A stretch of 64,000 bases of DNA from Cyanidioschyzon merolae (taxonomy: Eukaryota). The position numbers were made by a program, and so were the translations under genes. Where the stretch lies: NCBI GenBank assembly GCA_000091205.1, contig AP006501.2, one strand, 5' to 3'. Position 1 is the first letter of the stretch; every line of letters begins with the position of its first letter. The notes beneath the pieces are model-generated. The model had not been told where the DNA came from and did not search any database. It saw nothing but the letters and a program-made list of their open reading frames with translations. Of the stretch, positions 1 through 64,000 are shown in pieces.

Positions 1-704
1 AGACAAGTTGCTCAGGTCTCGCAACAGCACCCACCACTTTCGAGGCACACTGAGCACCAGCTTAGCAGACCCGTCCGCCTCGCCGGACCTTCCGCCTAGA
101 AGGTAAACTTTCGACAGTAAGGAAACCTTTTGTCCGTTTTAAAGTTTATCGTAGAGAGGGAACGAGATTTTTATTTCGTTGCCTGTGCATCGCTAGTCTC
201 TGTTCAAAAATATCAACGAATCCCTGATCAATGCCTCGTGTTCCTGGACGGATTTCGCAGCCACGACGCACAACATGATCAAACTGCACGTGTTCCGAGT
301 CATGTTTCGGATGTTTACAATTCAAACGAGGAACTAGTACATCTTCGTTGCGGCTGGAGGCGAGTGTTGTCGCATGCAGTGCGCAGGTTTTCGTCCAAGT
401 TGTGCTGTGCAGCGTGTAACGCTAGTTGAGGGCCCGCACGTTGCTGGCGCCTATCGGAGTGCCGCATGGTGCGCAGCGACAGCTCGTTGCCTCCGCAGGC
501 TATCGAGCGTCTCACGCTCGCATCTGTCAATAACCGACGCTGACCCTTGGTCATGTTCTTGGTTAGACAGCCCGCACCATCGATGCCATCGCGTGCTGTA
601 GCGATCGCTCGGATGTTCTATCGCGGGGCTTGCTTGCTGTACCCGTCATCGATAGACGCGGCTGCTTGGTACGAAGTCTACGCGTCTTCGCCATCAGGCA
701 CTGC

Positions 705-1241
705 TTACGGTGTCAAGCTGGCCTGCTCCTTGCACTGGGTGCGTTTCACCTTTCGTTTTTCTTCGGGGGCGAACATGTTCTCCATTTCGTAGAAGCGGTG
801 CAGGAGGGCGATGGATTCTTGAGCAAAATGACCCCCGCTAACACGCAGCGGTTTGCGGTTAGACGGCAATCCGCAGCTCCCGTCGTGAACTCGGAGCACA
901 GTACCACAGCCGCCAAATCGTTCGTTTCTACAACCAAAGTAGACGTAGCCACCAACGCCGTGCGCAATCAGAGCAGCCGTGCACATAATACACGGCTCGC
1001 AGGTCACGTAGACATCGGATTTCGCTAGCAACGCTTCTCGACGTTCCATATGAGGGTAACGGTGCAGCACATCAACCAAACCTACCAATTCGGCGTGTTT
1101 GGTTGCATTTCGGAGCTCGTTGCAGCGGTTCGCTCCGTAACCGATAATCTCGCCGGAATATCGCTGAACCAGCAGGCATCCGACGGGAACTTCCGCGTGC
1201 CTTTCCATTGCACGCTTTCCTATCTCTAGAGCAATGAGCAT
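705..1241 (-). CDS. tRNA-specific adenosine deaminase (cytidine/deoxycytidylate deaminase fold, ADAT2/TadA-like). The in-frame ORF continues upstream to 1709, but that extension looks non-protein-like.
   Basis: Zinc-binding deaminase motifs HAE...PCxxC (HAELVGLVDV...VTCEPCIMCTAAL). The sequence LIALEIGKRAMERHAEVPVGCLLV matches TadA/Tad2 N-terminal consensus. Met at 1241 gives a ~179-aa product. Confidence 0.7.
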   Translation of the reverse strand: MLIALEIGKRAMERHAEVPVGCLLVQRYSGEIIGYGANRCNELRNATKHAELVGLVDVLHRYPHMERREALLAKSDVYVTCEPCIMCTAALIAHGVGGYVYFGCRNERFGGCGTVLRVHDGSCGLPSNRKPLRVSGGHFAQESIALLHRFYEMENMFAPEEKRKVKRTQCKEQASLTP

Positions 1242-2151
1242 GAATTTGGGATTAAACGTGGTATCCGTTGGATCAGCCGCAGTCAAGTTCCGGGCCAGCT
1301 GTGCTGTTCTCTGTGCACACTGGGCAGGTCGCACCGCACCATCCGACAGTGGAGGTCCCAGCGCTTCGCCGTACTTGGCCGCCGCTGTCGCATCCGATGA
1401 TGAAGAAGCTACCAGTACTGGTGACGTGTCAGTTCTAGAGTCTTTGTGTTCTGGAACTTCGGTGAGACGTCCCCGGCCGCTGTAACTCGGGACGTCGACG
1501 CTAACTTGAGCACACTGCAGCCGCTGCGATTGTTCAGGAAGAATTGGTCGCGAGAGGACCAACTCACTGATCCCGTTAGCAGCTGCGTCTTCGCAGCAGT
1601 GACCGTCCGCAACAGAGCACCGCGTAGACGGAGGACTCAGTCGGTGCAGCGACTCCATTTCACTGAAGCGGTAGTCCGAGCGACCTCCAGACCGGATCAC
1701 TACCCACACTGGACGCGGCCTCGAACGGCTCCAAGTCTAGAGTCGACTCACTATCTTTCGGTTACAGCACGCCGAAAGGAAACCGTATGCGTTGCGTTGT
1801 CTCGTTTTGACACTACAGCACCGTTGACTTGCCGTTTTTCCAAAACCCAGCAGGAAAGCGTCATCCTGATCGCCGTCGAGCCGCGGCGCAGACGAGCCCA
1901 CCGACTGTTGCTATTCTCGTACACAGCTGCTTTTGCCGTCTACTTCTGCCTGTCTCGTCTGTTTTCATATTACTCAATTGCCTCTGCCTTTCTTGTTTGC
2001 CACGAATTTTGCCTGTCGCTGTGATACGACCGGAGAAACGCTACGACTCTTCTGTATACACGAACGACTCGGACTCGTTTCCAAGTCTACACCGAGGGCG
2101 GCAGCAGCAGCCAATGAGCATACCTTTAAACTTTAGCACCTACTCAGCGCC

Positions 2152-4080
2152 ATGGCCGAGTCATCTGTGCACTCAAAAGCCACTGTTGGGAGGAGCCACT
2201 CTGGTTCCGCCTTGAACGAGCGACAAGAGGAACTACAGGCGGACGTACCTCGTCTGGAGCGCTTGCTGGAACTAGGTGTTTGTACCAGACTCCCTGCCGC
2301 ACGACAGGAGGCGTTCGAGCGTTTGCGTCGCTGGATAAACGGCAGTGCGAACCAAGATGCTGCAGTAATCGCTGCCTGTGCTGTCATTTTCCGTCAGATG
2401 CAACGTTGTTTGAGGTGCGAACTTACTCCGAATTCGAAACGAAGGCGAACTTGTCATTCAGGTGCGTTCACTTCCGATCCAGATAGCAGGACGCTGGTCC
2501 ACTTGCTCACGTTCCTCGCTCGTATCGTAGGCTTGTACGCACGTCGACAAGGGACACCGACAAGCGATGCCCTCAGCGCTGCATCGACAGTCGAGTCAAG
2601 GCCGGCACTGTTGCGATGGCTCGCTGCTCGACTTTTCCACCTCATCGACGCCATTATCGTTAGTGGTGTTGAGCGAACGGCGCTTGCGTCCCTGCCCGGC
2701 CCGTTAGCGTTTGCCAAGGCTGCTCGAGACCGAGTCATCGCGTTGGTTTGCCGGTGGCGTGATCTTTTTGCCGATGTAGATGAATCATTTCAGCAAGCGT
2801 ATCTCTACACGTTTGAGATCTTACGCGTGCCGCAGCTGCAGTGTACAGAGGCTATTCTGCGACCACGCTTCTTTCGAAATCAACAGGAACTAGAAGCCTC
2901 GTTGCGGGTACAGATTCCGGCGCTGATCGAACGCCTAACTCGAGAGCACCTCCACTACAACGATGAAAACTTTCTGGGAACTCTGGAGAGGGAGTTCGGC
3001 ATGCGCACGAGCGGATATCTCGGTATAGATGACGCTTCTGATCCAGGAGCCATGCAGCGCCTCGTTCCGAATCAGCAGCTGTCCGCAAATCAAGAGCTGT
3101 TGAAATTGTGGTCCAGGCATCGTGATCGTCTTCGAGACACACTCAAGTGGGTGAAAAGCGCTCGAACAGACCTAGAGCAGCGTCAACAGCTGTGGACGGG
3201 TCTTGCGACGCCTCATATCACCGCTGATGAAGTCTCCGTACACACATCACTGCGTGGGCTGGACGCTCGACTGTCTGCGTTCGAGACCCGGGTCCAGCTG
3301 TTGTGGTCACAAGCGGAGACGCTTGGCATCGAGCATCCAGCTGCTACCAGCGCCGATGACAATCCAACCGAGAATAGAGTACCCTCAGGGTATGCTTTCG
3401 ATGATCACATGGCGATCAGCGAGCAAGAACTTGATGCGAACAACGATTTCGCCGACATCGATTTTATCGCTATACAAGAAACGTTCACTGGGACCGAGAC
3501 ATCCGAAAATGCGCTTACCTTTTCTCCGATTCATTCTGAAGGGGCTCGGGAAAACACAATAACCGACTCAACAGAGATATATGATGAGCGTCTGCCGCAA
3601 GATGCGCCATCATTACCTACTGATGCCTACGCGACCAGCACAGCGTCGAATCAGCATGCCCTGCAACATGCTGTAGATTTCACGCTTCCCGAGCAGATCA
3701 ATCAACGAGGCTTCAGCGAAATCGAGCGTTTACTCCAGCGCCGAATCAGCAGCAACAGCGAGAACGTGAATGAAGAGGTCTTGCAGGCGTTTGAGGCTGC
3801 AGAGCTACACTTACTACGAGCCCAGACTACAAGTGACGCCACGACTACTGTCGCTGTCGCCGCGGACCCCCTTGAGGGATTCTTGCCCGCAGACCTGCGA
3901 CCCAACCGCCGACGGTCGACCGTATCGTCGAAAGTTTCCGCTCAAGCGCGCACTGCTTTGCGTGCGTCTCGACATCGCTTAGAAACGCATCTTCGGCGCG
4001 TGCTTCCCCGTGCCCAACGTCAACGCATGCAGCAAGCAGAGTCGATATTCGAACACCGCCAACGAGATCGTCGCGCGTGA
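2152..4080 (+). CDS. Hypothetical protein (642 aa). Helical N-terminal half, acidic and low-complexity C-terminal half.
   Basis: Uninterrupted 1.9-kb ORF, codon usage like neighbouring genes, no recognisable domain. Confidence 0.45.
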   Translation: MAESSVHSKATVGRSHSGSALNERQEELQADVPRLERLLELGVCTRLPAARQEAFERLRRWINGSANQDAAVIAACAVIFRQMQRCLRCELTPNSKRRRTCHSGAFTSDPDSRTLVHLLTFLARIVGLYARRQGTPTSDALSAASTVESRPALLRWLAARLFHLIDAIIVSGVERTALASLPGPLAFAKAARDRVIALVCRWRDLFADVDESFQQAYLYTFEILRVPQLQCTEAILRPRFFRNQQELEASLRVQIPALIERLTREHLHYNDENFLGTLEREFGMRTSGYLGIDDASDPGAMQRLVPNQQLSANQELLKLWSRHRDRLRDTLKWVKSARTDLEQRQQLWTGLATPHITADEVSVHTSLRGLDARLSAFETRVQLLWSQAETLGIEHPAATSADDNPTENRVPSGYAFDDHMAISEQELDANNDFADIDFIAIQETFTGTETSENALTFSPIHSEGARENTITDSTEIYDERLPQDAPSLPTDAYATSTASNQHALQHAVDFTLPEQINQRGFSEIERLLQRRISSNSENVNEEVLQAFEAAELHLLRAQTTSDATTTVAVAADPLEGFLPADLRPNRRRSTVSSKVSAQARTALRASRHRLETHLRRVLPRAQRQRMQQAESIFEHRQRDRRA

Positions 4081-4181
4081 GCTTCCCTGGATAGCTGGAA
4101 AGTTTCTTGACGGCGATGAAACAGCTTCAGGGCCGCCATCATCTGTAATTGTTGAAAACGTCGTGCACTATATGAAGTCTA

Positions 4182-5105
4182 TCACGTGAGGGATTGCTCG
4201 CAATCATTCGATTCCCGGTCCGGTTCCGGTCTCATGTCTGAGACTTGACACACCAGTTTGGGTTCCAAAATGTCCTTCGCTGATTGGATCAGTGCGAGTT
4301 CCGGTGGGACCCCTGCTTCAACAATCTCTCCCTCATCCAGGGTTCGCCGCAGCACATGGTACACTGTTGAGAACGCGTATTCCACAGCTTGTTGGAGATT
4401 TGGTACCCGAGCGCTCCACGCTAGCAGAAGCGCTGCAGACAGATCGCCGGTGCCGGTGAATGATCCGGGCAACCGTGACGGAAGCTGGAACCACTTGCTT
4501 TGTTTCCGAAGCGCTTCCGAGAGGTACACGCAGGGACGTTGGTGCTCGTCTGCCTCTGCACCGGTGACCACAATGACAGGCACCTGGTAATGCGTATGCA
4601 GCCAATGGCAGGCACGTTCGATGTCGGTCTCATGCGGTACGAGAAGTTGAAGCTCGTACGCGTTCGGAATAATTAAGTGCGCCCTTGGAATTAGAATATC
4701 TCGATAGGCCTCGACCATTTCGGGAGGCACGTAGAGCCGTCCGTTGTCGCCTAGAACCGGATCGCAGAGGTACCAAACCGGCTCCTGACCGGCTCTCTCC
4801 GAGTTAAGAAGGTCAATAAGCTCGCGAACGACCTCCAGGAGCTCGCGAGACCTAATATACCCTGTTAACAGGTGCGTTACGCTTTTTAAAAGCCCATTCG
4901 GTAGGAGGCCGTTCCAAACGATTCGTCGCAGCTGCTCGGCGGTGAGACTCTCCCCGGCTTTGTGGCGATATCCCGTGTGGTTCGCAAAGTGCACCGTGTT
5001 GACAGGATCCACGTCCCAGCCGAGCAATTGTAGAGGAAACGTAGCTGCTTTCTGACCCACATAGCCGTGCACCACGTGCGACTGCACGCTGAGTACCCGG
5101 GGCAT
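4182..5105 (-). CDS. Pyridoxal kinase (ribokinase superfamily). ORF extends in frame to 5318; likely start is Met at 5105.
   Basis: Conserved PdxK N-terminus: RVLSVQSHVVHGYVGQKAATFPLQLLGWDVDPVNTVHFANHTGY. ~308 aa from the internal Met matches family length. Confidence 0.85.
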   Translation of the reverse strand: MPRVLSVQSHVVHGYVGQKAATFPLQLLGWDVDPVNTVHFANHTGYRHKAGESLTAEQLRRIVWNGLLPNGLLKSVTHLLTGYIRSRELLEVVRELIDLLNSERAGQEPVWYLCDPVLGDNGRLYVPPEMVEAYRDILIPRAHLIIPNAYELQLLVPHETDIERACHWLHTHYQVPVIVVTGAEADEHQRPCVYLSEALRKQSKWFQLPSRLPGSFTGTGDLSAALLLAWSARVPNLQQAVEYAFSTVYHVLRRTLDEGEIVEAGVPPELALIQSAKDILEPKLVCQVSDMRPEPDRESNDCEQSLT

Positions 5106-5450
5106 GAAGAGCGTACACCAGGAAGCGCGAGAAGTTGCCACGCGAGCGCCTTGGTGGCCGTGCGCGAACGCAGAAGCAAAGCAGCGTATAGATAGGAGGC
5201 GTGGTGAGTGCTCGCGGCAGGCTATATACCCGGAATAACGTACGAGCAAACTGCCAGATCCGGAGGAAAGTATGGTTGGTGGTGTTGCTTGTTGGAACTT
5301 GGTGGTATGGCGCAGCATGACGGTCGCGGATCACGGTCGCGCAACTGCGTATTCCAGGTTTATGTATCAGCAATCCTACGCTCTAAGAAAACGTTCAGTC
5401 GATGGACTCGAAACAGACGGCTAACTACGACGCCGAATATACTCGCCGGG

Positions 5451-5885
5451 TCGTCGATGGTATTCACTGCATTATCCCCATCGACGGAACGTTGATACAG
5501 CGCTGTACTAGTCTTCTGCACGATGCATATCGGTCGTCGATCATATTCACTGCATTATCCCCATCGACGGAACGTTGATACAGCGCTGGACTAGTCTTCT
5601 GCACGATGCATATCGGTCGTCGATCATATTCACTGCATTATCCCCATCGACGGAACGTTGATACAGCGCTGGACTAGTCTTCTGCACGATGCATATCAGT
5701 CTTCGATGGTATTCACTGCATTATCCCCATCGACGGAACGTTGATACAGCGCTGGACTAGTCTTCTGCACGATGCATATCGGTCGTCGATCATATTCACT
5801 GCATTATCCCCATCGACGGAACGTTGATACAGCGCTGGACTAGTCTTCTGCACGATGCATATCAGTCTTCGATCATATTCACTGC
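5451..5885. repeat. Tandem minisatellite, 83-bp unit, ~5.2 copies, >90% identity between copies.
   Basis: Unit tcgtcgatcatattcactgcattatccccatcgacggaacgttgatacagcgctggactagtcttctgcacgatgcatatcgg. It starts at 5451, 5534, 5617, 5700, 5783 and 5866. It lies between the divergent pyridoxal kinase and aminopeptidase genes. Confidence 0.9.
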
Positions 5886-6071
5886 GATAACACGTTTGCA
5901 GGTCACGGTATCGAGATCCACACTGGTACCGAGCAGATATCTTCTTTTTTTCAGCAAGATTCGTTGGGGTCAGCGCTGCAGCGCCAATGGGTGATTGCTC
6001 GTCTCAAGGTAGTCGGTTTGTGCCTGAATCACGGAACTTGCCGCTTTTTGTTTCACTTTGTTCTCAGTACC

Positions 6072-8837
6072 ATGGTAGAACGTCAACTCTTACCGAAAAC
6101 GGTTCGACCGCTTTTATATGATATCACTCTCGAGCCGGGACTGGAGCCTCGTCTACACGAGTCGGTGGCGACTTCTGACGGCGTTACGAGCGAGACGAGC
6201 GCTCCAGCGGGGCCACCAGCTGGATCGCCACAACACCCAGGTGATACTGAAGACGAAGATGCAGCGTTTACTTTCCAGGGACAGGAGACTGTTGAACTCG
6301 AGGTGCTCGAGGACACGAGCTCCATCGTTCTCAACGCACTTGAGCTAAAAATTCACAGTGCGCGCCTCAACGGCGTGGAAGCACACAGCATCACCAGTGA
6401 CCCTGACGCTCAGACAGCTCGCCTGGAGTTTGGCCAAAAGTTTGCAGCTGGAACACGGGTGCGGTTGGAGCTGACCTTCCAGGGTATTCTGAACTCGAAA
6501 ATGGTCGGATTCTATCGAGCAAAATATCAGGATCCAGAGAGCGGCACTGTCAAGTATATGGCTGTGACGCAGTTTGAACCGACCGATGCGCGGCAAGCTT
6601 TCCCCTGTTGGGACGAGCCCGCGCTCAAGAGCCGGTTCCGGATAACTCTCGTGATTCCATCGGATCGGCAGGCGATCTCGAATATGCCAGTGGAGCAGGA
6701 GACCGTTCGGACCTCGGATGGGCGGAAGGTTGTTCGCTTTGAAGAGACACCTCTCATGTCGACGTATCTCGTAGCGTTTGTCGTGGGAGAGTTCGATTAT
6801 GTCGAAGGGCGCACCGCTGAAGGTGTACAAGTCCGAGTTTACACGCAGAAAGGAGTAGCTCATCAGGGCGCTTTCGCGCTCGATTGTGCCGTCAAAGTGC
6901 TTTCGTATTTCACCGAGTTTTTCGGTACACCGTATCCGCTCCCGAAAGAGGATCTAATCGCTGTTCCGGATTTCGCGGCTGGTGCTATGGAGAACTGGGG
7001 TTGCATCACATTCCGAGAGACCGCGTTACTATTGGACCCGGAGCGGAGCGCTGCAAGCGCTCGTTCCCGCGTTGCCGAGGTCGTCGCACATGAGCTTGCA
7101 CATCAATGGTTTGGGAATCTGGTGACGATGGAATGGTGGACGCATTTGTGGCTGAACGAGGGCTTTGCAACCTGGGCCGCAGAACTTGCCGTCGATCATC
7201 TCTTTCCCAGCTGGCAGCAATGGATGCAGTTTGTTTCAACGACGTTTGCAGCGGCGCTGCGATTGGATGCGCTACGCTCGTCGCACCCGATCGAAGTGGA
7301 GGTCGCTCGTGCTCAGCAAGTCAATGAAATTTTTGATGCAATCTCGTACTGTAAGGGAGCTTCCGTTATCCGCATGTTGGCAAACTATCTGGGTCTCGAA
7401 GTTTTCCGCAATGGCCTCTGTCGTTATCTCAACAAGTTTACGTACGGGAATGCGAGCACGGATGATCTGTGGCAGGCGCTCGAAGAGGAGTCTGGCAAAC
7501 CGATATCCCATATGATGCGTTCGTGGACGCGTCAGACTGGCTATCCTGTGATTTATTTTGATGATGCAAACATGATCGTTCGGCAAGAGCGTTTTCTGGC
7601 GGATGGCGGAAGCGTTTCCCATACATCTCGAGTGAATACGAACGCGGACAGCGACTCGAATACAGCACCGACGCACTGGGTCGTGCCCCTGGGCATGATG
7701 GATAGCAGTCAACCAGCAGTGCCGCGCTACTTCCTGCTCGATGCGAAGCAGGCAGAGCTTCAGTCGATATTGGGAACGGCGTCGAATGCTTCGGAGCAGC
7801 GCTGGATCAAGATGAATCCGCACCAGACTGGTACGTATCGCGTGAATTACACCCCAGAAATGTGGCAACGCCTAGTGGAGCCCATCCAGACCAAGGTGCT
7901 CGGCGCAACCGATCGACTTGGACTCGCCATGGACGCATTCGCCTTGACGAAGGCTGGCATTCTGCCGGCGTCTGTTGCTCTCCAAATGCTCGCAGCGTTT
8001 TCGAAAGAAGACGATTATGCATGCTGGCTCGACGTGGTTGGCTCTCTCGGAGAGCTCGGAGCGGTTTTCGCGTCCGACGAGCCCTCGCTACGGTCGCAGT
8101 TTGACCGCTTTGCCTGTGATCTCATGCGCTACACTGCTGAACGCATCGGATGGAAACCGGAACCCAACGAGGAACACGTTACCGCGTTACTGCGGTCGCT
8201 TCTGCTTGGGGCACTCGTGAAGCACGCCGATTCGAGCACTGTGAACGAAGCTCGCCGGAGCTGGAAGGCCGAACAGGACGGAACGGATCGTGTCCCGGCA
8301 GATCTTCGACTCGCAGTCATGTCTGCGGTCGTCCAGTACGGTACAGATGCGGATTTTGATGCAGTACTGCAAGCGTACGCCCAAGCGGTTATGGATGAGG
8401 AGCGGGTGCGCTGTATTCGTGCCCTCGGTTGTACGCGCGACCCGGCCAAAATCCGTTGGTTGCTCGACTGGGGTCTTGATCGTTCTCAGGTCAAGTCTCA
8501 GGATGCGATTTACGTCTATTCGACGCTGGCTGCGAACACGGACTCTGGACGTCGAGCCACCTGGCAATACCTGCGTGAGCATTGGTCGACCTTTTATCAG
8601 CGGTTTGGGAAAGGCAACTTTCTCTTGTCGAGCTTCGTTTCCTCGATACTCAGAGACTTTTCTTCTGAAGAAGCAGCTGAGGAAGCTGAAGCGTTTTTTG
8701 CCTCCATCCCAGACAAGGAGCGGGAGAGTATCCAGCGCACCATCCAGCAGAGCACTGAGCGCATTCGCGCGAATGCGGCGTGGCGCCAGCGGGACATGCA
8801 CGCCGTTCGGGCGTGGCTTGCAGAACGCTGCGGCTGA
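6072..8837 (+). CDS. M1-family zinc aminopeptidase (aminopeptidase N / puromycin-sensitive aminopeptidase-like). An alternative in-frame upstream ATG sits at 5964.
   Basis: GAMENWG exopeptidase motif and HEXXH-(18)-E zinc motif (VVAHELAHQWFGNLVTMEWWTHLWLNEGFA). Length ~920 aa. ATG at 6072 has an accATGg context and gives the family-like N-terminus MVERQLLPKTVRPLLYDITLEP. Confidence 0.9.
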   Translation: MVERQLLPKTVRPLLYDITLEPGLEPRLHESVATSDGVTSETSAPAGPPAGSPQHPGDTEDEDAAFTFQGQETVELEVLEDTSSIVLNALELKIHSARLNGVEAHSITSDPDAQTARLEFGQKFAAGTRVRLELTFQGILNSKMVGFYRAKYQDPESGTVKYMAVTQFEPTDARQAFPCWDEPALKSRFRITLVIPSDRQAISNMPVEQETVRTSDGRKVVRFEETPLMSTYLVAFVVGEFDYVEGRTAEGVQVRVYTQKGVAHQGAFALDCAVKVLSYFTEFFGTPYPLPKEDLIAVPDFAAGAMENWGCITFRETALLLDPERSAASARSRVAEVVAHELAHQWFGNLVTMEWWTHLWLNEGFATWAAELAVDHLFPSWQQWMQFVSTTFAAALRLDALRSSHPIEVEVARAQQVNEIFDAISYCKGASVIRMLANYLGLEVFRNGLCRYLNKFTYGNASTDDLWQALEEESGKPISHMMRSWTRQTGYPVIYFDDANMIVRQERFLADGGSVSHTSRVNTNADSDSNTAPTHWVVPLGMMDSSQPAVPRYFLLDAKQAELQSILGTASNASEQRWIKMNPHQTGTYRVNYTPEMWQRLVEPIQTKVLGATDRLGLAMDAFALTKAGILPASVALQMLAAFSKEDDYACWLDVVGSLGELGAVFASDEPSLRSQFDRFACDLMRYTAERIGWKPEPNEEHVTALLRSLLLGALVKHADSSTVNEARRSWKAEQDGTDRVPADLRLAVMSAVVQYGTDADFDAVLQAYAQAVMDEERVRCIRALGCTRDPAKIRWLLDWGLDRSQVKSQDAIYVYSTLAANTDSGRRATWQYLREHWSTFYQRFGKGNFLLSSFVSSILRDFSSEEAAEEAEAFFASIPDKERESIQRTIQQSTERIRANAAWRQRDMHAVRAWLAERCG

Positions 8838-10913
8838 GGCGAGCGTCCGACAACTCCCGGTACTGCTCTGTAGGTGTGTGCTGAGCGGGTGTGCGGAGCA
8901 GAAGCTGCACGGCGGCTGCCTATGGATCGACGACATCGGTAGTTGACGTCATTCGCATGGTGGACAGGTATTGCCCGGTGTTGGTAGCGACCGTGTTTGC
9001 AGCGACGAACAGGAGCATCTGACGTCGTTCCGTTGGCATCACTCGGATCTTTCAACAGTAAAGAAGGCTTGGACTGTACGCACCGACCAGAGTGTTCATC
9101 GACTCTGTGGACATTCCACGATACACTGCGCTGCGTTGCTCGCATTCGCTTTCCTCGCAAAGCGACGTTGGCGTTGCGCCCACAAGCGATCGCTGCAGCG
9201 CACGCTGGACAGTGATCCATGCATCGTGCACTGCCGCAGCACAGCTGACACCACACTCCCTCGCTACGCATCTATTATGGACCGTGAAAACACGCTTGAA
9301 CGGTGCCGGCGACGATATGCATACTGGCGACGGTGAACCTAGTGATGTCGATTCCGATACGACGAAGGAGCAGAGTGTGCAGTGCCTCCCGTCACATATC
9401 TTGAAAAACACATGACTTGTGGGTGTTCATTCCCAAATCATTTCCCCGTCCGATGATTTCGCATCCATACAAGTAACATGCGTATTTAGAAGCCCGCTGA
9501 ACACCGCCCCGAACGGGAAAGCAGCGCGTGCGTCTGCAGTCTGTGCTGCTCAGTTCGTAGGGTGCACCACGCAGCCGCGATCAGACGTGCGTCGATGGAC
9601 GCTCTCCCGTTTGCCAATGAACATCATACAATGAGCGATGCTCGACTCTTGTCTACACGATCTTACGCCTCAAGAAACAAGTCAAGTGCGCGTCACCGTA
9701 CGTGCTGGTCTGGTGAAGCGCGTCCGGGTCCGTTCGACGGCGAGCACCTGCAGCGGACTCGGCACCCTCAGTGTCTCCAGAGCGGAGCGCTGCGCTGCGG
9801 AGCGATGTCTCTGCGTAACTTCGGTGCCAGGTTCAACCGAGTCAGTGCAAAGCAGGAGAATCCAACACAAGGTCTTCGAGAAGCGGCACGGGTGATCCAT
9901 GTGAATCAAAAAAGCACGACACATGCTGTATCGATGTTGGCATGCTTCTGGATACACGGTGGCATGTAAGATGCAGGCGCTGGGAAATGCATGAGAGCAA
10001 CCATAAGGCACGGACGGGTGCGTCTGAACAAGACCGATACCAGCGTTTCGGCGCTCTTGTTTTCGCAGCAGATCCGAATGGTCCAGTACCTTGTCCTTGC
10101 GTTTACGTGCTTGACCAGTCATGTATACCAGAAAACAATGTGACAGGTGGAATATGGAGCACGACGACTGCAGCGAACGCAAAGTCCATCGTTCTTGCGC
10201 CAGGATTCTCGTCGATACCCCAAACGCTGTCTACGTTCGGGTGTACACATCAGCCTCTTCGTCGATGTTGCTTGGCCGAGGGCGTGCTGCGGCACCTCGG
10301 TGCTCCACAACAACGGGCCATGCATCGACGGTTGCGTTCTCAGGCGCACGAAGGATCCTCGGAACATACACGCCAAACGCGCCTAGCTCCGGTGCTTCGC
10401 GTCCACCACCGAGTGCTTTCTCTGGTGTTATCGTTCTAGACCGGCAACCGGGCGTGCTCGTGCAACCTATCGGAGCCCAGATCCAAAGCGACTCCCGAAC
10501 CAGAACGAGGTCATGTACGCGCAAGGAGCCAACGTCCACAAGAACAACAAATTGCCGTCCGCTCTCCGTACCACCTTGGTGTTTGAGTTGGCAACCTGCG
10601 TTTCGCCAGACCTCTCCGTGCTGTACCCGTTACCCAAGAGTTTGCTGCTGCTCGCAAATCTCAAAAGTATTGCTGAGGGAGCTAGTACATATTCCTCAGT
10701 CGCCATCACTTTACATGCTTTGAGTTGATGCTGAATCGCTTCAACAATCCAGTACCTGAACCTGTAGCAGACATCCTTGTGGGGTATGTGCTGCGTTGGA
10801 CGGTACCTGCGCTGCTCACAGCGCCTTGGGCTGTGCACGTCGCCTCCGCTCGCCGAGCGCGCGTTCTACGCACTGGGCTCTAGTCCAGGCTCAGGACGCT
10901 TCTCTCAGACGAT

Positions 10914-12127
10914 ATGGTTGCCACCGACAAAGCCCGAGGCGTTGTACAGGCGGTTTCAGGCCCCGTAGTGGTTGCTCGCGACTGCCCAGCGTCCATGTAC
11001 GAACTGGTTCGCGTCGGACACGAACGCATCGTCGGTGAAGTGATTCGGCTCGAGGGCTCCTCGGTTACGATACAGTGCTATGAAGCCACCGACGCTTTGG
11101 CGGTAGGGGATCCCGTCGAGCGGACTGGTATGCCGCTGACAGTGGAACTCGGTCCTGGTTTAATGTCGAGCATATTTGATGGGATATCGCGGCCTCTGGA
11201 GAAGATTGCCACCCTCTCGGGGAGCGTGTTCATTCCCAGGGGCGTCGATGTGCCCTCTCTGGACCGGGAACGTCAATGGTACTTCGAACCGGACCCAGCG
11301 CTCTCTGTTGGTAGACTCGTCACCGGTGGTGACTGGATCGGAAGCGTCCAGGAGACCCCGCTTATCTTGCACCGGATCATGGTACCTCCGGGTACAATGG
11401 GCACCGTCGAATGGATCGCACCCAGTGGTTGGTATACCATCACAGACACGGTGCTGAAAGTGAGTCACCAGGGTGTCAGCAAGGCGCTGTCTATGATGCA
11501 GCGGTGGCCTGTGCGACAACCGCGACCCATCGCGGAGAAACTCGTCGCGAATACACCGCTGATCACAGGGCAGCGCGTTTTGGATACCCTGTTCCCGTGT
11601 GTTCAGGGCGGTACCTGTGCTGTGCCGGGTGCTTTTGGTGTTGGAAAAACCGTTATTAGTCAGGCACTGTCCAAATACTCGAACTCGGATGGAATCGTCT
11701 ACGTGGGATGCGGTGAGCGCGGTAACGAAATGGCAGAGGTTTTACGTGATTTCCCTGAGCTAACCATGTCGCTCGCGGACGGCGAGCAAGTGTCCATCAT
11801 GAACCGGACCCTGCTGGTAGCCAATACGTCGAACATGCCGGTAGCGGCCCGCGAGGCATCCATCTACACCGGTATAACAATTGCCGAGTACTATCGGGAC
11901 ATGGGACATGATATGTCCATGATGGCGGACAGCACGAGCCGCTGGGCAGAGGCGCTCAGGGAAATCAGTGGACGCCTAGCGGAGATGCCAGCGGATTCGG
12001 GGTTTCCGGCGTACCTGGCGGCACGTCTGGCTTCCTTCTATGAGCGCGCTGGGCGCGTCAAGTGTTTGGGCTCCCCTGAACGCACTGGTTCGGTGACCGT
12101 AGTGGGAGCTGTCTCGCCTCCTGGGGG
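10914..12127 (+). CDS. V-type proton ATPase catalytic subunit A, exon 1. It is joined to exon 2 across a 245-bp GT-AG intron spanning 12128..12372.
   Basis: N-terminus VSGPVVVA...MYELVRVGH...GEVIRLEG. Walker [40 protein letters not shown]. The exon ends ...GAVSPPG, with a g|gtaagt donor at 12128. Confidence 0.9.
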
Positions 12128-12372
12128 GTAAGTTTCTTCAACAAACAGGCATCGGGTATCTCCCGGTGGCGTGTATGCGATATGTCAGCCATCGGGTCGT
12201 CATTATTGGCGTTCGAGACGAGCGCTTGATGCCAGAGCAATCCGCCGTGGATTGTAGCGTGTCCCGGGCGGAGCGTCCGCAGCGGGGATCACCCGCTGCC
12301 CCAAATGCCGTCGGGGCGAAAGCCACCACGAGCAACATTCTTTATCAATGACAGAAACTAACCTGTGAATAG

Positions 12373-13009
12373 TGACTTTTCCGATCCTGTGACCACTGCG
12401 ACACTATCGACAGTTAGTGTGTTTTGGGGCCTCGACAAACGCCTGGCCAGCCGCAAGTTCTTCCCCGCAGTGAACACAAACATTTCGTGGAGCAAAAATA
12501 TTCAAGCGCTGGAACCATGGTACGATGCGCACTATCCGGAATTCCCATCGATTCGCCAGACCGTACGTCAGATTCTCCAAATGGAAGAGGATCTAAGCGA
12601 AATCGTCGCCCTCGTTGGCCGCGATGCCCTCGCCGAGAGCGACAAGGTCGTTCTCGCGGCAGCCACCATGATTCGGGAGGACTGCCTCCAACAGAACAGC
12701 TACACCTCCTACGACGCCTACTGCCCGTTCCTGAAAAGCATGCTCATGCTTCGAAATATCGTGCTGTGGTACGAGCTTGCCCAGAAGGCAGTCGCCGAAG
12801 TGGATCGCGACGCGGGCGCCACGAGCGCATCGAATCGTCTTACGTTTGCGGGGTTGCGCGATGTGCAAATGGACCTCCTTAATCGACTTTCGCGAATGAA
12901 ATTCCTTGAACCCAGCATGGGAGATGATGCGCTGCGTCGCCATTTAGACGCGCTGCGGGATGATATCGTCAAAAGCTTCCGCGAACGCGACTGGGCGCTG
13001 ACGGCATGA
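12373..13009 (+). CDS. V-type proton ATPase catalytic subunit A, exon 2.
   Basis: Acceptor ...gaatag| at 12371-12372. The exon resumes G-DFSDPVTTATLSTVSVFWGLDKRLASRKFFPAVN, exactly matching the conserved SPPGGDFSDPVT junction of V-ATPase A. Combined length is 617 aa. Confidence 0.9.
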
Positions 13010-13574
13010 CGCATCCTCGCCCTGCGACAGTGCAGCATCGTCGAGGCGCACAGCAAGCGGTCGACGTCCGCGAGACCAGGTCGCCAGCACGACACTAGGC
13101 CGCATTCAGTTCGCGAAAAGCGCGTCCACTCGAGGCAACCAGGGATACGCACGTTCATCGGAACGCGTCGATTGATCCAACGACGACGACGACGACACAA
13201 GCCGTGCATAAAGCGCTTTACCTTCAGTGACGACCTGACGAACCGTAGCTTTGACTTTCCGAAAATACTTGCAGCGTCCGAACCCAAGCTAGCAGCAAAC
13301 GAGAGAGATATCATCTTCGGGTGTTCTTGGATTGCAGCAGCTATCCGAGTTGTCCACAACACTGCACTGTGCACGCATGGCGATCACGCATCCGAGCGAC
13401 ACGTGTCCCGATGCGTGCGCGGATGCTTGTTCAATGACGGCAGCGTTGATCGTGGTGTTGATGGTGGCATATATTGCCAGTGCGTCCCTACAGAGCACAT
13501 GCTGCGCTCTCGCCAGAGCTATTGCCACCGACAAGAGTTTCTTGTCCAGAGGTATTCTTGGGGGAATGCGCATT

Positions 13575-16298
13575 TCAGGGATTAGGAGGTGCGTCGGGCT
13601 TATAGTCTTGCTCCATGGGTTCCGCGGTCTGTGCGGCAGTCTCGGTTGAGCCGGGTTCAGAGGCCGATGCTGTGTCCGCCTGTTCTGTGTTTGGCGACGA
13701 TGATGTCGAGGTTTTTGCCCCTGGGCCAGAGGCTGTGTTTGGGGCACTTCCCGATTCGCCTGCGGCGGTGCGGGACGGGACAGGTCGGTCGAGCAGCTGT
13801 CGTCCGCGCTGTACGAGCTCGTTTCGGCGCTTCTCAATGTCGGCTGCTTTGAGCGGCGGGTCCTTGTGCTTCGGGGCTTTCTCGACTTTGTGGAGCGCTC
13901 CCTCCAACCAGGCCATGGATGAAGCGATTTCCCGCTCCAGTTTCTGGATGTCCTCTACGGATATGTGCGGCTTTTCGGTGGCCGCTGAGGCGCATTCTGC
14001 CTGCAGTGATGCCGCCGCACGTCGGAACACGTGCGCCGCATCTGCAATGTTCTCGTATTCAAGGGCGCGCGCCTTGACAGCCGCCCCGTACCGCCGCTCC
14101 AGCATCTGCTGCCGTTCGATCAACGTCGATTTGGGTGCGGTTTCGGAGCCCTCCTCGGAGTAGATCCAATCCTCGGTTTCATCGAGTAAGCGGAGGAATG
14201 CGCTCTGAGATGCGTCATCCATGTAGATCGCCCACGGTCCATCGGTGGAAACGCGCGACCGCATATCGTACACGTAGGTTTCGAGTGCGTTGAGCGCTTC
14301 GGCGCGCTCCACGCGATACCGATCAGCCGCTTGCATTTGTTGCTCGATCTCGATGAGCGCATTCAGGGCGTAATGCTGGAGTCGAGTTCCTCGTAGTTGG
14401 CGAATCGGGAGCTCCGTGCGAATGACCTTGCGCGCAGGTGCGGTTCCTTGGCCATTCGCATGGGCGTCGGTGCCAGACCTTGCCGAGTCGTCCGCCGCAG
14501 CGCCATCGCTTGCTATCTCTTGGTCCATCCTTGTAGCAGCGGTATCTGGAGCCTCTCCTCCGTGCTGATTCGTGGCGCCAGCGTCCTGAGAAGCTTCTTG
14601 GGCTTCTGCTGCGGCACTCTCAGCAACAGACACTTCCTCTACGAGTTGCGCACCGACGATGCTGACCATGCCGTTGGCATCCAGACGCACTTTCACGTGA
14701 ACCCTTCCACAATTTGGGCTCTTGTTCGGTAAGACACCGATTTCAACCAGTGCGATGTCCCGGACACAGCCCTGAGGTAGCGAACATGCTCCTCCTTGTT
14801 GCTTAGCCGCACCCGCGTCATCGCCGTAGAACAGGCGGAGCTCGAAAGGCTGTCCAGTGTACGAGTACGTGACTCGCTTCAGCGATGGCATCGCGCTCTT
14901 CGGGGCAAATACCAATGTCTCTTTCGTGCCCGTCGCTCCAGATTTCGCGATGCAAATGGGGAAAACAGTAAAGTCAACCGCCTCATACTCGCGAACTCGA
15001 TACCCAGGTGCCAAAATGGCGGCTTGGAGCGCGCATCCCCGTGCAATGCACTCGTCAGTGTTCAGGGTTCTGCGCACAGTCAGGCCGGTTGTCTGTTCAA
15101 TCAGGCTCTGGATCAATGGAACTCGAGAACCTCCACCAATAAGCTCAATCGACTGAATCGCTTTCGGTTCAGGAGTGGAAGCGACCACTTGCTGCACAAC
15201 CCGGACAATGCGCTCAGCGAGCGGCCGCACCAGCGTTTCAAACTCAGCGCGTTGAATCATGGCCTCAACATCGATATCGTCCACGAAGCAGTCGAGGTTC
15301 AGGTGCGCTAGTGCGTTTGCTGAGAGAATTTTCTTCACTTTCTCGCATTGCTGACGAAGTCGTGCAATCGCTTTTTTGTGATTGCCAACCGAAATGCGAT
15401 ATCGTTCCGCAAACAGCTTCGCAAAGTGGTGAAAGAGCATCTCGTCGAAATCACGGCCCCCGAGATTCCGATCGAATGCGACTGCTCGGACTTCGAGTCG
15501 CGAGCGCCAGAATGCGACGCACGCTGCGGTCGTCTGGGAGTGGCCCACATCCGCAATGATAACCTGCACGGGCTCTTTGTCATTTTCCGGTAACTCAGTG
15601 GCCCGATACAGACCGTACGCAAGCGCAGCAGCCAGATGCTCATGCACCATTCGGAGGACGCGCACATCCGCGATCGCTGCTGCGTCCAAGAGCGCCGCTC
15701 TTTGGGCATCGGTGTACCATACCGGCACAGACAGCACAACATCCCTGGCCTGGATACCGTGGTTCGACGCTGCCACGATCTCGTTCAGTTTCTGCAGAAT
15801 CATTGCTGTAACGGACTCGACAGGCAGAACGTGCAGATCGCTGGCCTTGCCGTTGACGCTGTGTTTCGGAATGCGCGCACGCTCCTCTGGCGGAAGGTGC
15901 CACAGCTCCAAGGCGTCAGTGCCTAGCTGTTCAGCCGAGTAGTGGATCTGAACGGCTGCTCGCCGCACGCGGTAGTCTGTTGGCGCCTCCGCACTACCAC
16001 CTTGAGCATACTCTTCCGTAATAGAATAGAGCGCGCGCGCTGCCTCGATGTGCTGCACCTCATCCTCGAGCAAAGAGCGTCCCAGAATTCGTTTTGATTC
16101 AGTGATACTCCGTTGTACGTTCTGTAGGTAACGCGTCGCCGCTGCTTCGCCAACGTAACGCTCGTTTCCTCCACAAAAAGTAACCACAGCTGGCGTCTGC
16201 CGCTGCGTTACCTCGTTCGTGAGTACTTCGATACCCCCTCCCCTCGCCTGCGCGATCACGCAGTTCACGTTTCCGAGGTCGATACCCACGACCGACAT
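13575..16298 (-). CDS. Hsp110/Sse1-type heat-shock protein (HSP70 superfamily nucleotide-exchange factor).
   Basis: Hsp70 actin-like ATPase N-terminus MSVVGIDLGNVNCVIA...TPAVVTF....RYVGEAA. Length is 907 aa with a long acidic C-terminal extension, typical of Hsp110 rather than canonical Hsp70. Confidence 0.85.
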   Translation of the reverse strand: MSVVGIDLGNVNCVIAQARGGGIEVLTNEVTQRQTPAVVTFCGGNERYVGEAAATRYLQNVQRSITESKRILGRSLLEDEVQHIEAARALYSITEEYAQGGSAEAPTDYRVRRAAVQIHYSAEQLGTDALELWHLPPEERARIPKHSVNGKASDLHVLPVESVTAMILQKLNEIVAASNHGIQARDVVLSVPVWYTDAQRAALLDAAAIADVRVLRMVHEHLAAALAYGLYRATELPENDKEPVQVIIADVGHSQTTAACVAFWRSRLEVRAVAFDRNLGGRDFDEMLFHHFAKLFAERYRISVGNHKKAIARLRQQCEKVKKILSANALAHLNLDCFVDDIDVEAMIQRAEFETLVRPLAERIVRVVQQVVASTPEPKAIQSIELIGGGSRVPLIQSLIEQTTGLTVRRTLNTDECIARGCALQAAILAPGYRVREYEAVDFTVFPICIAKSGATGTKETLVFAPKSAMPSLKRVTYSYTGQPFELRLFYGDDAGAAKQQGGACSLPQGCVRDIALVEIGVLPNKSPNCGRVHVKVRLDANGMVSIVGAQLVEEVSVAESAAAEAQEASQDAGATNQHGGEAPDTAATRMDQEIASDGAAADDSARSGTDAHANGQGTAPARKVIRTELPIRQLRGTRLQHYALNALIEIEQQMQAADRYRVERAEALNALETYVYDMRSRVSTDGPWAIYMDDASQSAFLRLLDETEDWIYSEEGSETAPKSTLIERQQMLERRYGAAVKARALEYENIADAAHVFRRAAASLQAECASAATEKPHISVEDIQKLEREIASSMAWLEGALHKVEKAPKHKDPPLKAADIEKRRNELVQRGRQLLDRPVPSRTAAGESGSAPNTASGPGAKTSTSSSPNTEQADTASASEPGSTETAAQTAEPMEQDYKPDAPPNP

Positions 16299-17969
16299 CG
16301 ACGAACAAGTTTTGCGCCCAGTGAGAAACCAAGTGCACGATTTTTGAGAAACGTGTTCACTTCAAACCAACCAGTCTATGCAACGAATGACAGCGGCCTT
16401 GGTGTATGCTGGCAGGCAAGCCGTCTGTGCGCGTTACGCCACGGACACGTTCAGACGCACCGCGAAGGCAATCGACGATGGCGACGCCGCCGCTTGATGT
16501 TGCAGGCACGCCACACATCGCGTCGGTGGGCATCGATCCGCCAATCGAAGCCGCTCGATGCGACGCGCAGCTTCGCGTTGCATCTGTCACGCGGCGCGCA
16601 CCTGCGGATCGCCTGTACACGATGAGGATCGTGCACCATGGAGTCGTAGCGATTTGCAGCCCGAGCGCGTAGAGTCGTTTTGGATGCGGCATGCACCTGG
16701 AGCGAAATCCCTTTAAGTAGCTGGGGAAGCGAGATCAACGGTTCGCTAGGCTGCTCCAATTTCTACTAATCTCTGAGCAGCTTCGTGCAGGAAAGGAGGC
16801 ACTGATGGACGCTGCGTGTATTCTGGGTGCTGAGCGTTCTATGGGCGCCTGCTGCGGCCTTGGAAGCGCCGCAGCTGCCGACGCGGATACCCACCGGGGA
16901 TAGAGCGGGATCGCGGAGTCGTAATCGACGTATTCTCGAAGACCAGCGCATTCGTCGATGACAATCATACGGGTGCGCGGAAATGCAATCGGGCGACGCG
17001 TGCGCTGACGTGCATTGCAGACTTGCCTGCGACCGTAGAGGCCATGGGGAGGCACAATCCAGAGTGTACTGGGAAAAAGCGCCCGTATGGAACTGCGCGT
17101 ATCCAGACAGCAAGCGCGGTGTGCCCTGAGGGATCCGGCTGAGCAGTGCGGGAGTCGCCAGCATCTGCACGCACGATCGCTCAACAGCTTCCGCACACGC
17201 CGCTCCAGAGCAACGTCGCAATCGACCCGATTCGCCCGCCGTCGGTAATCCGCAGCATTGCGATTCACCGTGTGCACGCAAAGCGCGTCGCGATGGACCT
17301 CACAGAGCTCGTACGTCGGGCTCCAGACGGCAGGCTTGATCACCTGATCGGCCAGTATTCAAGCAGTGTAGAAATCTTCCGAGGTATTCCTTTGGTCGCA
17401 TACATGATATGACACACGTAACGAATCGAGAACGCGCTTGCTTCGATGCAGGACAAGGATTACTCGTTTATGAAGAGGTGCGATCCCCAGACGCCATATG
17501 CATGCGTGTCCGCGTCTAGCCGGCAAATGCACGGATCATGCACCCGCGCGGATGCAATCACGCATGAACGCACCTTGATGGTGGTGCTTTAGTGGTGTAG
17601 ACTCGATCGTTGAATTTACGCTGGGATCCGCGTGTGTGCGACTCTTACGCGCATCAAGGCAGGCAAGCAGCTTTGTAAACCGGATTCTCGAAGTTCCACC
17701 ATCAACTCCAGAGGCTTCCGTACAGGGATCGTGATTCGTGCCAATGATTCCCCGGGTTCCGATCCCGCCGCGAGCGTCTGTTGCGGTGCCTCAGGCGGGC
17801 AGATGTAGGTGTCGTCATTCTCGCCACTGTGTATACTATGAGCGAAAGACGAGGTTTATGGTTGAGTGCGTTTCGTACGCTAACGAGCTATGCTGACGAG
17901 CTGACCGCACAGAAAAGAGTCACACGAGCCGCCCACGCGCAGAACTCGCCTTCGAAGAAAATACAGTGC

Positions 17970-19697
17970 CTATGCACAGAGCCGCTGCTCCAGCTTGTCC
18001 ATGGCTAGTCGACGGCCAATGGGCCATCGAGCGACCACTTCGATCTGGTCAATATCGGGCTCACCGGCTGCATCGCCAAGTCGGAGTAATCGTTCAACCC
18101 CTGCCCAGGCTACCATGACGCCGTTATCCGTGCAGTAACGGAGTGGTGGAAAGATAATCGCCTGCTTCAGATCGCATGCAGGCGCTCCTGGATCGGTGCT
18201 CCAGGCCGCCGTGCGCTCCACCTCTTCATCATGTAAACGCCATCCAATCTCAGATGCTAGCTGTTGGAACCGTGCCCGCAACACGGAATTCGCTGCAACG
18301 CCGCCCGAAACCAGGAGCGACTGTACATCGGGCTCGTGCGTTCGACACCACAAAAGCGCCCGCCGCGTCTTTTCAAACAGGTGCTCCAGTGCTACGCGTT
18401 GGAAACTCGCCGCAATGTCGGCAGCTGCCTGTCGATTCACTTGCAGCAGTGTTGCGGTTTCGTCCCTGGATCCGTAGCGCTCCAGTTCGCGCTCAATCGC
18501 TACACGAACCGCAGTCTTGAGGCCAGCGAAAGAAAAATTACAATCCGGACGCTTACGGAGCGGAATCGGGAAATCAAAAGCGTTTGGGTTCCCCTCACGC
18601 GCCAGCCGTTCTAGTGCGGGTCCACCGCCTCCACCAACGTCCAGACCCAACAAGCGTGCGATTTTGTCGAAAGCCTCTCCGACAGAGTCATCCAGCGTAC
18701 CGCCAAGGACTTCAAAATTCCCGAGGTCACGAGCCAGAAGCAACATGCAGTGACCGCCGCTGACTAGCAGAACCAGAAACGGGAACGAAGGCCGGTAGCC
18801 TCCGAAAAGACGTGGCACCAAGCAGTGCGACTCGAGATGATGTGTTGAGATAAATACAGGGCCAGGCGCGCTCGATGCCTCCTTGAGTCGGCCCAGAAGG
18901 CGTTGGGCAGCGCGGAACCCCACTCGAAGGCAGATCTCGAGACCGGGTCCCATGGTCACCGCGACTGCGTCCAAGCCGTTGGCGCTGCGAGCCCACACCT
19001 CGTTTTGTGAGCATGTAAAAGCCTCGCACAATACGCGCTCAATAAGTTCATCGATCACCTGCTCATGGGCTTGACGTGCCAGCCCCGGCACAACGCCCCC
19101 GTAACGAGCATGGATACTGTCCTGCTTCACGACCGCTTCGGATAGGATACATCCTTTGCTGTTCACAACAGCGACCGCTGTATCATCGCAGGAGGTCTCA
19201 ATGCCTAGTACGAGGTGCGGGCGCGCACCGCCGCCCGTGAGTCGCAGCACAGTCAACCGTTCATCGGTGACTGGGGCGGCGTCTGCGGGGAGTACCAGAG
19301 AGAGCCCGCGCTGGGACGGTAAAGGCATTTTTAAAAGCCGTTCTTTCTGTGTGTCCGTGAACCCTAACGGGGCACTCCCGGTAGTGGTCTGTTGTACACG
19401 CAACGCTTGCTCGCTGCGGTCAAACTCGCCATAGTCGGTGCCCTTCGGCTGCCCGACGCGGGATCTATCGTGCCGAAAAGATTCCGCGCCAGATGCCATT
19501 GAAACTAAGGTTCCGAGACTCCTCGATGGCGCGGGCGTACGCCAGTACGTTCCTGTGCTGTGATGAAAAGGTGCAGTCGGACTCGTAACCAATCGAGGAG
19601 AAACTGCTGTGCGCACAAAGCGCGAGTGCCCCCTACACGGCTGTAATAGGGCAAACGCAAACACACGCGACTCTGCCGGTTTCTCGAGAAAAGGCAT
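17970..19697 (-). CDS. Bacterial-type tRNA N6-adenosine threonylcarbamoyltransferase (TsaD/Qri7/OSGEPL1 family, probable mitochondrial t6A enzyme). N-terminal ~150 aa form an extension; alternative starts at 19499 or ~19326.
   Basis: LVLGIETSCDDTAVAVV signature, which is TsaD/Qri7-type rather than Kae1 GIEGSAN. Kae1/TsaD family body, ~420 aa core. The Arg-rich N-terminal extension is compatible with a presequence. Confidence 0.8.
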   Translation of the reverse strand: MPFLEKPAESRVFAFALLQPCRGHSRFVRTAVSPRLVTSPTAPFHHSTGTYWRTPAPSRSLGTLVSMASGAESFRHDRSRVGQPKGTDYGEFDRSEQALRVQQTTTGSAPLGFTDTQKERLLKMPLPSQRGLSLVLPADAAPVTDERLTVLRLTGGGARPHLVLGIETSCDDTAVAVVNSKGCILSEAVVKQDSIHARYGGVVPGLARQAHEQVIDELIERVLCEAFTCSQNEVWARSANGLDAVAVTMGPGLEICLRVGFRAAQRLLGRLKEASSAPGPVFISTHHLESHCLVPRLFGGYRPSFPFLVLLVSGGHCMLLLARDLGNFEVLGGTLDDSVGEAFDKIARLLGLDVGGGGGPALERLAREGNPNAFDFPIPLRKRPDCNFSFAGLKTAVRVAIERELERYGSRDETATLLQVNRQAAADIAASFQRVALEHLFEKTRRALLWCRTHEPDVQSLLVSGGVAANSVLRARFQQLASEIGWRLHDEEVERTAAWSTDPGAPACDLKQAIIFPPLRYCTDNGVMVAWAGVERLLRLGDAAGEPDIDQIEVVARWPIGRRLAMDKLEQRLCA

Positions 19698-20437
19698 TCA
19701 GCCGCTCACTCAAGGTCGCTTGCAGAGTTCAAGCGTCTTAGTTCCCTGAGACGGTCGCTTTGCACTGAGAACACAGCGGCTAGCGCGTTCCGCGACAAGT
19801 GCCCAAAAGGAAACAGGTAGTAGAACGGCATCTGTGGGTCACGGCAGGCTAGCGACGCACGCATCGGTGCCGCTGCCGCTCTATTTTGTGGGTTCAGTGA
19901 GTCTGCAGTCGATTGGCAGTTAGACGGATGCCGCGACTGAATTAGGAATGATTAGATTATGTGTGCGAGCAAGAATAGCATAACGACGACATCAGGACTA
20001 GTGCTTGTCACCCTGTAGTTGGAGTCCTCGGTTCCAACAAGTCACCACAAGTGCATAGCGCGTGCGCTGTTGTGCTGATTAAACGGCACATCCGGTGGTA
20101 AAGCATTGGTAGAGGCGGATGCTGCCTTGCGAATGTCATCGTTAAGACCAAAGCGGTAAGATGGCAAGGCGTGCCTCGTGCATCATGAGGCTGTGCATCA
20201 GCGCATCCGCTGCTGTTGCTCAGTCACCGACGTGTCCGTATGAATGCTCGATGCATCGTGCGTAGCTTGCTCGAGCGAGCGCTTGAGTTACTATAAATGC
20301 AGGGAAGCGCTCCGTGCCTTGAGATGGGCGGCAGCTCATGTTTGCGTTTGGACGCGCTGCGGTTCTTAGCGACAGCATCAAACAAAATAGCGAGCGGTGG
20401 AGTCTGTTTCCCGCCAGTTCCCATTCCGTCGACACGA

Positions 20438-20640
20438 ATCTGTGCAGGCTCCATTGTCATCCGCGCAACACATAAACTGCACCTCGGGTAGCCAGTCAGG
20501 TATCCGCGTCGGCGGTCGATAGCGCATGTAGCTAACAAGCATCTGTGCAGGCTCCATTGTCATCCGCGCAACACATAAACTGCACCTCGGGTAGCCAGTC
20601 AGGTATCCACGTCGGCGTTCGATCGCGTCCAGAGGTGCTG
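20438..20640. repeat. Tandem duplication, 103-bp period, 2 copies (~95 bp conserved per copy), upstream of the kinase gene.
   Basis: atctgtgcaggctccattgtcatccgcgcaacacataaactgcacctcgggtagccagtcaggtatcc[g/a]cgtcggcg[g/t]tcgat occurs at 20438 and again at 20541. Confidence 0.85.
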
Positions 20641-20909
20641 CCTGTTCCACGCCTATACCCCAGCTGTCATACAGAGACAACGCCCAGCAGCAGCATACCG
20701 CAGATTCGCCAGCAGCTCGAGTGCTGCGCCACGTGGCTGGCGCTGCTGCGCGGAGAACGCGCCTGCGTCTCCAGAACGCTAGATCTTCGGCACCAATCGC
20801 TCCCAACAGGCGGCAGGGTATCGCTGGCACGTGTGGGGTTCCCCCCCAGAGCCAGTTACTTGTCCGTACGCAGTCAGTTGTCGCGATCGACGAAAACAGT
20901 GACGTGTCG

Positions 20910-22565
20910 ATGAGCTTCGCGGCAACGGCAACGATGACGAGTGCGGGTCGAGCAACGCCGGCGACCTTCGACGGGAACCCAGCACCGGACCGAAAGCTCC
21001 TCGTGGAACCAGGGGACGCTGCCGCCCTTTCAAGAGTGGAGGCGGATCCTCGTGTTCGGTACAATCCCCTTGCACCCATAGGGGAGGGCGCTTTTGGTAT
21101 GGTCTATCGCGCTCTGGACACTGAAACGCAAACCGTTGTCGCTGTGAAAGTCATCAACCTGGACGAGTGTCACGACGAGATCGAGGGAATTCAGCAGGAA
21201 GTTACCGTCATGGCTCAGTTGAACACGGCACACGTTGCAAAGTACTATAGATCTTTTCTCGTGGGGCCTGAGCTCTACATCGTGATGGAGTACGTGGATG
21301 GTGGCTCTGTTCGGGAGCTGATGGAGTTTCTCGGCGGGAGGCTCTCTGAAGACATCATCGCAGTGATCGCCCGCGGTCTCGTGGAGGCGCTCGTTCACTT
21401 GCACGCTCAGAACAAACTGCATCGCGACGTGAAAGCCGCCAACGTCCTCTTGACCACGACAGGCGACGTTAAGCTGGCAGACTTTGGGGTAAGCGGGACG
21501 CTCACCTCGACTTTTCGGAAGCGGAACACCATGGTTGGGACGCCCTACTGGATGGCCCCCGAAGTCATACGTGAAAGCGCTTATGATGAGAAAGCAGATA
21601 TCTGGTCGCTGGGCATTGCGTGCTACGAAATGGCTACCGGCTTGCCACCGTATGCCGATTTGCACCCGATGCGCGCGCTCTTCCTGATTCCGAAGAGCGA
21701 GCCGCCGCGACTGCCCGAAAACGATGATGGATCCTCGCCGTGGTCTGCAACTTTTCAAAATTTCCTCTCATGTTGTCTTCAAAAGTCACCGACTGAACGC
21801 GCTACCGCTGCAGCGCTGCTTGAACATCCGTTCTTGCGCTGCGGTCCAGAAGCAAAATCGCAACTCAGCGAACTCGTGCAGCGAAAAGTGCGAAACCAGC
21901 AGATCCTGACGATGCCTTTAGCAGCGGGCAAGACGGGTACCGAGCCTGTCCCATCAAAATCATCGTCTTCGAGTGCATCGGTGTCTTATCATCCACCGAC
22001 GTCACATTCATCATCAGGGGAGCCTCATCCCTCGGCTTCGGTGGGCGGCAGCCTGTCCCGCTGGGACGACTCGCTCGGTCTCGACGAATATCTGGCTGCC
22101 TCGCAGCGCGCTCTGGATCGAACGCAGTGGCGCTACATGAGCATTCCACGTCCCAACACGATCGTTGCGGGTCGTACAGCGTCATTGATGGCGACGAATT
22201 CGCGACAAACAGGTCCGCCGCATGAAATCCAGTCATGGACCTTCGACTCGAACGAGAGTGGCAGCGTCTTGATCACGAACGCTCCGGGATGCACCTGGAC
22301 TGGGGAAAATTCCCAACTGACGCCTTCACCGTCGCATCCGATGTTCTGCTATTTGCTGGAACCCGCGATCCGGCGTCTTGTTGCGAAGTACGCCAATGAG
22401 GGGACCGATGCGAATGGTCCCGAGCTTGCACGCCTCCTCCATAGTATTTTGGCGCAGTTTCAGCGAATGGAGTGCATTCGGCCCGGTGCGAGTTGTGCAT
22501 TCATCAAAGAGCTCATGGCTGCCGTACAGCAAACACGCCTTCCAGAGGGTGATCATGCGCAATGA
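20910..22565 (+). CDS. STE20-family Ser/Thr protein kinase, GCK-III (MST3/MST4/SOK1)-like. ORF is open in frame from 20721.
   Basis: Kinase subdomains GEGAFGMVYRA...VAVKVINLDE..DEIEGIQQEVTVMAQL...HRDVKAANVLL...DFGVSG...GTPYWMAPEV. The EDEIEDIQQE-like motif is diagnostic of the MST/GCK subfamily. A low-complexity Ser-rich C-terminal tail follows. Confidence 0.85.
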   Translation: MSFAATATMTSAGRATPATFDGNPAPDRKLLVEPGDAAALSRVEADPRVRYNPLAPIGEGAFGMVYRALDTETQTVVAVKVINLDECHDEIEGIQQEVTVMAQLNTAHVAKYYRSFLVGPELYIVMEYVDGGSVRELMEFLGGRLSEDIIAVIARGLVEALVHLHAQNKLHRDVKAANVLLTTTGDVKLADFGVSGTLTSTFRKRNTMVGTPYWMAPEVIRESAYDEKADIWSLGIACYEMATGLPPYADLHPMRALFLIPKSEPPRLPENDDGSSPWSATFQNFLSCCLQKSPTERATAAALLEHPFLRCGPEAKSQLSELVQRKVRNQQILTMPLAAGKTGTEPVPSKSSSSSASVSYHPPTSHSSSGEPHPSASVGGSLSRWDDSLGLDEYLAASQRALDRTQWRYMSIPRPNTIVAGRTASLMATNSRQTGPPHEIQSWTFDSNESGSVLITNAPGCTWTGENSQLTPSPSHPMFCYLLEPAIRRLVAKYANEGTDANGPELARLLHSILAQFQRMECIRPGASCAFIKELMAAVQQTRLPEGDHAQ

Positions 22566-22736
22566 CCTCTCGGGTCGTGCTCGCAACCGCTGATGGTCAC
22601 TGGCATCGGGCGTGCTCTCCATATTCCTTTACGTACAAGCGTTCGCAGCAGTTTGATGCTCGCGAGTCCCAACAACGACGCATCATGTGTATTCGCCGGT
22701 TGTTCGCGCAACTCTTGGTTCGCTTCATAGAAAAGC

Positions 22737-23492
<756 letters not shown>

Positions 23493-24834
23493 CTAGCACG
23501 TGACTCGCGCGATGAAACCACAAGCTTCTCCAGGCTCCGTGCAGAGCTGTCGTACCGAGATCCCAGGTCAGCTGGTTTTGCGGGTATTATTGACTTGGGG
23601 AAAGCGTTTTCGTTACGCTTGACGTTGCAAGCGAGACCCCGGACGTGGAGCTTGCGACAAACGGCGAGTCTGCCACCTGTGCTGCGGACTGTAGAATTGG
23701 TACGCAATTTGCGTCGGCAATTGTCAGATTCGAAGCTTTCAATTCAGCTGTGCTCCGGATCTAGGTTCATGCCATCAAATGCTTATTCGCGATGTATAAC
23801 TGATATGTTTGAAGTGCGTTGATTTTGAAGAAATCAAAAACCTAGGGGAACAGTACGGATATGCAAGTCGGGGATTCTGGAGGGCTCTCATCGCCGGGTA
23901 CTGGAAAAAAAACGAAAAAAGCTCTTCTGGTCGAGAATGGAGCGGAGAAGAGAAAGTGACGAAGACGAATAACAATAGGGCATATATGCGGGAAAATGTG
24001 TTTGTCCGACGAGACAATGACGGCACTGTAGTAGCACAGAGGGCCCGTGTTCGAGGAATCTATGCATTGGTGAGTTCGGCCAGAGACAACAAACGCATGG
24101 GGTACGTGAACCGAGACTCCAACAACGCCGTCATCAATTTCAGACGATATGAGACGCTGAAGACGAGACCCGAGGAGCTCAGGCGAACTCAGTTTCATGG
24201 TGTGGCCTCTCAGGCGCGACGTATAAGGCGAGAAACAAAAGCCAATAGCGGGCGGCCAGTCTAAAAAGGGTGGGAGGCGTCTGTGATTGAGTAGATATAT
24301 TTACTCTCCATGATCGCGGAACGTTTTGCTCCTTTGAACATGGAATTTAACAGTGAACTCTTCAGACTGTTCCTTTCTTTCGATTTCGTGTCGGAGTCTT
24401 TTTAGAAGTGCACCCTCGACAACCGCAACGCAGCAATGAGGGTTCTGACGATTCATACTTGTTTATGATTCTTGGTCGTCTTCTCCAAGTGACTGATTCG
24501 ACCATTTGCTGCTTGAATTCCTTACGGCACAGGGGTAAAGATGCTCTGTGACGCCCTCGAGCAAAGCTTCGAATCATAATCGATATTATCGCCCTTTGCA
24601 TATGTTCAAGTCTGTACGCTTCTCCTTTCTTAGCGTATGGCATGCGAAAGTCGTGCATTCCTCATTTCCTCAACCTTTCTGTTTGAAGCCGACCTGTGCA
24701 CACTGCAATTCGCACGCTTCCATGAACGTGGAAATTACTCGACGTCGAGCCTTGACGACCGGTTCACAAGCACATGCCCAACGCTCACTGAACTCGACGT
24801 ACGATTCTAGAATCGATTCAATTTGGGAGGCAAA

Positions 24835-25532
24835 TCAGCCGCGCGCTGTGGCTATCGACGAACCGACATGGAGCAACTGGTCGACACCTCTCACGGTACG
24901 TGCTGCAAGAGGCTTCCGTCTCTTCTGTTTGCACGAAAACTGGTCTCGGACATCCACTTCAGTTATCACAGCGATCGCTTCCAGCGCAGCGTGCAGCAAC
25001 GCTTGACAAGAAGCGAGCCTAGCCGGATCGAATTTTCTCGATTTGTTCCCCAAAATGGATATAACTTTCCGTGCTTGCTGCATCAACGACAGCACCCGAT
25101 GCCGCATATCACCCATCGAATGGAACAGAGTGCACTTGTGTGCGCACTGGAAAGAGCTCTCTCCTGGCGAATCGCCCAGCGGATGCCCGTATTCGTGGGG
25201 TACGTACGGCACTGGGTGCTACGCATCCAGACTTGGCTTGTGCAGCCATCAAGGGCAACTACCAAACGATAAATCAAGCCTTCATGTACCAAAGGGCAGC
25301 ACTCGGAGCAGGCGTTTTTGATGAGATACCGAACCACCTGACCACAGCCAAGTGTCACCGCTTCGACGGGCGCATCGAGGGTGTCGACGGACACCATAGA
25401 AATGACAAGCAAAGTGCAGATCTCAGCTTCCGTCTCTGCACGAAATGCAGCGACAATCGTCCACAGCGGCGAAATCGGAACTCGAACGTCGCCATCAGCA
25501 TCCTTCCACTGCTGGTAACAGATCTGCAGCAC
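24835..25532. other. Paralogous segment A of a two-member diverged duplicated family (partner at 33192..33855). The coding strand is not resolved.
   Basis: The minus-strand frame gives TLFHSMGDMRHRVLSLMQQARKVISILGNKSRKFD...EAIAVITEVDV. It aligns with TLFHSMEDLWGAMLSMTGHVPKGISRVENPSKNFD...EAIAAVSQVRV in segment B. DNA is ~64% identical over >130 bp, with a 16-bp exact core ccatcgaatggaacag. Confidence 0.5.
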
Positions 25533-26246
25533 GAATAGAGATCCGCATATTCAAAGCCTATGGTATGCGAGAAGCAGACCGAGTTTTCGCACAAGTCCAG
25601 ATTGACTCATGTTCATGACACCATGAACAGACTGTACGCCAACGCTCGCAACGAAGACTCGTTTTCCTGCCGTCTCACACGGGTGTCGTTCCGTGCACCT
25701 ACCATCCAGCTTCCACGAGGGCGCCGCAGGGCCCTGGCGTCTGATCCGCGCCCGATGCCGCTGCGTGCGTGCAGCTGGCGGGAAAGAGGCAACGCGCAGC
25801 CGTTTCGATTGGCGACGTCCCGCCAGCAGCTTGCCGGTGCTAGCGCGCGCGACTCAGCTGCCGCAACCGCTTCGCACAAGCGTCCGAAGGTGAAGTCGTG
25901 TAGAGGGTTCTCGTGGACCAAAAGTTCACCTGCACTGGAACGTAACCGCTTTGCTGTTCCCGAACAAAAGTCGAGCCAGATTTCGGTTGTTTTATTTTGT
26001 CGTTTGGACGTCAACTGGCTGCAGCGCAGAACCCCGAGGCAAGGCCTTCTGAACGCCGTCGGGCGGCAGGTGCCAGCCTCACTGAAGAACCGAACAGCGC
26101 TGCGAGAGTTGCACAGTTTGGGCTGGCGCGTTTACTTGGGTGTGCGACCCAAGTTTGGCTAAATATCGCTCACTGACACACTTGTTAGATTCCCGAGCAA
26201 GACAACGCGTTCGAACAGAAGTCTGTTTTGCTCCTTCTACACCAAA

Positions 26247-26942
26247 ATGGCGACTGCAGGCTCTGAACAAGCCCCGATCTCATTACGTGGTAGCACGGAT
26301 ACGGTCATTGAGTTTCTGCGGTGCGCGATCTACTCTATTCTATACCAGAGGGGCATTTATCCACCAGAGATGTTTCGTCGTGCCTCGAAATTCGGCACGA
26401 GCGTCCTCGTCGCACAAGAAGCCCAGCTCGACTCCTACATAGAGCGCATCCTGCAACGTCATCTGCGCCTGTGGGTCCTGCGAGGGTCTGTGCACCGTGT
26501 CGTGCTCGCATTCGCTGCCACTGCCGATCCAGGTCGTATTCTAGAACGATGGCACTTCGATCTCCATATGGAGCAGCGGGCTACTGAGGATTCAAGCGTC
26601 CCTCGGGACGAATCTGTAGTCATGAGGGAAATCCAGGCAATCATTCGGCAGATTACTGCATCGGTAACGTTCCTGCCGCTGCTCGATGAGCCTTGCTCCT
26701 TCGATCTGTTGGTTTACACCGATCCTGCCCTTGAGGCAGATGCCAATGAGTGGGAGGAAAGCGACGCGAAGCTCATTACCGCTCCCCGCTGCGAACAAGT
26801 GAAGCTGCGTTCCTTCACGACGAATGTGCATCGAGTCGAAACCGGTGTTGCGTATGCCTGTAAAGAGCTCACCGATACTTCGTATCCATTTCGAAAGCCA
26901 ATACTGCCGCAAACATTCCACGTGGCGACCGCGCTCGCCTGA
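26247..26942 (+). CDS. MAD2: Mitotic spindle assembly checkpoint protein MAD2 (HORMA domain).
   Basis: Near-colinear match to MAD2 consensus: ISLRGSTDTVIEFL..AIYSILYQRGIYPPEMF....KFG...LV......YIE.I...L..W........VVL.......ILERWHFD......IQAIIRQITASVTFLPLLDEPCSFDLLVYTD....EWEES......KLRSFTT.VH.V...VAY. Confidence 0.9.
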   Translation: MATAGSEQAPISLRGSTDTVIEFLRCAIYSILYQRGIYPPEMFRRASKFGTSVLVAQEAQLDSYIERILQRHLRLWVLRGSVHRVVLAFAATADPGRILERWHFDLHMEQRATEDSSVPRDESVVMREIQAIIRQITASVTFLPLLDEPCSFDLLVYTDPALEADANEWEESDAKLITAPRCEQVKLRSFTTNVHRVETGVAYACKELTDTSYPFRKPILPQTFHVATALA

Positions 26943-28012
26943 TCAGAGGACTGCAGTCGAAGAGACGCGTGGTCGCCTGCTCGCGCATGCGCTCTACAAA
27001 AACATATCAGGTTGCGAAGCGTCGTCGCAATCGCTCCTTTTCAAGCCCGTGCGCATGCAACACCTGAACGACTTCAACTTGCTGCTCGCTGGACGCGGTC
27101 CGCATGAGGCTGCTGATTGAAGAACGAACATTCTCCACCGGGTTCCCGGTAAGCGCACTCGGTGAAAATATTTCACAACGCATGAGATGGAGATTGCCCA
27201 GGTTTGGTCGCTAGCATAAAGACTTCAGCGTAGCCAGCGTCAGTTTGGGCGAAGACGTCGGGCCGCAACAGACCCGCTCACGCTAGAGCCTTTTGCGCAA
27301 TGCGAGAACGCACCTCTACGCACTCTCACTTTATCAAAACGTAGATACGCAGGTGTTATCACGGTGGCGAGAAGCCCAACGAGTTAACCGTTCGGTTCCG
27401 CAAGCTGCAATGCACCATTCCAGCTGCATGCTTCCACGAGACCTCACCAGATTTTAACCTTCAAGCTGCGGATTCCACACCAGTTTCAACTGTTAAAACT
27501 GACCTGCTGAGTAGAATTTCGGAATCTCCAACCAAAAATACACATGGATGCTTTTCTCGAGCTCTCCATGATACCGCTAGAAGCCTCAGGTCACAGAAAG
27601 CCCTGTCTGAGTGCATCCATCGCAATGATCGTGCAAGACAGGTATCCGACCTGTGTTTGGGTCACGCTCGTAAGAACCGCCGCTGCAGTAACGAGACCCA
27701 CGTGAACGAAAGCAACACACGACTCAGCATGAGCATGTTCCGGACTTGGATACTCAAGCAGAGATGCATCTTGATCCATGCCGCAGCTAGCCGGAAGACG
27801 CGGATCATCATCGACGCAGTGCTCATCTCTCGATGTCTACCTATCCATCAGATGATGCGTCGTCGTTCCGGACTCTTCATGGATGACCGGATACGTGAAG
27901 GCGCATGTTCGGAAACCGCAACCGCCTTGCGTTGCCAAGCTGCCTAGAAAGCGCCGTGCTGTCGATTGCGAATTGAGCTAGTTTTCAATTCTAGATCACG
28001 ACCCTAGCTCCC

Positions 28013-29341
28013 TTACAAGTCGGGTAACTCTATTACTGGGCCCGACTGACCAAAGCGCCACGTTAAGAGCGCAAGAATTCCGATAAGGACGACCATCAGC
28101 GCTATCCAATTCTGGGAGTACGGCAGTACAAGTTCGGCCCGTACGCGATTCTGCATTCGCGCTGAGAGTCGACCTTGTTCTTGGCGCAGCTTACGTCGAA
28201 GTCGCCGATCCCGCAGCTCTAAGACTCTTGCTGAAATACGCGGAACGTAACGGCGGATTACGAGCACTGAACTCGATCCCCGTCGCTCTACGCTCGTTGT
28301 AATACGAGAAAAAACAGGTTCCAGCTCCTTGAGCTGAAACAGCATCGCCAAATCTAGTTCGTCGGAATCATTCGCCGCCGATGGAGATCGCACCACAGCC
28401 TGGTCGCTTGCGAGGCGACTTCTGCTAAGTGCCTCCTCGACGCTCTCGCCTGGTAACATGGGCACCTCCTCCGTCAGCTCTTGGAACTGCATCGAAACTC
28501 GATCGGATCGTTTTAACTCCTGCAAGAGTCGCCGCCACTCGAGTTCCTCCTCCATAACGGACATTTGATTGTTCGCATTGTTTTTCTGGCCGAGTGTTCG
28601 CCATCGGCCAGCCAAAATTTCACTCAGAAGCGCAAGTCGTGGACGCTCATGCATGCGGATTTCGCCCGGTTGCCGAGTCAACTCGCTTAAATCCAGCCAG
28701 TAGTCTTCGCCGCGTTCACGTCCACTCAGAGACTCACGAACAAGTGGAACAGACTCGAGTTGCTCGACATTAATGTCGGGCGGCAGGCCCTGTTCCGTTT
28801 CGAATGCTTCCCGGAGCGCCCGCTGTTCCTCCGTGGTAGCGCGTCTTCGCTGCGTCTCTCGCCATAACCGCCGCCGTTCGGCAATCGTCCGAACAGGCTG
28901 GTTTCGACGCCGTTCAAGTTCCGTTCGCAGAAACGACGGATCGTCCGGACGCACGAGACCGTCGTCTAATTCACTTGAGGTCGAGTCTGTCACTTGGTCA
29001 GAGTCGTTGTGGGCACTAACGTTTGTGGAAAACGCCCTATCAGCTGTGCGTTCCAAGTTCTCGAACGACCTGGCCGTCCCTCTTTGAACCGGTTGCGGCT
29101 CATTCTCAGGCGGCGGTTCGCTGCCTTTCGCACGAGCTGCACCGGATGCAGGCGCTCGTCCAGGGCCAGCCCCTGCGGGCAGGTCGCGCTGCTCGGCCCA
29201 GAGGCGCACTCGTGGCACCTGGACGCGCCCGCAAGCCGAACGGGAGACTATGTGGTGTCGTTGACACCTATTTGTCGACCGAGACTGGCAAAAACTACTG
29301 GTTCCACAAAGAATAAACGAGGTCTGGTGCGTCTCTACCAT
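28013..29341 (-). CDS. Hypothetical tail-anchored coiled-coil membrane protein (442 aa). It has a single C-terminal transmembrane helix. Start uncertain.
   Basis: Long ORF. Arg/Glu-rich predicted coiled coils. C-terminus NWIALMVVLIGILALLTWRF followed by ~12 residues, a tail-anchor architecture. No family assigned. Confidence 0.5.
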   Translation of the reverse strand: MVETHQTSFILCGTSSFCQSRSTNRCQRHHIVSRSACGRVQVPRVRLWAEQRDLPAGAGPGRAPASGAARAKGSEPPPENEPQPVQRGTARSFENLERTADRAFSTNVSAHNDSDQVTDSTSSELDDGLVRPDDPSFLRTELERRRNQPVRTIAERRRLWRETQRRRATTEEQRALREAFETEQGLPPDINVEQLESVPLVRESLSGRERGEDYWLDLSELTRQPGEIRMHERPRLALLSEILAGRWRTLGQKNNANNQMSVMEEELEWRRLLQELKRSDRVSMQFQELTEEVPMLPGESVEEALSRSRLASDQAVVRSPSAANDSDELDLAMLFQLKELEPVFSRITTSVERRGSSSVLVIRRYVPRISARVLELRDRRLRRKLRQEQGRLSARMQNRVRAELVLPYSQNWIALMVVLIGILALLTWRFGQSGPVIELPDL

Positions 29342-30804
29342 GTCTGAGGTCGAACGGCTCTGTCACACGGCCACACGTTCCAAAGCTTTTGCCGTCGGGA
29401 GTTGTCTCTATCCTCGAGCGCACAAAGAGGTGGTTCTCGAACCGCGAAAACTTTTGCTCGAATACCCGGAAGCGCAAGAACTTGAGAGCAAAACTCGCGG
29501 ACTACCGGAAAGCTACCGCGTTCGCACAGCAACGCAGCAGGTATAGCGCTGCTGCAGAGGGAGCGGTCGCGTGAGCTTAGACGCCACGACCGAGATGCGC
29601 GACCCAATCATGCAGCTTCTGAGAAACGATACTAAACTGTATATTTCTATACCCTATCATTTCTGCATAATACTCTATTATACGGACAGTGATCTTGAGC
29701 CTCCCTGGGAGTCGCCGATTTCTTTCGTTCGTATTGAGCCAATGAGCAGAGAGCCGCCAACTTCAAAGACTTTCAAGGGGAAACGACCTACAAGATGTTT
29801 GGTTTTTGCCCATAGAGCTCGACGTGCATTCGCGCGCAATGACTAAACTCCCGCTCGTTCGACAAAAGCGTCCAACGAGTGCCGGAAACCATTCAGGGCG
29901 ATACACATGCACTAGAAGCACCAATGCGCGCCGCAACTGCTACAGAAGAAGCGGTCTCGACAGAGGCAAATGCACGAAATGGTTTACGGTGCTTTGGTCG
30001 ACCGTCGGATGGCGAGGCAATCCCAACGCAGAGGCTCGTTGCGGTGGGATTCCACCGGCAACCACGCGCGCAAACACTTTCTGCATCGAGTCCTGAATGT
30101 TTTGGTTAGCATCCGGAAATGCCTCATACTTCGGGAGCGTCGAGCTGCTTTTGTTGACCGAACTTGCAAGGAAATTCCCGGTGACTCAATATGGGCAGTG
30201 TGCTCGAATGCTGAAGAATTTGCGTGAAAAAATCAATGTCCAGGATACAGGGGCTTTGGATGCTGCCATGGAACAAGGCACTGGCATCGTTCGTTCCACG
30301 ATTCAGTTGTGCTAAAGCGCCGCAAACATACTCCAGCAACGCTTCTCCTCGGCAAATCGTAAACAATAATCGTGTTCCACGATTCGATGTCGCCGCGTAC
30401 GTCCCCAGGGAGTGCTCATGTGTCGTGATTATCCGCGCTCGTTGACCAGATGAGGCGCATCTCGCGTCACCTTTAACGCATACCTGCGATCCAATATCTG
30501 GTCTAGAATTGCACAACCTCTCGTCTGAATGGAACTCGCCCTGTGCCAAATCAGGAAACACTATATTTAGTTGCCAGCCTCGTGTGCACTACCCGAATAG
30601 ACGCTGCGCCAAAAGCCGATCAAAGCGAACTGGAGCGAGCGGTGCCCAGCTGCCAAAATTGGCACCAAAGGCGCAACGATTCCGGTGACGATCACCTGGG
30701 GACGGAGCGCCACGAGCGCGCCGCATTCTGGCTAGGCAATATTTGGTGGTTTGTGTCGTTGCTCGCAAAACTGCGCGTGCTTTTTCCTTCTAATTGCTTC
30801 ATTG

Positions 30805-31527
30805 ATGCGTCGTTTTCATCTACCTTACGCTATTCTTCTATTACTAAGTATTTTCTTCTTCGCGCCATGTATGCAAGCTGCGCCTTTGATCGAGATCGAC
30901 TCGGATACCTTGCTACGGATAACGACACCTGCGCCGTCGCTTCCTCCGCTCCCGCCGAGTGTGCTCGCACAAGTCGAGGCTGCCGAGCACCGCGGCCGTA
31001 ATGTGACTGGTCCACATATCAACGCCACTGTTGCTGCTGCTTTGAACTATACACAGTTCGAGTACACTTTAGTCAACGCACTGTACGAAATCGATCAGAG
31101 TCTATGTCTGAACGAGGCGCTCACAATGGGTGCGGCCGATGTCGCTGCAATGCTGAGCGAGTGCACTGTCGACCAGGTGAACAATGGCAGCTGCAGCTAC
31201 GCGACCAAGTCGGCGGTGGAGTCTATGTTTCAAACGGTCGGCTGGAGCAGCCCTGATTTTGCAGGCGTCGCACTAGCGAGAAAGTTTCCCGCGGCGTTCT
31301 TCAACTGGTCTGGTCCGGCCGGAGAGGGAGGCGACGGTCTGCGCGGCATCCGCGCCTATGCTGCTGCCCTCGAGGTTACGGATATCGTGACGCGGGAACT
31401 TGGACCGGCGGTACGCAGCGGCCTGTACAAGCTTGCAGCAGCTGGAGCCGTTGAATTGCTAAACGATGAGGTTTATGCGTACGTTGTGATTGGGAAGGCG
31501 GCGGGTCAGACTTGCTATGAGCCCTGA
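30805..31527 (+). CDS. Hypothetical secreted protein with N-terminal signal peptide (ORF open from 30751).
   Basis: MRRFHLPYAILLLLSIFFFAPCMQA-APL hydrophobic signal sequence. Several N-x-S/T sites (NVTG, NATV, NYTQ, NGSC, NWSG). Cys-containing, 240 aa. No recognised family. Confidence 0.5.
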   Translation: MRRFHLPYAILLLLSIFFFAPCMQAAPLIEIDSDTLLRITTPAPSLPPLPPSVLAQVEAAEHRGRNVTGPHINATVAAALNYTQFEYTLVNALYEIDQSLCLNEALTMGAADVAAMLSECTVDQVNNGSCSYATKSAVESMFQTVGWSSPDFAGVALARKFPAAFFNWSGPAGEGGDGLRGIRAYAAALEVTDIVTRELGPAVRSGLYKLAAAGAVELLNDEVYAYVVIGKAAGQTCYEP

Positions 31528-33191
31528 GTTTCGCGGAAGCGTCGCTTCGACGCCGCAATGGAGCTCTGAGAGTCAGAAAGTGCTGCGTAAAGGGACTGTG
31601 AGTTTATTTGGGAACGCGGTTTCATATCACATGAGAATGTTCAGTGCACACAGCTGAAATGAGCTGTCGAGCATCGTTCACCTGGTCGGAGTCGATAGTC
31701 ATGCTCCAAAGGTTTTCTTCCGGCTTCCGCACTTGCGTTCACATAGAGGACCCAGAGAGGCAGCTAGAGGCTTACCCTGATATCCAAAGTTCTGACGCAA
31801 ATACAGCGACGTTGCTTTCGTCACCAAATGCGGCAAGAGGTAAAGTTTCCACAAAATTGAGGATGCTCCCAAAGGAAACATACCCTGACGCCATCCCTTC
31901 TCCCTGAAAGACACGAAATAGCTGAGCGATTCGCTGCACCTGTTTCTTCGCAACATCTCCTGGCTGGAGACACGCACCTGCTCTGTCATTATCATCAGGT
32001 CGGCGCCACGCAGTGCTTGATGATGTACGAACGCTCTGGACGAGTATGCGTCGCAGCATGCTACCGAGCCCGAGCGCACAGCAGCATGCGGAAACGTCCT
32101 CGAGCAACTGTGGCAAACCAACGCAGCGACCTCCTTGCGGAGCAGCGACGCGAATGCGGCGCGCATGCACGCTGATAGACTACCGGCTGCAGCACTGCCG
32201 CGCAGCGATGTACGGACTGGTACCGCGGCACACCGACGCGTTTGCCAGCGTCATCGTATACGTAAAATCTGCAACGTGCTAGATGAAGGATCTCAGCTGT
32301 TCTGCTGACGCTGCTGTCTCACATCAGCCCCAGACAGGTCCGTCTCGGTCGCATGGAAAGGCATGATTGCTTCAAAGATGCAGCCAGTCCTTCTTTTCAG
32401 CGACAGGTTCAGTGAATCTTACCGGGCATCCCCGAGTGTGCGACGATATGCGGAGGCAAGGAGGGCCGCAATCGGTGTACAGCGCACCGTCCGCACTTCC
32501 TATAACGCTGGACGCAGCGTCTTAGCCGCAAGGAACGAGCCGGCATCGACCACAGGGCCAGCGTTTCTTCCAGGATGGAGGATCGTCGACACGATCGGGG
32601 AATCCCCGATCGCGCTCAATGGATATCGGCATCCGGGAGCGCGTCTCGGATGTCGCACCAGACCTACACCGGTATCAGACGAAAATGAAACACTGAACTA
32701 CTCGCTCTGCCCGTGCTTTTTGATTGTTCTCCCGAATAGTTTTAGGTTTACAGCCTCCGCACTTGGAATCCAGCTTTGAGGCCGTACGGACTTGAACATA
32801 GTGTCAGGAGTCTCGATCGTCTATTTTGGCGTAGCTGTTGCAACGCTTTGCTGGTGGAATTCGTGACGACACTTGAATCAAGGTTCTTTCACGACACCCT
32901 CGAGCAAGCGTTCGTAAAATTACCGATTTCATTATCCACGTAATACGTAAAAACCGCCGCTCTTCTCCGTTTCTTGTGCTGAGCAAGCTAAAATCACGCA
33001 TTCTTCATCTTGTCGATCTTTCTATTTCAGGGAACATGCGGGCGCAGCAATGCGCGCCGCTGGATTGACGAGGAGAAAAGCCCCACGCCCTTTGACTCCT
33101 TGTTCACGAACTCTTGCCAAAAGTTCCAAGATCTTGTTACGTTACAGCACCAATTTGATTCGTTAGGCAAATCCTACTATTTTTCGGGTCA

Positions 33192-33855
33192 TCAACGGCA
33201 CTGCATTCGACAGCAGCGTAATATCGCCCACGGAATATGCTTTGAGATGCTCCAGTTCCTTTTATTTCCATGGAAAAAAGTTTTTTGCACTCGCACCTGA
33301 CTCACCGCAGCAATCGCTTCCATTGGAGAGTCCGTCACCGCTTTGGATGTGGAGAGCGCACACCGATCGAAGTTTTTCGAAGGATTCTCCACTCGGGATA
33401 TTCCTTTCGGTACGTGTCCCGTCATAGACAACATCGCGCCCCACAAATCCTCCATCGAATGGAACAGCGTGCGCTTCCTTATGTCACGGACAAAGCACTT
33501 GCCGTGGGAATCGGCCAGAAGAACCCCGTGATCGTAGCGTAGGCCACGGTGGCGGAAAAGGCGAAGGGTACTGAGGCGAGCCCCCGGTACCCTTCGCGGG
33601 CATGCATAGATCGATGAGGCAAGCGTTCGCGTGCCAAATGGCGATGCTCGGCGGAGAAGGCGTATGGGACATATGTGTACACCTGACTTCAGTCTCCCGT
33701 GTCACCTCGGCGGAAGTTGCACCGAGGCTGCCTTCAGAAAAGGAGAAAATGGTCAGCGAAATGTAGCTCACAACTTCGGCGCCTTCATGAATTGCGTGTA
33801 CAACAGCCTGAAACTTCGAAATATGGACTTGAGCACTGATAACAACTTTCGTCAA
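33192..33855. other. Paralogous segment B (partner of 24835..25532).
   Basis: See segment A. Collinear minus-strand ORFs 33484..33855 and 33192..33455, and plus-strand ORF 33270..33542, all share similarity with the A locus. Confidence 0.5.
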
Positions 33856-34423
33856 CGGCTGACAACGGTGCCGGATACAAAGGAGAGACCGGCGTATTTA
33901 AAGCAGGATATAGTGGTGAGGAAAACGCAGCAGTCGCCGCAAAAACACGCAAATGCTGGTGTTGAATACAATGAGAAGAGCCCCATGCTTTCGAGTCTAT
34001 AACCGCGTCAGCGATCTGGAACCGTCCCAGTTCAGGCTGACCTAGGTCTGGGGATTTCCCGTACCGCCCGTGGCGCTTGGATGCGCACGCGCACGTCCAT
34101 CTGTGCGAGGCCTCGCCGCGTCGCCGTCGCCATCGTCGTCGACGACGACGATGATGGACATAGGTATCACATGCGCCGGCGCTTCGACATAACCTTGCAA
34201 AGCGTATTGTGAGGACTCCGGTTGAGAAAACTGACGTAGCATCCGGCGACGTTGAGCAGACGTGCGCCTGCCAAGAATTCGGGACTTCTGTTTACTGCAC
34301 ACTCTGTTATTGCACTCTGGATTTCCGTCAGCAAGGCGGAGCTAAAATACTGATCAGATTTTCTAGGACCTCCGCTGCGAACGACGACGCTGAGCACGCG
34401 AACGCCGGCGGCTGCGGGAAACG

Positions 34424-34906
34424 ATGGCGGAGCAGCACGATCTCGAGGTTTTGGCGACCGGTGATGCGGGAGCGTCTGATGTGACTCCGATTCAAGCCGG
34501 GGCGGTGAAGAAAGGCGTGTATGTTGTGTTGAAGGGGCAGCCCTGTAAGTGTGTGGATGTGAGCACCAGCAAAACCGGGAAACACGGACATGCCAAGGCC
34601 AATATCGTGGGCCTTGATATATTTACGGGCAAGAAATATGAGGATGTTGCACCAACGAGCCATACCATGTACCAACCAGTGGTGGTTCGTTCCGAGTACC
34701 AGCTAATCGACATCGACGCTGAAAACTTTTGCTCGCTGATGGACGACAAGGGTGAAACCCGTGAGGACCTCAAGCTCGACCCCGATAACGATCCCGTGCA
34801 TGCTAAAATCAAGGAAGACTTTGAAGCCGGGAAACAGCTGACAGTGGTTGTCCTCAAGGCGATGAAACAGGAAAAAATCATGCAGTCCAAGGAGCTGAAC
34901 GAGTGA
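34424..34906 (+). CDS. eIF5A: Eukaryotic translation initiation factor 5A (eIF-5A).
   Basis: 160 aa. Hypusine loop STSKTGKHGHAK is present exactly. VYVVLKGQPCKCVDV and the C-terminal OB-fold region are conserved. Confidence 0.95.
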   Translation: MAEQHDLEVLATGDAGASDVTPIQAGAVKKGVYVVLKGQPCKCVDVSTSKTGKHGHAKANIVGLDIFTGKKYEDVAPTSHTMYQPVVVRSEYQLIDIDAENFCSLMDDKGETREDLKLDPDNDPVHAKIKEDFEAGKQLTVVVLKAMKQEKIMQSKELNE

Positions 34907-37212
34907 GGGCGCAGTGCTCTCTCTGGATCGTTTCGGCACGGCGCGGGTGCCGCCTAGTGCGAGCCGGATCGCGTGCGAGCCATCTAGCGTCTAGATCGCC
35001 CAAAGAGCAGTACGACCCTAGAGCGTGCGAGCGTGCAGCGCCCCGAGCACCGTTTCTCAGTGCCCATGAACGAGGTTCTTACGTATCCGAGGCCTAAGCA
35101 GCCTAACAGCGAATCGAAAACAGCGGGCGGTTTGGAGGCGGCTCTGAATACTTCGTATAGCTGAGCTCACGGTTTTTCTGTGTCTATTAACTGGATGCTT
35201 TTCAGTAGAGGCCTAACCAGCGTCACGGCGAATAGGAGCAATCAGGCGATGTTCGTGGAGGCCTGGGATTCTCTAGTAGCCGATTCCGGGCGCGCCTGGA
35301 ACACCGCAAGGTTCAGTTCGAACATACATCCGTTAGACCCAGGACACTGCTCAGGAGCACGCGTTGATGTGGATGGAGCTGGTCCGTTCGGTTTGGAGCG
35401 CTTTCTCTGCCAAGATCTTATGGTTCTTTGGGGGCAGAACTCTCGCTCAGCAGCGTAAAAGGTACCGTAGCCGTTGTCGCCCTATCCAGATCGCACCAAC
35501 GATTTTTTCAATAAGTCTAAAACTCCAAGCATGCGACGCTGTGTTTCATATGCCGAGCTCGATCGGTTGCGATTCGAGTGAGAATGATCGTTGGCGTGCA
35601 GCTGCATAACGCTCGTGCCACCGAAGAACCGAAAGCATCCGCGTGCCTTGCGCGGTGACGAGGCAAGCCTAGCGCACTCGGCGGTACCGCCAACCCGCAC
35701 ACTTCGCTGCAGGTTTTCATCTAGTCAAGCGCGATGGTGTGTCGCTTGCGAAGCTGTGCACCTTGAGCACGTTCTGCAGCCGAATATGAAACGCTTCGAG
35801 CTGCAGCTCCATTCAATATCGACCACGTATCGACAGAGACGTCCAGTATCGCTCCATTTCCATGCAGCCTGCGTCTTGGGCGGAAGCTTTACAGACGCGT
35901 TTGTTCGGCACGAAGTTGACGGCATCATCGTTGAGCGCAGACATCGGATATCTGCGTACCTTCTCAGCCGTCCGCGGTCAAGGTATCCAACGGACTTTTG
36001 TTCAGAACGCCCATAGGGACCCGAGTTCGCGGAGTTTGCTGAAAAAAGCATGCACCAGGACAGCGATCTGAGATACCGTCTCGAGCATAGCCGACCAGAT
36101 GATGAATAAATTTGCAGCTGCTTACGCGTTCGATGCTCTTGGAAGGGAATAAACAGCACCTGCCCGAAAGCATAGTTGGAGCGCTGATACATATCGCGTT
36201 TTTCGCGCGCTCGCACACACACACACACCGTAGAAGCGGCAGAGCAGCAGCGCGTTCTCATTTGAAGACGCTGGAGAGCCCGCCAGCGCACCAGGGATCG
36301 TTCTTTGACCTCAGATACCGCATAACGCCGCACACCAGGAAAAGCATGCGCATCGAACGGAACCTGCGGTTCTAGATTGTTGCGCTTCAATGGACAACGA
36401 ACGATGCACGTTCTTCGCTATAATGCTTGGTACGCTGCCGCGCGGACAGTCAGACGTGCTTCGTATGGCTAAGGCGTCCTTCTTTCCTCAAGTTCGTCCC
36501 ATGGAGAGAGCACTTGTTGAACCGAGTTCCCGAGGCATGCAGACACCGCGTTGCTCTGGATAACAGAAAAAATTGCACACCGTAACACGCTTTCTCAGCT
36601 CCGTATCCTCAGTTGATGTCCGCTGGACAACGAAAGCATGTTACCGAAAAAGGTATGCCTCCCGCACTTGGATGGAACCGGCTGAATAACTTGGCAGCGT
36701 AGTCTCGTGTCTTCGTGCCGGCCGCGGCTGCTGCACTACCTGGGATCCATGCCGATGGCACATGATGCTGGCACTGCCAAGCAACTTGCCCCACAAGCGT
36801 TTTACACTGCCAGCGGCAGTTGGCGGCTTTCCTAGAACACTCAAACAGCAGTCTTAACTTGATCAGCAGCAGACAGCCAGAAGAAGGGCATCTATGGTCC
36901 ATGTTTCAGGTGCTTACCGGTACGAGTGTTGCAGGAAACAACGGCTGGCTGACAACCGACGTCGTTTCTGGTGTACCGCAGAGATCGCCGGCCTGGGGGG
37001 CGTACTCAGGTTCATGGCCTGCGCAGAAGCGCTCCTCTTTTGAAGCGCAAAGTCTCCATCTTCCGAGCTCCAATGAATACCGTCTAGAACCTTCGTGGTT
37101 CGGCGGCGGAGCCCGAAAACGAGCAGCCCAGCGGGGACGCTGCCCTAACTGCTACTCTCCGCAGCAAACTACACGCCAAAGTCCGCGTTGTGCAGTCTCC
37201 GACGAGACCTAC

Positions 37213-38475
37213 ATGGACCGCTGCATTCAACTGGCTTTAATGGCAAGGCCGTCCCCGAACCCCCCGGTCGGATGTGTGGTCGTCGACCCTGACACAGGTC
37301 GCATTGTCGGAGAGGGTTTCCATCCGCGTGCGGGCTACCCCCACGCGGAGCAATACGCCTTGCAGGCGACCTTTACAACGCTGAGGAACGCGTCATCGCA
37401 CCAAAACCAGCACCTGGCAGCGACTGTCTCTGAGCCCGTGGCCGCACTACCTGGCTCTGCACGAGGTATGCATGTTTACGTGACGCTCGAGCCGTGCAAC
37501 CATTACGGGAGAACGCCTCCCTGCACCGAGTCCCTGATCCAGGCACAGGTGTCGCGGGTTGTCATCGGTACACGAGATCCAGACCCCAGAACTGCTGGTT
37601 CCGGTGCGGAGCGTCTTCGACGAGCGGGTATCGAGGTGCAGTTTGGACCTCGCGCAGCCGAGTGCTTGAAACTCTACGAGGGCTTTCAGCATCGCATCCA
37701 CCATCAGACTCCACTTGGTATCCTCAAATACGCCATGAGTCTGGATGGTAAAATAGCGACGGAAACAGGGGATGCTCGATGGGTGAGTTCGGCGACCAGT
37801 CGACGGTATGTGCATGAGCTACGCGCTCGCTGTGATGCTGTTGTCGTCGGCGCTGGTACGGTACGTCGAGATGATCCCGCTCTGACGGTTCGTTTGGAGG
37901 AATCCATCGATGTACCTGAACTGGGATATGGCCAGCCCTTGCGTGTCGTCATGTGCACCAGCGCTGCACGATTGTGGCGAGATCGACCTGACGCAAAGCT
38001 CTGGGATACATCAGTGGCCCCGACGGTGCTTGCAGTGTCGTCTGCAGGTGAAGTTTCTTCCTCGAAGGAGCTCGATGCTGCTGAAAGAGAGGCGATTCTT
38101 GCGTTACGCTCTAGAGGTGTCCAGATTGCGTATCTGGATGCATTACTTCCCTTGCCGCCGACGCGGGCGCTAATGCAGTGGCTCTACGACTACGGCTGCA
38201 CCACGGTACTCTGGGAGTGTGGTGGTACCCTTGCGACGTCAGCGGTGCGCGAATCAGCTGTCCACAAAATACTTGTATTCGTAGCCCCAAAGCTCGTCGG
38301 GGGCAGGTCGAGCCCGACGCCGATTGCCGCTGATTTGGGTGTTCGCAACATGGAGGAAGCGCTCGCGCTACGACTTGGTCGGATGGAGGTCATCGGATCT
38401 GGGCAGGATGTGCTCATCGAGGCGTACCTCGACAGCAACAAGCTATCGCCCGATGCGGCTAGCGGCACTACTTGA
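37213..38475 (+). CDS. ribD: Riboflavin biosynthesis protein RibD (fused pyrimidine deaminase and pyrimidine reductase). The ORF is open in frame from 36820, adding a ~131-aa N-terminal extension that may be a targeting peptide.
   Basis: CDA-fold deaminase motifs (HAEQYAL ... YVTLEPCNHYGRTPPC). C-terminal RibD reductase domain (GILKYAMSLDGKIATETGDARWVSS...AVVVGAGTVRRDDPALTVR...). Start coordinate may be off by 1 nt, from hand-counting. Confidence 0.85.
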   Translation: MDRCIQLALMARPSPNPPVGCVVVDPDTGRIVGEGFHPRAGYPHAEQYALQATFTTLRNASSHQNQHLAATVSEPVAALPGSARGMHVYVTLEPCNHYGRTPPCTESLIQAQVSRVVIGTRDPDPRTAGSGAERLRRAGIEVQFGPRAAECLKLYEGFQHRIHHQTPLGILKYAMSLDGKIATETGDARWVSSATSRRYVHELRARCDAVVVGAGTVRRDDPALTVRLEESIDVPELGYGQPLRVVMCTSAARLWRDRPDAKLWDTSVAPTVLAVSSAGEVSSSKELDAAEREAILALRSRGVQIAYLDALLPLPPTRALMQWLYDYGCTTVLWECGGTLATSAVRESAVHKILVFVAPKLVGGRSSPTPIAADLGVRNMEEALALRLGRMEVIGSGQDVLIEAYLDSNKLSPDAASGTT

Positions 38476-38840
38476 GTTGCGCATTCAAATGTTGTCGTGG
38501 TGTACATTTTGCGAAGCACGCCGCGTTGCAAACGGATAGCGGAATGACTTTTACGAGAAGTGCATTTTCGGATGGTGTTCACTCTACGCTGCAAACGGGC
38601 AACAAGCCATGTCGTGGAGCTGAGCAGCGTTTGCGGGTGGTTTCTACGCTCCGTCGTGCGCGGATAACGAAAGCATCGCTTAGGGCTGGTTTGCGTTCAT
38701 GAGCGGTTCCTCGAAGCACCGCAGAGCAGCGCGCTCCCTCTGCTAAAGCGTATCTGACCCGGCGAACAATGGTTCCACAGTGTTTTGGATGTGTGTGCAT
38801 TCTCTGTCCGCACCAGGAAAGGTGGTGCAACCTTGGAAGC

Positions 38841-39308
38841 TCAGCGACCAGGCGTCATGGGTCGTCTCGACGACGTCAGCGGCGAGGAGGAAGCCTTGGG
38901 CGCTTGCTTCAACCCCAGACGCGGTCTTCGTAAGCCCAGGAATATCAACGACCAACCTGTTGCTGAAAACAAAGCTGCCTTATCATATTTCTCCCTAAAG
39001 CTTTTCTTCTGAGTTTTGTGATGTGCGTATCGCATCGCGAGGTAGCCTGCGGGAAATCCCCCAGCAGCGCCCAGTGCTATAAGGTCGCGCTCCGGAATAC
39101 GCCACTGGTGTTGGAGAGCTCTTCTTTTATCCTCAATAATGCACCCGGCAGATATACCGTTCACGCCAAGTAGGTACCATGGAATAAACCTACGGATAGC
39201 TTGCGCCATAGACACACGTTTCGTCGTAGCTTTGCTTTTAAAGCGCCCTGCCCGACGCTTCTCTGTTGTGCGACCTTTAACGTTAACCTGTGCCCCGACT
39301 GCGGACAC
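38841..39308 (-). CDS. DUF1294-family small membrane protein.
   Basis: FIPWYLLGVNGISAGCIIEDKRRALQHQWRIPERDLIALGAAGGFPAGYLAMRYAHHKTQK matches the DUF1294 consensus (DK..A.....WRIPE..L......GG.PGA......RHKT). It has a basic N-terminal ~33 aa. Confidence 0.65.
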   Translation of the reverse strand: MSAVGAQVNVKGRTTEKRRAGRFKSKATTKRVSMAQAIRRFIPWYLLGVNGISAGCIIEDKRRALQHQWRIPERDLIALGAAGGFPAGYLAMRYAHHKTQKKSFREKYDKAALFSATGWSLIFLGLRRPRLGLKQAPKASSSPLTSSRRPMTPGR

Positions 39309-39575
39309 GTTAGAGTAAAAGCTTCAACGCGTTTATACTCGTACTTATAAAAGCACGTCCGTATCCAAACACGTACTTATGCGAGCATGTGTGAAAGCAC
39401 TCGCGTACAGGGTACCTTCCGGCTGGGCGTCTTGCAGTTTTCAGTGGCCACATTGCCGCGCGTCTGCACCGTCGCGCCGCTTCAGCCTACTTTTCTGCGC
39501 TCTCTGTTACTGTTGCTTGACTTGTCGGACGTGCACCGTATACATCCCGCTAGGACGCTGGGGAGAGAGATCCTT

Positions 39576-41156
39576 ATGAGCAGCGAACAGAACCAGCCTT
39601 CATTTGAGTCAGATGGTCTAAAAATTTCGTCAGTAAGGCAACCAGTAGGGGCGTACTTGGCTGCCACGACAGCAGGTACAAGTGCTGCGAGTAGTGGGCG
39701 GCGGCTTGCGTCGCATGGCACCCGCGATGCGGATCCCGGACGCGGGAGCGCTGAAGACGACCGAGTAATGAGCGACTCGGAGTTGCTGTTGCGCAGAAAC
39801 GTTGGTCGACCTGACACCCTAACAGCAGTAGGAACACGCCTCCTGCCGACACGCAGTCGCGAGACGCTACTCGAGAAACTTCCCAAAGTGCGTTCTGTTG
39901 TCATATCCGGTGTTGCACTACTGCAACTGGTGAAAGAATGGCAACGGGCAGGTAAAGGAAGCGCTTCCAAACGCACTGGTGTCCGATCAATGGAAGGCGC
40001 TGCGTCTGAAGCCTATTGCACGGGCCAGCTCGTCGGCTACCTAGAAGTGGAGCGACGCAGTGACCCCACGAGCGACGACGCCAAAACAGCTGACGCTCTC
40101 GTCTGGGGTGACGTGATGCACGTCACAGCAGCCTTTCCCGCTCCCCGTCTGAGCGTCATTGCCGGTGGTCGCTCGACTTCGGGGAGTGCACCGACGTCGT
40201 TGCCCGCTGCGGTGATAGCCAACCAGATGCAGCAGAGGGGCACTTATCTGTGGGAGCGTTGTCGTCTTCTAAGAGAAGCGTCCCGCGAGAATCTGATTGT
40301 GGGTTGGTTTTGCGTTGGCGATACGAGGCAGCTATCGTCTTTTGTGAACGCAGAATGGACGGAGACGCAGTTTCAACACCAGTTCTGGTTGAAAAATGCG
40401 GTCTGTGTTGTATTTGATCCACTACGGAGACACAGTAGCGGGACGCTCGGGATTCGCGTGGTCCGCCTTTCCGATGCGTTCATGCGAGAGTACAGCAGAC
40501 TCATGGATTATCGAGTCGGAGGCTCGGGAAGCTCAAACAAGGGGTCAGCAGCGCTTCAAGCTTACGGTAGAGGTGGCGGTCGCGTCGCAGCCGGCTCAAC
40601 GTTTGTCTCGGAAGTGCTGCGCGATCTGGGGCTCTGCTCCCAGACAATGATCGAGGACGTTCCTTTCACAGTACACGCGTCAGCGCTCTCGGAACAGTAT
40701 CTGGCATGGAGCGCTCTTCAGCATCCACAAGCACGTGAGAACGCAAAGTTTACAGAACACGCTGCTGCCTGTGACTCTGATGTTCAGAGGCTCTCACTGC
40801 GTCGCGATGGGGTGCTCGTGGAGGAAACCGCTGGCGGTTTGATCCAAGATCTCGATGAGGTCACTAGAGAGCAGTCCCGATACCATCACTTTCTTCGGAA
40901 CTATATCCGAATACAGAATCAACAGCATGAATGGCTACGGAGGCGCCGGGCTGAAAACGAACATCGGCGTCAACAGGGACAGGAGCCTCTGCCCGAGGAA
41001 CCGCTTCCCGCGCATCTTAGTTCATATAGTGAGCCGAGTCGTCTTGAGCCTATGATGACCTTTCGTGATCTTTCGGAAACGCTGCGCGATCTTGAACTCG
41101 TCATTGGAGGCCGTTGTGAGAAACAAGTTACGCTCGAATCCTTCAAGACGGTATAG
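39576..41156 (+). CDS. MPN (JAB1/Mov34/PAD-1) domain protein of the non-catalytic MPN(-) type, with a C-terminal coiled-coil region. ORF is open from 39387.
   Basis: MPN core pattern: VVISGVALLQLVKEW..., QLVGYLEVE, VMHVTAAFPAP, LIVGWFCVGDT (no HxH JAMM motif), VNAEWTETQFQHQFWLKNAVCVVFDP, GTLGIRVVRL. Subfamily not assignable; eIF3f/h, CSN6, Rpn8 and Abraxas-like are all possible. Confidence 0.45.
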   Translation: MSSEQNQPSFESDGLKISSVRQPVGAYLAATTAGTSAASSGRRLASHGTRDADPGRGSAEDDRVMSDSELLLRRNVGRPDTLTAVGTRLLPTRSRETLLEKLPKVRSVVISGVALLQLVKEWQRAGKGSASKRTGVRSMEGAASEAYCTGQLVGYLEVERRSDPTSDDAKTADALVWGDVMHVTAAFPAPRLSVIAGGRSTSGSAPTSLPAAVIANQMQQRGTYLWERCRLLREASRENLIVGWFCVGDTRQLSSFVNAEWTETQFQHQFWLKNAVCVVFDPLRRHSSGTLGIRVVRLSDAFMREYSRLMDYRVGGSGSSNKGSAALQAYGRGGGRVAAGSTFVSEVLRDLGLCSQTMIEDVPFTVHASALSEQYLAWSALQHPQARENAKFTEHAAACDSDVQRLSLRRDGVLVEETAGGLIQDLDEVTREQSRYHHFLRNYIRIQNQQHEWLRRRRAENEHRRQQGQEPLPEEPLPAHLSSYSEPSRLEPMMTFRDLSETLRDLELVIGGRCEKQVTLESFKTV

Positions 41157-42175
41157 GGTGCGCTATGCTGCCTAACGAGCTCTGACGGCGAGGCGAACGC
41201 CAGTCGGTGCGCATCAAAGACTCGGGCAGTCAGCGCAGCGTCAAAGTGATGTCCATGTAGAGGCATTCGTATGGGCACTTGGATTCGGCAGTTGACCTCG
41301 GAATGACTGTCCACAGAAGCGTCCTGTGCGCTAGGAGAATGGATCCACTTTCACAGAGAGAGCGGCGTATAGGCGTCCCTGGGCGAGTAAGGAGCGCTTT
41401 ACCTCGCTGATGTTTTTCCGGAACGAATCGAAGGCATGTCGCCCCGGACTACACGGCGAATGTTGCATTGTTGTTGTCGGTCGCAAGGGCAGGAACCTAA
41501 TAATACATGGCGATACAGGTCGCAGGCGGTTGGGTATCTCGCTACCAGAGACCGCCTAAGCAGCTGTGCAAGCTCATGGGATCTCGAAGATCCCCTTATC
41601 AGCTCGAGATTATAGTTTTGTGCCACGAATTCAATGCACCCGTGCATCTGCCAAGTTGACGTGGTCGGAGCGATTGCTTCTCTAGATCACAAACGTTCTC
41701 TCTATCGCAAATTTCTCGAGTAGGTTACGGTATGCGCTAGACACGGCCATCAGCGATCGAAGGTCTGGTGACCTTGAAAACCTCAAGTCCGAGCAATCGG
41801 TCATAACCCAAAAGTTACATTCCTGTGGCCGCACCTGCACGCCTGAACGAATGCGGAGCCCCACGTTGCGACGAAGAAGACGACTGGTTCGCAATATTCC
41901 GAAAAGGTCCGCACGTCGTCGTCGATGTGACATGTCGAGTAAAATTCATCCGCGCCGAACGCTGTGCACTAATACGATAAGCGGTGGAACGTACTTTTCC
42001 AAGAAAGTTCACATGTCGCCATCGATGCGATAGGTCGCGTACGATGCTCACAAACCAGACGCTCTGGCTTCAAGCTCGCCATATCGAGCGCATGATTGTG
42101 TCTGTACCTAAAACGGCGTCACTGAAGCTTAATCGCACGGAGTACGGTGATAAATATCCCAGGCTGCTGTGCTGC

Positions 42176-42712
42176 CTATGGATGCGAGTTGTGTTTTGGA
42201 ATGCATTCACGCTTCGACGCTGATGCACCAGGGCAGTATTCAGTGCTTTTACGCAGTCCTCGTAACATCAACATAGCCCCGATGCCATTCACGAGTGCGA
42301 TACTCCCCAGACATAAACTCAGTGAGAGAGACTCAGCCGGCGAACTCGATGTCGCAATTCGTTGCACAGTCCAGGCGCAGAGCACACCAGCCAGATAAAG
42401 CCGGAAAAAGACGGTCGACCAGAGGAACGCGCCGGGCGAAACAGCTGCAAACCAGTAATAGATCCCAAAACCCTGGGCAACGAGGCCTATCAAGCGTACG
42501 GAGACCACTGAGAAGTGCGGCGGCGGGAAGCACCACCGCAGCGCCAGCTGGGGCCAAACTGCGAGCGCGCTCCCGACAACCAGAAGCGCACAAGCAGTGA
42601 AACGTGCTGCTCGTACGGGTGGTGGTGATGGTGGCGGTGGTGGTGGTGGTGGCGTCAGCTGGACGCCACCACCACCACCACCGGTACCCGAGCACGTCGG
42701 CAAGCCGTACAA
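42176..42712 (-). CDS. Hypothetical small multi-pass membrane protein (4 predicted TM helices). Its N-terminal Gly6/Pro8 run is encoded by a palindromic (GGT)n/(ACC)n tract. The start and the reality of the N-terminus are uncertain.
   Basis: C-terminal 130 aa contain four hydrophobic helices (ALLVVGSALAVW..., LIGLVAQGFGIYYWFAAV, FLWSTVFFRLYLAGVLCAW, LCLGSIALVNGIGAMLMLRGL). The ORF also overlaps the plus-strand ORF 42597..42809 through the palindrome. Confidence 0.35.
   Translation of the reverse strand: MYGLPTCSGTGGGGGGVQLTPPPPPPPPSPPPVRAARFTACALLVVGSALAVWPQLALRWCFPPPHFSVVSVRLIGLVAQGFGIYYWFAAVSPGAFLWSTVFFRLYLAGVLCAWTVQRIATSSSPAESLSLSLCLGSIALVNGIGAMLMLRGLRKSTEYCPGASASKRECIPKHNSHP
42603..42696. 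repeat. Imperfect ~94-bp palindrome / inverted repeat centred on CAGCTG (42656-42661): (GGT)n GGCGT CAGCTG GACGCC (ACC)n.
   Basis: Left arm ggtggtggtggtggcgt (42639-42655) is the reverse complement of right arm (g)acgccaccaccaccacc (42662-42682). Outer flanks cgtgct...gtacgg and ccggtac...agcacg are also partly complementary. Confidence 0.85.
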
Positions 42713-45458
42713 CGGTACCGTCCGAGAACGATACGAGCTGAGACAGCATACCAGACCCGACTACGTCGTGCGTTTTTCAGCGGCACCTGAACGAACATGT
42801 TCCGTCTGAATATTTCACAAGTTGCTTAGCATACCGGAACTTGCTCAGGCAATAGCGTTACAGCAAAAGGTGCTGCAACGAAAGCGCAAGGTGTCATTAC
42901 CGTTTGGGGGGTGATACGGTTCGCAGGCACTTGCCAGAATACGCATACGCAATGTGGAATGGATACCCTCTGCCCCAGTGGCCAGTAGGGTATTTACGCT
43001 GCGTCTGTCGATACGCCCGTGTCAGTGGAAAGTAAAACAGGCTCCGATTTGCTCACTCGAGCGTGCACACACAAGCTTGTGTCCCGTTCCATTGTCATGA
43101 ACAGTAGCTTTTTTGGCTTTTTCTGCAAAAGCTTCGTTTTCCTCTCTCGCTCTCTCTCTCTCATTTCCGAACAGAAAAAAAAACGGCGGTCGAACCCGTG
43201 CTCTTAGACCCCTTATCAGCAGTCAAAGGATGCTGATTGCAGTATCCGAGTCCAAGGTCGCTGATTCCTGCTGCTGTCGAGGCAGTCATGCACAAAATGA
43301 GGTCGCGATCTATGCCTCGCTCGCAACGCTCATCTTCTTTTATTCGCAGACTCGAAGCGTTTTTCGCATCGGTGACACTTGACGATTATCAGGTGATCCG
43401 GTATGTCGACCACACGTCCTCGAGTTCGGAGGATCACCATGTCGCGCTTGGACGATTGCTTCATTGCTCGGTACATGCCCTTGACGAGTATGAAAAGCGC
43501 ACCTCCATGCCCGCCTGCGTTTCCACGATCGGTGCCGTACCCGAAGACCATGGCCTTCCTCTGGCAAGGCCTTCGGTGAGTACGGTTTCTGGTGAAGGTG
43601 CAAGCGCGTGCTGTCCCAATCGATGGAGGATTTATGAAACGCGATCCTGCCCAAGATGATGCACTTACCGGAAGTGGAATCTCGACAGGAGACCAAGTCA
43701 GGAGATTCCTATCTGCCAACGCTGCCTGCTTGCAAAGCGTTGACGTAGTGTTCACCGAAAGTGATCGATGCCACGATCGGGGTCTGAGTACCAGCCGTCT
43801 TTTTATGAAAATAGAAGAGACGGGAGCCTCTGAGTGCTTATCTCGTGGTACGGAGCATGCTGCTGTTGAAGGCGATTTTGGCAACGAGCACAAAAAGAGT
43901 AGAATTTGTGCTTCGAACGAAATCGGTTCCTTGTCGTGCCAAGCTTGGTGAAAAATCAACACGAGCATGTTCTAAGGCCGCAAAAAAATGACGTCGTGTT
44001 TTCTTCCTCGTCTATCCGGCTGCGGTAATAGCGACGCCGGCGAGTTGTCCATCAACAAGCTCGCCGAAAACTTGCAGAATGCGTGTTTCGACCATGCTAT
44101 ACGCAAGGAAAGAAGAAGAGTGAACGCTTGCACATATGCCTCAGATAATCGTGCAGGTTATTTTACGAATCTTTGTTGCGTGGCGTCGCGAATCATCCTG
44201 ATTCCGGTGACGCAACGAATTCCGGCAGCAAAGCGTCGCGGGAGCCACTCCGAGTCGTCGATCGAGAATCCTAAAACTATGAAGGCATTCGGAAAATCCA
44301 TACTGCCGCAGCTCCAATGTCAAGACATTGCACCAAGGAAAGGTTCCGAATCAAAAACCTGAACGCTGGAACACAGCGAGCAGTTCAGTGTTCCAGTCGA
44401 GTCTGCTGGGGGCGGAGGACGCCCTTGCATCTATTGCTGCAAAATTATTGACGCAGAGAGTTACATCACATAACCTGCTAGGCAGAATGGGCTGCGAACC
44501 GGATGCGCACACGGGCCCAGTGCTTTGTGCACCTACGCCCTGGTAGATGCTAAGCAAACGTCCACGTCGCGAACCGGCAACGCATTTCATACAAGATCGC
44601 GAAGGAGAGGTGGCTCCCGGGACTCATCCCAACAACCAAGTTTCTCCAGCATGTGTTGCACCGAAGGCAAGCCTCTATCCGCTGAGTGATTCAACACGTA
44701 TCGACTTCGAGACCCGACTTTCTATCAGGTGCGGCACGACTCGAGCTGACGCCCCCTGTGGTATTGGGACGCCGTCCTGGCTCCATGCACGACTGGACCG
44801 GTGCTAGGGGCGCTATCGCGGACACGTGTGGCACACACGCAGCGCGCATGACTACCCGGAAAACTATCGGTAGCTCCGAGGGAAAGTGTAGCTAGTGGAA
44901 TTTGGTAGTAGAGCGTGGAACGATGGATGCCGCTCCGAGCGCGGGTATCAAGCGCGCATTCGGGCATCCCCGGTCTCAGTAACGGTTTCGTCAACTGAAA
45001 AAGTGCATATCACGGATCCTACGCTCGACCGGTGTTAAGGCGTCTGCGTCGGAGTTTTTGTTTTTGCTGTGATTCGCGGCAGTACTTGCACACTGCGTGG
45101 AGCCTTGTTCGATCAAATGCTCTTATGCCAATCCAAGGACAAAGGTTTTGCATATCTGCCAAGATCACCGGACGGAAACCTCTTCGATGTATCGCCCTTG
45201 CGCCGCAGAAAAGCGAAAGTGGTACGATACCGCAGCGTTCGTTGTGACACATAAAATACATAAATGAACTATTTGCTCCAGATTCGTGGATCTCTCGCGC
45301 CGCATCTGAATAAAAAAGCAGCCGCTGTCCACTGGCGCACGCTGGGTCATTCGCCCGCGCTCCACGCGCATGCGTCCAGCAAGCGGAAGGTACAAACGTT
45401 TCCAAAGTTTGCGCCAAGCGACGGGAGCCACGCCTCTTGATCGTTTTTTACGGGAAGT

Positions 45459-45857
45459 ATGGACGCTACATCAGCGACTTCTGGACATGCGACAGAAATC
45501 ACGTTACCAAGCGCCAAACAGCTGATAGTGAATACGCTGCGTCGCGCTTGGCGAACCCCAAGGACGCATCGCGCAAAAGCCTGCGTCTGGAAAGCGAAGG
45601 CTCAACGTCAGCGAACCTGGGCAGACAAAGAGGCGGATCGAGAACGTTTGCAAGCAGTAAAAAAGTTAGAGCGCAGCCTGAAGGAGAAGGCGCGGGCACA
45701 GCGGGCAGCTGAAGCAGAGCGAAGAGCCCAAATGCGCGCCGAACGTGAAGCCAACGCCCTCCGCACCGGCACGAAAGTGCAGATTGTGCGTGATTCGAAC
45801 AAGATCAAGCGCATGTCTAAAAAGCAGCAAAAATTGCTACGAAAGATGGCATTATAG
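45459..45857 (+). CDS. Cgr1/CCDC86-like small basic coiled-coil nucleolar protein (putative).
   Basis: 132 aa, Lys/Arg/Glu-rich. ACVWKAKAQRQRTWADKEADRERLQAVKKLERSLKEKARAQR fits the Cgr1 pattern (vWK..K.Afr....sWe.R...R.....Ke.E.E.K). Confidence 0.45.
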   Translation: MDATSATSGHATEITLPSAKQLIVNTLRRAWRTPRTHRAKACVWKAKAQRQRTWADKEADRERLQAVKKLERSLKEKARAQRAAEAERRAQMRAEREANALRTGTKVQIVRDSNKIKRMSKKQQKLLRKMAL

Positions 45858-46165
45858 GCTGCGCGCAGCCACCTGAACCGAATAAAGTGAGCACCGAGCA
45901 GGTGGTCTAGCTTTCCCTTGCGCTCCAAAGCGAGAACGTTGCTTCGAGTTTGCCAGTTGGCACAACAGTGACAAAACTCGTTCAGGACACGAACCTCACA
46001 CTGCGAAAGAATTCGCACTTAATCCTCTGGTAGAAACGGTGCATACATCATTGTATCCAGCAGGTACACGTTACTCTAAACGAAAGACCTAGACTCTTTT
46101 TCAAGACGCTCGCATGAGGTCTCGGACGCAGCACCAAACGCCAGACACTCCTCTTGGCATGCCCT

Positions 46166-46687
46166 TCATTCCGGAGCACGTCGTTTCGCAGCAGCCGCAG
46201 CCATGAGCTCTTTCACCGTATCTGCCGGGACACTCTTTTGTGCAGGTCCAGTTTCCAGATTGTAGAGCGCTAGCATATGACCGTCAGGGGCCCGCAACGT
46301 CACCGCGGTTGCACCGTAAACTGTCCGTCGTACTGGACCATCCATAACGGCACCTTGTGCAAGGCACTCACGAACTGTTTGATCCAAATCGTGGACCTGA
46401 AACCGCAGAAGCGGCGAGTACCCTGTGAGACTACACGCGAGCGTATCCGTCTCGTGCAACTCTAGCAACCCGTTCGGTGCGTCAAGCGCAGCCCACTGCT
46501 CTGTACGCTGCGCAACCCGAAGACCCAGGCCTTGGGTGTAGAATTCAAGGGAACGTTCCAGGTTCGAGACAAGCAGAAGCACACCTCGCCACAGCGCTCC
46601 CGTCATACCACTGCCGACCTCCAGCAACCGATCTTCTTGTCGCCTGTTTTTGGGCACGATCAGCCTTCGCTCTTCGACTTTGCTCAC
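46166..46687 (-). CDS. VOC-family (glyoxalase / bleomycin-resistance / extradiol dioxygenase fold) protein. A likely alternative start is the Met at 46606.
   Basis: GALWRGVLLLVSNLERSLEFYTQGLGLRV is a typical first beta-alpha-beta(3) VOC module. A second module with Asp/His/Glu positions follows. ~147-173 aa. Confidence 0.55.
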   Translation of the reverse strand: MSKVEERRLIVPKNRRQEDRLLEVGSGMTGALWRGVLLLVSNLERSLEFYTQGLGLRVAQRTEQWAALDAPNGLLELHETDTLACSLTGYSPLLRFQVHDLDQTVRECLAQGAVMDGPVRRTVYGATAVTLRAPDGHMLALYNLETGPAQKSVPADTVKELMAAAAAKRRAPE

Positions 46688-46960
46688 CTAGATGCTTCTG
46701 CTGTCTACAACTGTCGTTTCATCTTCGACGAGTTTACGATACCCGCCCATGCACACAGCAAGTGCTCCAGAGCGTTTCGAGGTTGCGCGCGGGAGTACAC
46801 GTTCGGAGCACGAGGTTGATTCAATGCTGTACAATTTGGTATTAGACAAACATGGACAGCATCCACGTACGCTACCCGCGGACTGAAAAAGCGCGCGCAA
46901 CTCTCTGTGGCCTGTGCGCTTGTTCCACACTGGGGCCGGTGCTCCGCCAAAGCAACAGAG

Positions 46961-49900
46961 ATGGCAGCAGTTGGGCAGGCAGCTGCGTCCGAAGCAGCGC
47001 TGAGGAGCCCAACCGCGAACATCCTTTTCAAAGGTGATCTGGAGGCACGTTTGGCGCGAGTTGGCGACGCATGGCTCGATGCAAGCAGGACGTTCGATGC
47101 GCTCTTCGTTTATACGGGAGCGCTCGCAGCTGGAGAGCCTGCCGGTTACCGCAAGTCTTATGCTTTGGTTATGTACATACTTGGTGTGGAAGCGCAGCAG
47201 ACTGCTCTGGTGCTGCAGCACACCGACGCCGCGTCAGTACTGTGGATCGGGACGGCAGATGCCGAGATCTGGGCCGCGCTAGAGACAGCTGCCCCAGCGC
47301 TGGGTCTATCCGCGGGTCACCATGAGGCAGACCGCCATCAAAATGGTGTCGAAGTGAACGACGATCGTAGCGGAGCGTCTTCAACCCCGAAAGCAACCCT
47401 TCTACGGGGCAACTTGGGCTCAGACTGGTTCCTGGTAGCCGCTTGGATAGCAACCAAGCGTGACCTGGAGAAGACGCTTGCCGTGGCGGGGGTTCCTGCG
47501 CGTTCCTCATTGAATTTGGGTGCCCTGGTGAAGGAGCGGAACGTACATCAGGGTGACTTTGCCGCGAAATGCACCGCCTACGTTTTCGGAGACGCGGCAG
47601 GGTCGGACGTTGCCACTCCACCTCCGGTGAATGCAGCGGAATGGATTGGAAACCTGCTCATTGCGAAACTCCCCGATGAAATTCAAAATATCCGGAAAGC
47701 CTCATATCTGTGCGCGAAAGTTTGCCAGGCATACTTTGTGGAACGGATGGAAAGCATTTTGGACGAGGACACACCAGTTTCGCATGATCGCCTAAGCGAG
47801 GAAGTCGAGGCGCGACTGCTCGCACCAGCAACCGTTGGTGTGCAGCTTGTTGCCAGTGAATGTGAAGCCGCATACCCACCGATCATACAGAGTGGACGAG
47901 ATGGTCCCTTCGACCTGCGTCCTAGTGCAATCAGCAATGAACAAAATTTGAGCACGGGCCTGGTGCTCGCCTCGATCGGTGCACGCTATCATCAGTACTG
48001 CGCAAATGTGGTGCGCACTTTTCTCATAGATGTGGAGAAACCCATCCGCAGCATGTACGCGAAGGCGCTGCAAGCGTTGGAAGCGGTGCGACGCGCGTTG
48101 CGCCCGGAGCAGGAGGCATGGGTTGCCTACAACGCAGCCATTCAAGAGCTCGGAGAGGAGCTAGCCGCCGCGCACCTTGCCGGGAAACACGTCGGATTTG
48201 GCATTGGTCTCGAGTTCCGAGACTCAACCTGGCTCTTGAACGAACAGAACCACAAAATTCTTCGTTCCGGAATGACGTTCCAGATTCAGGTCGGCCTGGA
48301 GCGGCTTGGGGAGAACAGTACACTCGCGCTCATGGTAGCAGATACCGTACTCGTTGGTGGTGCGGATCCAGAAGGGGCGGAAGTTTTGACCCAAGCTGCC
48401 TCCAAGAGCCCTGCCAAAGTAACCTATTTCCTCGATATGGACGCCGACGAGGAAGCGGATGACGGCACCGTAGGCAATGCGGGGAAGAATTCTGAAGCGT
48501 TGGCTTCTGAGCAGGTCGCCGGGGAACCCAGTGCTCCGTCGATCGTTACCCGCCGTCGTGCACAACAATCTAGTGCTCCTGATGATGATGATGCAGCTGC
48601 GGAAGCGGAGCGCATTCGACTCCACCAGCAGAAGCTCGCCGAGCAAAAGCTCCGTGAATCGCGTACCCGAATTCTGGGAAAGAGTGCATCCAGTGCAGGG
48701 GACCAATACAGCGCCGAGGGCAAAGGATTTCGTGCGCTGAATGCTTATCGCGCCTACGAGCGAGTTGAAGACTTTCCCGCTGGGCTACGACCGCGCCAAC
48801 TCTTCGTGGATATGGAACGCGAAGTCGTCCTGGCACCAATCACGGGAATTCCCGTTCCTTTTCACATCGCGACGATCAAGAATGCCTCCAAGTCCGATGA
48901 GTCGGGCTTTACGTACCTGCGCATCAACTTCCTTGTGCCTGGCACTAGCGCGTCGACGGCAAGTGCCTCGGGCGCCGGCGGCCTGACGGCCCCCGCAGGT
49001 GTCAGCGGCGCCGCGGCACGACTATCCCTCTTTCCCGATAACCCCGGATTCGTGCTGAAAGAACTCTCCTTCCGCTCCGCAAGTGCCGCCAACCTGAGCG
49101 AGGTCTTCCGCAAGATCAAGGAGCTTCGCAAACGCTTTACCAGCCGGGAAACGGAAGCCCAAGAGAAGGAGACGCTCGTGAAACAGGCTCCTCTGATTCT
49201 TGAGACCGACCCGAGACGCATCCCGCATCTTGTTGACGTGTCGATTCGCCCGTCGTTGGGCGCTGGGGGTCAACGTGCAAACCAGGGTGTCCTCGAAGCG
49301 CATGTCAATGGTCTGCGTTTTCGCTCGCGGCAACAGCGCGCTGTGGACATTCTCTATCGCAACGTGAAGCACGCCTTCTTCCAAGAGGCGCGTAACGAGG
49401 TCATCGTGCTGGTTCATTTCCGTCTGCATACGCCGATCATGGTGGGAAAGCGCAAAACAATTGATATCCAGTTTTACACCGAGGTGATGGATGCGACCGT
49501 CCGCCTCGCGGATACGCGACGGAATCCCTTCGATATCGATGAAATCGAAGAGGAGCAGCGTGAACGGGAGAATCGGCATCGTCTGAACAAACTGTTCTTC
49601 AAGTTTACCAAAGAGGTAGAGGCCAAAGCAAATGAAGAGCTCGAGTTCGATATGCCGTATCGGGAATTGGGCTTTGAGGGTGCTCCTGATAAGATGCAGC
49701 GCTTTTTGATGCCGACGCGCGATTGTCTCGTTGATCTTATCGAGTTTCCACCGGTGATCATTTCGCTGGAGGATATCGAAGTAGCTCACTTTGAACGCGT
49801 GACCTACTCGCTCAAAAACTTTGACCTTGTGTTGGTGATGAAGAATTTCGCACAGGAACCGAGTCGTGGTGAGACTCAATGGATCCGCATCTCGTCAGTT

Positions 49901-50584
49901 CCGAGCACAGAGCTGGACGCGGTGAAAAAGTGGCTTGATTCCGTCAATATCCCCTTCTATCAGGGTCCATCGAATCTGAATTGGAACACGGTGCTGCGCA
50001 CCATTCGAGAAGACCTCGAGGGTTTCTACGAAGAGGGCGGTTGGCGTTTCCTGGACGCCGAAGCGTCGAGTTCTTCCTCTGAAGATGAGGATGAAGAGGA
50101 AGGAGACGACGCTGGTGCCGGCGCAAAAACACGTGCCTCCGCGACCAAGGCTAGCGCTGGCGGGGCCGCTGCGGATCTCTCCGATCAGGATGAAGAATAC
50201 GTTCCTAGCGACGAAGACTTTGAAGCGGAATCTTCCGAAAGCGACTATGACGAAGACGATGATGATGAATCTTTCGAGGCTGACGAGGAAGCAATTGACT
50301 TGGCCGAGGAACTCGGTGATGACGATGCAGGTGAAGCCGAGCTCAGTTCCTCTGACGAAGGCCTCGACTGGGACGAACTCGAACGCCGCACCAAGGAGGA
50401 AGAGCGACAGAAGCGCAAGCGATGGCACGACGACGACGATGACGACGAGGATGATAATGATGGTGATGACGATAACGAGAATGATGGCGATGCGCGACGT
50501 CGACGCCACGGACGCAAGCAGCGTGCCCGGGCGCCCTCCGGACAGACAGCGTTGACGCACGGGCCCAAGCGCGTACTTCGTTAG
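46961..50584 (+). CDS. SPT16: FACT complex subunit SPT16. ORF is open from 46907.
   Basis: N-terminal aminopeptidase-like domain, Spt16 middle and Rtt106-like domains. Colinear conserved blocks such as QLFVDMEREVVLAPITGIPVPFHIATIKNASKSDE...LRINF, PHLVDVSIRPSL....GVLEAHVNGLRF, IDIQFYTEVMD. Asp/Glu/Ser-rich acidic C-terminal tail. 1207 aa. Confidence 0.9.
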   Translation: MAAVGQAAASEAALRSPTANILFKGDLEARLARVGDAWLDASRTFDALFVYTGALAAGEPAGYRKSYALVMYILGVEAQQTALVLQHTDAASVLWIGTADAEIWAALETAAPALGLSAGHHEADRHQNGVEVNDDRSGASSTPKATLLRGNLGSDWFLVAAWIATKRDLEKTLAVAGVPARSSLNLGALVKERNVHQGDFAAKCTAYVFGDAAGSDVATPPPVNAAEWIGNLLIAKLPDEIQNIRKASYLCAKVCQAYFVERMESILDEDTPVSHDRLSEEVEARLLAPATVGVQLVASECEAAYPPIIQSGRDGPFDLRPSAISNEQNLSTGLVLASIGARYHQYCANVVRTFLIDVEKPIRSMYAKALQALEAVRRALRPEQEAWVAYNAAIQELGEELAAAHLAGKHVGFGIGLEFRDSTWLLNEQNHKILRSGMTFQIQVGLERLGENSTLALMVADTVLVGGADPEGAEVLTQAASKSPAKVTYFLDMDADEEADDGTVGNAGKNSEALASEQVAGEPSAPSIVTRRRAQQSSAPDDDDAAAEAERIRLHQQKLAEQKLRESRTRILGKSASSAGDQYSAEGKGFRALNAYRAYERVEDFPAGLRPRQLFVDMEREVVLAPITGIPVPFHIATIKNASKSDESGFTYLRINFLVPGTSASTASASGAGGLTAPAGVSGAAARLSLFPDNPGFVLKELSFRSASAANLSEVFRKIKELRKRFTSRETEAQEKETLVKQAPLILETDPRRIPHLVDVSIRPSLGAGGQRANQGVLEAHVNGLRFRSRQQRAVDILYRNVKHAFFQEARNEVIVLVHFRLHTPIMVGKRKTIDIQFYTEVMDATVRLADTRRNPFDIDEIEEEQRERENRHRLNKLFFKFTKEVEAKANEELEFDMPYRELGFEGAPDKMQRFLMPTRDCLVDLIEFPPVIISLEDIEVAHFERVTYSLKNFDLVLVMKNFAQEPSRGETQWIRISSVPSTELDAVKKWLDSVNIPFYQGPSNLNWNTVLRTIREDLEGFYEEGGWRFLDAEASSSSSEDEDEEEGDDAGAGAKTRASATKASAGGAAADLSDQDEEYVPSDEDFEAESSESDYDEDDDDESFEADEEAIDLAEELGDDDAGEAELSSSDEGLDWDELERRTKEEERQKRKRWHDDDDDDEDDNDGDDDNENDGDARRRRHGRKQRARAPSGQTALTHGPKRVLR

Positions 50585-50585
50585 C

Positions 50586-51575
50586 TCAATCAGAATCGTT
50601 CGCTGGCTCTAACTGTACTCCAAAGCACGTCTTCAACGAGTCAAAGAACATAAAGAATATGCCGGACGATACCGCTTCCCAGGTTGCGCGCGGCATGACG
50701 CCCCGGAAGAGTGCAGGGACACCACCCTCTCCGAGCAGCGCTCTGATCGCCTGCAAGACTGAGGTTGCGGGGCGGCCCGGCTGGGTGCCAGAGACCAGCA
50801 TGCGCGTACGCACCACGTCCAGCGGGGTGGTGATGACCCCAATGAGACCGCCGGCGCTCATACCCAGCAGAAGCAGTTCCCATTCGGCGAGTCTTTCGCG
50901 ACCTTGCACTCGCTGCGTGATCTGTTTGAATTGCTCGAACGTCCCAAACTCAAGGGCGTCGAACGGCAAGTTTCGCAAGAGATTCGACCCGTACCCAGTC
51001 CAGAGCGCCATAAGGCCGCCTTCATGAACCCAAAGGTGTCGCGCTGCTGCGACAATATTCGGCTGCAGGCATGACTGCACGCGCTGTTTGATCAACTCCG
51101 CAGGCGTATCGACGAGGCTGCTAACGATATTTGCCATAGCGGCTGCGGTGGTGGACTCCCAGAAGAGCCTCGGGCCCGCGTCCGAGTTCGCACGCAGACC
51201 CTGGTCATGATAATGAGACGCACCGGGGCGCGTTCGACGTAGCGTTCGACGCACCGACTCGTACGTGATCGCGAATAACGCTGCAGTTGGAAGTGAACCA
51301 ATCACGCCGGACAGGACACCGGCGTAGAGCTGGCGAAAACCGCGACCATCCGCCATACGACGTACGGCATGCTGGAATGCGCGTACTGGACCCAGCCAGT
51401 GCAGGCCCGAGGCAGATCGCCACGCCAGTGTCGAAGCAGCTGCAGCTGTTGCGTGGCGAGAGTGGATCAGCCGGCGGTGTGCCGTTGGCAGCTGCTGCGT
51501 CTGCTTGAGCGTGTCGAGTGGGTACAGGAGAAACTCAACTAGGGCCTCGGCGATAGCGCCAGCGCTCGCCTCCAT
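50586..51575 (-). CDS. Mitochondrial carrier family (SLC25) protein, possibly an S-adenosylmethionine-carrier-like member. ORF is open in frame to 51908.
   Basis: Three Mitochondrial carrier signature repeats (LYPLDTLKQ, VDTPAELIKQRVQ, PLDVVRTRM), six TM helices. ~329 aa from Met at 51575, matching family length. Confidence 0.8.
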   Translation of the reverse strand: MEASAGAIAEALVEFLLYPLDTLKQTQQLPTAHRRLIHSRHATAAAASTLAWRSASGLHWLGPVRAFQHAVRRMADGRGFRQLYAGVLSGVIGSLPTAALFAITYESVRRTLRRTRPGASHYHDQGLRANSDAGPRLFWESTTAAAMANIVSSLVDTPAELIKQRVQSCLQPNIVAAARHLWVHEGGLMALWTGYGSNLLRNLPFDALEFGTFEQFKQITQRVQGRERLAEWELLLLGMSAGGLIGVITTPLDVVRTRMLVSGTQPGRPATSVLQAIRALLGEGGVPALFRGVMPRATWEAVSSGIFFMFFDSLKTCFGVQLEPANDSD

Positions 51576-53034
51576 CAAGAGCCGTCGACCGAGCCCGAGC
51601 GGTGTTTTCTGCGCTGGTGTCGCGGGTGCGTGTGAGCTCGTTCGCGTATGTGCACTTGGACTCGCGCCCGAGTCGGCCGGCCGCTTTCGTCGGTCCGGTG
51701 GTGACGACGGCATCACAAGAGCGCGCTCTAACGACCAGATTGGCGTGTGCGCGCACCAGCGGGTTGACGACGTGGAGCTACGGCGTCGTAGCGGCTGCTG
51801 GCCTATCAAGGTATGCAACCACGGGCCGGGGGCAACGTCCGCGTCGAACGCCCAGCTGCCATTATGGCCGCTTCCCGGCGAGGCGACCTTTTCGCTCTCG
51901 AACAGCATGACAACGACGCAAGCACGACCGCGATAGGGTGCTTAGCTGGAGTTCGCACGAAACGCTCCTGGTTTTAAAAAAGCTCCACACTCGCATTACA
52001 TAATGACGCTAGAATCTGGTGCGTTTTGGTGTTGATCATGCCCCGCTTCCGTATCGTGAACAACATACGCTCGGCAGGGTAGAATGCAGCGTGGCTATGT
52101 TCGCCAGCCGCCGCACGCCAACGATAGCACACGTCCGCGCACGGGCAGTGCGCCTCGCGCAGCCAATCATCCGGTTGTCCGTTTCTACTATAAAGGTACA
52201 TTTCTTGGTAGTTATGACTGGTTACTGAATCGCCACCTCAATCAGCACGCATTCGACTTGTCGGGTCCGGGACGCGTGCGCGCTCCGGTGCAGGCGTGTG
52301 CCGGCGCATTCACCGCCACGTGCCTCCGCTTCGTGTGCATCCTGCGGCGTGCCTGGCGTTGGAGCTGCCTCCAGCCGCTGACACCAGTGCATACACGACC
52401 GAGGCAGAGTGTGTGTAGCGCGTCCGGGTCGCGCTGGCACTCCTTCGCGCACCAGGTGAGCTCGGCACTGCCGCCCGCACGCACCCGAACAACGTATGCA
52501 CGCGCGCTTACCCGGTACGGCCACACAGAGACGATGCGATGCATGTGCACGTAGCCACTAACGTCGCTATCGAGCAGGATGCAGCATGCATGCGCGTGCG
52601 CCGTCAGGCCGTTTCGCGGGAAACACGCATCCCATGGACACGTGTGTGTCACGGATACACGTAGCACGCATATCAACAGATGCATTGCTATCATTGTGCG
52701 TGTTCACGCACATGTGCTCGAATACGATTGGCGTTCTCGCACCTTTAGGCGCGAGTGTGCGCTCACTGACCGTCCGGGGTGTCTACATGGATCAGCATCC
52801 AATCGACACGGGTGGGCGGCGTTTCGCAGAGCGCTGCGTCCAGCGTCTGGGCGCATCATCACAGCATGGGGTGTGCAGCTCAGTGCGCGAGGTGGATGCG
52901 AAACCGCGCGCTGCGGTCGCGCGCTCACCAGGACTCGTAGTCGCACCATGCATGCTGTTTGCCAATGAGCAGCGCCCATGTACCTAACCGGAACGCAACG
53001 AACTGCTGCGATTAGCCGCGCACGGTGATCATCT

Positions 53035-56000
53035 CTACGGGAGGCGGGTGCGACGTGCCTTAAGCATGCGCCGCGGCGCCATGGTACCAGGAGCGTGCGC
53101 ATCGCCAAGGGCTTGCGTTGGTGCGAATCCAGGCGCTCCCAGCAACGGTGTCGCTGGCGGAGGCACGCCATTCGCCGCCGGGTCACTCGGAGCCAGCGAC
53201 GGCCACGGTAAGGACGCTGGCAACGGTGCGGCAGCGCCCGATGCGGGCCACGGTGATTGCAACGACGACACCGCTGGTGCCGAGACAGTCGGCGTCTGCA
53301 TCGGTGCACTGAGCGATGAGGTCGTCCACATTGATGTACCGTTCGTGCCTTGAGATGCCGATCCAAACCAGAAAGGTTCCGAATTGGTACTTGCTGTCGG
53401 TGCAGAGAACAACCAAGCGGGTGGTTTCGGCGGCGCGTTGCTAGCAGAAGCGGCGACCGTGGTATCAGTTGCGCCAGCCGCTGGTGGACCAAAGTGAAAC
53501 GTGCGCGCAGGAGCCGGTATCGCGAATGCTCCCTGTGAAATAGATGCCTTCGGTGCAGGGGCCGCGGTTGCGGGCACCTGTTGCGATGCCCCACTTGTGT
53601 CCTGCGATTGCAGGGGCGTCTTCTGGGGTGATTCCCCAAGCGCGGCACCAGCTGTGTCAACGGTTTGTATGGACTGCGTTTCTGTGGAATTCGGCTTCCG
53701 GGATGCGGTTCCGTCGCTGACGGGCGCTGCCGATGTCTCAGCCGCGGATTTGGTTTCGTACGCCGCCTTTTGCGGCATCGCCATCTCAGAGGCTGATTCC
53801 TGCTGCTCTTGCCCAGTACTGCCAGGCGGAGCGTGCATCCGTGGTACGTCATCGGGCGACGCTGACGCCAGCGTATTCGGCTTCGGGTCTGCTGGTGCGC
53901 CGGAGCACTGCGCGATCTCATCGTGTTCGTGCGGCAGTTCTGTCTGCACAAATCCCGCGAGCGATGTCTTTGCGATTTCCGACGACGACGGCGCAACGTC
54001 CAATGACCCTGATGCTGTTGGAGCAGGCGCTGCCGCATTCGGTGGTGCTATGTGTACGGAGGAGTCTGTAGATTCCTGTCGCGACGCTGATTCGCTCGAC
54101 ACCGGCACCGTCGAAGGCTGCACAGTCGTATCAACAGGCACGTACCCGGTTCTTTGAGTAGAGCCGGCTGTGGACAGTGATGGCGGTCGCCAAGGTTCCG
54201 GAATACGCGGCAACGCGATCTCGAGAGGGCGCATGCGCGGTGGCAGCGTCGGCAATGTCGGTGCGTCGGGACTGGAACCCTTCGACAACGTTGTCTCTGC
54301 AGCGTCGGCATGGAGCTGGGCTTCTGGTGACGCTTGTTGCGCGTGCTCTCCATGCTCTGGTAGCGACACCGTTCGTTGCACTTGGAGTTCATCATCGCCG
54401 AGTTTTGACGGGACTATTCGCCGCATGGCTTCGAGTTGCATGTCCCTGGCACCACCAGCCGCAGCACCAAATACGGTCGCAGATTTTGACCTGGCCTGCT
54501 GCTCAGCATCTCCTGTAGGTGGCAATGAAACAGCACCAGCATCCCGCGTAGTTGGCGCTGTGGTGTCATGCGTACCAGTGGCGGCGAGGTCCACTGCAGC
54601 AGCACTTGCATGCTGATCGGCCTTCAGCGGTGGTGTTCGCAAATGCATGTCTTGTTCGGCAGTGAGAGACGACGAGATGTTCGCGTCATCAGCGGAAACA
54701 TCCATCGAAAGCGTACGGCGCTTATTCCGAGCCGCCACTGTTTGCGCAGCACGGTCCAATGCGACGTCCAGCTCAGTACTATGGTCTATGGTGAAACCGC
54801 GATTGCTAGTCACGTCGGATGCAGCGGTTGCTGCTGCGGGTGTTCGCTTCCCAGGTGTTATGCAAGTGTCGCGCTCCCGCTCCGGCTGATCGCGAATCCT
54901 CTTCAGCGATTCGATGAGTTGATATAGGCGGCTCGTTGGAGCTCCAGCGCCATCACCATCTTTGCGGATGTCTGCTCGGGCTCGCTGACCATCGCGCCCA
55001 TTTTGATGCCTATCGGAACGCGTACCCGTCACGATAAGGTTAGCGTCTGATCGGCGCCGTTTCGCCGCACTCATCCGCAGTGCAGGCGATCCATCGAACG
55101 TCCAGACGGCATCTAAACTGCGGTTCTGCACGCTGTGCGCCTGGGATGGCACTGATCCGCTGCCCAGGGATCCAGACGGTAGCGCGCCAGCGCTCTGCTC
55201 GAACACGCCAATGGGGCTGGTTCGCTTCGCGGATGTCGCATTGCTTGTTCGCGTTCGCCCATGCGGGACGTCTCGCAGCGGAAGTGTCGTGAGCGGTACC
55301 GCAGGCAACTTCACGTGACGGACGTCTGCTCTATTTCGCAACCAGCCATCACTTCTGTCGTCGATAGCGCTCATTCCTGACCGCTCTAATTCGCGTCCAA
55401 GAAGGCTCGTCGATAACCTAGGATCCAGGTGCTCCTGCTGGTAGCTCTCTGGATGCGCGCAAAGCGTACTGTAGTGCTGCCTCTCGAGTGAAGCGTGCAA
55501 CGACGACGATCGAGCTCTGTAGGTGTCCAGCATCGACGACGACAGGCGTTCGGTGCTATGCTGTGTGAAACGTGCCTCTAGTCGCGACGCACCAGCGACG
55601 AAATCCGACTCGGTCGGTGTCCATGGCGACAGGCGGCGGAAATCGGAACCGCTTGGACGTACCGAGTACATGGTGCTGGTCGGTGTCGCGGCAGGGGCAT
55701 CCATAATACGCCGATGCGGCACGATCCCCAATGCAGACGGCCGTATCTTTGGTGCTGGCGGCAGGTCGGCCAAATTTCGGATGAGCGACTGCTCCTGCGC
55801 AGGAGATCCCCCTTTTGATGCCTGAATCGCAACGCCCATCGATCGCGTCTCTGTTCGCTGCCTGAACGTCCGAATGACATCGTAGCTGGTCACGAGCGAT
55901 GCCTGCCGGGTGCTACGCTCTGGTGCTCGCGAATCGTTCGCGGGTTGCGCTCCGTAAACCCGTGTCGTAGGGGATTCGGTGTGGGTCGCGGTGGTGGCTG

Positions 56001-57825
56001 CGGCGCGTTCATGTCGTGAGGTGCTATCCAGGTTCGTCAAGAGCTGGGTCGGGGCTAGACTCTCGTGCGGCTGCGATACAGCCGTCCGCTGCTCTGGCAA
56101 ACGCGCTGTCGGCACTGGCCCTGAAGAACAGGCGATCGCGGGAGCCAGCGAATCCGCAACATCGCGTGCCAGTGCGGTCGAGGTTGCGCGAGATGACGCA
56201 TCCGGAACCTGTTGCGTCGTGCCCGAGAGCACGGAATCCCGGGAATGCTGCGCTTCACTGGCGTACTGGTCACTTTCGGAGCGAGTGGGATCTCCAGTGT
56301 CCATCAGGAGGCTATCTTGCCTCTGGACGACTCCATCCTTCAGAGGCAACGCTTTCGAGTCGTTCGCATATTCGAGCTGCGTCTCTTGCTTGTGCGGCGT
56401 GTGTTTTGAAGCATCCTCGCACTCACGGGCCGAGTCTGCCGAAGCGGATACAGTCGCTGTTTCGCCGACCATGCGCGTACGCTGCACCGTCCCATTAGAC
56501 GCATCTCCATCTGATGATGCACTCGAATAGCGTCCACGATGTTCTCGTGAATCTGTTCTCGAGGACTGCAAGCCATTGGGAGATCCATGTTCAAGACTAG
56601 TCGACGCGGCAGGGGATCTGCTGCTCCCGCGCCAGAGACGCCACCATCTCGACAATGACATCTGGAGTCGTCCGAGCCACCCGTGCGCACCTCGAATCCT
56701 GAGCATAGCTCCAAGCGTCAAGTCTTCCCGTGAATTTGCGCAAAGCTCCTGTGCCTCCATCGAGCTCAGGGCTCGCGCGATGGCCCGGGTTTCGACGGCC
56801 ACTGCCCTGCTGGATTGCTTCCGTACGCCACCGTCGTGCTGTTTCGGTTTCGTCGCTCGCTGTACAGCTCTTGTGGTGCCTTTTTTACCAGGCACACTGT
56901 CCCGATTCATAACATGAGCTGTTCCTGTTCGCCTCTGTACGGGATGCGAGCGTCTGCCTGTCTGGCGTCCATGGACAACACCCGTCCCGGTCGTGGTCTG
57001 GTCATGCGCCTCGCGCACTGCATACAAGTGAGAATGTTCGTCCGATGAGGAGACGCTCCGCTGAGGCGATGCCTCCTCCTGATGATGACGCTCCCGCGGC
57101 AACGACTCCATTCCGGACGGCAAGTGCACGGACGCTGTGGCGCTGGGCACGCTCGAGCGCCCGCGTGGCGCTCGCTGCTGTGAGCCCCTGCCCGGAGACT
57201 CCGACTCGAGCGCACCTTGATTCGATGAACTCTGGACATATGTCGCTATATGATCGCTAGACTGGCGTTGTGCACTTGTGGAAACCGTTGATCGAGGCGT
57301 CTGCTCCGTCGCTCGGCAAGCAAGGGCAGCAGCTCTGCGCACCTGAGACCGCGTGAGTGGGCCATTCTCGTTCGAAAAGCTCGCTGTTGCACGCTTCTGA
57401 CCAGGAGCAAGTTCGTAGCCGGCCTCAACCGTCACACTTAGCCTTCGCACCGGGGTTTCGTGCTCGGGTCGCACGGGCGTGTCGGACGGAGTACCTGCGA
57501 GTCCTCCGTGTGGCTCCTGCACAGCTACTGGCGAACTCTCCGCTGACTGGTCTCTCCTTGAAAGGGTAGTGTCGCTACGCTCCCCAGCTGACTTTCTTCG
57601 AGCGGCTGATGTCTTGCGACTAGACTTCGTCTTCAAAGGCACGTCCGTCTCTACGGAGTGAGACGGCGTCCGCGTACTCGTCGACCTACTGGAACGCCGT
57701 CGGGGGGTCCGTCGTCGCGGGCTTGTCCTCCAACGGGCTTCGATGCGGGATCCTTCCGGCAAGTCATAGTTGCCGTGTCGCGTGCTTACCATACCAGCTG
57801 TCAGTGGACGCCTTGAGCGCACCAA
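53035..57825 (-). CDS. Hypothetical very large (1596 aa) intrinsically disordered Ser/Thr/Pro/Ala/Arg-rich protein. The N-terminus is RS-dipeptide-rich. The C-terminus is Pro/Ala-rich with sparse FG motifs.
   Basis: 4.8-kb uninterrupted ORF. Such length is very unlikely by chance even at this GC content. No globular domain recognised. A second frame (52704..54038) is also open over the 3-prime part because of compositional bias. Confidence 0.5.
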   Translation of the reverse strand: MVRSRRPLTAGMVSTRHGNYDLPEGSRIEARWRTSPRRRTPRRRSSRSTSTRTPSHSVETDVPLKTKSSRKTSAARRKSAGERSDTTLSRRDQSAESSPVAVQEPHGGLAGTPSDTPVRPEHETPVRRLSVTVEAGYELAPGQKRATASFSNENGPLTRSQVRRAAALACRATEQTPRSTVSTSAQRQSSDHIATYVQSSSNQGALESESPGRGSQQRAPRGRSSVPSATASVHLPSGMESLPRERHHQEEASPQRSVSSSDEHSHLYAVREAHDQTTTGTGVVHGRQTGRRSHPVQRRTGTAHVMNRDSVPGKKGTTRAVQRATKPKQHDGGVRKQSSRAVAVETRAIARALSSMEAQELCANSREDLTLGAMLRIRGAHGWLGRLQMSLSRWWRLWRGSSRSPAASTSLEHGSPNGLQSSRTDSREHRGRYSSASSDGDASNGTVQRTRMVGETATVSASADSARECEDASKHTPHKQETQLEYANDSKALPLKDGVVQRQDSLLMDTGDPTRSESDQYASEAQHSRDSVLSGTTQQVPDASSRATSTALARDVADSLAPAIACSSGPVPTARLPEQRTAVSQPHESLAPTQLLTNLDSTSRHERAAATTATHTESPTTRVYGAQPANDSRAPERSTRQASLVTSYDVIRTFRQRTETRSMGVAIQASKGGSPAQEQSLIRNLADLPPAPKIRPSALGIVPHRRIMDAPAATPTSTMYSVRPSGSDFRRLSPWTPTESDFVAGASRLEARFTQHSTERLSSSMLDTYRARSSSLHASLERQHYSTLCAHPESYQQEHLDPRLSTSLLGRELERSGMSAIDDRSDGWLRNRADVRHVKLPAVPLTTLPLRDVPHGRTRTSNATSAKRTSPIGVFEQSAGALPSGSLGSGSVPSQAHSVQNRSLDAVWTFDGSPALRMSAAKRRRSDANLIVTGTRSDRHQNGRDGQRARADIRKDGDGAGAPTSRLYQLIESLKRIRDQPERERDTCITPGKRTPAAATAASDVTSNRGFTIDHSTELDVALDRAAQTVAARNKRRTLSMDVSADDANISSSLTAEQDMHLRTPPLKADQHASAAAVDLAATGTHDTTAPTTRDAGAVSLPPTGDAEQQARSKSATVFGAAAGGARDMQLEAMRRIVPSKLGDDELQVQRTVSLPEHGEHAQQASPEAQLHADAAETTLSKGSSPDAPTLPTLPPRMRPLEIALPRIPEPWRPPSLSTAGSTQRTGYVPVDTTVQPSTVPVSSESASRQESTDSSVHIAPPNAAAPAPTASGSLDVAPSSSEIAKTSLAGFVQTELPHEHDEIAQCSGAPADPKPNTLASASPDDVPRMHAPPGSTGQEQQESASEMAMPQKAAYETKSAAETSAAPVSDGTASRKPNSTETQSIQTVDTAGAALGESPQKTPLQSQDTSGASQQVPATAAPAPKASISQGAFAIPAPARTFHFGPPAAGATDTTVAASASNAPPKPPAWLFSAPTASTNSEPFWFGSASQGTNGTSMWTTSSLSAPMQTPTVSAPAVSSLQSPWPASGAAAPLPASLPWPSLAPSDPAANGVPPPATPLLGAPGFAPTQALGDAHAPGTMAPRRMLKARRTRLP

Positions 57826-60456
57826 GGGCTTTCAAGGCGTACGCAATGGTCGAAAACGCTTCTACGAGGTTCGTGCTGATCGCGCCAAGCCTCTGAGATC
57901 CGCTTGGTCCAGACCCGTGCTGGATCCTAGTCGGACACTGAGCTGCTTGATCTGCGCTTGCCTAGAAACTTTTTCACGAGTTTTTATACATGTCCAGCGT
58001 TAACATTCTAAATGCAGTTGTAGGGGCCCAGGGATTCATAAACACTTTTGCGATTGCCCGTTCATCTTTTCGGAATGGCTCACTCGACGCCGTCTGCCCG
58101 GTGGAATTCGTTGCGTCACCGATATCAAGACCATTCAAGACGTCCTCGAACAAGGTTTCTTGATGTAACCGATATCGTTTTCCAACGCATACGTAGAAGC
58201 GTCAAATTCGTTTCTGTCAAGCTAGCCTGTTGACGTCGTGCGTTCTTCTAGTTTTCCACGTTTCTGTTTCGAGGCAACTCGTGGGCGCAGCTGTTCGCGC
58301 TCCTGAATTGACGAGAAAAAGACTTGACGTCGACCATTGATGAATTGTTCACGAGTTCACGCAGAAATTTTTCCCAAAATCTTCACGTCGAATAATCAAT
58401 TCCTTTCGAAAGAAAACCCCTTATCTTATCACGGCCATCGATGCAACCGCATTCCACAAAAGCACGATGCTGCTCACCTGGGATCGTACACCAGACGATC
58501 ATACCGCTTCGGATTGCATGGTAAATGGCCGCGGATTCGGACTCGAGTCATTGCAGTGATCGTCCGGATTGGACAGATGTCAATGCTTTGCACGAGGGAA
58601 GCGTAGATGGATCGTAATTTATCGATACGCTCCGTCTTCTCAATTCACCACTCTGTGCTTGTCTCATCACGAGTGATATAGCGGCGCTCAAATCTTCCTC
58701 TGTTCTGGAGAAAGGCAGATGACATGGGACTCGTTATCTTTTACATTCGAACGAATTCTCCACGGTTCAACCCGGTCGAGTAGTTCGGGGCCTTGAAAAA
58801 CAGCTCCCGAGAAGCAAATGTCGGATTTGGATATCTTGGATCTGCCTCGACACGAACTGGTACTCGAGACTTGTGGCGCCGCAGTGGCGGCCATCTGACT
58901 CGCAGGGGCTACTTGCGCAAAAATTGTTTCCCTATTCGGATAGGGGATTCTTGCAGGGGCCGTAAGAAACGGGAAGACCACACAGTCAAGAATAAATATG
59001 CTTTGCCTGTTGCTCATCGGAGGAACACGCCCGAAGCGCGCCAGGTATGGCAGAGAGACCATCATGCAAGTGCAAACCGATATCCTGGCGCGTTTCCAGT
59101 GTAGTTGCGTGCCGCTCCCGGAGAACCTCGCTATTCTCGGATGGAACGCCCTCCTGGAAGAAGGTCATCGCTTGGACATCGTCTCGGATGAGAAGCTCTG
59201 TTTAACGCTGTTGCACGACGCATCGATTGTAGAGAGAAACCCGAGAATACACATACACTTGCCGGAACGCAAAGCCCGCATCCCAAAAATACGCACTGCT
59301 CTGTAGCAAGCTGAACAACGAGGTTACTTCACGCGTAACCTCCTGCTCTTTCTGTGTATCGTTGAGCTTTGGAACCTGTATGCGATCATTCAATCTCTGC
59401 TGTTTGCTCTTTTTCCGAATACAAGAGCATCTGTGGCGCGCGTTGTCGCCAGATAAGGAATACGCAGCGGAAAGAGACCCCAGTCTGGCGAACAAGTACC
59501 GCAATTTGGATCCGTCTACGCTCCATTCATGCAAAGTTCTGAGGGAATCTCCAATGAAAACGATCGCCGTGGTGACTCAAGTCCCAGCCCAAAGCCGTTT
59601 CTAATGCAAACAACGACTACGGGAGCCAATGGGAACGTATCCCGTGCGAGGCAACACGCTGCTGTCGAATGCTCTTTCGCCGATGCCCACAAAGAGAGGC
59701 GGATGTGACTTGCGAACGAAGTCGATTCTTTGGTGTAACAAGTTTGGTGCAATTTTGGCATGAACTCGTGAGGAACTCGGCAATGGTCGGCACTGAGCTT
59801 CTTTCGCTCGTCAGAATGCCGGCCGGAATTGCTGCACCTGCCACTTGCCCCGAGACGAAAACAACGCATCTAGGAAGCATGCGTGATTGAAGCCTGCCTT
59901 CCGCAAGAAAACGAATCGAATGCCAATGCATACGCATTTGCGAATGATATCGCTTATGGTACGAACCGTTCTTCGAGCGCGTCACGCATCATGTTGATTC
60001 CAGTGAGGTACCGAATTCAAGTGTCATAGATTCAACGATGCCGTTTCGCAAAAACAACCGAGAACCTTTATACTACGTCTGCACCCGTAACCTCGTATTG
60101 TTGCCCTGTGCTTGTCGAGACTGGACGTCTGAAAAATGATCCGAAAATGAGTCATACGGCAGGGAGCGTATGAGCTGTTCCGTGGACCATTCGATTCGGA
60201 GAGCGCATTTACGCGGTGGATGCGGCAGCCGTGAGTCTTTGCCTTTTAGAACAATAGGAGCACAAGCGGACATGAGCCTGGGCGCAACGCCCCGAGCCGC
60301 CGCCTGCGGGATCCGCGGCGGCGGGAACGTCCGCTTTCGGAAAGCGCGGGAACACGGCGACCTCGAACGACGAAGCGGCTAGCGCGCACAGCCAGCACAC
60401 GACAAGCCGCACTGCATTGTTCCGCAAGTGCACACACTCCTACGACGTTCGGAAAT

Positions 60457-61680
60457 ATGACGGGGGCACTGCGGTATCGAGCACTGGCTCGAGTCATAGA
60501 ACGCTGTCTGGGCTCGCGTGCGCTCGGCGAGAGCGGCTCAGCAGCTGCAGTCAGCAACTATGTCTGGCAGCGCGAAGCATCACGGGGTTTCGTGTTAGGG
60601 ACGCGCCTGCTGCCGTGGTGCCCGCTAGGGTCGCGTTTACTGCACAGTCCATCACAGACAGCGTCAGTTATCAGGATGAATACCGGTTCGTTTGCACCTA
60701 AACCCGATTTGGGTGAACAACAACCAAACACTCTGACGGGGCAGCCACGTATCATGGTCGTTGGGGTTGGCGGCGCCGGTGGAAACGCAGTCAACAACAT
60801 GATCGCGTCTTCACTGCCCGGGGTCGAGTTCCTCGTCGCGAATACAGACGCACAAGCGCTGAAAATGAGCTTATGTCCTAACCGTATCCAGTTAGGTGCA
60901 AGCCTAACTGAGGGGCTCGGCGCGGGCGCTCGACCCGATATTGGACGAGCCGCAGCAGAGGAAGCGTATGAGACGCTCAAGCGAGAGTTCCGAGGCGTAC
61001 ACTTACTGTTCGTCACTGCCGGCATGGGTGGGGGCACCGGCACTGGCGCTGCGCCCATCATTGCACGAGCAGCCGCAGAGCTCGGTTGCCTGACGGTTGC
61101 CGTCGTCACGAAACCGTTCCATTTTGAGGGCATGATCCGAATGAAAACAGCCGAGCAAGGCATCGTCGAGCTCACAGAACATGTCGATACGATGCTGGTC
61201 ATCCCGAACCAGAATCTCTTCAAAGTCGCCTCGCCGCGCACTAGCTTCCTGGATGCATTCCGCCTCGCCGATCACGTGCTCTACTCTGGTGTTCGTTCGA
61301 TTACAGACCTGATGACGGTACCAGGCCTGATCAATTTGGATTTCGCTGATGTTCGCAGTGTTGTTAGGGAAATGGGACGAGCCATGATGGGATCCGGTGA
61401 GGTCGAGATGGAGGCCGGCAACGAAGAACGCGCCATTCGCGCGAGTGAAGCGGCTATCTGTAACCCGCTGCTCGACGAGACCTCCTTACGCGGCGCTCGC
61501 GGGGTGCTTGTGAACATTACCGGTGGTACGGACATGACGCTTTTTGAGATAGATGCTGCAGCGAATCGAATTCGAGAACAGGTCGATCCCGATGCGAACA
61601 TTATTTTCGGATCGGCTTTCGATGCTTCGATGCAGGGGAGGCTTCGCGTCAGTGTTCTCGCGACCGGCATTCCATCCTGA
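60457..61680 (+). CDS. ftsZ: FtsZ, alpha-proteobacterial/mitochondrial type, with a ~95-aa N-terminal presequence.
   Basis: Tubulin/FtsZ GTPase motifs [33 protein letters not shown]...[14 protein letters not shown] matches the alpha-proteobacterial/mt-FtsZ pattern (plastid FtsZ has ...NTDIQAL / GVEFW). The Arg/Ser/Leu-rich N-terminal extension is compatible with mitochondrial targeting. Confidence 0.88.
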
Positions 61681-62584
61681 TAGGGTGCAAATTTCGAACA
61701 GGCCGACGACTGCTGAACGCGCTCACTTTGGGAACGTGATTCAGATCGTGCGGCGCTGGCGGCAGCAGATGCTCGTCACCTGTCGATATTACCCGATGAC
61801 GTCATATAGCATGCCGAACAGGTGCGCGATGCGGCTGCCACGCCTTGTCGCCACCGGCGTCTGCTCTGGACTGCTATCTTGCGACTGTCCACAGGCATGT
61901 GTTGTTGCTCAGTGCATACGCATCCCGTTGTTCTGTATCCGGCGTGTCGGTGGCGCAATCGACGCTCATCAGGCGCAGCGCTGGCAACAGGTGGACTTGC
62001 GTGGGCCGCACCCAGTTGTTCGGACAAGTCGCAACATGTGCGCAAATCGAGCGGGCGACATGAAACACCCCCGATCTAGACATTGACCTGTGCATAGAGG
62101 GCAACTATGGCTTCAACCGTGTTCATAGCATTCATCGCATATCTTTGTTTTACCCAATTCACGTTGTGTTTCTCTAAATACTTCACGTATCGCCACAGCA
62201 CCTGCAGTTCTCCCGGAGCATGATCGATCCGACAGGCAAAACGGATGACACGTTTGAGCGGCACCCGCTGCGTCTGCGTCATCTTTGAAAACTATGTGCA
62301 ACGGGCTGGGTGCGCATTGACGCCCAGTTGAGTTCGGACGCGCCACAGCACCGCCGTTTCATCACCTCTACCGTGAAGGCGGCGTCACCGCTTTCAGCTG
62401 GCTATTTCGGTAACACAGTCGATCTTTATATGATACATACAGCGTCGCTAGCGCATACAATCGCCCGTAACGCTGCCCGTTGATGCAGCATGCGGGCACC
62501 ATGCTACCTCGGTCAGCTACGAGCGCGCTCGACTCAAGGAGTACGTGGCGCGCCCCGGACATTCGGCGCATCGATCCAAGCGCA

Positions 62585-64000
62585 TCAGAACCTGAACAAG
62601 GGTAGTGAACTATCCACTTCGTTCCAGTTCTTGCTCTCGAACAGATCCTGAACTGTGCGACGTTTGGGCTGGGGTTGGAAAACCTGCGCCGTCCACGTAC
62701 CGTGCAGTCCCATGGGAAGAAACGTTCGTAGGGGCACTTTGCAAACGAGCTTGAGATCCGAGGCATCAAGAATGACCAAGTATGTGCTCCGATGCAACCC
62801 GTCACTGACCACACTGAGTATGTAACCGTCATCTTCCGCTGATTCCTTATCAGGTTCGATCAAGCGGGGCGCAAAAACTGGTTCCCCAGCGAATTCGTAG
62901 ACCGATGGCGGTTGCCACGTAGCTAGCGTCTGGCCGGTGTCGGCGTCGACCTTGATGATGTTCTTGAGAGGGCCTGGCTCCGTGCCAAGTGCGCTTGCCC
63001 CCATGTACACATAGCGATACGGCTGCGTAAGGCGGCTCGGGTTCACCACCGGAAAGTCAACGTGCGTCGTATTCACCTCACGCCAGGTTGCGCGCTGCGT
63101 TCCGCTGCCGCTGCGAGTCGGTATGCGACAGCGCCAAAGGCTGCACTTGGGAACTTGGGTCCCAAAATCGACTGCCTCCACGACACGCTGCGTGCGCGAC
63201 AATCCGTTTCGATGGCGACGAGTCTCTCCCAGGAACAACCGATCCATTCGACAAGCGTCAAGAACAACAGCGTCGTCGTCGTCGTCGTCGTAGGCGTTCA
63301 CAAAATGGAACGCTGTGCAGGTCTCACTCAGAACCTCACGCACAGGTGCACCCGGGTCGTCGCGAGGTATCAGCAGCAAACGCGTCGGCATTCGATCCCC
63401 TTCCCAGGTAATACACTCTCCTGGACACTTGAGTCCGAGCACGAAAGGAAGCGGATGGAAGCGCAGTGGCGCCTGCAGCAAAATATAGTAACGCTGCGTG
63501 ATCATAAAATCGTGGAAGAAACCAAATCCATCAATGTCCACCGTTCGTTCCGAGCATAGCTTCCAATTCTCTGATGCGAATTCCAAAAACCGGATCCGTA
63601 ACCCATTCAAATGCATCCGAGAGGAGAACCCCACGAGGCGTCCCCGGCGAAGTGGATCGACGTGCGGGTGTGCGGTGAACATCGGCATGGGGCCGGTGAG
63701 CGTCCCCCCGAGCCTGAAGACGCCCTTCGTTTCGAGCGTATCAGGGCGCAGCTCATAGGGCAGGCCGCCTTCGTACAAGGCAAGCAACTGGTTCGCGTGG
63801 TAGATCACGTTTGTGTTGGCGAGATTCTTTTGCTCAAGGCGGAACGCGTTGGTCACGATTCCACCCGGCAGCGGTGTAGCAAAAGTGCCGCGGTAGAGCT
63901 GATAGCCGGCGCGACGCTCTTTTAAGTAGCCCTCTGTTCGAACAAAACGATTGCGGAACCATACTGTTCCGTCTCCGCGCAGCGTGAACGCTGCAACGGC
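62585..64000 (-). CDS. Carotenoid cleavage dioxygenase (RPE65/CCD family), partial at its 5-prime end; it continues beyond the window edge. The ORF track starts it at a GTG at 63856, but the frame is open to 64000.
   Basis: Upstream in-frame translation GTVWFRNRFVRTEGY...AGYQLYRG...VTNAFRLEQKNLANTNVIYHANQLLALYEGGLPYEL is typical of the CCD N-terminal blades. Conserved His-containing blades follow (FTAHP, HDFMIT, FHFVNA) and a C-terminal propeller with acidic residues. An internal poly-Asp (DDDDDD) is encoded by (CGT)7 at 63271-63291. Confidence 0.8.
   Translation of the reverse strand, partial: AVAAFTLRGDGTVWFRNRFVRTEGYLKERRAGYQLYRGTFATPLPGGIVTNAFRLEQKNLANTNVIYHANQLLALYEGGLPYELRPDTLETKGVFRLGGTLTGPMPMFTAHPHVDPLRRGRLVGFSSRMHLNGLRIRFLEFASENWKLCSERTVDIDGFGFFHDFMITQRYYILLQAPLRFHPLPFVLGLKCPGECITWEGDRMPTRLLLIPRDDPGAPVREVLSETCTAFHFVNAYDDDDDDAVVLDACRMDRLFLGETRRHRNGLSRTQRVVEAVDFGTQVPKCSLWRCRIPTRSGSGTQRATWREVNTTHVDFPVVNPSRLTQPYRYVYMGASALGTEPGPLKNIIKVDADTGQTLATWQPPSVYEFAGEPVFAPRLIEPDKESAEDDGYILSVVSDGLHRSTYLVILDASDLKLVCKVPLRTFLPMGLHGTWTAQVFQPQPKRRTVQDLFESKNWNEVDSSLPLFRF

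Follow-up and report, generated by a model that had tools for sequence, protein, structure and literature searches.

Introduction

Tandem repeats that resemble the locus described here are known from several systems. Classical minisatellites (VNTRs) of the MVR type consist of units of 10-100 bp that are arranged head to tail with high identity. Their alleles vary in structure from one individual to another, with a few unit variants interspersed in an order that is specific to each allele. Their terminal units are also steadier than their internal ones. Unstable tandem repeats in yeast promoters were reportedly described by Vinces et al. 2009, with repeat number altering expression. Most of these repeats in yeast are short and AT-rich, with nucleosome exclusion as their presumed mode of action. 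Finally, the 72-bp repeats of SV40 and the 60/81-bp enhancer repeats of the Xenopus rDNA spacer are multimerised upstream segments for which both factor binding and enhancer activity have been demonstrated.

The array that concerns us is located in a 64-kb stretch of DNA from the red alga Cyanidioschyzon merolae, and the whole of this stretch is what we call the window. With the MVR-type minisatellites the array shares its unit length, head-to-tail arrangement, high identity between units, allele-specific order of variants and a constant first unit. It differs from the human hypervariable minisatellites in being neither G-rich nor strand-asymmetric, and from the MVR-type arrays in its host, which has a repeat-poor genome of 16.5 Mb. 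Like the yeast promoter repeats, it is a tandem repeat in intergenic DNA upstream of a gene in a compact genome, and its length and structure vary between strains, but its unit is 83 bp long and has a G+C content of about 50%. The viral and Xenopus enhancer repeats are similar in that a segment of 60-85 bp carrying short palindromic sites is multimerised upstream of a gene, although their activity is demonstrated.

We found nothing in the literature on this array, nor on C. merolae minisatellites other than telomeres. The array is a previously undescribed example of a well-known class, the minisatellite or VNTR. We consider it probable that it is a locus-specific, lineage-specific and polymorphic member of this class, produced by duplication of an upstream segment that was followed by slippage, unequal exchange and conversion.

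Structure of the array

There is only one TRF array at this site (positions 5449-5885), and it has a period of 83, 5.3 copies, 96% matches, 0% indels and a score of 811. No other tandem repeat reported by TRF within the 64-kb window comes close to it in strength, the runner-up being a 103-bp duplication with 1.8 copies. A repeat search recovers strict 83-nt spacing, and a 70-nt core of the unit is matched five times with one mismatch or fewer, versus no such match in 100 shuffles. The first-pass annotation had given the coordinates, period and copy number of the array correctly, and the TRF run that it proposed as a check returned the values above. That it is a minisatellite of regular 83-bp units between divergent genes, as this annotation had described, is likewise borne out by TRF, by the 83-nt spacing and by the flanking ORFs. 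The units abut without spacers and the host is a eukaryote, so the statement that this is not a CRISPR array is trivially true.

The consensus unit is GGTCGTCGATCATATTCACTGCATTATCCCCATCGACGGAACGTTGATACAGCGCTGGACTAGTCTTCTGCACGATGCATATC. When the array is read in register, units 2, 3 and 5 are identical. Unit 1 departs from these by three changes (GG for CA at positions 12-13 and T for G at position 58), and unit 4 departs from them by four (A at position 2, T at position 6 and GG at positions 12-13). The copies had been said to differ at only a few positions, with cggtcgtcgatcat and cagtcttcgatggt given as examples. Both variants are present in the array, and the units of the 10D array are 95-100% identical to each other, not below the 80% that had been associated with a mobile-element remnant. 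The array therefore has the head-to-tail unit of 10-100 bp, the two or more copies and the high identity by which minisatellites are recognized. The 22-nt direct repeat GGTCGTCGATGGTATTCACTGC brackets the minimal form of the array, which has 1.24 copies, and most of the variable positions of the unit (2, 6, 12-13 and 22) fall within this repeat.

Table 1. Features of the array and of its flanks in the window.
Feature	Position	Strand	Basis or remark
Pyridoxal kinase CDS, 307 aa from conserved start	4182-5105	-	Pfam Phos_pyr_kin/PfkB; orthologue alignment from MPRVLS
Inverted 15/16 copy AACGTTCAGTCGATGG of unit segment CCATCGACGGAACGTT	5390-5405		Unique left flank, 72 nt before the copy in the first unit
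83-bp minisatellite, full units	5449-5531, 5532-5614, 5615-5697, 5698-5780, 5781-5863		TRF, repeat search, core search
First 22 nt of the unit, GGTCGTCGATGGTATTCACTGC	5449-5470		Sequence and allele table; repeated as the partial unit 5864-5885
CCATCGACGGAACGTT, copies within units	5478-5493; others at 5561, 5644, 5727, 5810		Repeat search
Terminal partial unit, 22 nt	5864-5885		Units aligned in register
M1 (puromycin-sensitive-type) aminopeptidase CDS, 921 aa	6072-8837	+	Identical to BAM82922/XP_005538958 of C. merolae 10D

Flanking genes

The array is located between two divergent genes, and these are the genes that the first-pass annotation had named, namely pyridoxal kinase on the minus strand (start near 5105) and an M1 aminopeptidase on the plus strand (start at 6072). 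The spacer between the two ATG codons is 966 bp long. Within it, the distance of the array from the aminopeptidase ATG is 187-623 bp and that from the pyridoxal kinase ATG is 344-780 bp, both measured upstream, and the array is thus placed in an upstream regulatory region, as promoter repeats are. The aminopeptidase ORF carries the Pfam domains Peptidase_M1_N, Peptidase_M1 and ERAP1_C. Entries of Cyanidioschyzon merolae 10D match both flanking proteins, as well as a nearby Hsp110, without any difference.

The deposited pyridoxal kinase model, BAM82921, is longer than the coding region given in Table 1, with 378 amino acids and a start at 5318 on the minus strand. The 71-amino acid N-terminal extension of this model has no counterpart in the Cyanidiococcus orthologues. 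Because these orthologues begin exactly at MPRVLS, which corresponds to the ATG at 5105, the N-terminus of BAM82921 has probably been over-called and 5105 appears to be the better start. The array is intergenic with either of the two starts.

Restriction to one locus and one lineage

No second copy of the unit is found elsewhere in the 64-kb window, either by a search with the core or by blastn-short. When the unit is compared by blastn-short with the rest of the window and with the corresponding loci of sister genera, the only matches are chance matches of 11-12 nt and one 16-nt segment in the flank of the array. Metagenome contigs were also scanned for exact matches to a 25-mer taken from the unit core. 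There are five contigs that contain it, all of them from this locus and equivalent to window positions 1-16 kb, and over 5-10 kb their identity to the window is 99.4-99.7%. Thus, the array is confined to a single locus within the 64-kb window and the metagenome contig collection, in keeping with the proposal that it is locus-specific, and neither dispersed nor derived from a transposon.

The gene pair that flanks the array is syntenic in Cyanidiococcus yangmingshanensis (L019, with a spacer of 773 bp), in a Cyanidiococcus-like JGI genome (L020, 799 bp) and in Cyanidium caldarium (L022, 327 bp). TRF detects no tandem repeat in any of these three orthologous spacers, and none of them can be aligned by MAFFT to the spacer of the window. 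Local alignment of either the unit or the whole single-copy spacer to the orthologous spacers gives scores that are no better than those of 200 shuffles. A likeness of the unit to the spacers of L020 and L019, seen by eye in the MAFFT alignments, was lost in the shuffle test. The lack of an array or of an alignable spacer in the sister genera places the origin of the array within the Cyanidioschyzon lineage. Judged from these comparisons, the array is younger than the split between Cyanidioschyzon and Cyanidiococcus.

The orthologous spacer of L020 contains a perfect direct repeat of 79 nt with a period of 129 nt (4592-4799), at a distance of 202-409 bp upstream of the orthologous aminopeptidase ATG. 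L021 (positions 1-30), which is a second assembly, begins inside this repeat. Despite the similar position, the repeat is unrelated in sequence to the array and has only 1.6 copies. The genome that carries it is Cyanidiococcus-like, with 76% amino acid identity, and within 12.8 kb L020 has three local repeats of this kind, one of them a repeat of 83 nt that occurs twice at 9635-9800. Since there are three such repeats in so short a stretch, we rejected recurrent duplication in the orthologous spacer, and the position shared by the repeats of L020 and the window is probably a coincidence.

Allelic variation among strains

More than 20 environmental contigs of the locus were recovered via exact-protein look-ups and a DNA scan, and their units were parsed in register. 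All copy numbers from these short-read metagenome assemblies are lower bounds. The array of the window has 5.24 copies. The contigs L003, L011, L012, L013, L024 and L026 span an array of 2.24 copies, and L025 spans one of 4.24 copies whose unit types and order are absent from 10D. The unit types of L025 that are not seen in 10D include one that has T at position 22, and another, of the form AGTCT...CAT, whose position 58 is T. Other contigs break within the array, with at least 4.27 copies (L016) or at least 3.05 copies (L023) on its right side, or with four core matches on its left side (L027). L023 and L027 come from one sample series. There are also contigs that span only 1.24 copies (L001, L002, L004, L005 and L006). 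These are probably collapsed assemblies, because L009 and L010 share the right-flank haplotype of L001 yet break with at least 1.5-2.1 copies.

The array is therefore polymorphic in length and structure between strains, with 2.24 and 4.24 copies versus the 5.24 copies of the window. The structural differences between alleles are firm, and the exact copy counts are lower bounds only. A comparison of copy number across strains had been suggested in the first-pass annotation, and the contigs reveal that alleles differ among environmental assemblies and that the array is unstable.

The variants that recur among units are G/A at position 2, G/T at 6, GG/CA at 12-13, G/T at 22, G/T at 58 and C/G at 73. 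These variable positions are common to all alleles, with additional singletons at positions 42 and 66, and the combination and order in which they occur are specific to each allele. In the spanning contigs, the first unit always begins with GGTCGTCGATGGT. A constant first unit together with reshuffled variants is the pattern expected of a minisatellite that undergoes unequal exchange and conversion.

Units differ from each other by up to about 5%, and the flanks of the strains by about 0.3-0.6%. Because the same variants recur in a different order in strains that are about 0.3-0.6% apart, an array with multiple variants must predate the splits between those strains, and the allele sequences point to its reshuffling after these splits. 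The suggestion that the array expanded recently or is homogenised is consequently only half right: the array is younger than the split of Cyanidioschyzon from Cyanidiococcus, and the multi-variant array is older than the strain splits. 10D and a Yellowstone strain are 0.71% apart, and meiotic recombination has been demonstrated in Cyanidioschyzon (PMC13353863), which offers an obvious route to unequal exchange.

Two of the recovered sequences call for separate comment. L024 has Ns exactly at the positions that vary between units (2, 6, 12-13 and 22), which suggests that its sequence is the consensus of a mixed population of array alleles. In L008, positions 1-852 upstream of the aminopeptidase ATG hold an unrelated, AT-rich ORF for Ribosomal_L18A, and only TCAGTACCATGG is common to this region and the window. 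L008 looks like a chimeric assembly in which DNA of another organism is joined to the C. merolae gene.

A possible regulatory role

Each full unit contains the 16-nt segment CCATCGACGGAACGTT, a candidate for a repeated binding site that includes two short palindromes, TCGA and AACGTT. The inverted copy of this segment in the left flank is the only off-array blastn-short match near the array, and when the flanks were shuffled 300 times with dinucleotides preserved, no shuffle reached its 15 matches in 16 positions. The 8-mer core of the segment, CCATCGAC, or its complement occurs eight times in the window, versus three expected; seven of the eight occurrences are in this spacer, and the other 63 kb contain only one. 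A scan of the window found GGAACGTTGATA in the array only. The inverted flank copy is compatible with a binding site that existed before the duplication and was multiplied along with the unit, and a small, local inverted duplication would explain it just as well. Of the functions that the first-pass annotation had suggested for the array, a cis-element cassette or the positioning of nucleosomes, this inverted copy is the only hint.

These features raise the question of whether the array is a cis-regulatory cassette that is tuned by copy number, meaning that multimerised units would act as an upstream activating element or as an enhancer for the aminopeptidase, for the pyridoxal kinase or for both. 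Each unit would then contribute the candidate site within CCATCGACGGAACGTT (TCGA and AACGTT), possibly together with AGCGCT, ACTAGT and ATGCAT. By analogy with yeast promoter repeats and duplicated viral enhancers, the gain or loss of units could cause heritable differences in expression between strains. We regard such a cassette as possible but unlikely. The location of the array in the shared divergent spacer at the distance from the aminopeptidase ATG given above, the inverted flank copy, the concentration of the 8-mer in this spacer and the structural differences between strains are all consistent with it. The length of 83 bp is also near eight helical turns, which would place repeated sites on one face of the helix, but this is arithmetic only and carries no weight.

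However, the motif is not enriched in the other spacers of the window, and motif counts did not find it in the orthologous spacers of Cyanidiococcus and Cyanidium. Nothing resembling the unit occurs in the orthologous spacers of the sister genera either, so there is no conserved element that has been multiplied, and recent duplication alone explains why the cores of the units are so nearly identical. Thus, neither the unit nor the motif exhibits the conservation or recurrence that would be anticipated for a functional promoter repeat. We are more doubtful still of a natural "expression dial", wherein the 83-bp module would carry a palindrome-rich site for factor binding, present in inverted form in the flank as well, and the copy number of the module would set the transcription of the aminopeptidase and/or the pyridoxal kinase and would vary between wild strains of C. 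merolae.

Mobile elements, RNA genes and assembly

A mobile-element remnant or dispersed satellite is unlikely in the extreme. Under such an explanation, the unit or the inverted 16-mers (5390-5405 and 5478-5493) would represent MITE-like terminal repeats, and the inverted arms, located 72 nt apart, are indeed the one TIR-like feature of the locus. But the bases that flank the arms (…CTAAGAA / GATACAG…) form no target-site duplication, there is no further copy in the window, and the metagenome scan with the 25-mer leads to this locus only. The combination of TIRs, a target-site duplication and dispersed copies that marks a transposon or MITE is therefore absent. In addition, a passage in a survey of 41 plant species names C. 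merolae as the only one in which MITEs were not found (PMC3964958).

It is similarly unlikely, and to us barely credible, that the array is a series of small ncRNA genes with 83-nt units of a snoRNA-like or permuted-tRNA-like kind. The unit length is within the range of snoRNAs and tRNAs, and a passage in the literature presents C. merolae as notable for its unusual permuted tRNA genes (PMC3728597). However, an Rfam scan of positions 5100-6100 produces no match in the array even at E<=10, and its sole match is to SNORD95 (E=7.8) outside of the array at 5952-5982. ARAGORN finds no tRNA or tmRNA in the window, and a permuted gene in tandem would read as a normal one across unit boundaries. Read directly in both orientations, the unit shows no pairing of a C box (RUGAUGA) with a D box (CUGA). 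Likewise, dinucleotide shuffles form more stable folds than the unit, whichever strand and whichever of three registers is taken (z = +0.9 to +1.6), and hence there is neither a covariance or tRNA model match nor an extra-stable fold to indicate a structured RNA.

A coding function was also considered and rejected, since 83 is not divisible by 3 and the ORFs of the array are only 46-58 amino acids long, out of frame and ending in stops. The array encodes neither a protein nor a structured RNA.

An over-expanded repeat in the reference record, as the several metagenome contigs with only 1.24 copies might suggest, is an unlikely explanation that we find the least credible, given that independent assemblies carry these units at the same position, with unit-specific variants, and reach 4.24 copies where a contig spans the array and at least 4.27 where a contig ends, that contigs break inside the repeat, the usual sign of a real multi-copy array, and that the 10D sequence is Sanger/BAC-finished (PMC1955436).

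Other observations in the window

There is a second tandem duplication at 20432-20627, with a period of 103 bp, 1.8-1.9 copies and 95-96% identity, and it too is located in a divergent spacer. It is flanked by a minus-strand ORF (17970-19697) and a plus-strand ORF (20721-22565) that is kinase-like by eye. The former ORF seems to match a cut TsaD-family gene call on L007.

The gene for subunit A of the V-type ATPase (ATP-synt_ab families), at about 10100-13000 on the plus strand, does not form a single ORF but is distributed among two to three ORFs or gene calls. The corresponding Cyanidiococcus model has 619 amino acids over 2115 nt. This suggests that the gene has one or more introns; the C. 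merolae genome is known for having very few. The G+C fraction is 0.60-0.62 at 50-58 kb, where there are very long minus-strand ORFs, and 0.50 at 58-60 kb.

Proposed origin and significance

In the minisatellite reading that we favour, an 83-bp stretch of the upstream region, bracketed by the 22-nt direct repeat, would have been duplicated head to tail after the split between Cyanidioschyzon and Cyanidiococcus. Units may then have been gained, lost and reshuffled by replication slippage, by unequal sister-chromatid or meiotic exchange and by gene conversion. The outcome would be alleles that contain the same few unit variants in differing number and order. We assume that the array as such is most likely near-neutral to selection. 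Because of its position upstream of the aminopeptidase ATG, any effect that it does have would be exerted through the dose or spacing of upstream sites.

The variable 83-bp array could serve as a strain-typing marker for laboratory sublines of 10D, for diploid haplotypes and for environmental populations. It is a ready marker because C. merolae has very few repeats, although its practical value is modest. Short-read assemblies are also known to collapse or break at this locus. C. merolae has efficient homologous recombination, and therefore the array could be a cheap test bed for the tuning of expression by promoter repeats in a red alga. If the array has no effect on expression, then it is simply a neutral minisatellite. 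If instead the expression dial were real, it would represent repeat-driven transcriptional evolvability in a red alga that has one of the most repeat-poor genomes among eukaryotes.

What the first reader, a model, noticed from the sequence alone, without database searches (positions are those of the whole stretch)
38841..39575. Bacterial-type DUF1294 gene sharing a very short bidirectional promoter with an MPN(-) gene
DUF1294 is overwhelmingly a bacterial family, often fused to cold-shock domains; eukaryotic members are rare and uncharacterised. Here a stand-alone DUF1294 ORF with a basic N-terminal extension (possible organellar presequence) lies head-to-head with an MPN(-) domain gene. Only ~80-270 bp separate the two starts, which implies co-regulation from one bidirectional promoter. 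This could be a lineage-specific horizontal or endosymbiotic acquisition.
Basis: partly seen in the sequence, partly recalled or inferred. Interest (0 to 1): 0.5.

Follow-up and report, generated by a model that had tools for sequence, protein, structure and literature searches.

The report
Annotated red-alga DUF1294 membrane protein gene
This is an ordinary, already annotated nuclear gene of the red alga Cyanidioschyzon merolae for a small three-helix membrane protein of unknown function; its "basic N-terminal extension" is a start-codon artefact, and related genes occur in many eukaryote groups rather than marking a recent bacterial transfer.

Summary
The window is Cyanidioschyzon merolae 10D (exact protein matches). 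The DUF1294 call is right: Pfam PF06961, E=1.9e-18. But the 155-aa ORF starts at GTG. The real CDS is 38841..39209(-), 122 aa, identical to BAM82933.1 / UniProt M1VM32, "DUF1294 domain-containing protein".

The basic N-terminal "presequence" is non-coding. Orthologues start at the ATG, and one has a stop a single codon upstream.

The head-to-head neighbour is eIF3h, an MPN(-) protein, starting at 39576. The ATG-to-ATG gap is therefore 366 bp, not 80-270. That is short but in range for this compact genome; other divergent pairs in the window have gaps of 493, 639 and 753 bp.

The divergent pairing holds only in the two closest relatives. A more distant cyanidiophyte has eIF3h in tandem, and another has a different gene there. 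No motif is shared between the intergenic regions.

DUF1294 is not rare in eukaryotes. It occurs in red and green algae, dinoflagellates, chytrids, dictyostelids and Discoba, and these sequences group together away from the named bacteria. Deep branches are unresolved.

Function remains unknown. Balanced loop charges and direct 3+3 tandem fusions suggest an antiparallel dimer.

Verdict: real gene, already known, low interest.

The parts
38841..39209 (-). DUF1294 (YsdA/COG3326-type) CDS, 122 aa plus stop. It encodes a small predicted three-helix membrane protein with a variable basic C-terminal tail.
   Evidence: Exact match to BAM82933.1/XP_005538969.1/M1VM32. Pfam PF06961 E=1.9e-18. AF2 model pLDDT 93 with helices 2-32, 40-62 and 69-93. 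Hydrophobic segments at 8-27, 43-59 and 77-94. Core pN 0.10-0.18 against pS 0.68-0.84 versus orthologues.
39210..39308 (-). Spurious 5' extension of the ORF (33 codons from GTG 39308). It is non-coding and is probably 5' UTR or promoter.
   Evidence: Not in the annotated protein. Orthologues start at the ATG. No counterpart in L001/L002. Stop one codon upstream of the ATG in Cyanidiococcus. The 155-aa form appears only in prokaryote-style gene calls from metagenomes.
39210..39575 (.). 366-bp divergent intergenic region between the DUF1294 ATG and the eIF3h ATG. It is the presumed shared promoter region plus both 5' UTRs. It contains TATAAAAG at 39346-39353 (+) and a 9-bp direct repeat CGTACTTAT at 39340-39348 and 39372-39380.
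   Evidence: Sequence read. Equivalent gaps are 206 bp in Cyanidiococcus and 180 bp in L002. No k-mer of 7 nt or more is shared by all three. Transcription start sites were not determined.
39387..39575 (+). In-frame, stop-free stretch upstream of the eIF3h start (63 codons from ATG 39387). It is not part of the annotated protein.
   Evidence: The 589-aa version is not in the protein collection. The 526-aa version from ATG 39576 matches BAM82934.1 exactly. Orthologues are also 526 aa.
39576..41156 (+). eIF3 subunit h (MPN-minus) CDS, 526 aa, transcribed divergently from DUF1294.
   Evidence: Exact match to BAM82934.1. PF19445 eIF3h_C E=2.2e-16. PDB eIF3h chains at E about 1e-15, plus an MPN-region match of residues 224-304.
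36901..38475 (+). Bifunctional RibD (pyrimidine deaminase/reductase), convergent with DUF1294. Their stop codons are 365 bp apart. This is the most conserved neighbour of DUF1294 among cyanidiophytes. The start codon is not verified (first ATG of the ORF).
   Evidence: PF00383 and PF01872. RibD is convergent with DUF1294 in L001, L002, L003 and L006.
34424..34906 (+). eIF5A, part of the conserved cyanidiophyte gene block eIF5A ... RibD - DUF1294.
   Evidence: PF21485 and PF01287. A 160-aa eIF5A (159 aa in L006) lies near DUF1294 in L001, L002, L003 and L006.

Best explanation
The locus is an ordinary, vertically inherited nuclear gene of Cyanidioschyzon merolae 10D (BAM82933.1, 122 aa). It encodes a eukaryote-type member of the DUF1294/YsdA family.

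Shown:
- The protein has three predicted hydrophobic helices and the family's invariant polar residues: N17 in helix 1, D27-K28, R37, E40, G50-G51 in helix 2, H64-K65 and F71.
- It has no cleavable N-terminal presequence. Helix 1 starts at about residue 8.
- The core is under strong purifying selection, while the basic C-terminal tail evolves almost freely.
- The gene sits in a conserved cyanidiophyte block (eIF5A ... RibD - DUF1294 - eIF3h). It is transcribed divergently from eIF3h across a 366-bp gap, which is short but within the range seen in this compact, almost intron-free genome.

Inferred:
- The two genes probably share a nucleosome-free promoter region, as any divergent pair this close would. 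There is no evidence for a specific shared regulatory element or a functional link.
- The protein most likely works as a membrane-embedded dimer of 3-helix units, plausibly antiparallel (dual topology). That would give a six-helix unit with a polar centre (Asn/Gly-Gly), such as a small-solute or ion pathway. Its compartment in red algae is unknown.
For: Identity and gene model:
- Exact matches of six window proteins to C. merolae 10D entries, including the 122-aa DUF1294 and the 526-aa eIF3h.
- Pfam PF06961 at 66.9 bits.
- Orthologue start positions, the intergenic alignment and the upstream stop in Cyanidiococcus.
- pN/pS.

Structure:
- AF2 model with pLDDT 93 and three helices; hydropathy.
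- Invariant residues in alignments A2 and A5.

Synteny.

Spacing in context: divergent ATG-ATG gaps between the larger ATG-started ORFs of the window (most 200 aa or more) are 366, 493, 639, 753, 1212, 1463 and 2664 bp.

Eukaryote-wide family:
- Taxonomic spread.
- NJ grouping of 45 of 49 named eukaryotes away from 11 named bacteria; across 100 bootstraps the best such grouping held on average 46.7 named eukaryotes and 0.33 named bacteria.
- Nearest named relatives are Pyropia, Chlorokybus and Gracilaria; profile scores are 82.7 against 67.1 bits.

Dimer and dual-topology inference:
- Across 190 single-domain members, K+R counts are balanced: loop 1 mean 4.98, loop 2 mean 5.35, net bias mean -0.14, median 0.
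- Six proteins are direct 3+3 tandem fusions.
- In the AF2 model of one tandem protein, helices 3 and 4 are joined by only 3 residues, so the second repeat must be inverted in the membrane.
Against: - No expression, transcription-start or localisation data could be consulted, so shared-promoter use is only an inference from distance.
- Against strict dual topology: cold-shock-domain fusions carry an extra hydrophobic helix before the DUF1294 unit, which would fix their orientation. The C. merolae protein itself has a K+R bias of -3 because of its basic tail.
- The tandem model has only moderate confidence (pLDDT 77.6, pTM 0.56, six sequences in the alignment).
- In the point-estimate NJ tree the four cyanidiophyte sequences fall outside the main eukaryotic group, with 0% support. 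Their placement rests on distances and profile scores, not on a resolved tree.
Confidence: 0.8

Rival explanations
1. One reading: a recent, lineage-specific horizontal (or plastid/mitochondrial) transfer of a bacterial DUF1294 gene into this alga. The gene would have acquired a basic organellar presequence and been captured by the eIF3h promoter.
For: DUF1294 is numerically dominated by bacteria: 1390 representative clusters at E<=1e-3, with many bacterial names. It was listed as an HGT candidate in Dictyostelium (PMC3188802). Deep nodes of the tree are unresolved, so a bacterial sister group cannot be excluded formally.
Against: The presequence does not exist. The gene is shared, in a conserved gene block, by at least five cyanidiophyte lineages. 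It is also present in four other red-algal genera. The twelve closest named relatives outside the cyanidiophytes are all eukaryotic, and the closest bacterium is further away, at distance 1.23 against 0.90 for Pyropia.
Confidence: 0.04
2. The eukaryotic DUF1294 group as a whole is an ancient endosymbiotic (mitochondrial, alphaproteobacterial) inheritance and functions in an organelle membrane. The C. merolae protein would then be an organellar membrane protein imported without a cleavable presequence. This is compatible with the best explanation at the level of this locus.
For: The family is distributed across Archaeplastida, Alveolata, Opisthokonta, Amoebozoa and Discoba. Full-length chytrid members carry N-terminal extensions of 47-69 residues that are Arg/Ser-rich, with no or at most one acidic residue in the first 30 residues, like mitochondrial presequences. 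Alphaproteobacterial members (Hyphomicrobiaceae, Anderseniella) are among the high-scoring bacterial hits.
Against: There is no supported sister relationship to alphaproteobacteria. Red and green algal, dictyostelid and Discoba members have only 6-15 residues before helix 1. The patchy distribution could equally reflect eukaryote-to-eukaryote transfers. No targeting predictor or localisation data were available.
Confidence: 0.25
3. DUF1294 is functionally tied to translation initiation, and the shared promoter with eIF3h reflects that link.
For: Head-to-head with eIF3h in three cyanidiophytes and adjacent in a fourth, with eIF5A nearby. In Bacillus subtilis, ysdA is co-transcribed with infC-rpmI-rplT (PMC1865079). 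Many proteobacterial members are fused to a nucleic-acid-binding cold-shock domain.
Against: The same paper states that ysdA is not conserved in the infC operon even in close relatives. eIF3h is replaced by an unrelated gene in L006 and is not adjacent in Porphyridium or Gracilaria. The three other bacterial neighbourhoods examined show no translation genes. RibD, not eIF3h, is the constant neighbour.
Confidence: 0.07
4. The ORF is a chance open frame and not a gene.
For: It is short (122 aa), and no expression data were examined.
Against: Pfam hit at 66.9 bits. Syntenic orthologues are conserved with core pN/pS of about 0.14-0.22 while synonymous sites are saturated. All family-invariant residues are present.
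Confidence: 0.01

Closest known systems
DUF1294 / YsdA family (Pfam PF06961, COG3326), for example Bacillus subtilis YsdA
   Same: Significant Pfam match. The same invariant residues are present (N, DK..A, R..E, GG, HK, F). It has the same size and the same three-hydrophobic-helix layout. Function is unknown in all members.
   Different: It belongs to the eukaryotic sequence group (WR[IV]PE, GG[WF]P.GY, HKT.K.SF). It has a basic, fast-evolving C-terminal tail of about 28 residues that most bacterial members lack. It has no cold-shock-domain fusion and is not in an operon.
Dictyostelium DUF1294 gene DDB_G0285825 (an HGT candidate in the Dictyostelium genome papers)
   Same: A stand-alone eukaryotic DUF1294 protein with a short N-terminus. 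Dictyostelid orthologues fall in the same eukaryote-dominated similarity group.
   Different: Dictyostelid proteins have C-terminal tails of 52-86 residues. The broad eukaryotic distribution found here makes the 'bacteria to Dictyostelium' transfer reading doubtful as well.
Dual-topology or inverted-repeat small membrane proteins (EmrE/SMR, Fluc/CrcB, and, as 3-helix units that dimerise, semiSWEET)
   Same: About 100 residues. Near-zero K+R bias across the family. Fused two-repeat versions exist. There is a conserved polar residue in the middle of a membrane helix.
   Different: There is no sequence or fold match to any of them. The units have three helices, not four (SMR, Fluc). SemiSWEET dimers are parallel. 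The resemblance is an analogy in architecture only.
Bidirectional promoters of divergent gene pairs under 1 kb apart (as defined in PMC2871058)
   Same: Divergent orientation with 366 bp between the start codons.
   Different: No shared motif is conserved, the orientation is kept only in the closest relatives, and co-expression is untested. In a genome this compact such pairs are commonplace.

Membership tests
DUF1294 (PF06961) | Pfam HMM score above the gathering threshold | tested here: met
   66.9 bits against a cut-off of 25, E=1.9e-18, covering profile positions 3-55 of 55.
DUF1294 (PF06961) | Family-invariant residues (N in helix 1; D-K..A; R..E; G-G in helix 2; H-K; F) | tested here: met
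   N17, D27, K28, A31, R37, E40, G50, G51, H64, K65 and F71 are invariant in alignments A2 and A5 and are present in the window protein.
DUF1294 (PF06961) | Small integral membrane protein with three hydrophobic helices | tested here: met
   Prediction only. AF2 helices 2-32, 40-62 and 69-93 at pLDDT 93. Hydropathy peaks at 8-27, 43-59 and 77-94. Membrane insertion was not shown experimentally.
eIF3 subunit h (MPN-minus), the neighbouring gene | eIF3h-specific C-terminal region and an MPN fold lacking the JAMM metal-binding motif | tested here: met
   PF19445 E=2.2e-16. PDB eIF3h chains at E about 1e-15, and the MPN-region stretch 224-304 aligned to 3j8b_H residues 99-175. Exact match to BAM82934.1. 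'GWFCVGD' replaces the HxH motif (direct reading of the sequence; the motif is from my own knowledge). The Pfam JAB/MPN model itself did not score at E<=0.1.
Bidirectional promoter pair | Divergent genes with less than 1 kb between them | tested here: met
   366 bp between the ATGs. Definition from PMC2871058.
Bidirectional promoter pair | Shared regulatory elements and/or co-expression | not testable with these tools
   No expression or TSS data were available. No motif of 7 nt or more is shared among the three orthologous intergenic regions. The literature search for locus tags found nothing.
Recent horizontal gene transfer from bacteria | Nested with support inside a bacterial clade, and absent from related eukaryotes | tested here: not met
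   The gene is present in eight or more red-algal lineages and many other eukaryotes. The nearest named relatives are eukaryotic. There is no supported bacterial sister group.
Organelle-targeted protein with a cleavable presequence | N-terminal extension that is translated and conserved in orthologues | tested here: not met
   The extension depends on a GTG start, is absent from the annotation and the orthologues, and is interrupted by a stop codon in Cyanidiococcus. No targeting predictor was available.
Dual-topology membrane proteins | Near-zero positive-charge (K+R) bias between the two membrane faces | tested here: met
   190 single-domain members have mean bias -0.14 and median 0. The C. 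merolae protein itself is at -3.
Dual-topology membrane proteins | Related fused proteins with two oppositely oriented repeats | tested here: inconclusive
   Six direct 3+3 tandem proteins exist. An AF2 model shows a 3-residue H3-H4 linker (pLDDT 77.6). However, cold-shock-domain fusions add an extra helix that would fix the orientation. No experimental topology is available.

The most novel reading that the evidence does not exclude
DUF1294 proteins, including this red-algal one, may be dual-topology three-helix units that assemble as antiparallel dimers into a previously unrecognised class of small membrane channel or transporter. The eukaryotic members would form one old group, inherited from an early eukaryote (possibly via the mitochondrial ancestor, given the presequence-like extensions in chytrids), rather than a scatter of recent bacterial transfers as assumed for Dictyostelium.
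Probability: 0.2. Interest if true: 0.45.

Novelty: already known. Interest (0 to 1): 0.15.

Why it matters
It matters little for this locus. The gene, its family assignment and its neighbour are already in public annotation, and the features that made it look unusual do not hold up: the presequence, the ultra-short promoter and the supposed rarity in eukaryotes.

Three points are useful:
1. Bacterial-style ORF calling on a eukaryotic genome (GTG/TTG starts) creates false N-terminal extensions that look like targeting peptides.
2. DUF1294 is a widespread but patchy eukaryotic family. Its 'HGT candidate' label from the Dictyostelium papers deserves re-examination.
3. The family shows signs of dual topology, which gives a concrete and cheap experimental handle on a domain whose function has been unknown for about 20 years.

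Tried and rejected
- Sequence search of PDB with the family profile: no hit at E<=1.
- Foldseek of the monomer model against PDB: nothing at E<=0.001.
- NJ phylogenies with bootstrap on 91 and 88 columns: only the Cyanidioschyzon/Cyanidiococcus trio is supported, and all deeper nodes have 28% support or less. A bacterial-versus-eukaryotic origin therefore cannot be decided from a tree. I fell back on distances, profile scores and bipartition purity.
- Bacterial gene neighbourhoods of three members (an alphaproteobacterium, Clostridium, Mariniblastus): no recurring partner.
- Search for conserved promoter motifs in the three orthologous divergent intergenic regions: none of 7 nt or more. The 9-bp direct repeat CGTACTTAT in C. 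merolae is about what chance gives (my estimate is roughly 0.26 expected).
- Literature search for the presumed locus tags (CMS350C-CMS355C), looking for expression data: no paper. I therefore do not state the locus tag.
- Metagenomic near-identical variants of the 155-aa ORF: a single A6T difference, too little to compare constraint in the extension against the CDS.
- tRNA and Rfam scans of the window: nothing.
- The idea that eIF3h adjacency is ancestral in red algae: rejected, because it is absent in Porphyridium, Gracilaria and L006.

Full report
**What the window is.** Six proteins translated from the window match Cyanidioschyzon merolae strain 10D entries exactly, on a 1,282,939-bp record with CMS locus tags. 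The composition fits this compact, almost intron-free red-algal genome: about 55% GC, with long uninterrupted ORFs on both strands.

**The observation.**
- The ORF 38841..39308(-) exists and carries a clear DUF1294 match: PF06961, E=1.9e-18, 66.9 bits against a cut-off of 25.
- The ORF list uses bacterial start rules, and this ORF begins with GTG. The first ATG is at 39209.
- The resulting 122-aa product is identical to BAM82933.1 / XP_005538969.1 / UniProt M1VM32. It is annotated as 'hypothetical protein, conserved' and 'DUF1294 domain-containing protein'.
- The 155-aa form is found only in metagenome gene calls made with prokaryotic callers, some of them printed with a leading V.
- Orthologues from Cyanidiococcus yangmingshanensis (P0002) and a third cyanidiophyte (P0003) are 116 aa and start at the equivalent Met.
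- The roughly 100 bp upstream of the C. merolae ATG has no counterpart in their intergenic regions. Cyanidiococcus has an in-frame stop one codon upstream of its ATG.
- The 'basic N-terminal extension' is therefore untranslated sequence. The protein enters its first hydrophobic helix at about residue 8.

**The neighbour and the spacing.**
- The + strand gene is eIF3 subunit h. Evidence: PF19445, matches to solved eIF3h chains including the MPN region, and an exact match of the 526-aa product from ATG 39576 to BAM82934.1.
- The longer in-frame version from ATG 39387 is not in the collection, and orthologues are 526 aa.
- With the supported starts, the ATG-to-ATG distance is 366 bp (39210..39575), not 80-270 bp.
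- Among the larger ATG-started ORFs in the window (most of them 200 aa or more), divergent gaps are 366, 493, 639, 753, 1212, 1463 and 2664 bp. This is the shortest gap but not an outlier.
- Convergent genes here can be far tighter. The SPT16 and mitochondrial-carrier stop codons are 1 bp apart.

**Is the gene real?** Yes. Against the two closest orthologues, synonymous sites are saturated (pS 0.68-0.84). Non-synonymous change in codons 1-95 is low (pN 0.10-0.18). The C-terminal tail changes almost neutrally.

**Conservation of the arrangement.**
- Cyanidiococcus (L001) and a third lineage (L002) keep eIF3h(-) | DUF1294(+) | RibD(-) ... eIF5A, with 206 and 180 bp between the divergent starts.
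- In a more distant lineage (L003; protein 53% identical) eIF3h is still adjacent but lies on the same strand, in tandem upstream.
- In another lineage (L006) the head-to-head neighbour is an unrelated 511-aa gene, while RibD remains convergent.
- In Porphyridium and Gracilaria neither eIF3h nor RibD is adjacent.
- The three divergent intergenic regions share no k-mer of 7 nt or more.
- So the pair meets the distance definition of a bidirectional promoter (PMC2871058), but nothing points to a selected, specific co-regulatory unit. RibD, not eIF3h, is the constant neighbour.

**Origin.**
- A full scan of 1.84 billion representatives gave 1390 hits at E<=1e-3. After the cyanidiophytes, the best hits included Pyropia (red alga), Dinema (euglenid) and a fusion to a eukaryotic NIF/FCP1-type phosphatase.
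- A profile built from eukaryote-like sequences retrieved named members from:
  - red algae: Galdieria phlegrea, Porphyridium, Gracilaria;
  - green and streptophyte algae: Myrmecia, Trebouxia, Klebsormidium, Chlorokybus;
  - Symbiodiniaceae;
  - more than 20 chytrids and an aphelid;
  - seven dictyostelids;
  - Acrasis and Dinema.
- Cnidarian members are reported in PMC7642931.
- Neighbour-joining trees on about 90 columns resolve only the Cyanidioschyzon/Cyanidiococcus trio; deeper nodes have 28% bootstrap or less.
- Even so, 45 of 49 named eukaryotes sit on one side of a split that holds none of the 11 named bacteria. In 100 bootstraps the best eukaryote-rich split contained on average 46.7 named eukaryotes and 0.33 named bacteria.
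- The four cyanidiophyte sequences float in the point tree. However, their closest named relatives are Pyropia (0.90), Chlorokybus (1.01) and Gracilaria (1.07), against 1.23 for the closest bacterium. A profile of 45 other eukaryotes scores the C. merolae protein 82.7 bits, against 67.1 for the 11-bacteria profile. Unequal profile sizes are a caveat.
- The most economical reading is vertical inheritance within red algae of a eukaryote-type DUF1294. A lineage-specific transfer is not supported.
- Whether the eukaryotic group as a whole came from a bacterium or an endosymbiont long ago is undecidable here.
- The old 'HGT candidate' label for the Dictyostelium gene (PMC3188802; repeated in the 2026 D. 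giganteum preprint) looks weaker in this light.

**What the protein is like.**
- AlphaFold2 on a 20-sequence alignment gives a confident three-helix model: pLDDT 93, with helices at 2-32, 40-62 and 69-93. This matches three moderately hydrophobic segments.
- Invariant residues are N17 (mid helix 1), D27-K28 and A31 (end of helix 1), R37 and E40 (first loop), G50-G51 (mid helix 2), H64-K65 (second loop) and F71.
- No solved structure is related by sequence or convincingly by fold.
- The literature offers no function. B. subtilis ysdA is co-transcribed with infC-rpmI-rplT, but that linkage is not conserved.
- Three further bacterial neighbourhoods show no common partner.

**A mechanistic inference (not shown).**
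- Across 190 single-domain members, the two loops carry equal positive charge: K+R means of 4.98 and 5.35, net bias mean -0.14, median 0. This is the signature that marks dual-topology membrane proteins (my knowledge of the EmrE/Fluc literature).
- Six proteins are direct fusions of two DUF1294 units, often with a degenerate first repeat.
- In the AF2 model of one of them, helices 3 and 4 are joined by three residues, which forces the second repeat into the opposite orientation (moderate confidence).
- Together these points suggest that single-domain members work as antiparallel dimers, forming a six-helix unit with Asn and Gly-Gly at its centre. A small channel or transporter is the most natural guess.
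- Against it: cold-shock-domain fusions insert an additional helix ahead of the DUF1294 unit, which would fix their orientation. The C. merolae protein has a basic tail that shifts its own bias to -3.
- I put about 0.3 on the antiparallel-dimer architecture and less on any specific transport function.

**Targeting.**
- Full-length chytrid members do carry N-terminal extensions of 47-69 residues that are rich in Arg/Ser, with no or at most one acidic residue in the first 30 residues (for example MLRQLLSRTSTRPNGVTRYTSFHTSR...). These look like mitochondrial presequences.
- All red-algal, green-algal, dictyostelid and Discoba members have only 6-15 residues before helix 1.
- This is a lead for localisation experiments. 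It says nothing definite about C. merolae.

**Verdict.** The finding is a real gene in a known family, already annotated. Its unusual-looking features come from bacterial-style ORF calling and an under-estimate of the family's eukaryotic distribution. Interest for this locus is low. The family-level observations are modestly interesting leads: a coherent eukaryotic group, presequence-like extensions in chytrids, and dual-topology signatures.

Noticed in passing
Related proteins, not the window: chytrid DUF1294 members P0339, P0346, P0352, P0333, P0341, P0347, P0365, P0371, P0382, P0383, P0408: Full-length chytrid DUF1294 proteins carry N-terminal extensions of 47-69 residues that are Arg/Ser-rich, with no or at most one acidic residue in the first 30 residues. 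These resemble mitochondrial presequences. Red and green algal, dictyostelid and Discoba members lack them.
   Followed up: partly
Related proteins P0075, P0082, P0093, P0105, P0119, P0244 and the family-wide statistics: Direct 3+3 tandem DUF1294 fusions exist, often with a degenerate first repeat. Single-domain members have near-zero K+R bias between the two loops. Both are signatures of dual-topology or antiparallel assembly, and I know of no description of this for the family.
   Followed up: partly
L003:227-1795 versus window 39576-41156; L006:2022-3557: Within cyanidiophyte-like lineages the block eIF5A ... RibD-DUF1294 is conserved. The gene on the other side of DUF1294 varies: eIF3h head-to-head (window, L001, L002), eIF3h inverted into tandem (L003), or an unrelated 511-aa gene (L006).
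   Followed up: yes
window 36820-38475 (+), RibD: The bifunctional riboflavin-pathway RibD has about 100 residues before its deaminase domain (the domain starts at residue 127 of the TTG-started ORF, and the first ATG is at 36901). This neighbouring bacterial-type gene is a more plausible carrier of an organellar transit peptide than DUF1294. The start codon and targeting were not verified.
   Followed up: no
window 39387-39575 (+): An in-frame ATG 63 codons upstream of the annotated eIF3h start keeps the frame open. Prokaryotic callers report 592-aa versions from metagenomes. If the eIF3h transcript starts upstream of 39387, this ATG would have to be bypassed or would add an N-terminal extension.
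   Followed up: partly
window 39340-39380 (+): A TATA-like TATAAAAG lies at 39346-39353, and a 9-bp direct repeat CGTACTTAT at 39340-39348 and 39372-39380, inside the divergent intergenic region. Neither is conserved in the two relatives, and the repeat is near chance expectation.
   Followed up: partly
window 50584-50586: The convergent genes SPT16/FACT (46961-50584, +) and a mitochondrial carrier (50586-51908, -) have stop codons only 1 bp apart, so their 3' UTRs must overlap.
   Followed up: no
window 60457-61680 (+): An FtsZ gene (Tubulin/FtsZ GTPase domain plus FtsZ_C) lies in the window. It is a genuinely endosymbiont-derived organelle-division gene in the same stretch of chromosome.
   Followed up: no
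window 50001-58000; ORF 53035-57792 (-): This stretch has higher GC (0.60-0.62) and strong AT skew that changes sign. It contains a 1585-aa ORF with no Pfam match and long overlapping ORFs in other frames.
   Followed up: no
Protein P0074 (365 aa, ENA metagenome contig): A eukaryote-type DUF1294 unit is fused at its C-terminus to an NIF/FCP1-like phosphatase domain (PF03031, E=1.5e-45). The only membrane segments seen are those of the DUF1294 unit, which may therefore anchor the phosphatase to a membrane.
   Followed up: no

Follow-up and report, generated by a model that had tools for sequence, protein, structure and literature searches.

The window analysed here, a 64-kb stretch of DNA taken as a whole, belongs to chromosome 19 of Cyanidioschyzon merolae 10D (~55% GC) and encodes eIF3h, FACT/SPT16, Hsp110, an M1 aminopeptidase and TsaD/Kae1. 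Neither Rfam families nor tRNAs were found in it. Six of its ORFs were identical to GenBank proteins of strain 10D, including CMS338C, CMS348C and Hsp110 (BAM82924). The minus strand carries a gene that appears to encode a small protein with a core of four transmembrane segments (4-TM), and near the 5' end of this gene lies a palindromic triplet repeat, which is the subject of this report.

Several features of the surroundings were recorded. The eIF3h ORF (39387-41156, plus strand) yields 589 aa from its first ATG; that exact product is absent from the protein collection, and the protein is called at 592 or 526 aa in environmental strains. Presumably the annotated eIF3h start in 10D differs. 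The start of the 4-TM gene is separated from a syntenic gene for a Cgr1-like protein of 132 aa (45459..45857) by ~2.66 kb in C. merolae (42799-45458), whereas in Cyanidiococcus (contig L014) and in assembly GCA_041825655 (contig L015) only ~150 nt lie between them. ORFs within this interval, such as one of 212 aa at 43330..43968, gave no Pfam match, and the same gene-poor stretch contains a (CT)10 dinucleotide microsatellite at 43142-43162. Elsewhere in the window, a 1596-aa ORF without a Pfam match (53035-57825, minus strand) lies in a block of ~60-62% GC, compared to 55%, with a strong negative AT skew.

On the plus strand, positions 42635-42683 read C(GGT)5GGCGTC-AGCTG-GACGCC(ACC)5G, a near-perfect palindrome of 49 nt in which a 5-nt loop separates two arms of 22 nt (each made up of 21 nt of repeat and arm core, with one closing C-G pair). 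The almost perfect inverted repeat of ~45 bp reported in a preliminary description of this DNA is therefore real. An inverted-repeat search extended the arms to 27 nt (42630-42656 / 42662-42688) at 93% complementarity. The imperfect palindrome of ~94 bp said to enclose the core did not hold up: the 30-nt flanks were no more complementary than shuffled sequence (local score 6.0, shuffle mean 6.0, p ~0.6), and the outer symmetry is apparent only because the ACC/GGT repeat is longer on one side and a short GTACGG/CCGTAC match is present. A tandem-repeat scan (TRF) at period 3 measured the GGT array on the plus strand at 11.7 units (42618-42652) on one side and 5.7 units (42666-42682) on the other. 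The array that encodes a Pro-run on the minus strand (42617..42652) is the longer half of the triplet array and probably the older half.

The proposed hairpin potential was borne out by folding. As DNA, the segment 42590-42710 reached -49 kcal/mol, compared to -25.6 ± 3.1 for shuffles (z -7.45), and a fold as good was seen in none of 200 shuffles; as minus-strand RNA it reached -69.4 kcal/mol (z -6.5). The 22-bp stem thus provides the stable intrastrand hairpin characteristic of quasipalindrome hotspots. The element stands alone in the 64-kb window. No other inverted repeat had arms longer than 19 nt spaced by less than 60 nt, the remainder being of 19 nt or less and imperfect, and (GGT)4 was found only at the palindrome locus (four overlapping matches, 0.02 expected). 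Coordinates are collected in Table 1.

Table 1. Features of the palindrome and of the gene that contains it (positions in the window).
Feature	Position	Strand	Content or basis
Core palindrome, 49 nt	42635..42683	unstranded	sequence, folding, repeat search
Left arm, (GGT)5GGCGTC	42636..42656	plus-strand reading	C42635 is the extra closing pair; on the gene strand Thr and the start of the Pro-run in the downstream frame
Right arm, GACGCC(ACC)5	42662..42682	plus-strand reading	G42683 is the extra closing pair; on the gene strand (GGT)5GGCGTC
Right arm in the start-codon frame	42662..42682	gene strand	Val-run (GTG)5-GCG-TC.
Pro-run repeat	42617..42652	minus	(CCA/CCG)8-TCA-(CCA)2-CCC, P8-S-P3
Gene 5' segment, start-codon frame	42655..42798	minus	ATG 42798-42796, leader MFVQVPLKNARRSRVWYAVSARIVLGRYRCTACRRARVP, Val-run 42681-42667, premature TGA 42657-42655
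Gene 3' segment, -1 frame in the reference	42176..42654	minus	Thr-Pro-run, conserved 4-TM core (VRAARFT...MLMLRGL), stop 42178-42176
Frameshift site	42655..42656	minus	reference 1 nt short relative to all natural alleles

The preliminary description had noted that a minus-strand ORF (42176..42712) and a plus-strand ORF (42597..42809) each run through a Gly-run and then a Pro-run, which is correct as translation, and it doubted that a Gly/Pro-rich N-terminus was genuine. That doubt was well placed. The minus-strand ORF of 178 aa starts with TTG under the bacterial code, is preceded by a stop 15 codons upstream of the TTG and has its first ATG only at about residue 150; the plus-strand ORF of 70 aa starts with GTG, contains no ATG and is the mirror image of the minus reading, and no homolog was found for it. 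Neither Gly-run is credible as a eukaryotic N-terminus. What was overlooked is the third frame, in which (GTG)n encodes a Val-run and (CCA)n the Pro-run that follows, and the environmental proteins, which run from a conserved start through both, mark this as the likely true reading of the palindrome. The C. merolae genome is nearly intronless, so the gene needs an ATG of its own. In the reference, the ATG-bearing leader forms a separate ORF of 47 aa that ends at the TGA in the centre of the palindrome. Read from the ATG at 42798 to the stop at 42176, the gene is predicted to encode a protein of ~205 aa composed of an MF leader, a Val/Ala-Ser/Pro linker and the 4-TM core.

A search with the 178-aa translation returned four protein clusters, none of them from 10D. 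Two were environmental metagenome clusters from C. merolae-like strains (99% identity), one was Cyanidiococcus yangmingshanensis KAF6003314.1 (hypothetical protein F1559_003213; 65% identity over the core) and one came from a third Cyanidiales genome, GCA_041825655 (57% identity). In all three genera the orthologs occupy the same syntenic place, flanked by SPT16 and eIF3h, begin with a conserved MF[V/L] and share 70 invariant residues; beyond the start, conservation resumes at a (K/R)AAR motif. At the position of the tract, neither a repeat nor a hairpin was found in the orthologs of the two other genera, whose best 80-nt folds (-31 and -37 kcal/mol) lie elsewhere; in the C. merolae lineage the best 80-nt folds range from -57 to -64 kcal/mol. 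By this comparison, the palindrome would be an insertion specific to the C. merolae lineage, placed in a poorly conserved leader just before the (K/R)AAR motif.

These results bear on the suggestion that the palindrome, rather than encoding protein, forms a regulatory 5' UTR hairpin for the 4-TM gene, which we regard as very improbable. The ATG-less 178-aa frame does make the Gly/Pro stretch of the reference look untranslated. The palindrome begins, however, 115 nt downstream of the conserved MF[V/L] start, not upstream of the initiation codon, lies within the ORF in every natural allele and would be translated in the third frame. A start beyond the hairpin could not supply the 4-TM protein, since no ATG occurs until about residue 150, and the natural alleles read as one continuous ORF from the conserved MF, with indels that are all multiples of 3.

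The protein itself belongs to a small family. Pfam gave nothing credible for it even at E<=10, and a profile search of 1.84 billion representatives returned 12 proteins only. The distant members came from metagenomes, the dinoflagellate Effrenium voratum and the prasinophyte Pyramimonas; among eukaryotes, distant homologs occurred in plastid-bearing ones only. AlphaFold2, run on a three-sequence alignment, predicted with modest confidence a helical membrane bundle (pLDDT 62.8 overall, 70-83 in the core) and a disordered N-terminus. In a transcript of Pyramimonas sp. CCMP2087 (proteins P0092 / P0098), a distant relative of the 4-TM region (window 42176-42616, minus strand) is fused to a MinC_C domain (PF03775, E 5e-22); the 4-TM part was aligned by hhalign with a probability of 96.5%. 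The fusion hints that the 4-TM family may be linked to plastid division-site control, for which C. merolae is a model organism.

Plastid targeting in rhodophytes depends on a phenylalanine at the very N-terminus (PMC7038456). All three genera have this F-type motif in the form of MF[V/L], and the first 39 residues contain 10 basic and no acidic residues, as in a basic, acid-poor presequence. The leader is probably a red-algal F-type plastid transit peptide. Motif, composition and the taxonomic range of the distant homologs together suggest a plastid-targeted membrane protein whose leader tolerates changes in length.

To describe natural variation we used 17 environmental contigs that cover the locus: 13 came from protein look-ups and four, of which two were new, from a scan of metagenome DNA that used the downstream flank as query. 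Protein look-ups favour in-frame variants and the sample from the DNA scan is small; both contigs found by the DNA scan alone were in frame. A common ORF, MFVQ...RARVP-Vn-A[AS]AL[T]-Pn-S[PL]PP-VRAARF, was read in 16 contigs. The environmental proteins begin with MFVQVPL[KI]NARRSRVWYAVSARIVLGRYRCTACRRARVP, followed by the Val-run, A[AS]AL[T], the Pro-run, S[PL]PP, and VRAARFT with the membrane core, and each of the 12 members of the two environmental protein clusters was a full-length in-frame protein unless a contig end truncated it.

The predicted instability was evident from these contigs. Seven full-length tract alleles were found in addition to deletions (Table 2), with GGT copies in the Val-arm ranging from 3 to 7 and the ACC-run from 5 to 7. 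All length variants were multiples of 3, so that each of the 16 environmental contigs spanning the tract was 0 mod 3, the whole-unit, frame-keeping variation expected of a coding trinucleotide microsatellite. The flanks contained 50 variable columns in 3.5 kb, and 10D differed from each environmental strain by ~0.5-0.9%. By sequence comparison the tract is the most variable spot and by far the fastest-changing part of the locus.

Table 2. Alleles of the tract, written on the gene strand. L numbers denote environmental contigs.
Source	Tract
10D reference (window)	(GGT)5 GGCGTC CAGCT GACGCC (ACC)5
L001, L002, L017, L019	(GGT)3 GGCGTC AGCGCT GACGCC (ACC)5
L010	(GGT)3 GGCGGC AGCGCT GACGCC (ACC)5
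L004, L005	(GGT)6 GGCGGC AGCGCT GACGCC (ACC)5
L016	(GGT)4 TGT GGT GGCGTC AGCGCT GACGCC (ACC)5
L003	(GGT)6 GGCGGC AGCGCT GCCGCC (ACC)7
L011, L012, L018	(GGT)7 GGCGGC AGCGCT GCCGCC (ACC)6
L007	hairpin precisely deleted
L008, L009	120-nt in-frame deletion
L006	poly-G/poly-C version, regarded as an artefact
L013	contig starts inside the palindrome; no full allele

Three of the alleles recur across independent samples and assemblers. Short-read assemblers break or garble contigs at the palindrome, and the singletons (L003, L010, L016 and L007) could be errors. In contig L006 (1682-2332; Ga0506611_000482), long poly-G/poly-C runs stand in place of the palindrome and are probably a sequencing or assembly artefact, while L009 (positions 1-60) and L013 (position 1) stop at or next to it. 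Such assembler trouble, and the fact that palindromes are error-prone, would fit the possibility, allowed for in the preliminary description, that the whole palindrome is an assembly artefact, a collapsed inverted duplication. There is next to no chance of this: the same architecture was found in the Sanger reference and in more than 10 independent short-read metagenome assemblies from different samples and pipelines. Only a single base of the reference, at 42655/42656, is in doubt, not the palindrome as a whole.

Two further observations concern individual alleles. The 120-nt deletion (L008 1426-1923, L009 60-557; proteins P0005 and P0011) was found in at least two samples, has a junction microhomology of GC|AC and yields the product MFVQVPLINA|PPPPPSLPP, in which most of the leader and the Val arm are gone. 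If the deletion is real, either the protein can do without a large part of its putative transit peptide or the variants are minor and non-functional. Tract alleles and flanking haplotypes were also discordant: the K8/Y and I8/H backgrounds share the (GGT)3 GTC/GAC allele (L019 compared to L001, L002 and L017), which points to recurrent mutation or to recombination among strains.

Set against these alleles, the reference is one base short. From the last GTG to the first CCA there are 14 nt in the reference and 15 nt in the full-length environmental alleles, which gives the reading GCG TCC AGC TGA; accordingly, the length from the ATG to the downstream anchor is 2 mod 3 in the window and 0 mod 3 in all 16 tract-spanning environmental contigs. 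If one base is added between 42656 and 42655 (G on the gene strand, hence C on the plus strand), an ORF of 207 aa is restored, which contains ...RARVPVVVVVASSWTPPPPPPPPSPPPVRAARF..., and the palindrome becomes perfect at 50 nt. On the plus strand, GGCGTCAGCTGGACGCC of the reference becomes GGCGTCCAGCTGGACGCC, and the repaired stretch reads GGCGT[C]CAGCTGGACGCC. When all single-base insertions that restore the frame were enumerated within the tract, ~70 distinct outcomes were obtained and exactly one produced a perfect palindrome. On this comparison, the reference allele is best described as a perfect palindrome minus one base.

This frameshift, at the exact centre of the palindrome, was missed in the preliminary description. 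With the centre one base short, the TGA splits the ATG-bearing leader from the 4-TM core, which is why an ATG-less ORF was met there and why no 10D protein exists for the gene. Among the protein records, none from 10D matched the gene; neither of the other local ORFs that start with ATG (138 aa and 212 aa) was on record, and an exact look-up of the truncated 47-aa product found no independent assembly with the same frameshift. The frameshift thus seems to be the reason that the gene lacks an annotation in 10D.

The 10D genome was determined by Sanger sequencing of shotgun and BAC clones in E. coli, and its earlier versions contained errors; the genome paper makes no remark on a hairpin, palindrome or frameshift (PMC1955436). 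Both an error of base-calling or cloning at a GC-rich stem of 23 bp and a true loss of 1 bp in the laboratory strain are plausible. The remainder of the 10D ORF is undamaged, and this fits either a sequencing error or a very recent mutation. We place roughly even odds on a true null mutation of the laboratory strain and a sequencing error.

Two further explanations concern the shifted frame. The palindromic repeat might act as a contingency-type on/off switch that toggles the reading frame, with 10D as an OFF variant. That 10D is out of frame exactly within the hypermutable tract, in an ORF otherwise intact, is what such a switch would produce. Slippage of a 3-nt unit, however, cannot shift the frame, all 16 environmental contigs were in frame, none of the 12 clustered protein variants begins downstream through a frameshift, and the lone OFF case may be a sequencing error. 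We consider the switch improbable. It is less credible still that the 10D gene is rescued by a programmed -1 shift of the ribosome at the hairpin. A -1 shift is indeed what rescue would need and a strong stem is present, but no X XXY YYZ heptamer precedes the TGA in the start-codon frame (GTA CCG GTG GTG GTG GTG GTG GCG TCC AGC TGA), the slip site would itself be part of the stem instead of preceding it by 5-9 nt, and all relatives are read in a single frame.

Although the arms, the centre and the length of the tract differ among alleles, its symmetry is largely kept. The arm pairs are T/A (GGCGTC/GACGCC) and G/C (GGCGGC/GCCGCC), with a one-sided intermediate, G/A (GGCGGC/GACGCC). The centre is CAGCGCTG in the environmental strains and CCAGCTGG in 10D once one base is added, each self-complementary. 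Perfect palindromes of 36, 54 and 56 nt were present in different alleles, and the stems range from 16 to 28 bp, with internal mismatches in three alleles. The clustered changes thus raise or restore complementarity, as expected if the arms are being homogenised. The tract of L003, when reverse-complemented, is identical to that of L011, a relation that slippage alone could explain. Inversion of the spacer would leave no trace, the centres AGCGCT and CAGCTG being self-complementary.

Template switching between the arms of inverted repeats homogenises the arms and can both create and maintain hairpins (PMC8604942, PMC8794818, PMC7202029). The alleles match the pattern expected from template switching together with ordinary 3-nt slippage, and from this match we infer the mechanism. 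The Pro-coding (CCA)n arm, which is longer, probably came first, and a partial inverted copy of it may have given rise to the (GTG)n arm. Later change would have combined replication slippage, 3 nt at a time, with switches of template from one arm to the other, as the allele patterns and the known mechanism suggest; switching would homogenise the arms and so regenerate perfect palindromes repeatedly. Variation of the tract would be tolerated because the site is a poorly conserved leader/linker, in which the reading frame alone matters.

The main rival to template switching is selection for the hairpin. According to this explanation the hairpin is functional, for example as an mRNA structure that throttles translation of a membrane protein during targeting or as a DNA cruciform bound by a factor, and the two-sided changes are compensatory. 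Symmetry has been retained or restored in several alleles despite differing arm lengths, arm sequences and centres, and the predicted RNA stems of the alleles are very stable (-38 to -69 kcal/mol), both of which selection would account for. Template switching, however, gives the same two-sided pattern without selection (PMC8604942, PMC8794818). Moreover, the orthologs of the two other genera lack a hairpin at this site, deletion alleles exist (precise in L007; 120 nt in L008 and L009, from two samples), and the stems are neither constant in length nor free of mismatches. We therefore judge a functional hairpin unlikely.

The best explanation, to which we assign a probability of roughly 0.78, is a lineage-specific, hypermutable, quasi-palindromic trinucleotide repeat within a coding gene, shaped by slippage and template switching, with the 10D reference one base short. 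There is an outside chance that the locus is something more unusual, that is, either a palindrome kept by selection (for example as a ribosome-pausing mRNA hairpin that coordinates the targeting of a plastid membrane protein, possibly connected to plastid division through the MinC_C-fused relatives) or a eukaryotic contingency-like switch found naturally OFF in 10D.

The locus is of modest interest in three respects. Strain 10D is a model organism with a genome described as 100% complete, yet a conserved Cyanidiales membrane-protein gene is apparently missing from its protein set over one base of a hairpin; in practical terms, the gene is either defective in this strain or wrongly sequenced, and seems to have escaped annotation. 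The locus is also a clear natural case of a long coding palindrome whose symmetry persists although arms, centre and length all vary between strains that are ~1% divergent elsewhere, and it offers useful material for studying how template switching and microsatellite slippage combine in a eukaryote whose habitat is at 40-50 C. It also serves as a warning that a palindromic triplet repeat yields plausible homopeptide ORFs on both strands, none of which need be the real frame.

The phenomena seen here are known ones, and the element is a fresh instance in which a quasi-palindromic hotspot and a coding microsatellite coincide. For the gene that carries it, the closest named counterpart, F1559_003213 (KAF6003314.1), is an ortholog with the same synteny, the same MF start and 65% core identity, but it has no Val/Pro tract, hairpin or Pfam family. 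Like bacterial phase-variable loci, this membrane-protein gene carries a hypermutable repeat close to its 5' end, and one sequenced strain is out of frame within the tract. Unlike them, it is eukaryotic and has a 3-nt unit, and its natural alleles are all in frame; on/off alleles set by repeat number were not found, since the 10D reference alone was out of frame and none of the 16 environmental contigs was. As in coding trinucleotide microsatellites, (GTG)n and (CCA)n vary by whole codons in a region that is poorly conserved and probably disordered or cleaved. Here, however, two complementary arrays lie head-to-head and form a palindrome, and a single frame of one repeat family yields both Val and Pro, its other frames giving Gly/Pro or Val/His.

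The locus also resembles the quasipalindrome or template-switch hotspots described in phage T4, E. coli, yeast coding genes and primate genomes (PMC7202029, PMC8604942, PMC8794818). These too are imperfect, hairpin-forming inverted repeats in which clustered two-sided changes keep the arms complementary, perfect palindromes arise repeatedly and, where the DNA is coding, several adjacent amino acids are altered at once. The locus differs in that its arms are themselves trinucleotide microsatellites, so that slippage and switching would act together and arm length varies, and in that stems in the C. merolae lineage reach 28 bp, compared to the inverted repeats of 6-15 bp typical of those studies.

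Follow-up and report, generated by a model that had tools for sequence, protein, structure and literature searches.

The longest open reading frame (ORF) of the window, a 64-kb stretch of Cyanidioschyzon merolae DNA, lies on the minus strand at 53035..57825. It has 1596 codons when read from an in-frame TTG, and the runner-up in the window encodes 1225 aa. The initial annotation, made from the sequence alone, had correctly named this ORF the largest in the window. The length it gave, 1596 aa, holds for a count from the TTG; from the ATG at 57792 the product is 1585 aa. This ATG is the biological start. The deposited C. merolae 10D protein (BAM82939.1 / XP_005538975.1 / M1VC04) has the identical length of 1585 aa, and the motif MV[STI]TR[HQ]G.Y, which begins at that methionine, is kept in four taxa. 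Databases annotate the protein as 'hypothetical protein, conserved', and a literature search by its accession numbers found no mention of it. Its immediate neighbours are the genes for a mitochondrial-type FtsZ and an S-adenosylmethionine carrier. The intergenic region between the giant ORF and the FtsZ gene is divergent and shared by the two. Rfam and tRNA scans across the window gave no matches. The coding sequence and its conserved segments are as follows.

53035..57792, minus strand: complete coding sequence, ATG at 57792, stop at 53035-53037, 1585 aa (BAM82939.1 / M1VC04)
57682..57792, minus strand: N-terminal island, aa 1-37, MV[STI]TR[HQ]G.Y..PEG..I.ARWR.SPR
57277..57369, minus strand: island TRSQ[AV]R[RK]AA..A......QTPRSTVST, aa 142-172, with an AlphaFold helix at 148-163
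56617..56709, minus strand: Trp/Arg-rich amphipathic helix GWLGRLQMSLSRWWRLWRG, aa 362-392, conserved in four taxa
55846..55908, minus strand: island [YHF]DVIRTFRQR, aa 629-649, TDVLKTLLQR in Cyanidium
55267..55323, minus strand: island KLP.VP..T..LP, aa 824-842
55045..55080, minus strand: KRRR monopartite NLS-like site, aa 905-916, conserved in three taxa
54889..54945, minus strand: island SRL..LI.SLK, aa 950-968, with a short predicted helix at 956-968
54715..54786, minus strand: island ELDAALDRAA..VA.R.KR, aa 1003-1026, with a predicted helix at 1005-1026
54178..54225, minus strand: proline-rich island L.V.LPRIPEPWRPPS, aa 1190-1205
53080..53547, minus strand: low-charge aromatic FG-like domain, aa 1416-1571, with FHFG, W.F, PFWFG and SLPWPS
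53038..53079, minus strand: basic C-terminal tail APRRMLKARRTRLP, aa 1572-1585, the stop following directly

The frame almost certainly represents a single, uninterrupted, intron-free gene whose product is disordered and carries conserved short motifs. Over the stretch of the ORF each of the other five frames contains 29-47 stops, and the probability of a frame with no stop is about e^-37. Computed independently for the three orthologous ORFs described below, this probability is e^-42, e^-46 and e^-16. Such values argue against three explanations that we find barely credible: that stop-poor, GC-rich DNA left the frame open by chance, that the ORF is an antisense artefact, or that several genes or exons have been mis-joined. 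In their favour, the codon-usage log-odds of frame 0 is weakly positive, strain-level pN/pS is close to neutral (below) and other frames also hold long ORFs. Against them, frame 0 is nevertheless the best of the six in 10/10 windows, conservation covers the start motif as well as the tail next to the stop, and lengths of 1585, 1577 and 1566 aa are retained in three lineages despite 14% identity. The 33 strain variants show no indel or nonsense change, and all 33 encode exactly 1585 aa. The gene is also colinear in four taxa from the start motif to the tail and stop, and the earlier suggestion of a mis-joined, intron-containing gene is not borne out. Two overlapping ORFs that had been noted, 52704..54038 on the minus strand and 53501..54157 on the plus strand, do exist in the sequence. 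Neither has a positional counterpart at the Cyanidiococcus locus. The further frames that stay open in the 3-prime third result from a composition poor in stops; they are not conserved genes.

Colinear orthologous ORFs occupy syntenic loci in Cyanidiococcus (1577 aa), a metagenomic lineage, L005 (1566 aa), and Cyanidium (1305 aa). The order RPE65-FtsZ-[ORF]-carrier-SPT16 is common to these three and C. merolae. At the Galdieria locus around the orthologous carrier no corresponding ORF was seen, and the family was traced no further than the Cyanidiaceae. A metagenome scan returned four C. merolae-like contigs only and no new distant lineage. Conservation of the protein is confined to Cyanidiaceae.

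Synteny recovers these orthologues where exhaustive sequence search fails. HMMER, run exhaustively over 1.84e9 representatives with aa 330-1529, the chain between its two best-conserved ends, found nothing but the query. A word-index protein search with the full-length query returned only its own 90% cluster. The C. merolae protein has no Pfam domain at E<=0.01, in agreement with the initial annotation, which saw no recognisable domain. At E<=10 the four orthologues gave nothing save a chance-level PDE8 match (E 0.82) in one of them. Profile and single-sequence queries of PDB sequences gave 0 matches at E<=10. Two candidates noticed by eye or by motif were rejected. A SAP/HeH-like stretch in the Cyanidium orthologue has no Pfam support, and the N-terminal 'EG.RI.ARW', which suggested the start of a Tudor or chromo-barrel fold, is too short, runs into disorder and is missing in Cyanidium.

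The protein is predicted to be almost completely disordered, and neither membrane-bound nor secreted. Mean AlphaFold pLDDT is 39.7 over aa 1-800 and 37.5 over aa 801-1585, with values below 50 for 673/800 and 719/785 residues, respectively (about 85-90%). AlphaFold helices fall only on conserved islands. No transmembrane segment was found in the protein (maximum KD19 0.86), and the N-terminus is polar and basic, with no signal peptide. The proposal of a lineage-restricted protein disordered along nearly its whole length fits both the model and the distribution within Cyanidiaceae. The composition is strongly biased (S 13.4%, A 13.2%, T 9.3%, R 9.3%, P 8.6%). A check for internal repeats found merely two tiny low-score tandem arrays within the ORF, so this bias is not repeat-derived.

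Three-way identity is 14%. It clusters in 11 islands that pass the identity threshold applied, and the alignments show three more. Strain-level pN/pS is about 1.1, set against 0.22-0.35 for three neighbouring genes and 0.63, from 3 substitutions, for a fourth. Five polymorphisms fall in conserved columns where 7.6 are expected, a depletion that is not significant. Most of the chain drifts nearly neutrally; what is retained is the open frame, the total length and some dozen short motifs.

Composition had invited two functional labels, an SR-type splicing or RNA-processing factor and a secreted mucin-like glycoprotein. The N-terminus is indeed rich in Arg, Ser, Thr and Pro, the whole protein is S/T/P/A-rich, and the peptides originally quoted (TPRRRSSRSTSTRTPS, FHFGPPAAG and WFGSASQG) are all present. 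Both labels are nonetheless largely refuted, and we consider them very unlikely. RS/SR dipeptides number 37, compared with 39.4 +/- 5.6 in shuffles, and the longest stretch in which R and S alternate measures 3 residues. The protein lacks an RRM and any other RNA-binding domain, and C. merolae has only 27 introns (PMC2646357). A mucin is contradicted by the missing signal peptide, hydrophobic N-terminus, transmembrane segment and tandem repeats.

The conserved islands are of several kinds. Following the N-terminal motif is a basic, S/T-P-rich segment that resembles nuclear localization signals (NLS) and CDK sites; identity with Cyanidiococcus reaches 41% over aa 1-189 (E 5e-23). The protein as a whole has 9 [ST]P.[KR] and 31 [ST]P phosphosite-like sites. 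The Trp/Arg helix (aa 371-389) ranks 2, 1, 6 and 1 by hydrophobic moment among 18-aa windows of the four orthologues, with muH 0.42-0.76. It is thus not uniquely the most amphipathic stretch. In the N-terminal half no helix is predicted better than the one that contains it (pLDDT 61-73), and it is a candidate membrane- or partner-binding helix.

The C-terminal domain differs sharply from the rest of the chain. In C. merolae charged residues make up 3.8% of the FG-like domain versus 23.3% of the body, and aromatics 7.7% versus 2.5%. Across the four orthologues the charged fraction is 4-8% in this domain versus 23-26% in the body, aromatics are up 2-3 fold, and STPAGNQ content is 69-76%. FG nucleoporins carry multiple FG, FxFG or GLFG motifs in disordered spacers that are low in charge and rich in S/T/P/A/G/N/Q; the spacer composition agrees with this in all four taxa, and the motif number is low, in C. 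merolae far below that of typical FG nucleoporins. Identity with Cyanidiococcus is 44% over aa 1398-1585 (E 1e-24). All F.F motifs of the protein lie inside aa 1416-1571. C. merolae has 2 F.F and 1 W.F, giving 3 FxF-type motifs (2 of them FxFG). Cyanidium has 6 F.F (3 FxFG), a number reached in 0/5000 shuffles (p<0.0002); enrichment is marginal in the other three taxa (shuffle p 0.014, 0.057 and 0.115). The sequence RR[MF]L[KR]ARR[ST]R at the stop is invariant across all four taxa. At residue level this tail may resemble those of Nup153, Nup1, Pom121 and ELYS, a likeness we treat as a lead only.

The same layout is found in Nup153, Nup60 and Nup1, the FG nucleoporins of the nuclear basket. We therefore propose that the protein may be a flexible motif-array scaffold of the FG-poor nuclear-pore basket type in Cyanidiaceae, a plausible but unproven candidate that we put forward tentatively. 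Among the functions named by the initial annotation, a scaffold or nucleoporin-like role accounts best for the conserved FxF(G) domain at the C-terminus. The whole protein would act as a flexible 'cable' bearing an array of short binding motifs. Its basic N-terminal and KRRR sites would direct nuclear import, the Trp/Arg amphipathic helix would dock it to a membrane or a partner, and several short helices would serve as partner-binding motifs. The uncharged aromatic FxF(G) domain, closed by the basic NLS-like tail, would bind karyopherins. The stronger claim, that the gene family is an unrecognised Cyanidiaceae nuclear-basket organiser of the Nup153/Nup60 type, FG-poor and diverged beyond sequence detection, is rather doubtful.

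Several features are shared with the known proteins. Yeast Nup60 has been described as a 'suspension cable', a disordered chain that bears an amphipathic helix, an array of motifs and an FG region (PMC8836807). Although their sequences are poorly conserved, Nup153 is regarded as the likely orthologue of Nup1/Nup60 (PMC11392808). Like the C. merolae protein, Nup60, Nup1 and Nup153 are disordered nearly throughout and combine an amphipathic helix and NLS-like basic sites with short conserved motifs, fast-evolving linkers and a C-terminal FxF(G) region. In human NUP153 an 11-residue basic RRR tail closes the FG domain (PMC10068764). In both NUP153 and the C. merolae protein the FxF(G) region closes in a short basic tail, a likeness of arrangement and not proof of homology. 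Internal sequence conservation is very low in the Nup153/Nup60/Nup1 family, and no red-algal member has been identified (PMC2674657, PMC6411479).

The differences are equally clear. The C. merolae protein has no detectable homology to Nup153, Nup1 or Nup60, no Nup153-type Pfam match (E<=10) and no zinc fingers. Its amphipathic helix is at aa 371-389, whereas that of Nup60, Nup1 and Nup153 is at the N-terminus, and it is three times the length of Nup60. It has 3 FxF-type motifs, where the C-terminal domain of NUP153 holds at least 23 FG repeats (PMC10068764). In C. merolae, profile screens detected neither Nup153/Nup1 nor Nup60, TPR or Pom121 and noted FG-poor candidates (PMC2674657, Table 1). 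Basket nucleoporins of this class bind TPR/Mlp, Nup50/Nup2 and the Y-complex; in C. merolae no TPR/Mlp has been identified, and for Nup50 there is only a weak candidate, CMH178C (PMC2674657). Plant Nup136/Nup1 (At3g10650) is similar by description, being a long, lineage-restricted, poorly conserved disordered FG nucleoporin of Archaeplastida. It is listed as a Nup153/Nup1 candidate, and the plant candidates are called 'poorly conserved'; a profile search built on it detected no C. merolae protein (PMC2674657). It was also absent from the matches of our own searches.

Much of this evidence could also describe a disordered hub that is nuclear and works off the pore in chromatin or regulation, for example as a cell-cycle or transcription scaffold. 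This is a genuine possibility, though we lean against it. The basic tail and the N-terminal R/S/T-P region would then be an NLS, DNA- or nucleosome-binding segments and phosphorylation sites, and the C-terminal aromatic region a generic 'sticky', condensate-forming domain. Generic disordered hub proteins likewise have nearly neutral linkers, conserved length and islands that coincide with short predicted helices, and the same motif array, basic NLS-like sites and [ST]P-type sites fit such a protein. So do the lack of nucleoporin homology and the small number of FxF-type motifs in C. merolae. The divergent intergenic region is shared with an FtsZ gene whose family is cell-cycle-induced (PMC2646357), and co-regulation is hypothetical. 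What a hub leaves unexplained is the occurrence of FxF / FxFG in a near charge-free S/T/P/A/G spacer right before the basic tail, an arrangement kept over four taxa and expanded to six FxF in Cyanidium. Generic hubs differ from the C. merolae protein in this respect, and the uncharged FxF(G) domain with its terminal basic tail points to karyopherin or pore biology rather than an arbitrary hub, as we read the arrangement.

It is improbable that the protein is a disordered adaptor of the cytoplasm, acting for instance in vesicle traffic or organelle division, whose aromatic and proline motifs would recruit folded partners in the manner of endocytic adaptor proteins. A large disordered chain with short motifs of this sort (LPRIPEPWRPPS, SLPWPS, PFWFG) would suit that role, and an organelle-division gene is among the neighbours. 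Gene neighbourhood in eukaryotes carries little functional weight, however, and several strong basic NLS-like sites are conserved. Endocytic-type motifs (DPF/DPW, NPF, FxDxF) require acidic contexts, and the C-terminal domain is nearly devoid of acidic residues.

Basket nucleoporins are described as 'conspicuously absent' from red algae (PMC6411479), where homology screens have repeatedly missed Nup153/Nup1/Nup60 and TPR; these minimal cells may lack a basket or may have one that is unrecognisable by sequence. If the pore assignment is true, no basket nucleoporin would have been identified in red algae before this one, and some dozen motifs on a nearly neutral spacer of 1,300-1,600 residues would suffice to make a tether for the pore basket. 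If it is false, the gene simply encodes one more disordered protein specific to its lineage. As a genetically tractable minimal eukaryote, C. merolae offers a concrete candidate that can be tagged, with motifs to mutate in the helix, the FxF(G) domain and the tail. Whatever its function, the gene shows cleanly how a protein can keep its frame, its length and some dozen motifs when roughly 85% of its residues are subject to almost neutral drift. Separately, the locus comparison corrects a truncated Cyanidiococcus gene model.

The longest ORF in the window (53035..57825, minus strand) encodes C. merolae 10D BAM82939.1 (XP_005538975.1; UniProt M1VC04), as identified by exact look-up. The 1596 aa counted in the initial annotation run from an in-frame TTG; the first ATG, at 57792, shortens this to 1585 aa, which matches the deposited protein in length. 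The ORF is already annotated as one CDS with function unassigned ("hypothetical protein, conserved"; chromosome of 1,282,939 bp). Each of the remaining five frames carries 29-47 stops across this stretch, so the probability of a stop-free frame of this length is ~e^-37. A codon-usage log-odds score trained on neighbouring genes is weak, with frame 0 still the top of six frames in 10 of 10 windows. The protein is rich in S (13.4%), A (13.2%), T (9.3%), R (9.3%) and P (8.6%), and its hydrophobic content is low all along the chain. As first reported, it has no recognisable domain (no Pfam family was found). The overlapping ORFs described with it (52704..54038 and 53501..54157) do exist but lack positional counterparts at the Cyanidiococcus locus, and we take them for side effects of a composition poor in stops. 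Three long ORFs of 218-444 aa, 49022-49879 (-), 52704-54038 (-) and 53501-54157 (+), overlap the confirmed genes SPT16 and the large ORF, either on the opposite strand or in another frame. Such ORFs are typical of stop-poor, ~60% GC coding DNA and should not be called genes.

Similarity searches recovered little beyond the query. A word-index search returned only its own 90% cluster, 33 strain variants of 1585 aa each that are 98-99% identical. When aa 330-1529 were searched exhaustively with HMMER against 1.84 billion cluster representatives, only the query itself came back and the Cyanidiococcus orthologue was missed. A profile search built on the conserved islands did not retrieve even the C. 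merolae protein. For this compositionally biased family, search negatives carry little weight as evidence of absence.

Synteny was the sole route that recovered orthologues. The products of the surrounding ORFs are typically eukaryotic: SPT16, a mitochondrial-carrier family protein, FtsZ, an RPE65-type oxygenase, eIF3h, RibD, Hsp70 and an M1 peptidase. Clear orthologues of the adjoining carrier share 67% identity with it in Cyanidiococcus yangmingshanensis, 53% in Cyanidium caldarium, 78% in a JGI metagenome lineage and 39% in Galdieria. Gene order, RPE65 - FtsZ - large gene without Pfam match - carrier - SPT16, is kept in the first three of these and not in Galdieria, where FtsZ, SPT16 and a large disordered ORF are absent around the carrier orthologue of Galdieria sulphuraria.

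Orthologues at the syntenic position
Cyanidiococcus, L002 4432..9165, 1577 aa
Metagenome lineage, L005 4020..8720, 1566 aa
Cyanidium, L003 ATG 3818 to 7735, 1305 aa

The chance-ORF probabilities for these three, each independent, are e^-42, e^-46 and e^-16; with the value for C. merolae, they reject a chance ORF. BLASTP between C. merolae and Cyanidiococcus aligns only the ends (aa 1-189, 41% identity, E 5e-23; aa 1398-1585, 44% identity, E 1e-24), and the Cyanidium orthologue gives no significant match. Despite a three-way identity of only 14%, the proteins of the closer taxa measure 1585, 1577 and 1566 aa. The deposited Cyanidiococcus model (JANCYV010000006.1) starts at 5971 (1064 aa), whereas the ORF runs uninterrupted from 4432 and opens with MVTTRQGNY, the same conserved motif as in C. 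merolae. Probably 513 aa are missing from the N-terminus of the public model.

Short islands are colinear across all four aligned proteins.

Conserved islands, N- to C-terminus as listed
MV[STI]TR[HQ]G.Y, extreme N-terminus
TRSQAR[RK]AA...QTPRSTVST
Trp/Arg amphipathic segment, C. merolae GWLGRLQMSLSRWWRLWRG, Cyanidium LLWRLRRSVQRVAEYLWRR
DVIRTFRQR
KLP.VP
KRRR
SRL..LI.SLK
ELDAALDRAA
LPRIPEPWRPPS
FHF[GT], W.F and PFWFG
SLPWPS
RR[MF]L[KR]ARR[ST]R, tail directly before the stop

The start motif and stop-adjacent tail are conserved, and the ORF is free of indels and nonsense changes in all 33 strain proteins and all five strain DNA sequences. The mis-joined, intron-containing gene first considered, or a multi-gene artefact, is therefore ruled out as far as sequence can tell. 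The whole C. merolae genome has only 27 introns (PMC2646357). The gene is real, and its product is one of a family of giant disordered proteins that is confined to Cyanidiaceae and whose members had not previously been connected. Two features occur in the Cyanidium orthologue only: a poly-Ala insertion (aa 17-26) straight after the N-terminal motif, and a stretch at aa ~425-460, FRELQAEAKRAGVSGGGTTSALRQRLGHL, that is SAP/HeH-like by eye but is not detected by Pfam.

Disorder, an early suggestion, is borne out by single-sequence AlphaFold models of two segments. Mean pLDDT is 39.7 for aa 1-800 (673/800 residues below 50) and 37.5 for aa 801-1585 (719/785 below 50). Predicted helices mostly coincide with islands (148-163, 335-388, 956-968 and 1005-1026); a weak helix at 728-787 and a short one at 934-940 fall outside them. 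Helix 335-388 takes in the Trp/Arg segment (pLDDT 61-73); ranked on helical hydrophobic moment, this segment comes 2nd, 1st, 6th and 1st across the four orthologues. No stretch looks TM-like (highest 19-residue Kyte-Doolittle mean, 0.86).

The ~155 residues ahead of the tail contrast sharply with the protein body in all four taxa. Charged residues make up 4-8% versus 23-26%, aromatics 6.4-8.3% versus 2.3-3.2%, and all F.F motifs are confined to this region (FHFG, WLF and FWFG are the C. merolae C-terminal motifs). In Cyanidium there are six F.F motifs, of which three are FxFG, and 0/5000 shuffles reach this number; enrichment is marginal in the other three taxa (p = 0.014, 0.057 and 0.115). 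FG-nucleoporin domains have a compositional signature of FxF(G) motifs set in uncharged S/T/P/A/G spacers. The C-terminus appears to bear a similar signature, followed by an invariant NLS-like basic tail.

The strain comparison used five C. merolae-type DNA sequences (the window, L001, L006, L007 and L008).

Strain substitutions (synonymous, nonsynonymous, pN/pS)
Large ORF: 13, 40, 1.10
Carrier: 8, 5, 0.22
SPT16 (part): 6, 6, 0.31
FtsZ: 2, 2, 0.35
RPE65 (partial CDS): pN/pS 0.63, from only 3 substitutions

Segregating sites reach 1.1% in the large ORF versus 1.6-2.0% in flanking intergenic DNA. Depletion of polymorphisms in deeply conserved columns is not significant (5 observed, 7.6 expected). 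With a pN/pS of 1.10, this indicates that most of the chain evolves as a spacer close to neutrality, with selection apparent only long-term, on frame, length and islands.

Which kind of protein is this? The initial interpretation is supported in part: a real gene, disorder and a nucleoporin-like candidate stand, while the SR, mucin and mis-join readings fall. It is not an SR protein: RS/SR dipeptides number 37 against a chance level of 39.4 +/- 5.6, alternating runs do not exceed 3 residues, and an RRM is lacking. A mucin is rejected because there is no signal peptide and the repeat search found no tandem repeats of note. The chain is built as a disordered cable that bears an amphipathic helix, NLS-like sites and a series of short motifs, helical or linear, and closes with a small FxF(G) region and a basic tail. 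Basket nucleoporins have been described with this architecture, and the protein would work like an FG-poor basket scaffold. In human NUP153 the FG domain (896-1475) finishes with a basic RRR tail of 11 residues (PMC10068764), and Nup153 is considered the likely orthologue of Nup60, although sequence conservation is low (PMC11392808). Profile screens of C. merolae did not find Nup153/Nup1, Nup60, TPR or Pom121, and listed one candidate FG nucleoporin without recognisable FG repeats (PMC2674657, Table 1). A later survey reported, for red algae, that basket proteins are "conspicuously absent" (PMC6411479). The shared architecture and this gap together make the gene a reasonable candidate for the missing class.

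The likeness concerns what the protein would work like, not class membership; the homology test for nucleoporin membership (HMMER against 1.84 billion representatives, Pfam and PDB sequence searches) failed. Unlike basket nucleoporins, the protein has a low FG count and an internal amphipathic helix. On this balance a nuclear-pore role is quite possible, if short of probable. A nuclear disordered hub unrelated to the pore, which would share the disorder and NLS-like sites, is only slightly less likely, and roles other than these two take up the remainder. Interest in the gene would rise if the protein were nuclear-pore-localised.

Several observations concern the neighbourhood. At the Galdieria sulphuraria locus (BPMW01000028.1, L004), eIF3h and RibD are still near the carrier orthologue, as is the gene for nucleoporin-associated GLE1 (17030-18953); the target gene there has a translation differing from the query, consistent with introns. 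SPT16 (+) and the S-adenosylmethionine-carrier gene (-) are convergent, an arrangement that is conserved across genera.

SPT16/carrier stop-to-stop gaps
C. merolae, window 50584-50588: 1 nt
Cyanidiococcus, L002 11308/11310: 1 nt
Metagenome lineage, L005 11017/11020: 2 nt
Cyanidium, L003 11419/11437: 17 nt

With stops this close, the 3-prime UTRs and terminators must overlap. Cyanidium has an additional 545-aa gene (L003 7960-9597) between the large ORF and the carrier, missing from the other three loci; its Pfam match to Glycos_transf_2 is borderline (E 6.6e-5, with a score just equal to the gathering cutoff). The divergent region between the large ORF and FtsZ (57826-60456) has no Rfam or tRNA match and no blastn similarity to the equivalent spacers of other genera. 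Its 2.6-kb length is unusually large for a C. merolae intergenic region, its GC is the lowest in the window (~0.50) and its strain polymorphism the highest (2.0% segregating sites).

Follow-up and report, generated by a model that had tools for sequence, protein, structure and literature searches.

Animals, fungi, and plants lack mitochondrial FtsZ, and the main experimental system for this protein is the red alga Cyanidioschyzon merolae. Mitochondrial FtsZ is found in red algae and glaucophytes, in stramenopiles and haptophytes, and in amoebozoans; opisthokonts, green algae, and land plants have lost it (PMC4164004). The mitochondrial FtsZs of amoebozoans, glaucophytes, stramenopiles, and haptophytes (Kiefel et al. 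2006, as cited in PMC4164004) are, by their published description, of the same kind as the protein analyzed here: nucleus-encoded, mitochondrion-targeted, and retained from the endosymbiont. The mitochondrion-targeted FtsZ was duplicated into mtFtsZA and mtFtsZB (PMC8504449). CmFtsZ1-1 of C. merolae was published by Takahara et al. 2000, as cited in PMC7432047, and is described in the reviews PMC7432047 and PMC8504449, which refer to Takahara 2001 and Nishida 2003, as forming a matrix-side mitochondrial ring where the organelle divides. The mitochondrion-dividing machinery of this alga consists of three rings, named after FtsZ, MD, and dynamin; the first of them is built from FtsZ1 of the alphaproteobacterial type and requires ZED, which resembles ZapA.

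The canonical FtsZ features a core, a linker of variable sequence, and a conserved C-terminal peptide of the form D-[IL]-P-x-F-L-[RK]. The T7 loop gives the catalytic Asp to the neighboring subunit in the filament, and the C-terminal peptide binds membrane tethers and regulators. The plastid FtsZA and FtsZB, with the FtsZB of C. merolae and Galdieria sulphuraria as examples, are likewise nucleus-encoded organellar FtsZs with a long N-terminal targeting extension, and the tail-less FtsZB occurs beside a tailed FtsZA.

The stretch of DNA analyzed here (the window; 64,000 nucleotides) carries on the plus strand, at 60457–61680, an intronless ORF of 407 codons plus stop. The original prediction of an FtsZ ORF at this position was exact from ATG to stop, and all motifs it had cited are present in the translation. 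A longer N-terminus is ruled out because no start codon lies between an in-frame upstream stop and the ATG at 60457. The protein starts with an N-terminal extension (residues 1–97; 60457–60747), which consists of a putative mitochondrial presequence and a poorly conserved spacer, as judged by composition and divergence. The Tubulin/FtsZ GTPase domain follows (residues 98–258; 60748–61230; Pfam PF00091, E 2.3e-47, 162 bits at a cut-off of 33), and the core is completed by FtsZ_C (residues 307–405; 61375–61671; Pfam PF12327, E 2.8e-33, 114.5 bits at a cut-off of 27). The tubulin signature GGGTGTG of the nucleotide-binding T4 loop (residues 191–197; 61027–61047) aligns identically with FtsZ chain 8h1o_A, and the T7 or synergy loop NLDFAD (residues 293–298; 61333–61350) is aligned to NVDFAD of the same chain. 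The protein thus has both FtsZ motifs, GGGTG[ST]G and the T7 pattern N-x-D-x-x-D, and scores 388 bits with the NCBIfam equivalog TIGR00065 (ftsZ; cut-off 295), which places it within FtsZ. The top match among solved structures is a gammaproteobacterial FtsZ (E 5e-96), in which both GGGTGTG and N-x-D-F-A-D of the T7 loop are aligned.

The window protein is identical at 407 of 407 residues to the protein annotated as mitochondrial division protein FtsZ1-1 of C. merolae strain 10D (BAM82940.1 / XP_005538976.1 / BAA85115.1). In a search of a large protein collection, it falls into a 407-aa cluster at approximately 100% identity, the representative of which differs solely by G27S in the extension. 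Four JGI metagenome contigs (L001–L004) are 99.2 to 99.5% identical in DNA to window positions 50457–64000 over 13.5 kb, that is, 0.5 to 0.8% different. From the identity of the protein and of these contigs, it follows that the window stems from C. merolae 10D or a near-identical strain. Hence, the ORF is almost certainly the nuclear ftsZ1-1 gene of this organism, with an ancestry in the alphaproteobacterial endosymbiont that became the mitochondrion. Compared with CmFtsZ1-1 of strain 10D, there is no difference at the protein level, and the contigs bearing CmFtsZ1-1 show the same genomic neighbors. The use of mitochondrial FtsZ as a taxonomic marker for the contig, as had been proposed, was sound and resolves to a cyanidiophycean red alga. 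ftsZ1-1 is, however, a known gene—its phylogeny, its localization, and its partner ZED are all published—which the original prediction had missed. The four JGI contigs represent natural populations very close to strain 10D, with G27S as one variant in the FtsZ presequence.

After C. merolae, the closest proteins in the large collection are those of Cyanidiococcus yangmingshanensis (78%, with the extension covered too) and Cyanidium caldarium (76%). The next ones are FtsZs with 67 to 71% identity over the core that are alphaproteobacterial wherever the source gives a class, from Rhodovibrio, Kiloniellaceae, Geminicoccaceae, Azospirillum, Dongia, Inquilinus, Tistlia, and Pelagibius. Among the best 120 matches, all named bacterial proteins with a class-level name are alphaproteobacterial, save two MAG bin labels, and there is no cyanobacterial or plastid protein. 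The window protein shares a discriminating 10-residue signature with its alphaproteobacterial matches, whereas cyanobacteria and plastids have GGGxNAVNRM instead. The alphaproteobacterial FtsZs (Rhodovibrio sodomensis, Kiloniellaceae, Geminicoccaceae, Azospirillum) also have the GTPase and T7 motifs in common with it. One of the matches, an alphaproteobacterial-type FtsZ (P0004 from ENA, 665 aa), carries an internal tandem duplication of approximately 130 core residues, in which GARRMRLAEAGITELTK... occurs twice; this is probably an artefact of metagenome assembly.

For the comparison with plastid FtsZ, sequences were taken from supplementary file 1 of PMC11285052: four cyanobacterial FtsZs, the red-algal plastid FtsZA and FtsZB—including the FtsZA and FtsZB of C. 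merolae itself—and three FtsZ1 of the green lineage. These were aligned with the window protein and three of its orthologues from Cyanidiophyceae, with ten of the named alphaproteobacterial matches, and with the gammaproteobacterial chain of the solved-structure match. Over the 315 core columns that aligned well, the window protein is 67 to 70% identical to alphaproteobacteria, 53% to the gammaproteobacterium, 51 to 54% to cyanobacteria, and 47 to 52% to plastid FtsZ, with 49 to 51% to the FtsZA and FtsZB of C. merolae. The neighbor-joining tree of these columns (Kimura distance, 500 bootstraps) joins the window protein, its cyanidiophycean orthologues, and the alphaproteobacteria with 100% support and, on the other side of the split, cyanobacteria and plastids, including FtsZA and FtsZB of C. 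merolae, with 100% support; since its alphaproteobacteria were picked from the best matches and other bacteria are represented by one gammaproteobacterium, with other phyla absent, it tests the alphaproteobacterial against the cyanobacterial or plastid origin well rather than the exact bacterial sister group. The cyanidiophycean orthologues form a clade with 100% support, and the window protein is grouped with cyanobacteria and plastids in 0 of 500 bootstraps. The predicted alphaproteobacterial or mitochondrial flavor of the core, as opposed to a cyanobacterial or plastid one, is thus borne out by protein search, core identities, and phylogeny.

These values also bear on a different reading of the gene, namely as a plastid-targeted FtsZ of cyanobacterial descent (FtsZA/FtsZB type), the extension of which would be a plastid transit peptide. 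Nucleus-encoded plastid FtsZ does exist in red algae, transit peptides and mitochondrial presequences are alike in composition, and the lack of a tail is shared with plastid FtsZB. However, the plastid proteins differ in their cyanobacterial ancestry, in their lower identity, in their position in the tree, and in the organelle they serve, and the identical protein has been annotated and published as mitochondrial. A plastid-type FtsZ is ruled out at sequence level by the tree and the identities, and we regard this reading as extremely improbable.

The mitochondrial ftsZ1-1 lies in a nuclear context, as had been predicted from its eukaryotic flanks. The neighbors in the window and in the gene-bearing contigs encode SPT16 (FACT), a mitochondrial carrier (Mito_carr), eIF3h, a protein kinase, a Ras-family GTPase, an Hsp70-family protein, and an M1 aminopeptidase. 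The gene of the V-type ATPase subunit A (10914–13009, plus strand) is split by a 245-nt GT-AG intron at 12128–12372, whose donor is GTAAGT and whose branch site, CTAAC, is placed approximately 11 nt before the AG; its splicing restores VSPPGG directly followed by DFSDPVT. Introns are rare in the C. merolae genome, with 27 reported (PMC2646357). The GC content of the FtsZ gene matches that of the remaining window. The local order—a large ORF without Pfam match (minus strand), FtsZ (plus), an RPE65-family oxygenase (minus), and an AI-2E-family transporter (plus)—is kept in a Cyanidiococcus-like contig of 676 kb (L005) and in Cyanidium caldarium GCA_026184775.1 (L006).

With approximately 70% identity of the core to FtsZ of free-living alphaproteobacteria, one could suspect an alphaproteobacterial contaminant or a recent horizontal insertion that is not organellar. 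Yet the gene is located between SPT16, the mitochondrial carrier, and RPE65 on one contig, this order recurs in two further genera as well as in the four metagenome contigs, and the chimeric assembly that contamination would need is excluded by these independent contigs. Moreover, alphaproteobacterial FtsZs have 15 to 16 residues before the core and tails of 108 to 337 aa, whereas the window protein has its 97-aa extension and no tail, and its orthologues belong to the fully supported cyanidiophycean clade. The eukaryotic neighbors, the intron, the GC content, and the conserved gene order exclude a bacterial contaminant; the probability left to it is negligible, lower still than that of a plastid FtsZ.

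The surroundings of the gene have further features. The large ORF upstream of FtsZ (53035–57825, minus strand) encodes 1596 aa without a Pfam match; it lies in the part of the window with the highest GC content (0.60 to 0.62) and has a strong negative AT skew. L005 and L006 each have a large protein without Pfam match in a similar place upstream of FtsZ, with 1566 aa (incomplete at the locus end) and 1305 aa, respectively, and the 1596-aa ORF is a conserved neighbor of FtsZ. The approximately 2.6 kb between this ORF and FtsZ (58000–60456) has a GC content of 0.50, which is below that of the remaining window, and contains only short overlapping ORFs; the same interval in the metagenome contigs holds only small ORFs without Pfam matches. 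The RPE65/carotenoid-oxygenase-family gene (62585–64000, minus strand) crosses the right edge of the window, so that the 423-aa ORF is its 3′ part, and measures 612 aa in related contigs. A stop or frameshift as the reason for the shorter length was rejected since the frame is open up to the edge: The difference is solely an effect of the window end. Scans of the window for tRNAs and Rfam families gave no matches.

The N-terminal extension of ftsZ1-1 differs from the core in composition. It has a net charge of +6, the core one of −8, and Asp and Glu make up 5.1% of it compared with 11.3% of the core. The original prediction described an Arg/Ser-rich extension of approximately 95 aa; the length is close to the 97 aa found, but the richness is only moderate, with 10.3% each of Arg and Ser against 7.1% and 5.2% in the core. 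An amphipathic helix with a hydrophobic moment of 0.89 is located at residues 7–18. Across genera, the extension is 14 to 30% identical and the core 76 to 93%, and the extensions of all orthologues carry a net positive charge (+5 to +18). Rapid divergence with retention of positive charge is, as far as sequence goes, the behavior of a targeting peptide. A presequence, as had been proposed, is therefore retained as putative and composition-based: The extension has a basic character and few acidic residues, evolves fast in comparison with the conserved core, and contains the helix at residues 7–18. The assignment uses simple composition and the hydrophobic moment together with the published localization, as such properties alone do not separate mitochondrial from plastid targeting.

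The C-terminus, on which the original prediction was silent, differs from that of canonical FtsZ. The window protein ends two residues past the core (…ATGIPS, then stop) and thus features neither a linker nor a C-terminal peptide. Of its ten alphaproteobacterial relatives, nine have tails of 139 to 337 aa that end in a DIPAFLR-type peptide—mostly DIPAFLRRQAN—and the tenth, a partial sequence, has a 108-aa tail without such an ending. Cyanobacterial FtsZ and plastid FtsZA terminate in peptides of the (D)IPDFL or IPEFL type. The cyanidiophycean orthologues of Cyanidiococcus and Cyanidium all stop one to three residues from the core, and plastid FtsZB stops one to two residues after it. A downstream exon with linker and peptide was considered and rejected, since no DIPxFL-like motif is present in the 420 nt past the stop translated in three frames and all orthologues stop at the same place. 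FtsZ1-1 is therefore a tail-less kind of organellar FtsZ, the architecture of which is paralleled by plastid FtsZB. In 2004, Miyagishima et al. reportedly described one of the two mitochondrial FtsZs of C. merolae as lacking the C-terminal variable domain, and we infer that FtsZ1-1 is this protein.

Such a C-terminus could also mark a decaying relic, that is, a C-terminally truncated FtsZ without division function, because the missing linker and peptide are needed by canonical FtsZ for membrane tethering. Against this, the ORF is intact, the GTP-binding and T7 motifs are unchanged, and the truncated architecture is common to every cyanidiophycean orthologue. Compared with Cyanidiococcus, the core is 92 to 93% identical and the extension 28 to 30%, a contrast indicative of strong purifying selection acting on the former. 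In addition, cell-cycle-regulated expression and ring formation have been published, and the published work on ZED and FtsZ1 points the other way. Decay is thus highly improbable—about as much so as a plastid FtsZ—and a functional tail-less mitochondrial FtsZ is the preferred reading.

As such a functional protein, FtsZ1-1 would be synthesized in the cytosol with a basic amphipathic presequence and then be imported into the mitochondrial matrix, the import being predicted from the extension and the matrix localization being published. Its intact GTPase core (GGGTGTG, NLDFAD) would polymerize head to tail with GTP, and the filaments would be arranged into a ring on the matrix face of the inner membrane, where division is to take place. 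According to the literature, formation of the FtsZ ring is the first step of mitochondrial division and needs ZED; the glucan MD ring follows it, as does the recruitment of Mda1 and Dnm1 to the outer side. The notion that mitochondrial division is FtsZ-based here agrees with the publication of the identical protein as the former of a matrix-side mitochondrial ring. Mitochondrial MinC, MinD, and MinE are not known from red algae. Because of the lack of linker and C-terminal peptide, the usual bacterial mode of membrane anchoring or regulator binding via the peptide is not open to FtsZ1-1. For tethering, it may instead depend on ZED, on co-assembly with its paralogue FtsZ1-2, or on both. Such a reliance would parallel the tail-less plastid FtsZB alongside the tailed FtsZA.

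The region upstream of the gene contains two E2F-like GCGGGAA motifs on the plus strand (60321–60327 and 60346–60352) that are located at −136 and −111 from the ATG, 25 bp apart, and form a candidate cell-cycle promoter element. GCGGGAA has 16 matches in the 64 kb on both strands, compared with 9.6 expected. The motif is found on the same strand at −102 in L005 (about 5899) and at −93 in L006 (about 5908). Hence, GCGGGAA(C) with a preceding A-rich run is located 93 to 136 bp before the FtsZ ATG in three cyanidiophycean genera, while the surrounding upstream sequence has diverged. The genes with S or G2-M induction in synchronized C. merolae cultures include ftsZ1-1 (PMC2646357), and an RB-E2F-DP module has been described as the driver of S-phase gene transcription in this alga. 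The upstream element may underlie the S/G2-M induction of ftsZ1-1, so that the periodic transcription, which is published, may be mediated by this conserved element. We tentatively suggest, with somewhat less than even confidence, that GCGGGAA(C) could be an E2F-DP site through which the RB-E2F G1/S switch would directly govern how the mitochondrial Z-ring protein is expressed.

Since the gene has already been published and experimentally characterized, its recovery here adds no new biology. It demonstrates that the type of an organellar FtsZ is recognizable from raw sequence, and it fixes a red alga of the Cyanidiophyceae as the origin of the window. As a molecular relic, mitochondrial FtsZ was handed down directly from the alphaproteobacterium that gave rise to mitochondria. 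If the proposed role of the upstream element is true, a cell-cycle factor of the host would time the division of an endosymbiont-derived organelle via the ftsZ1-1 promoter.
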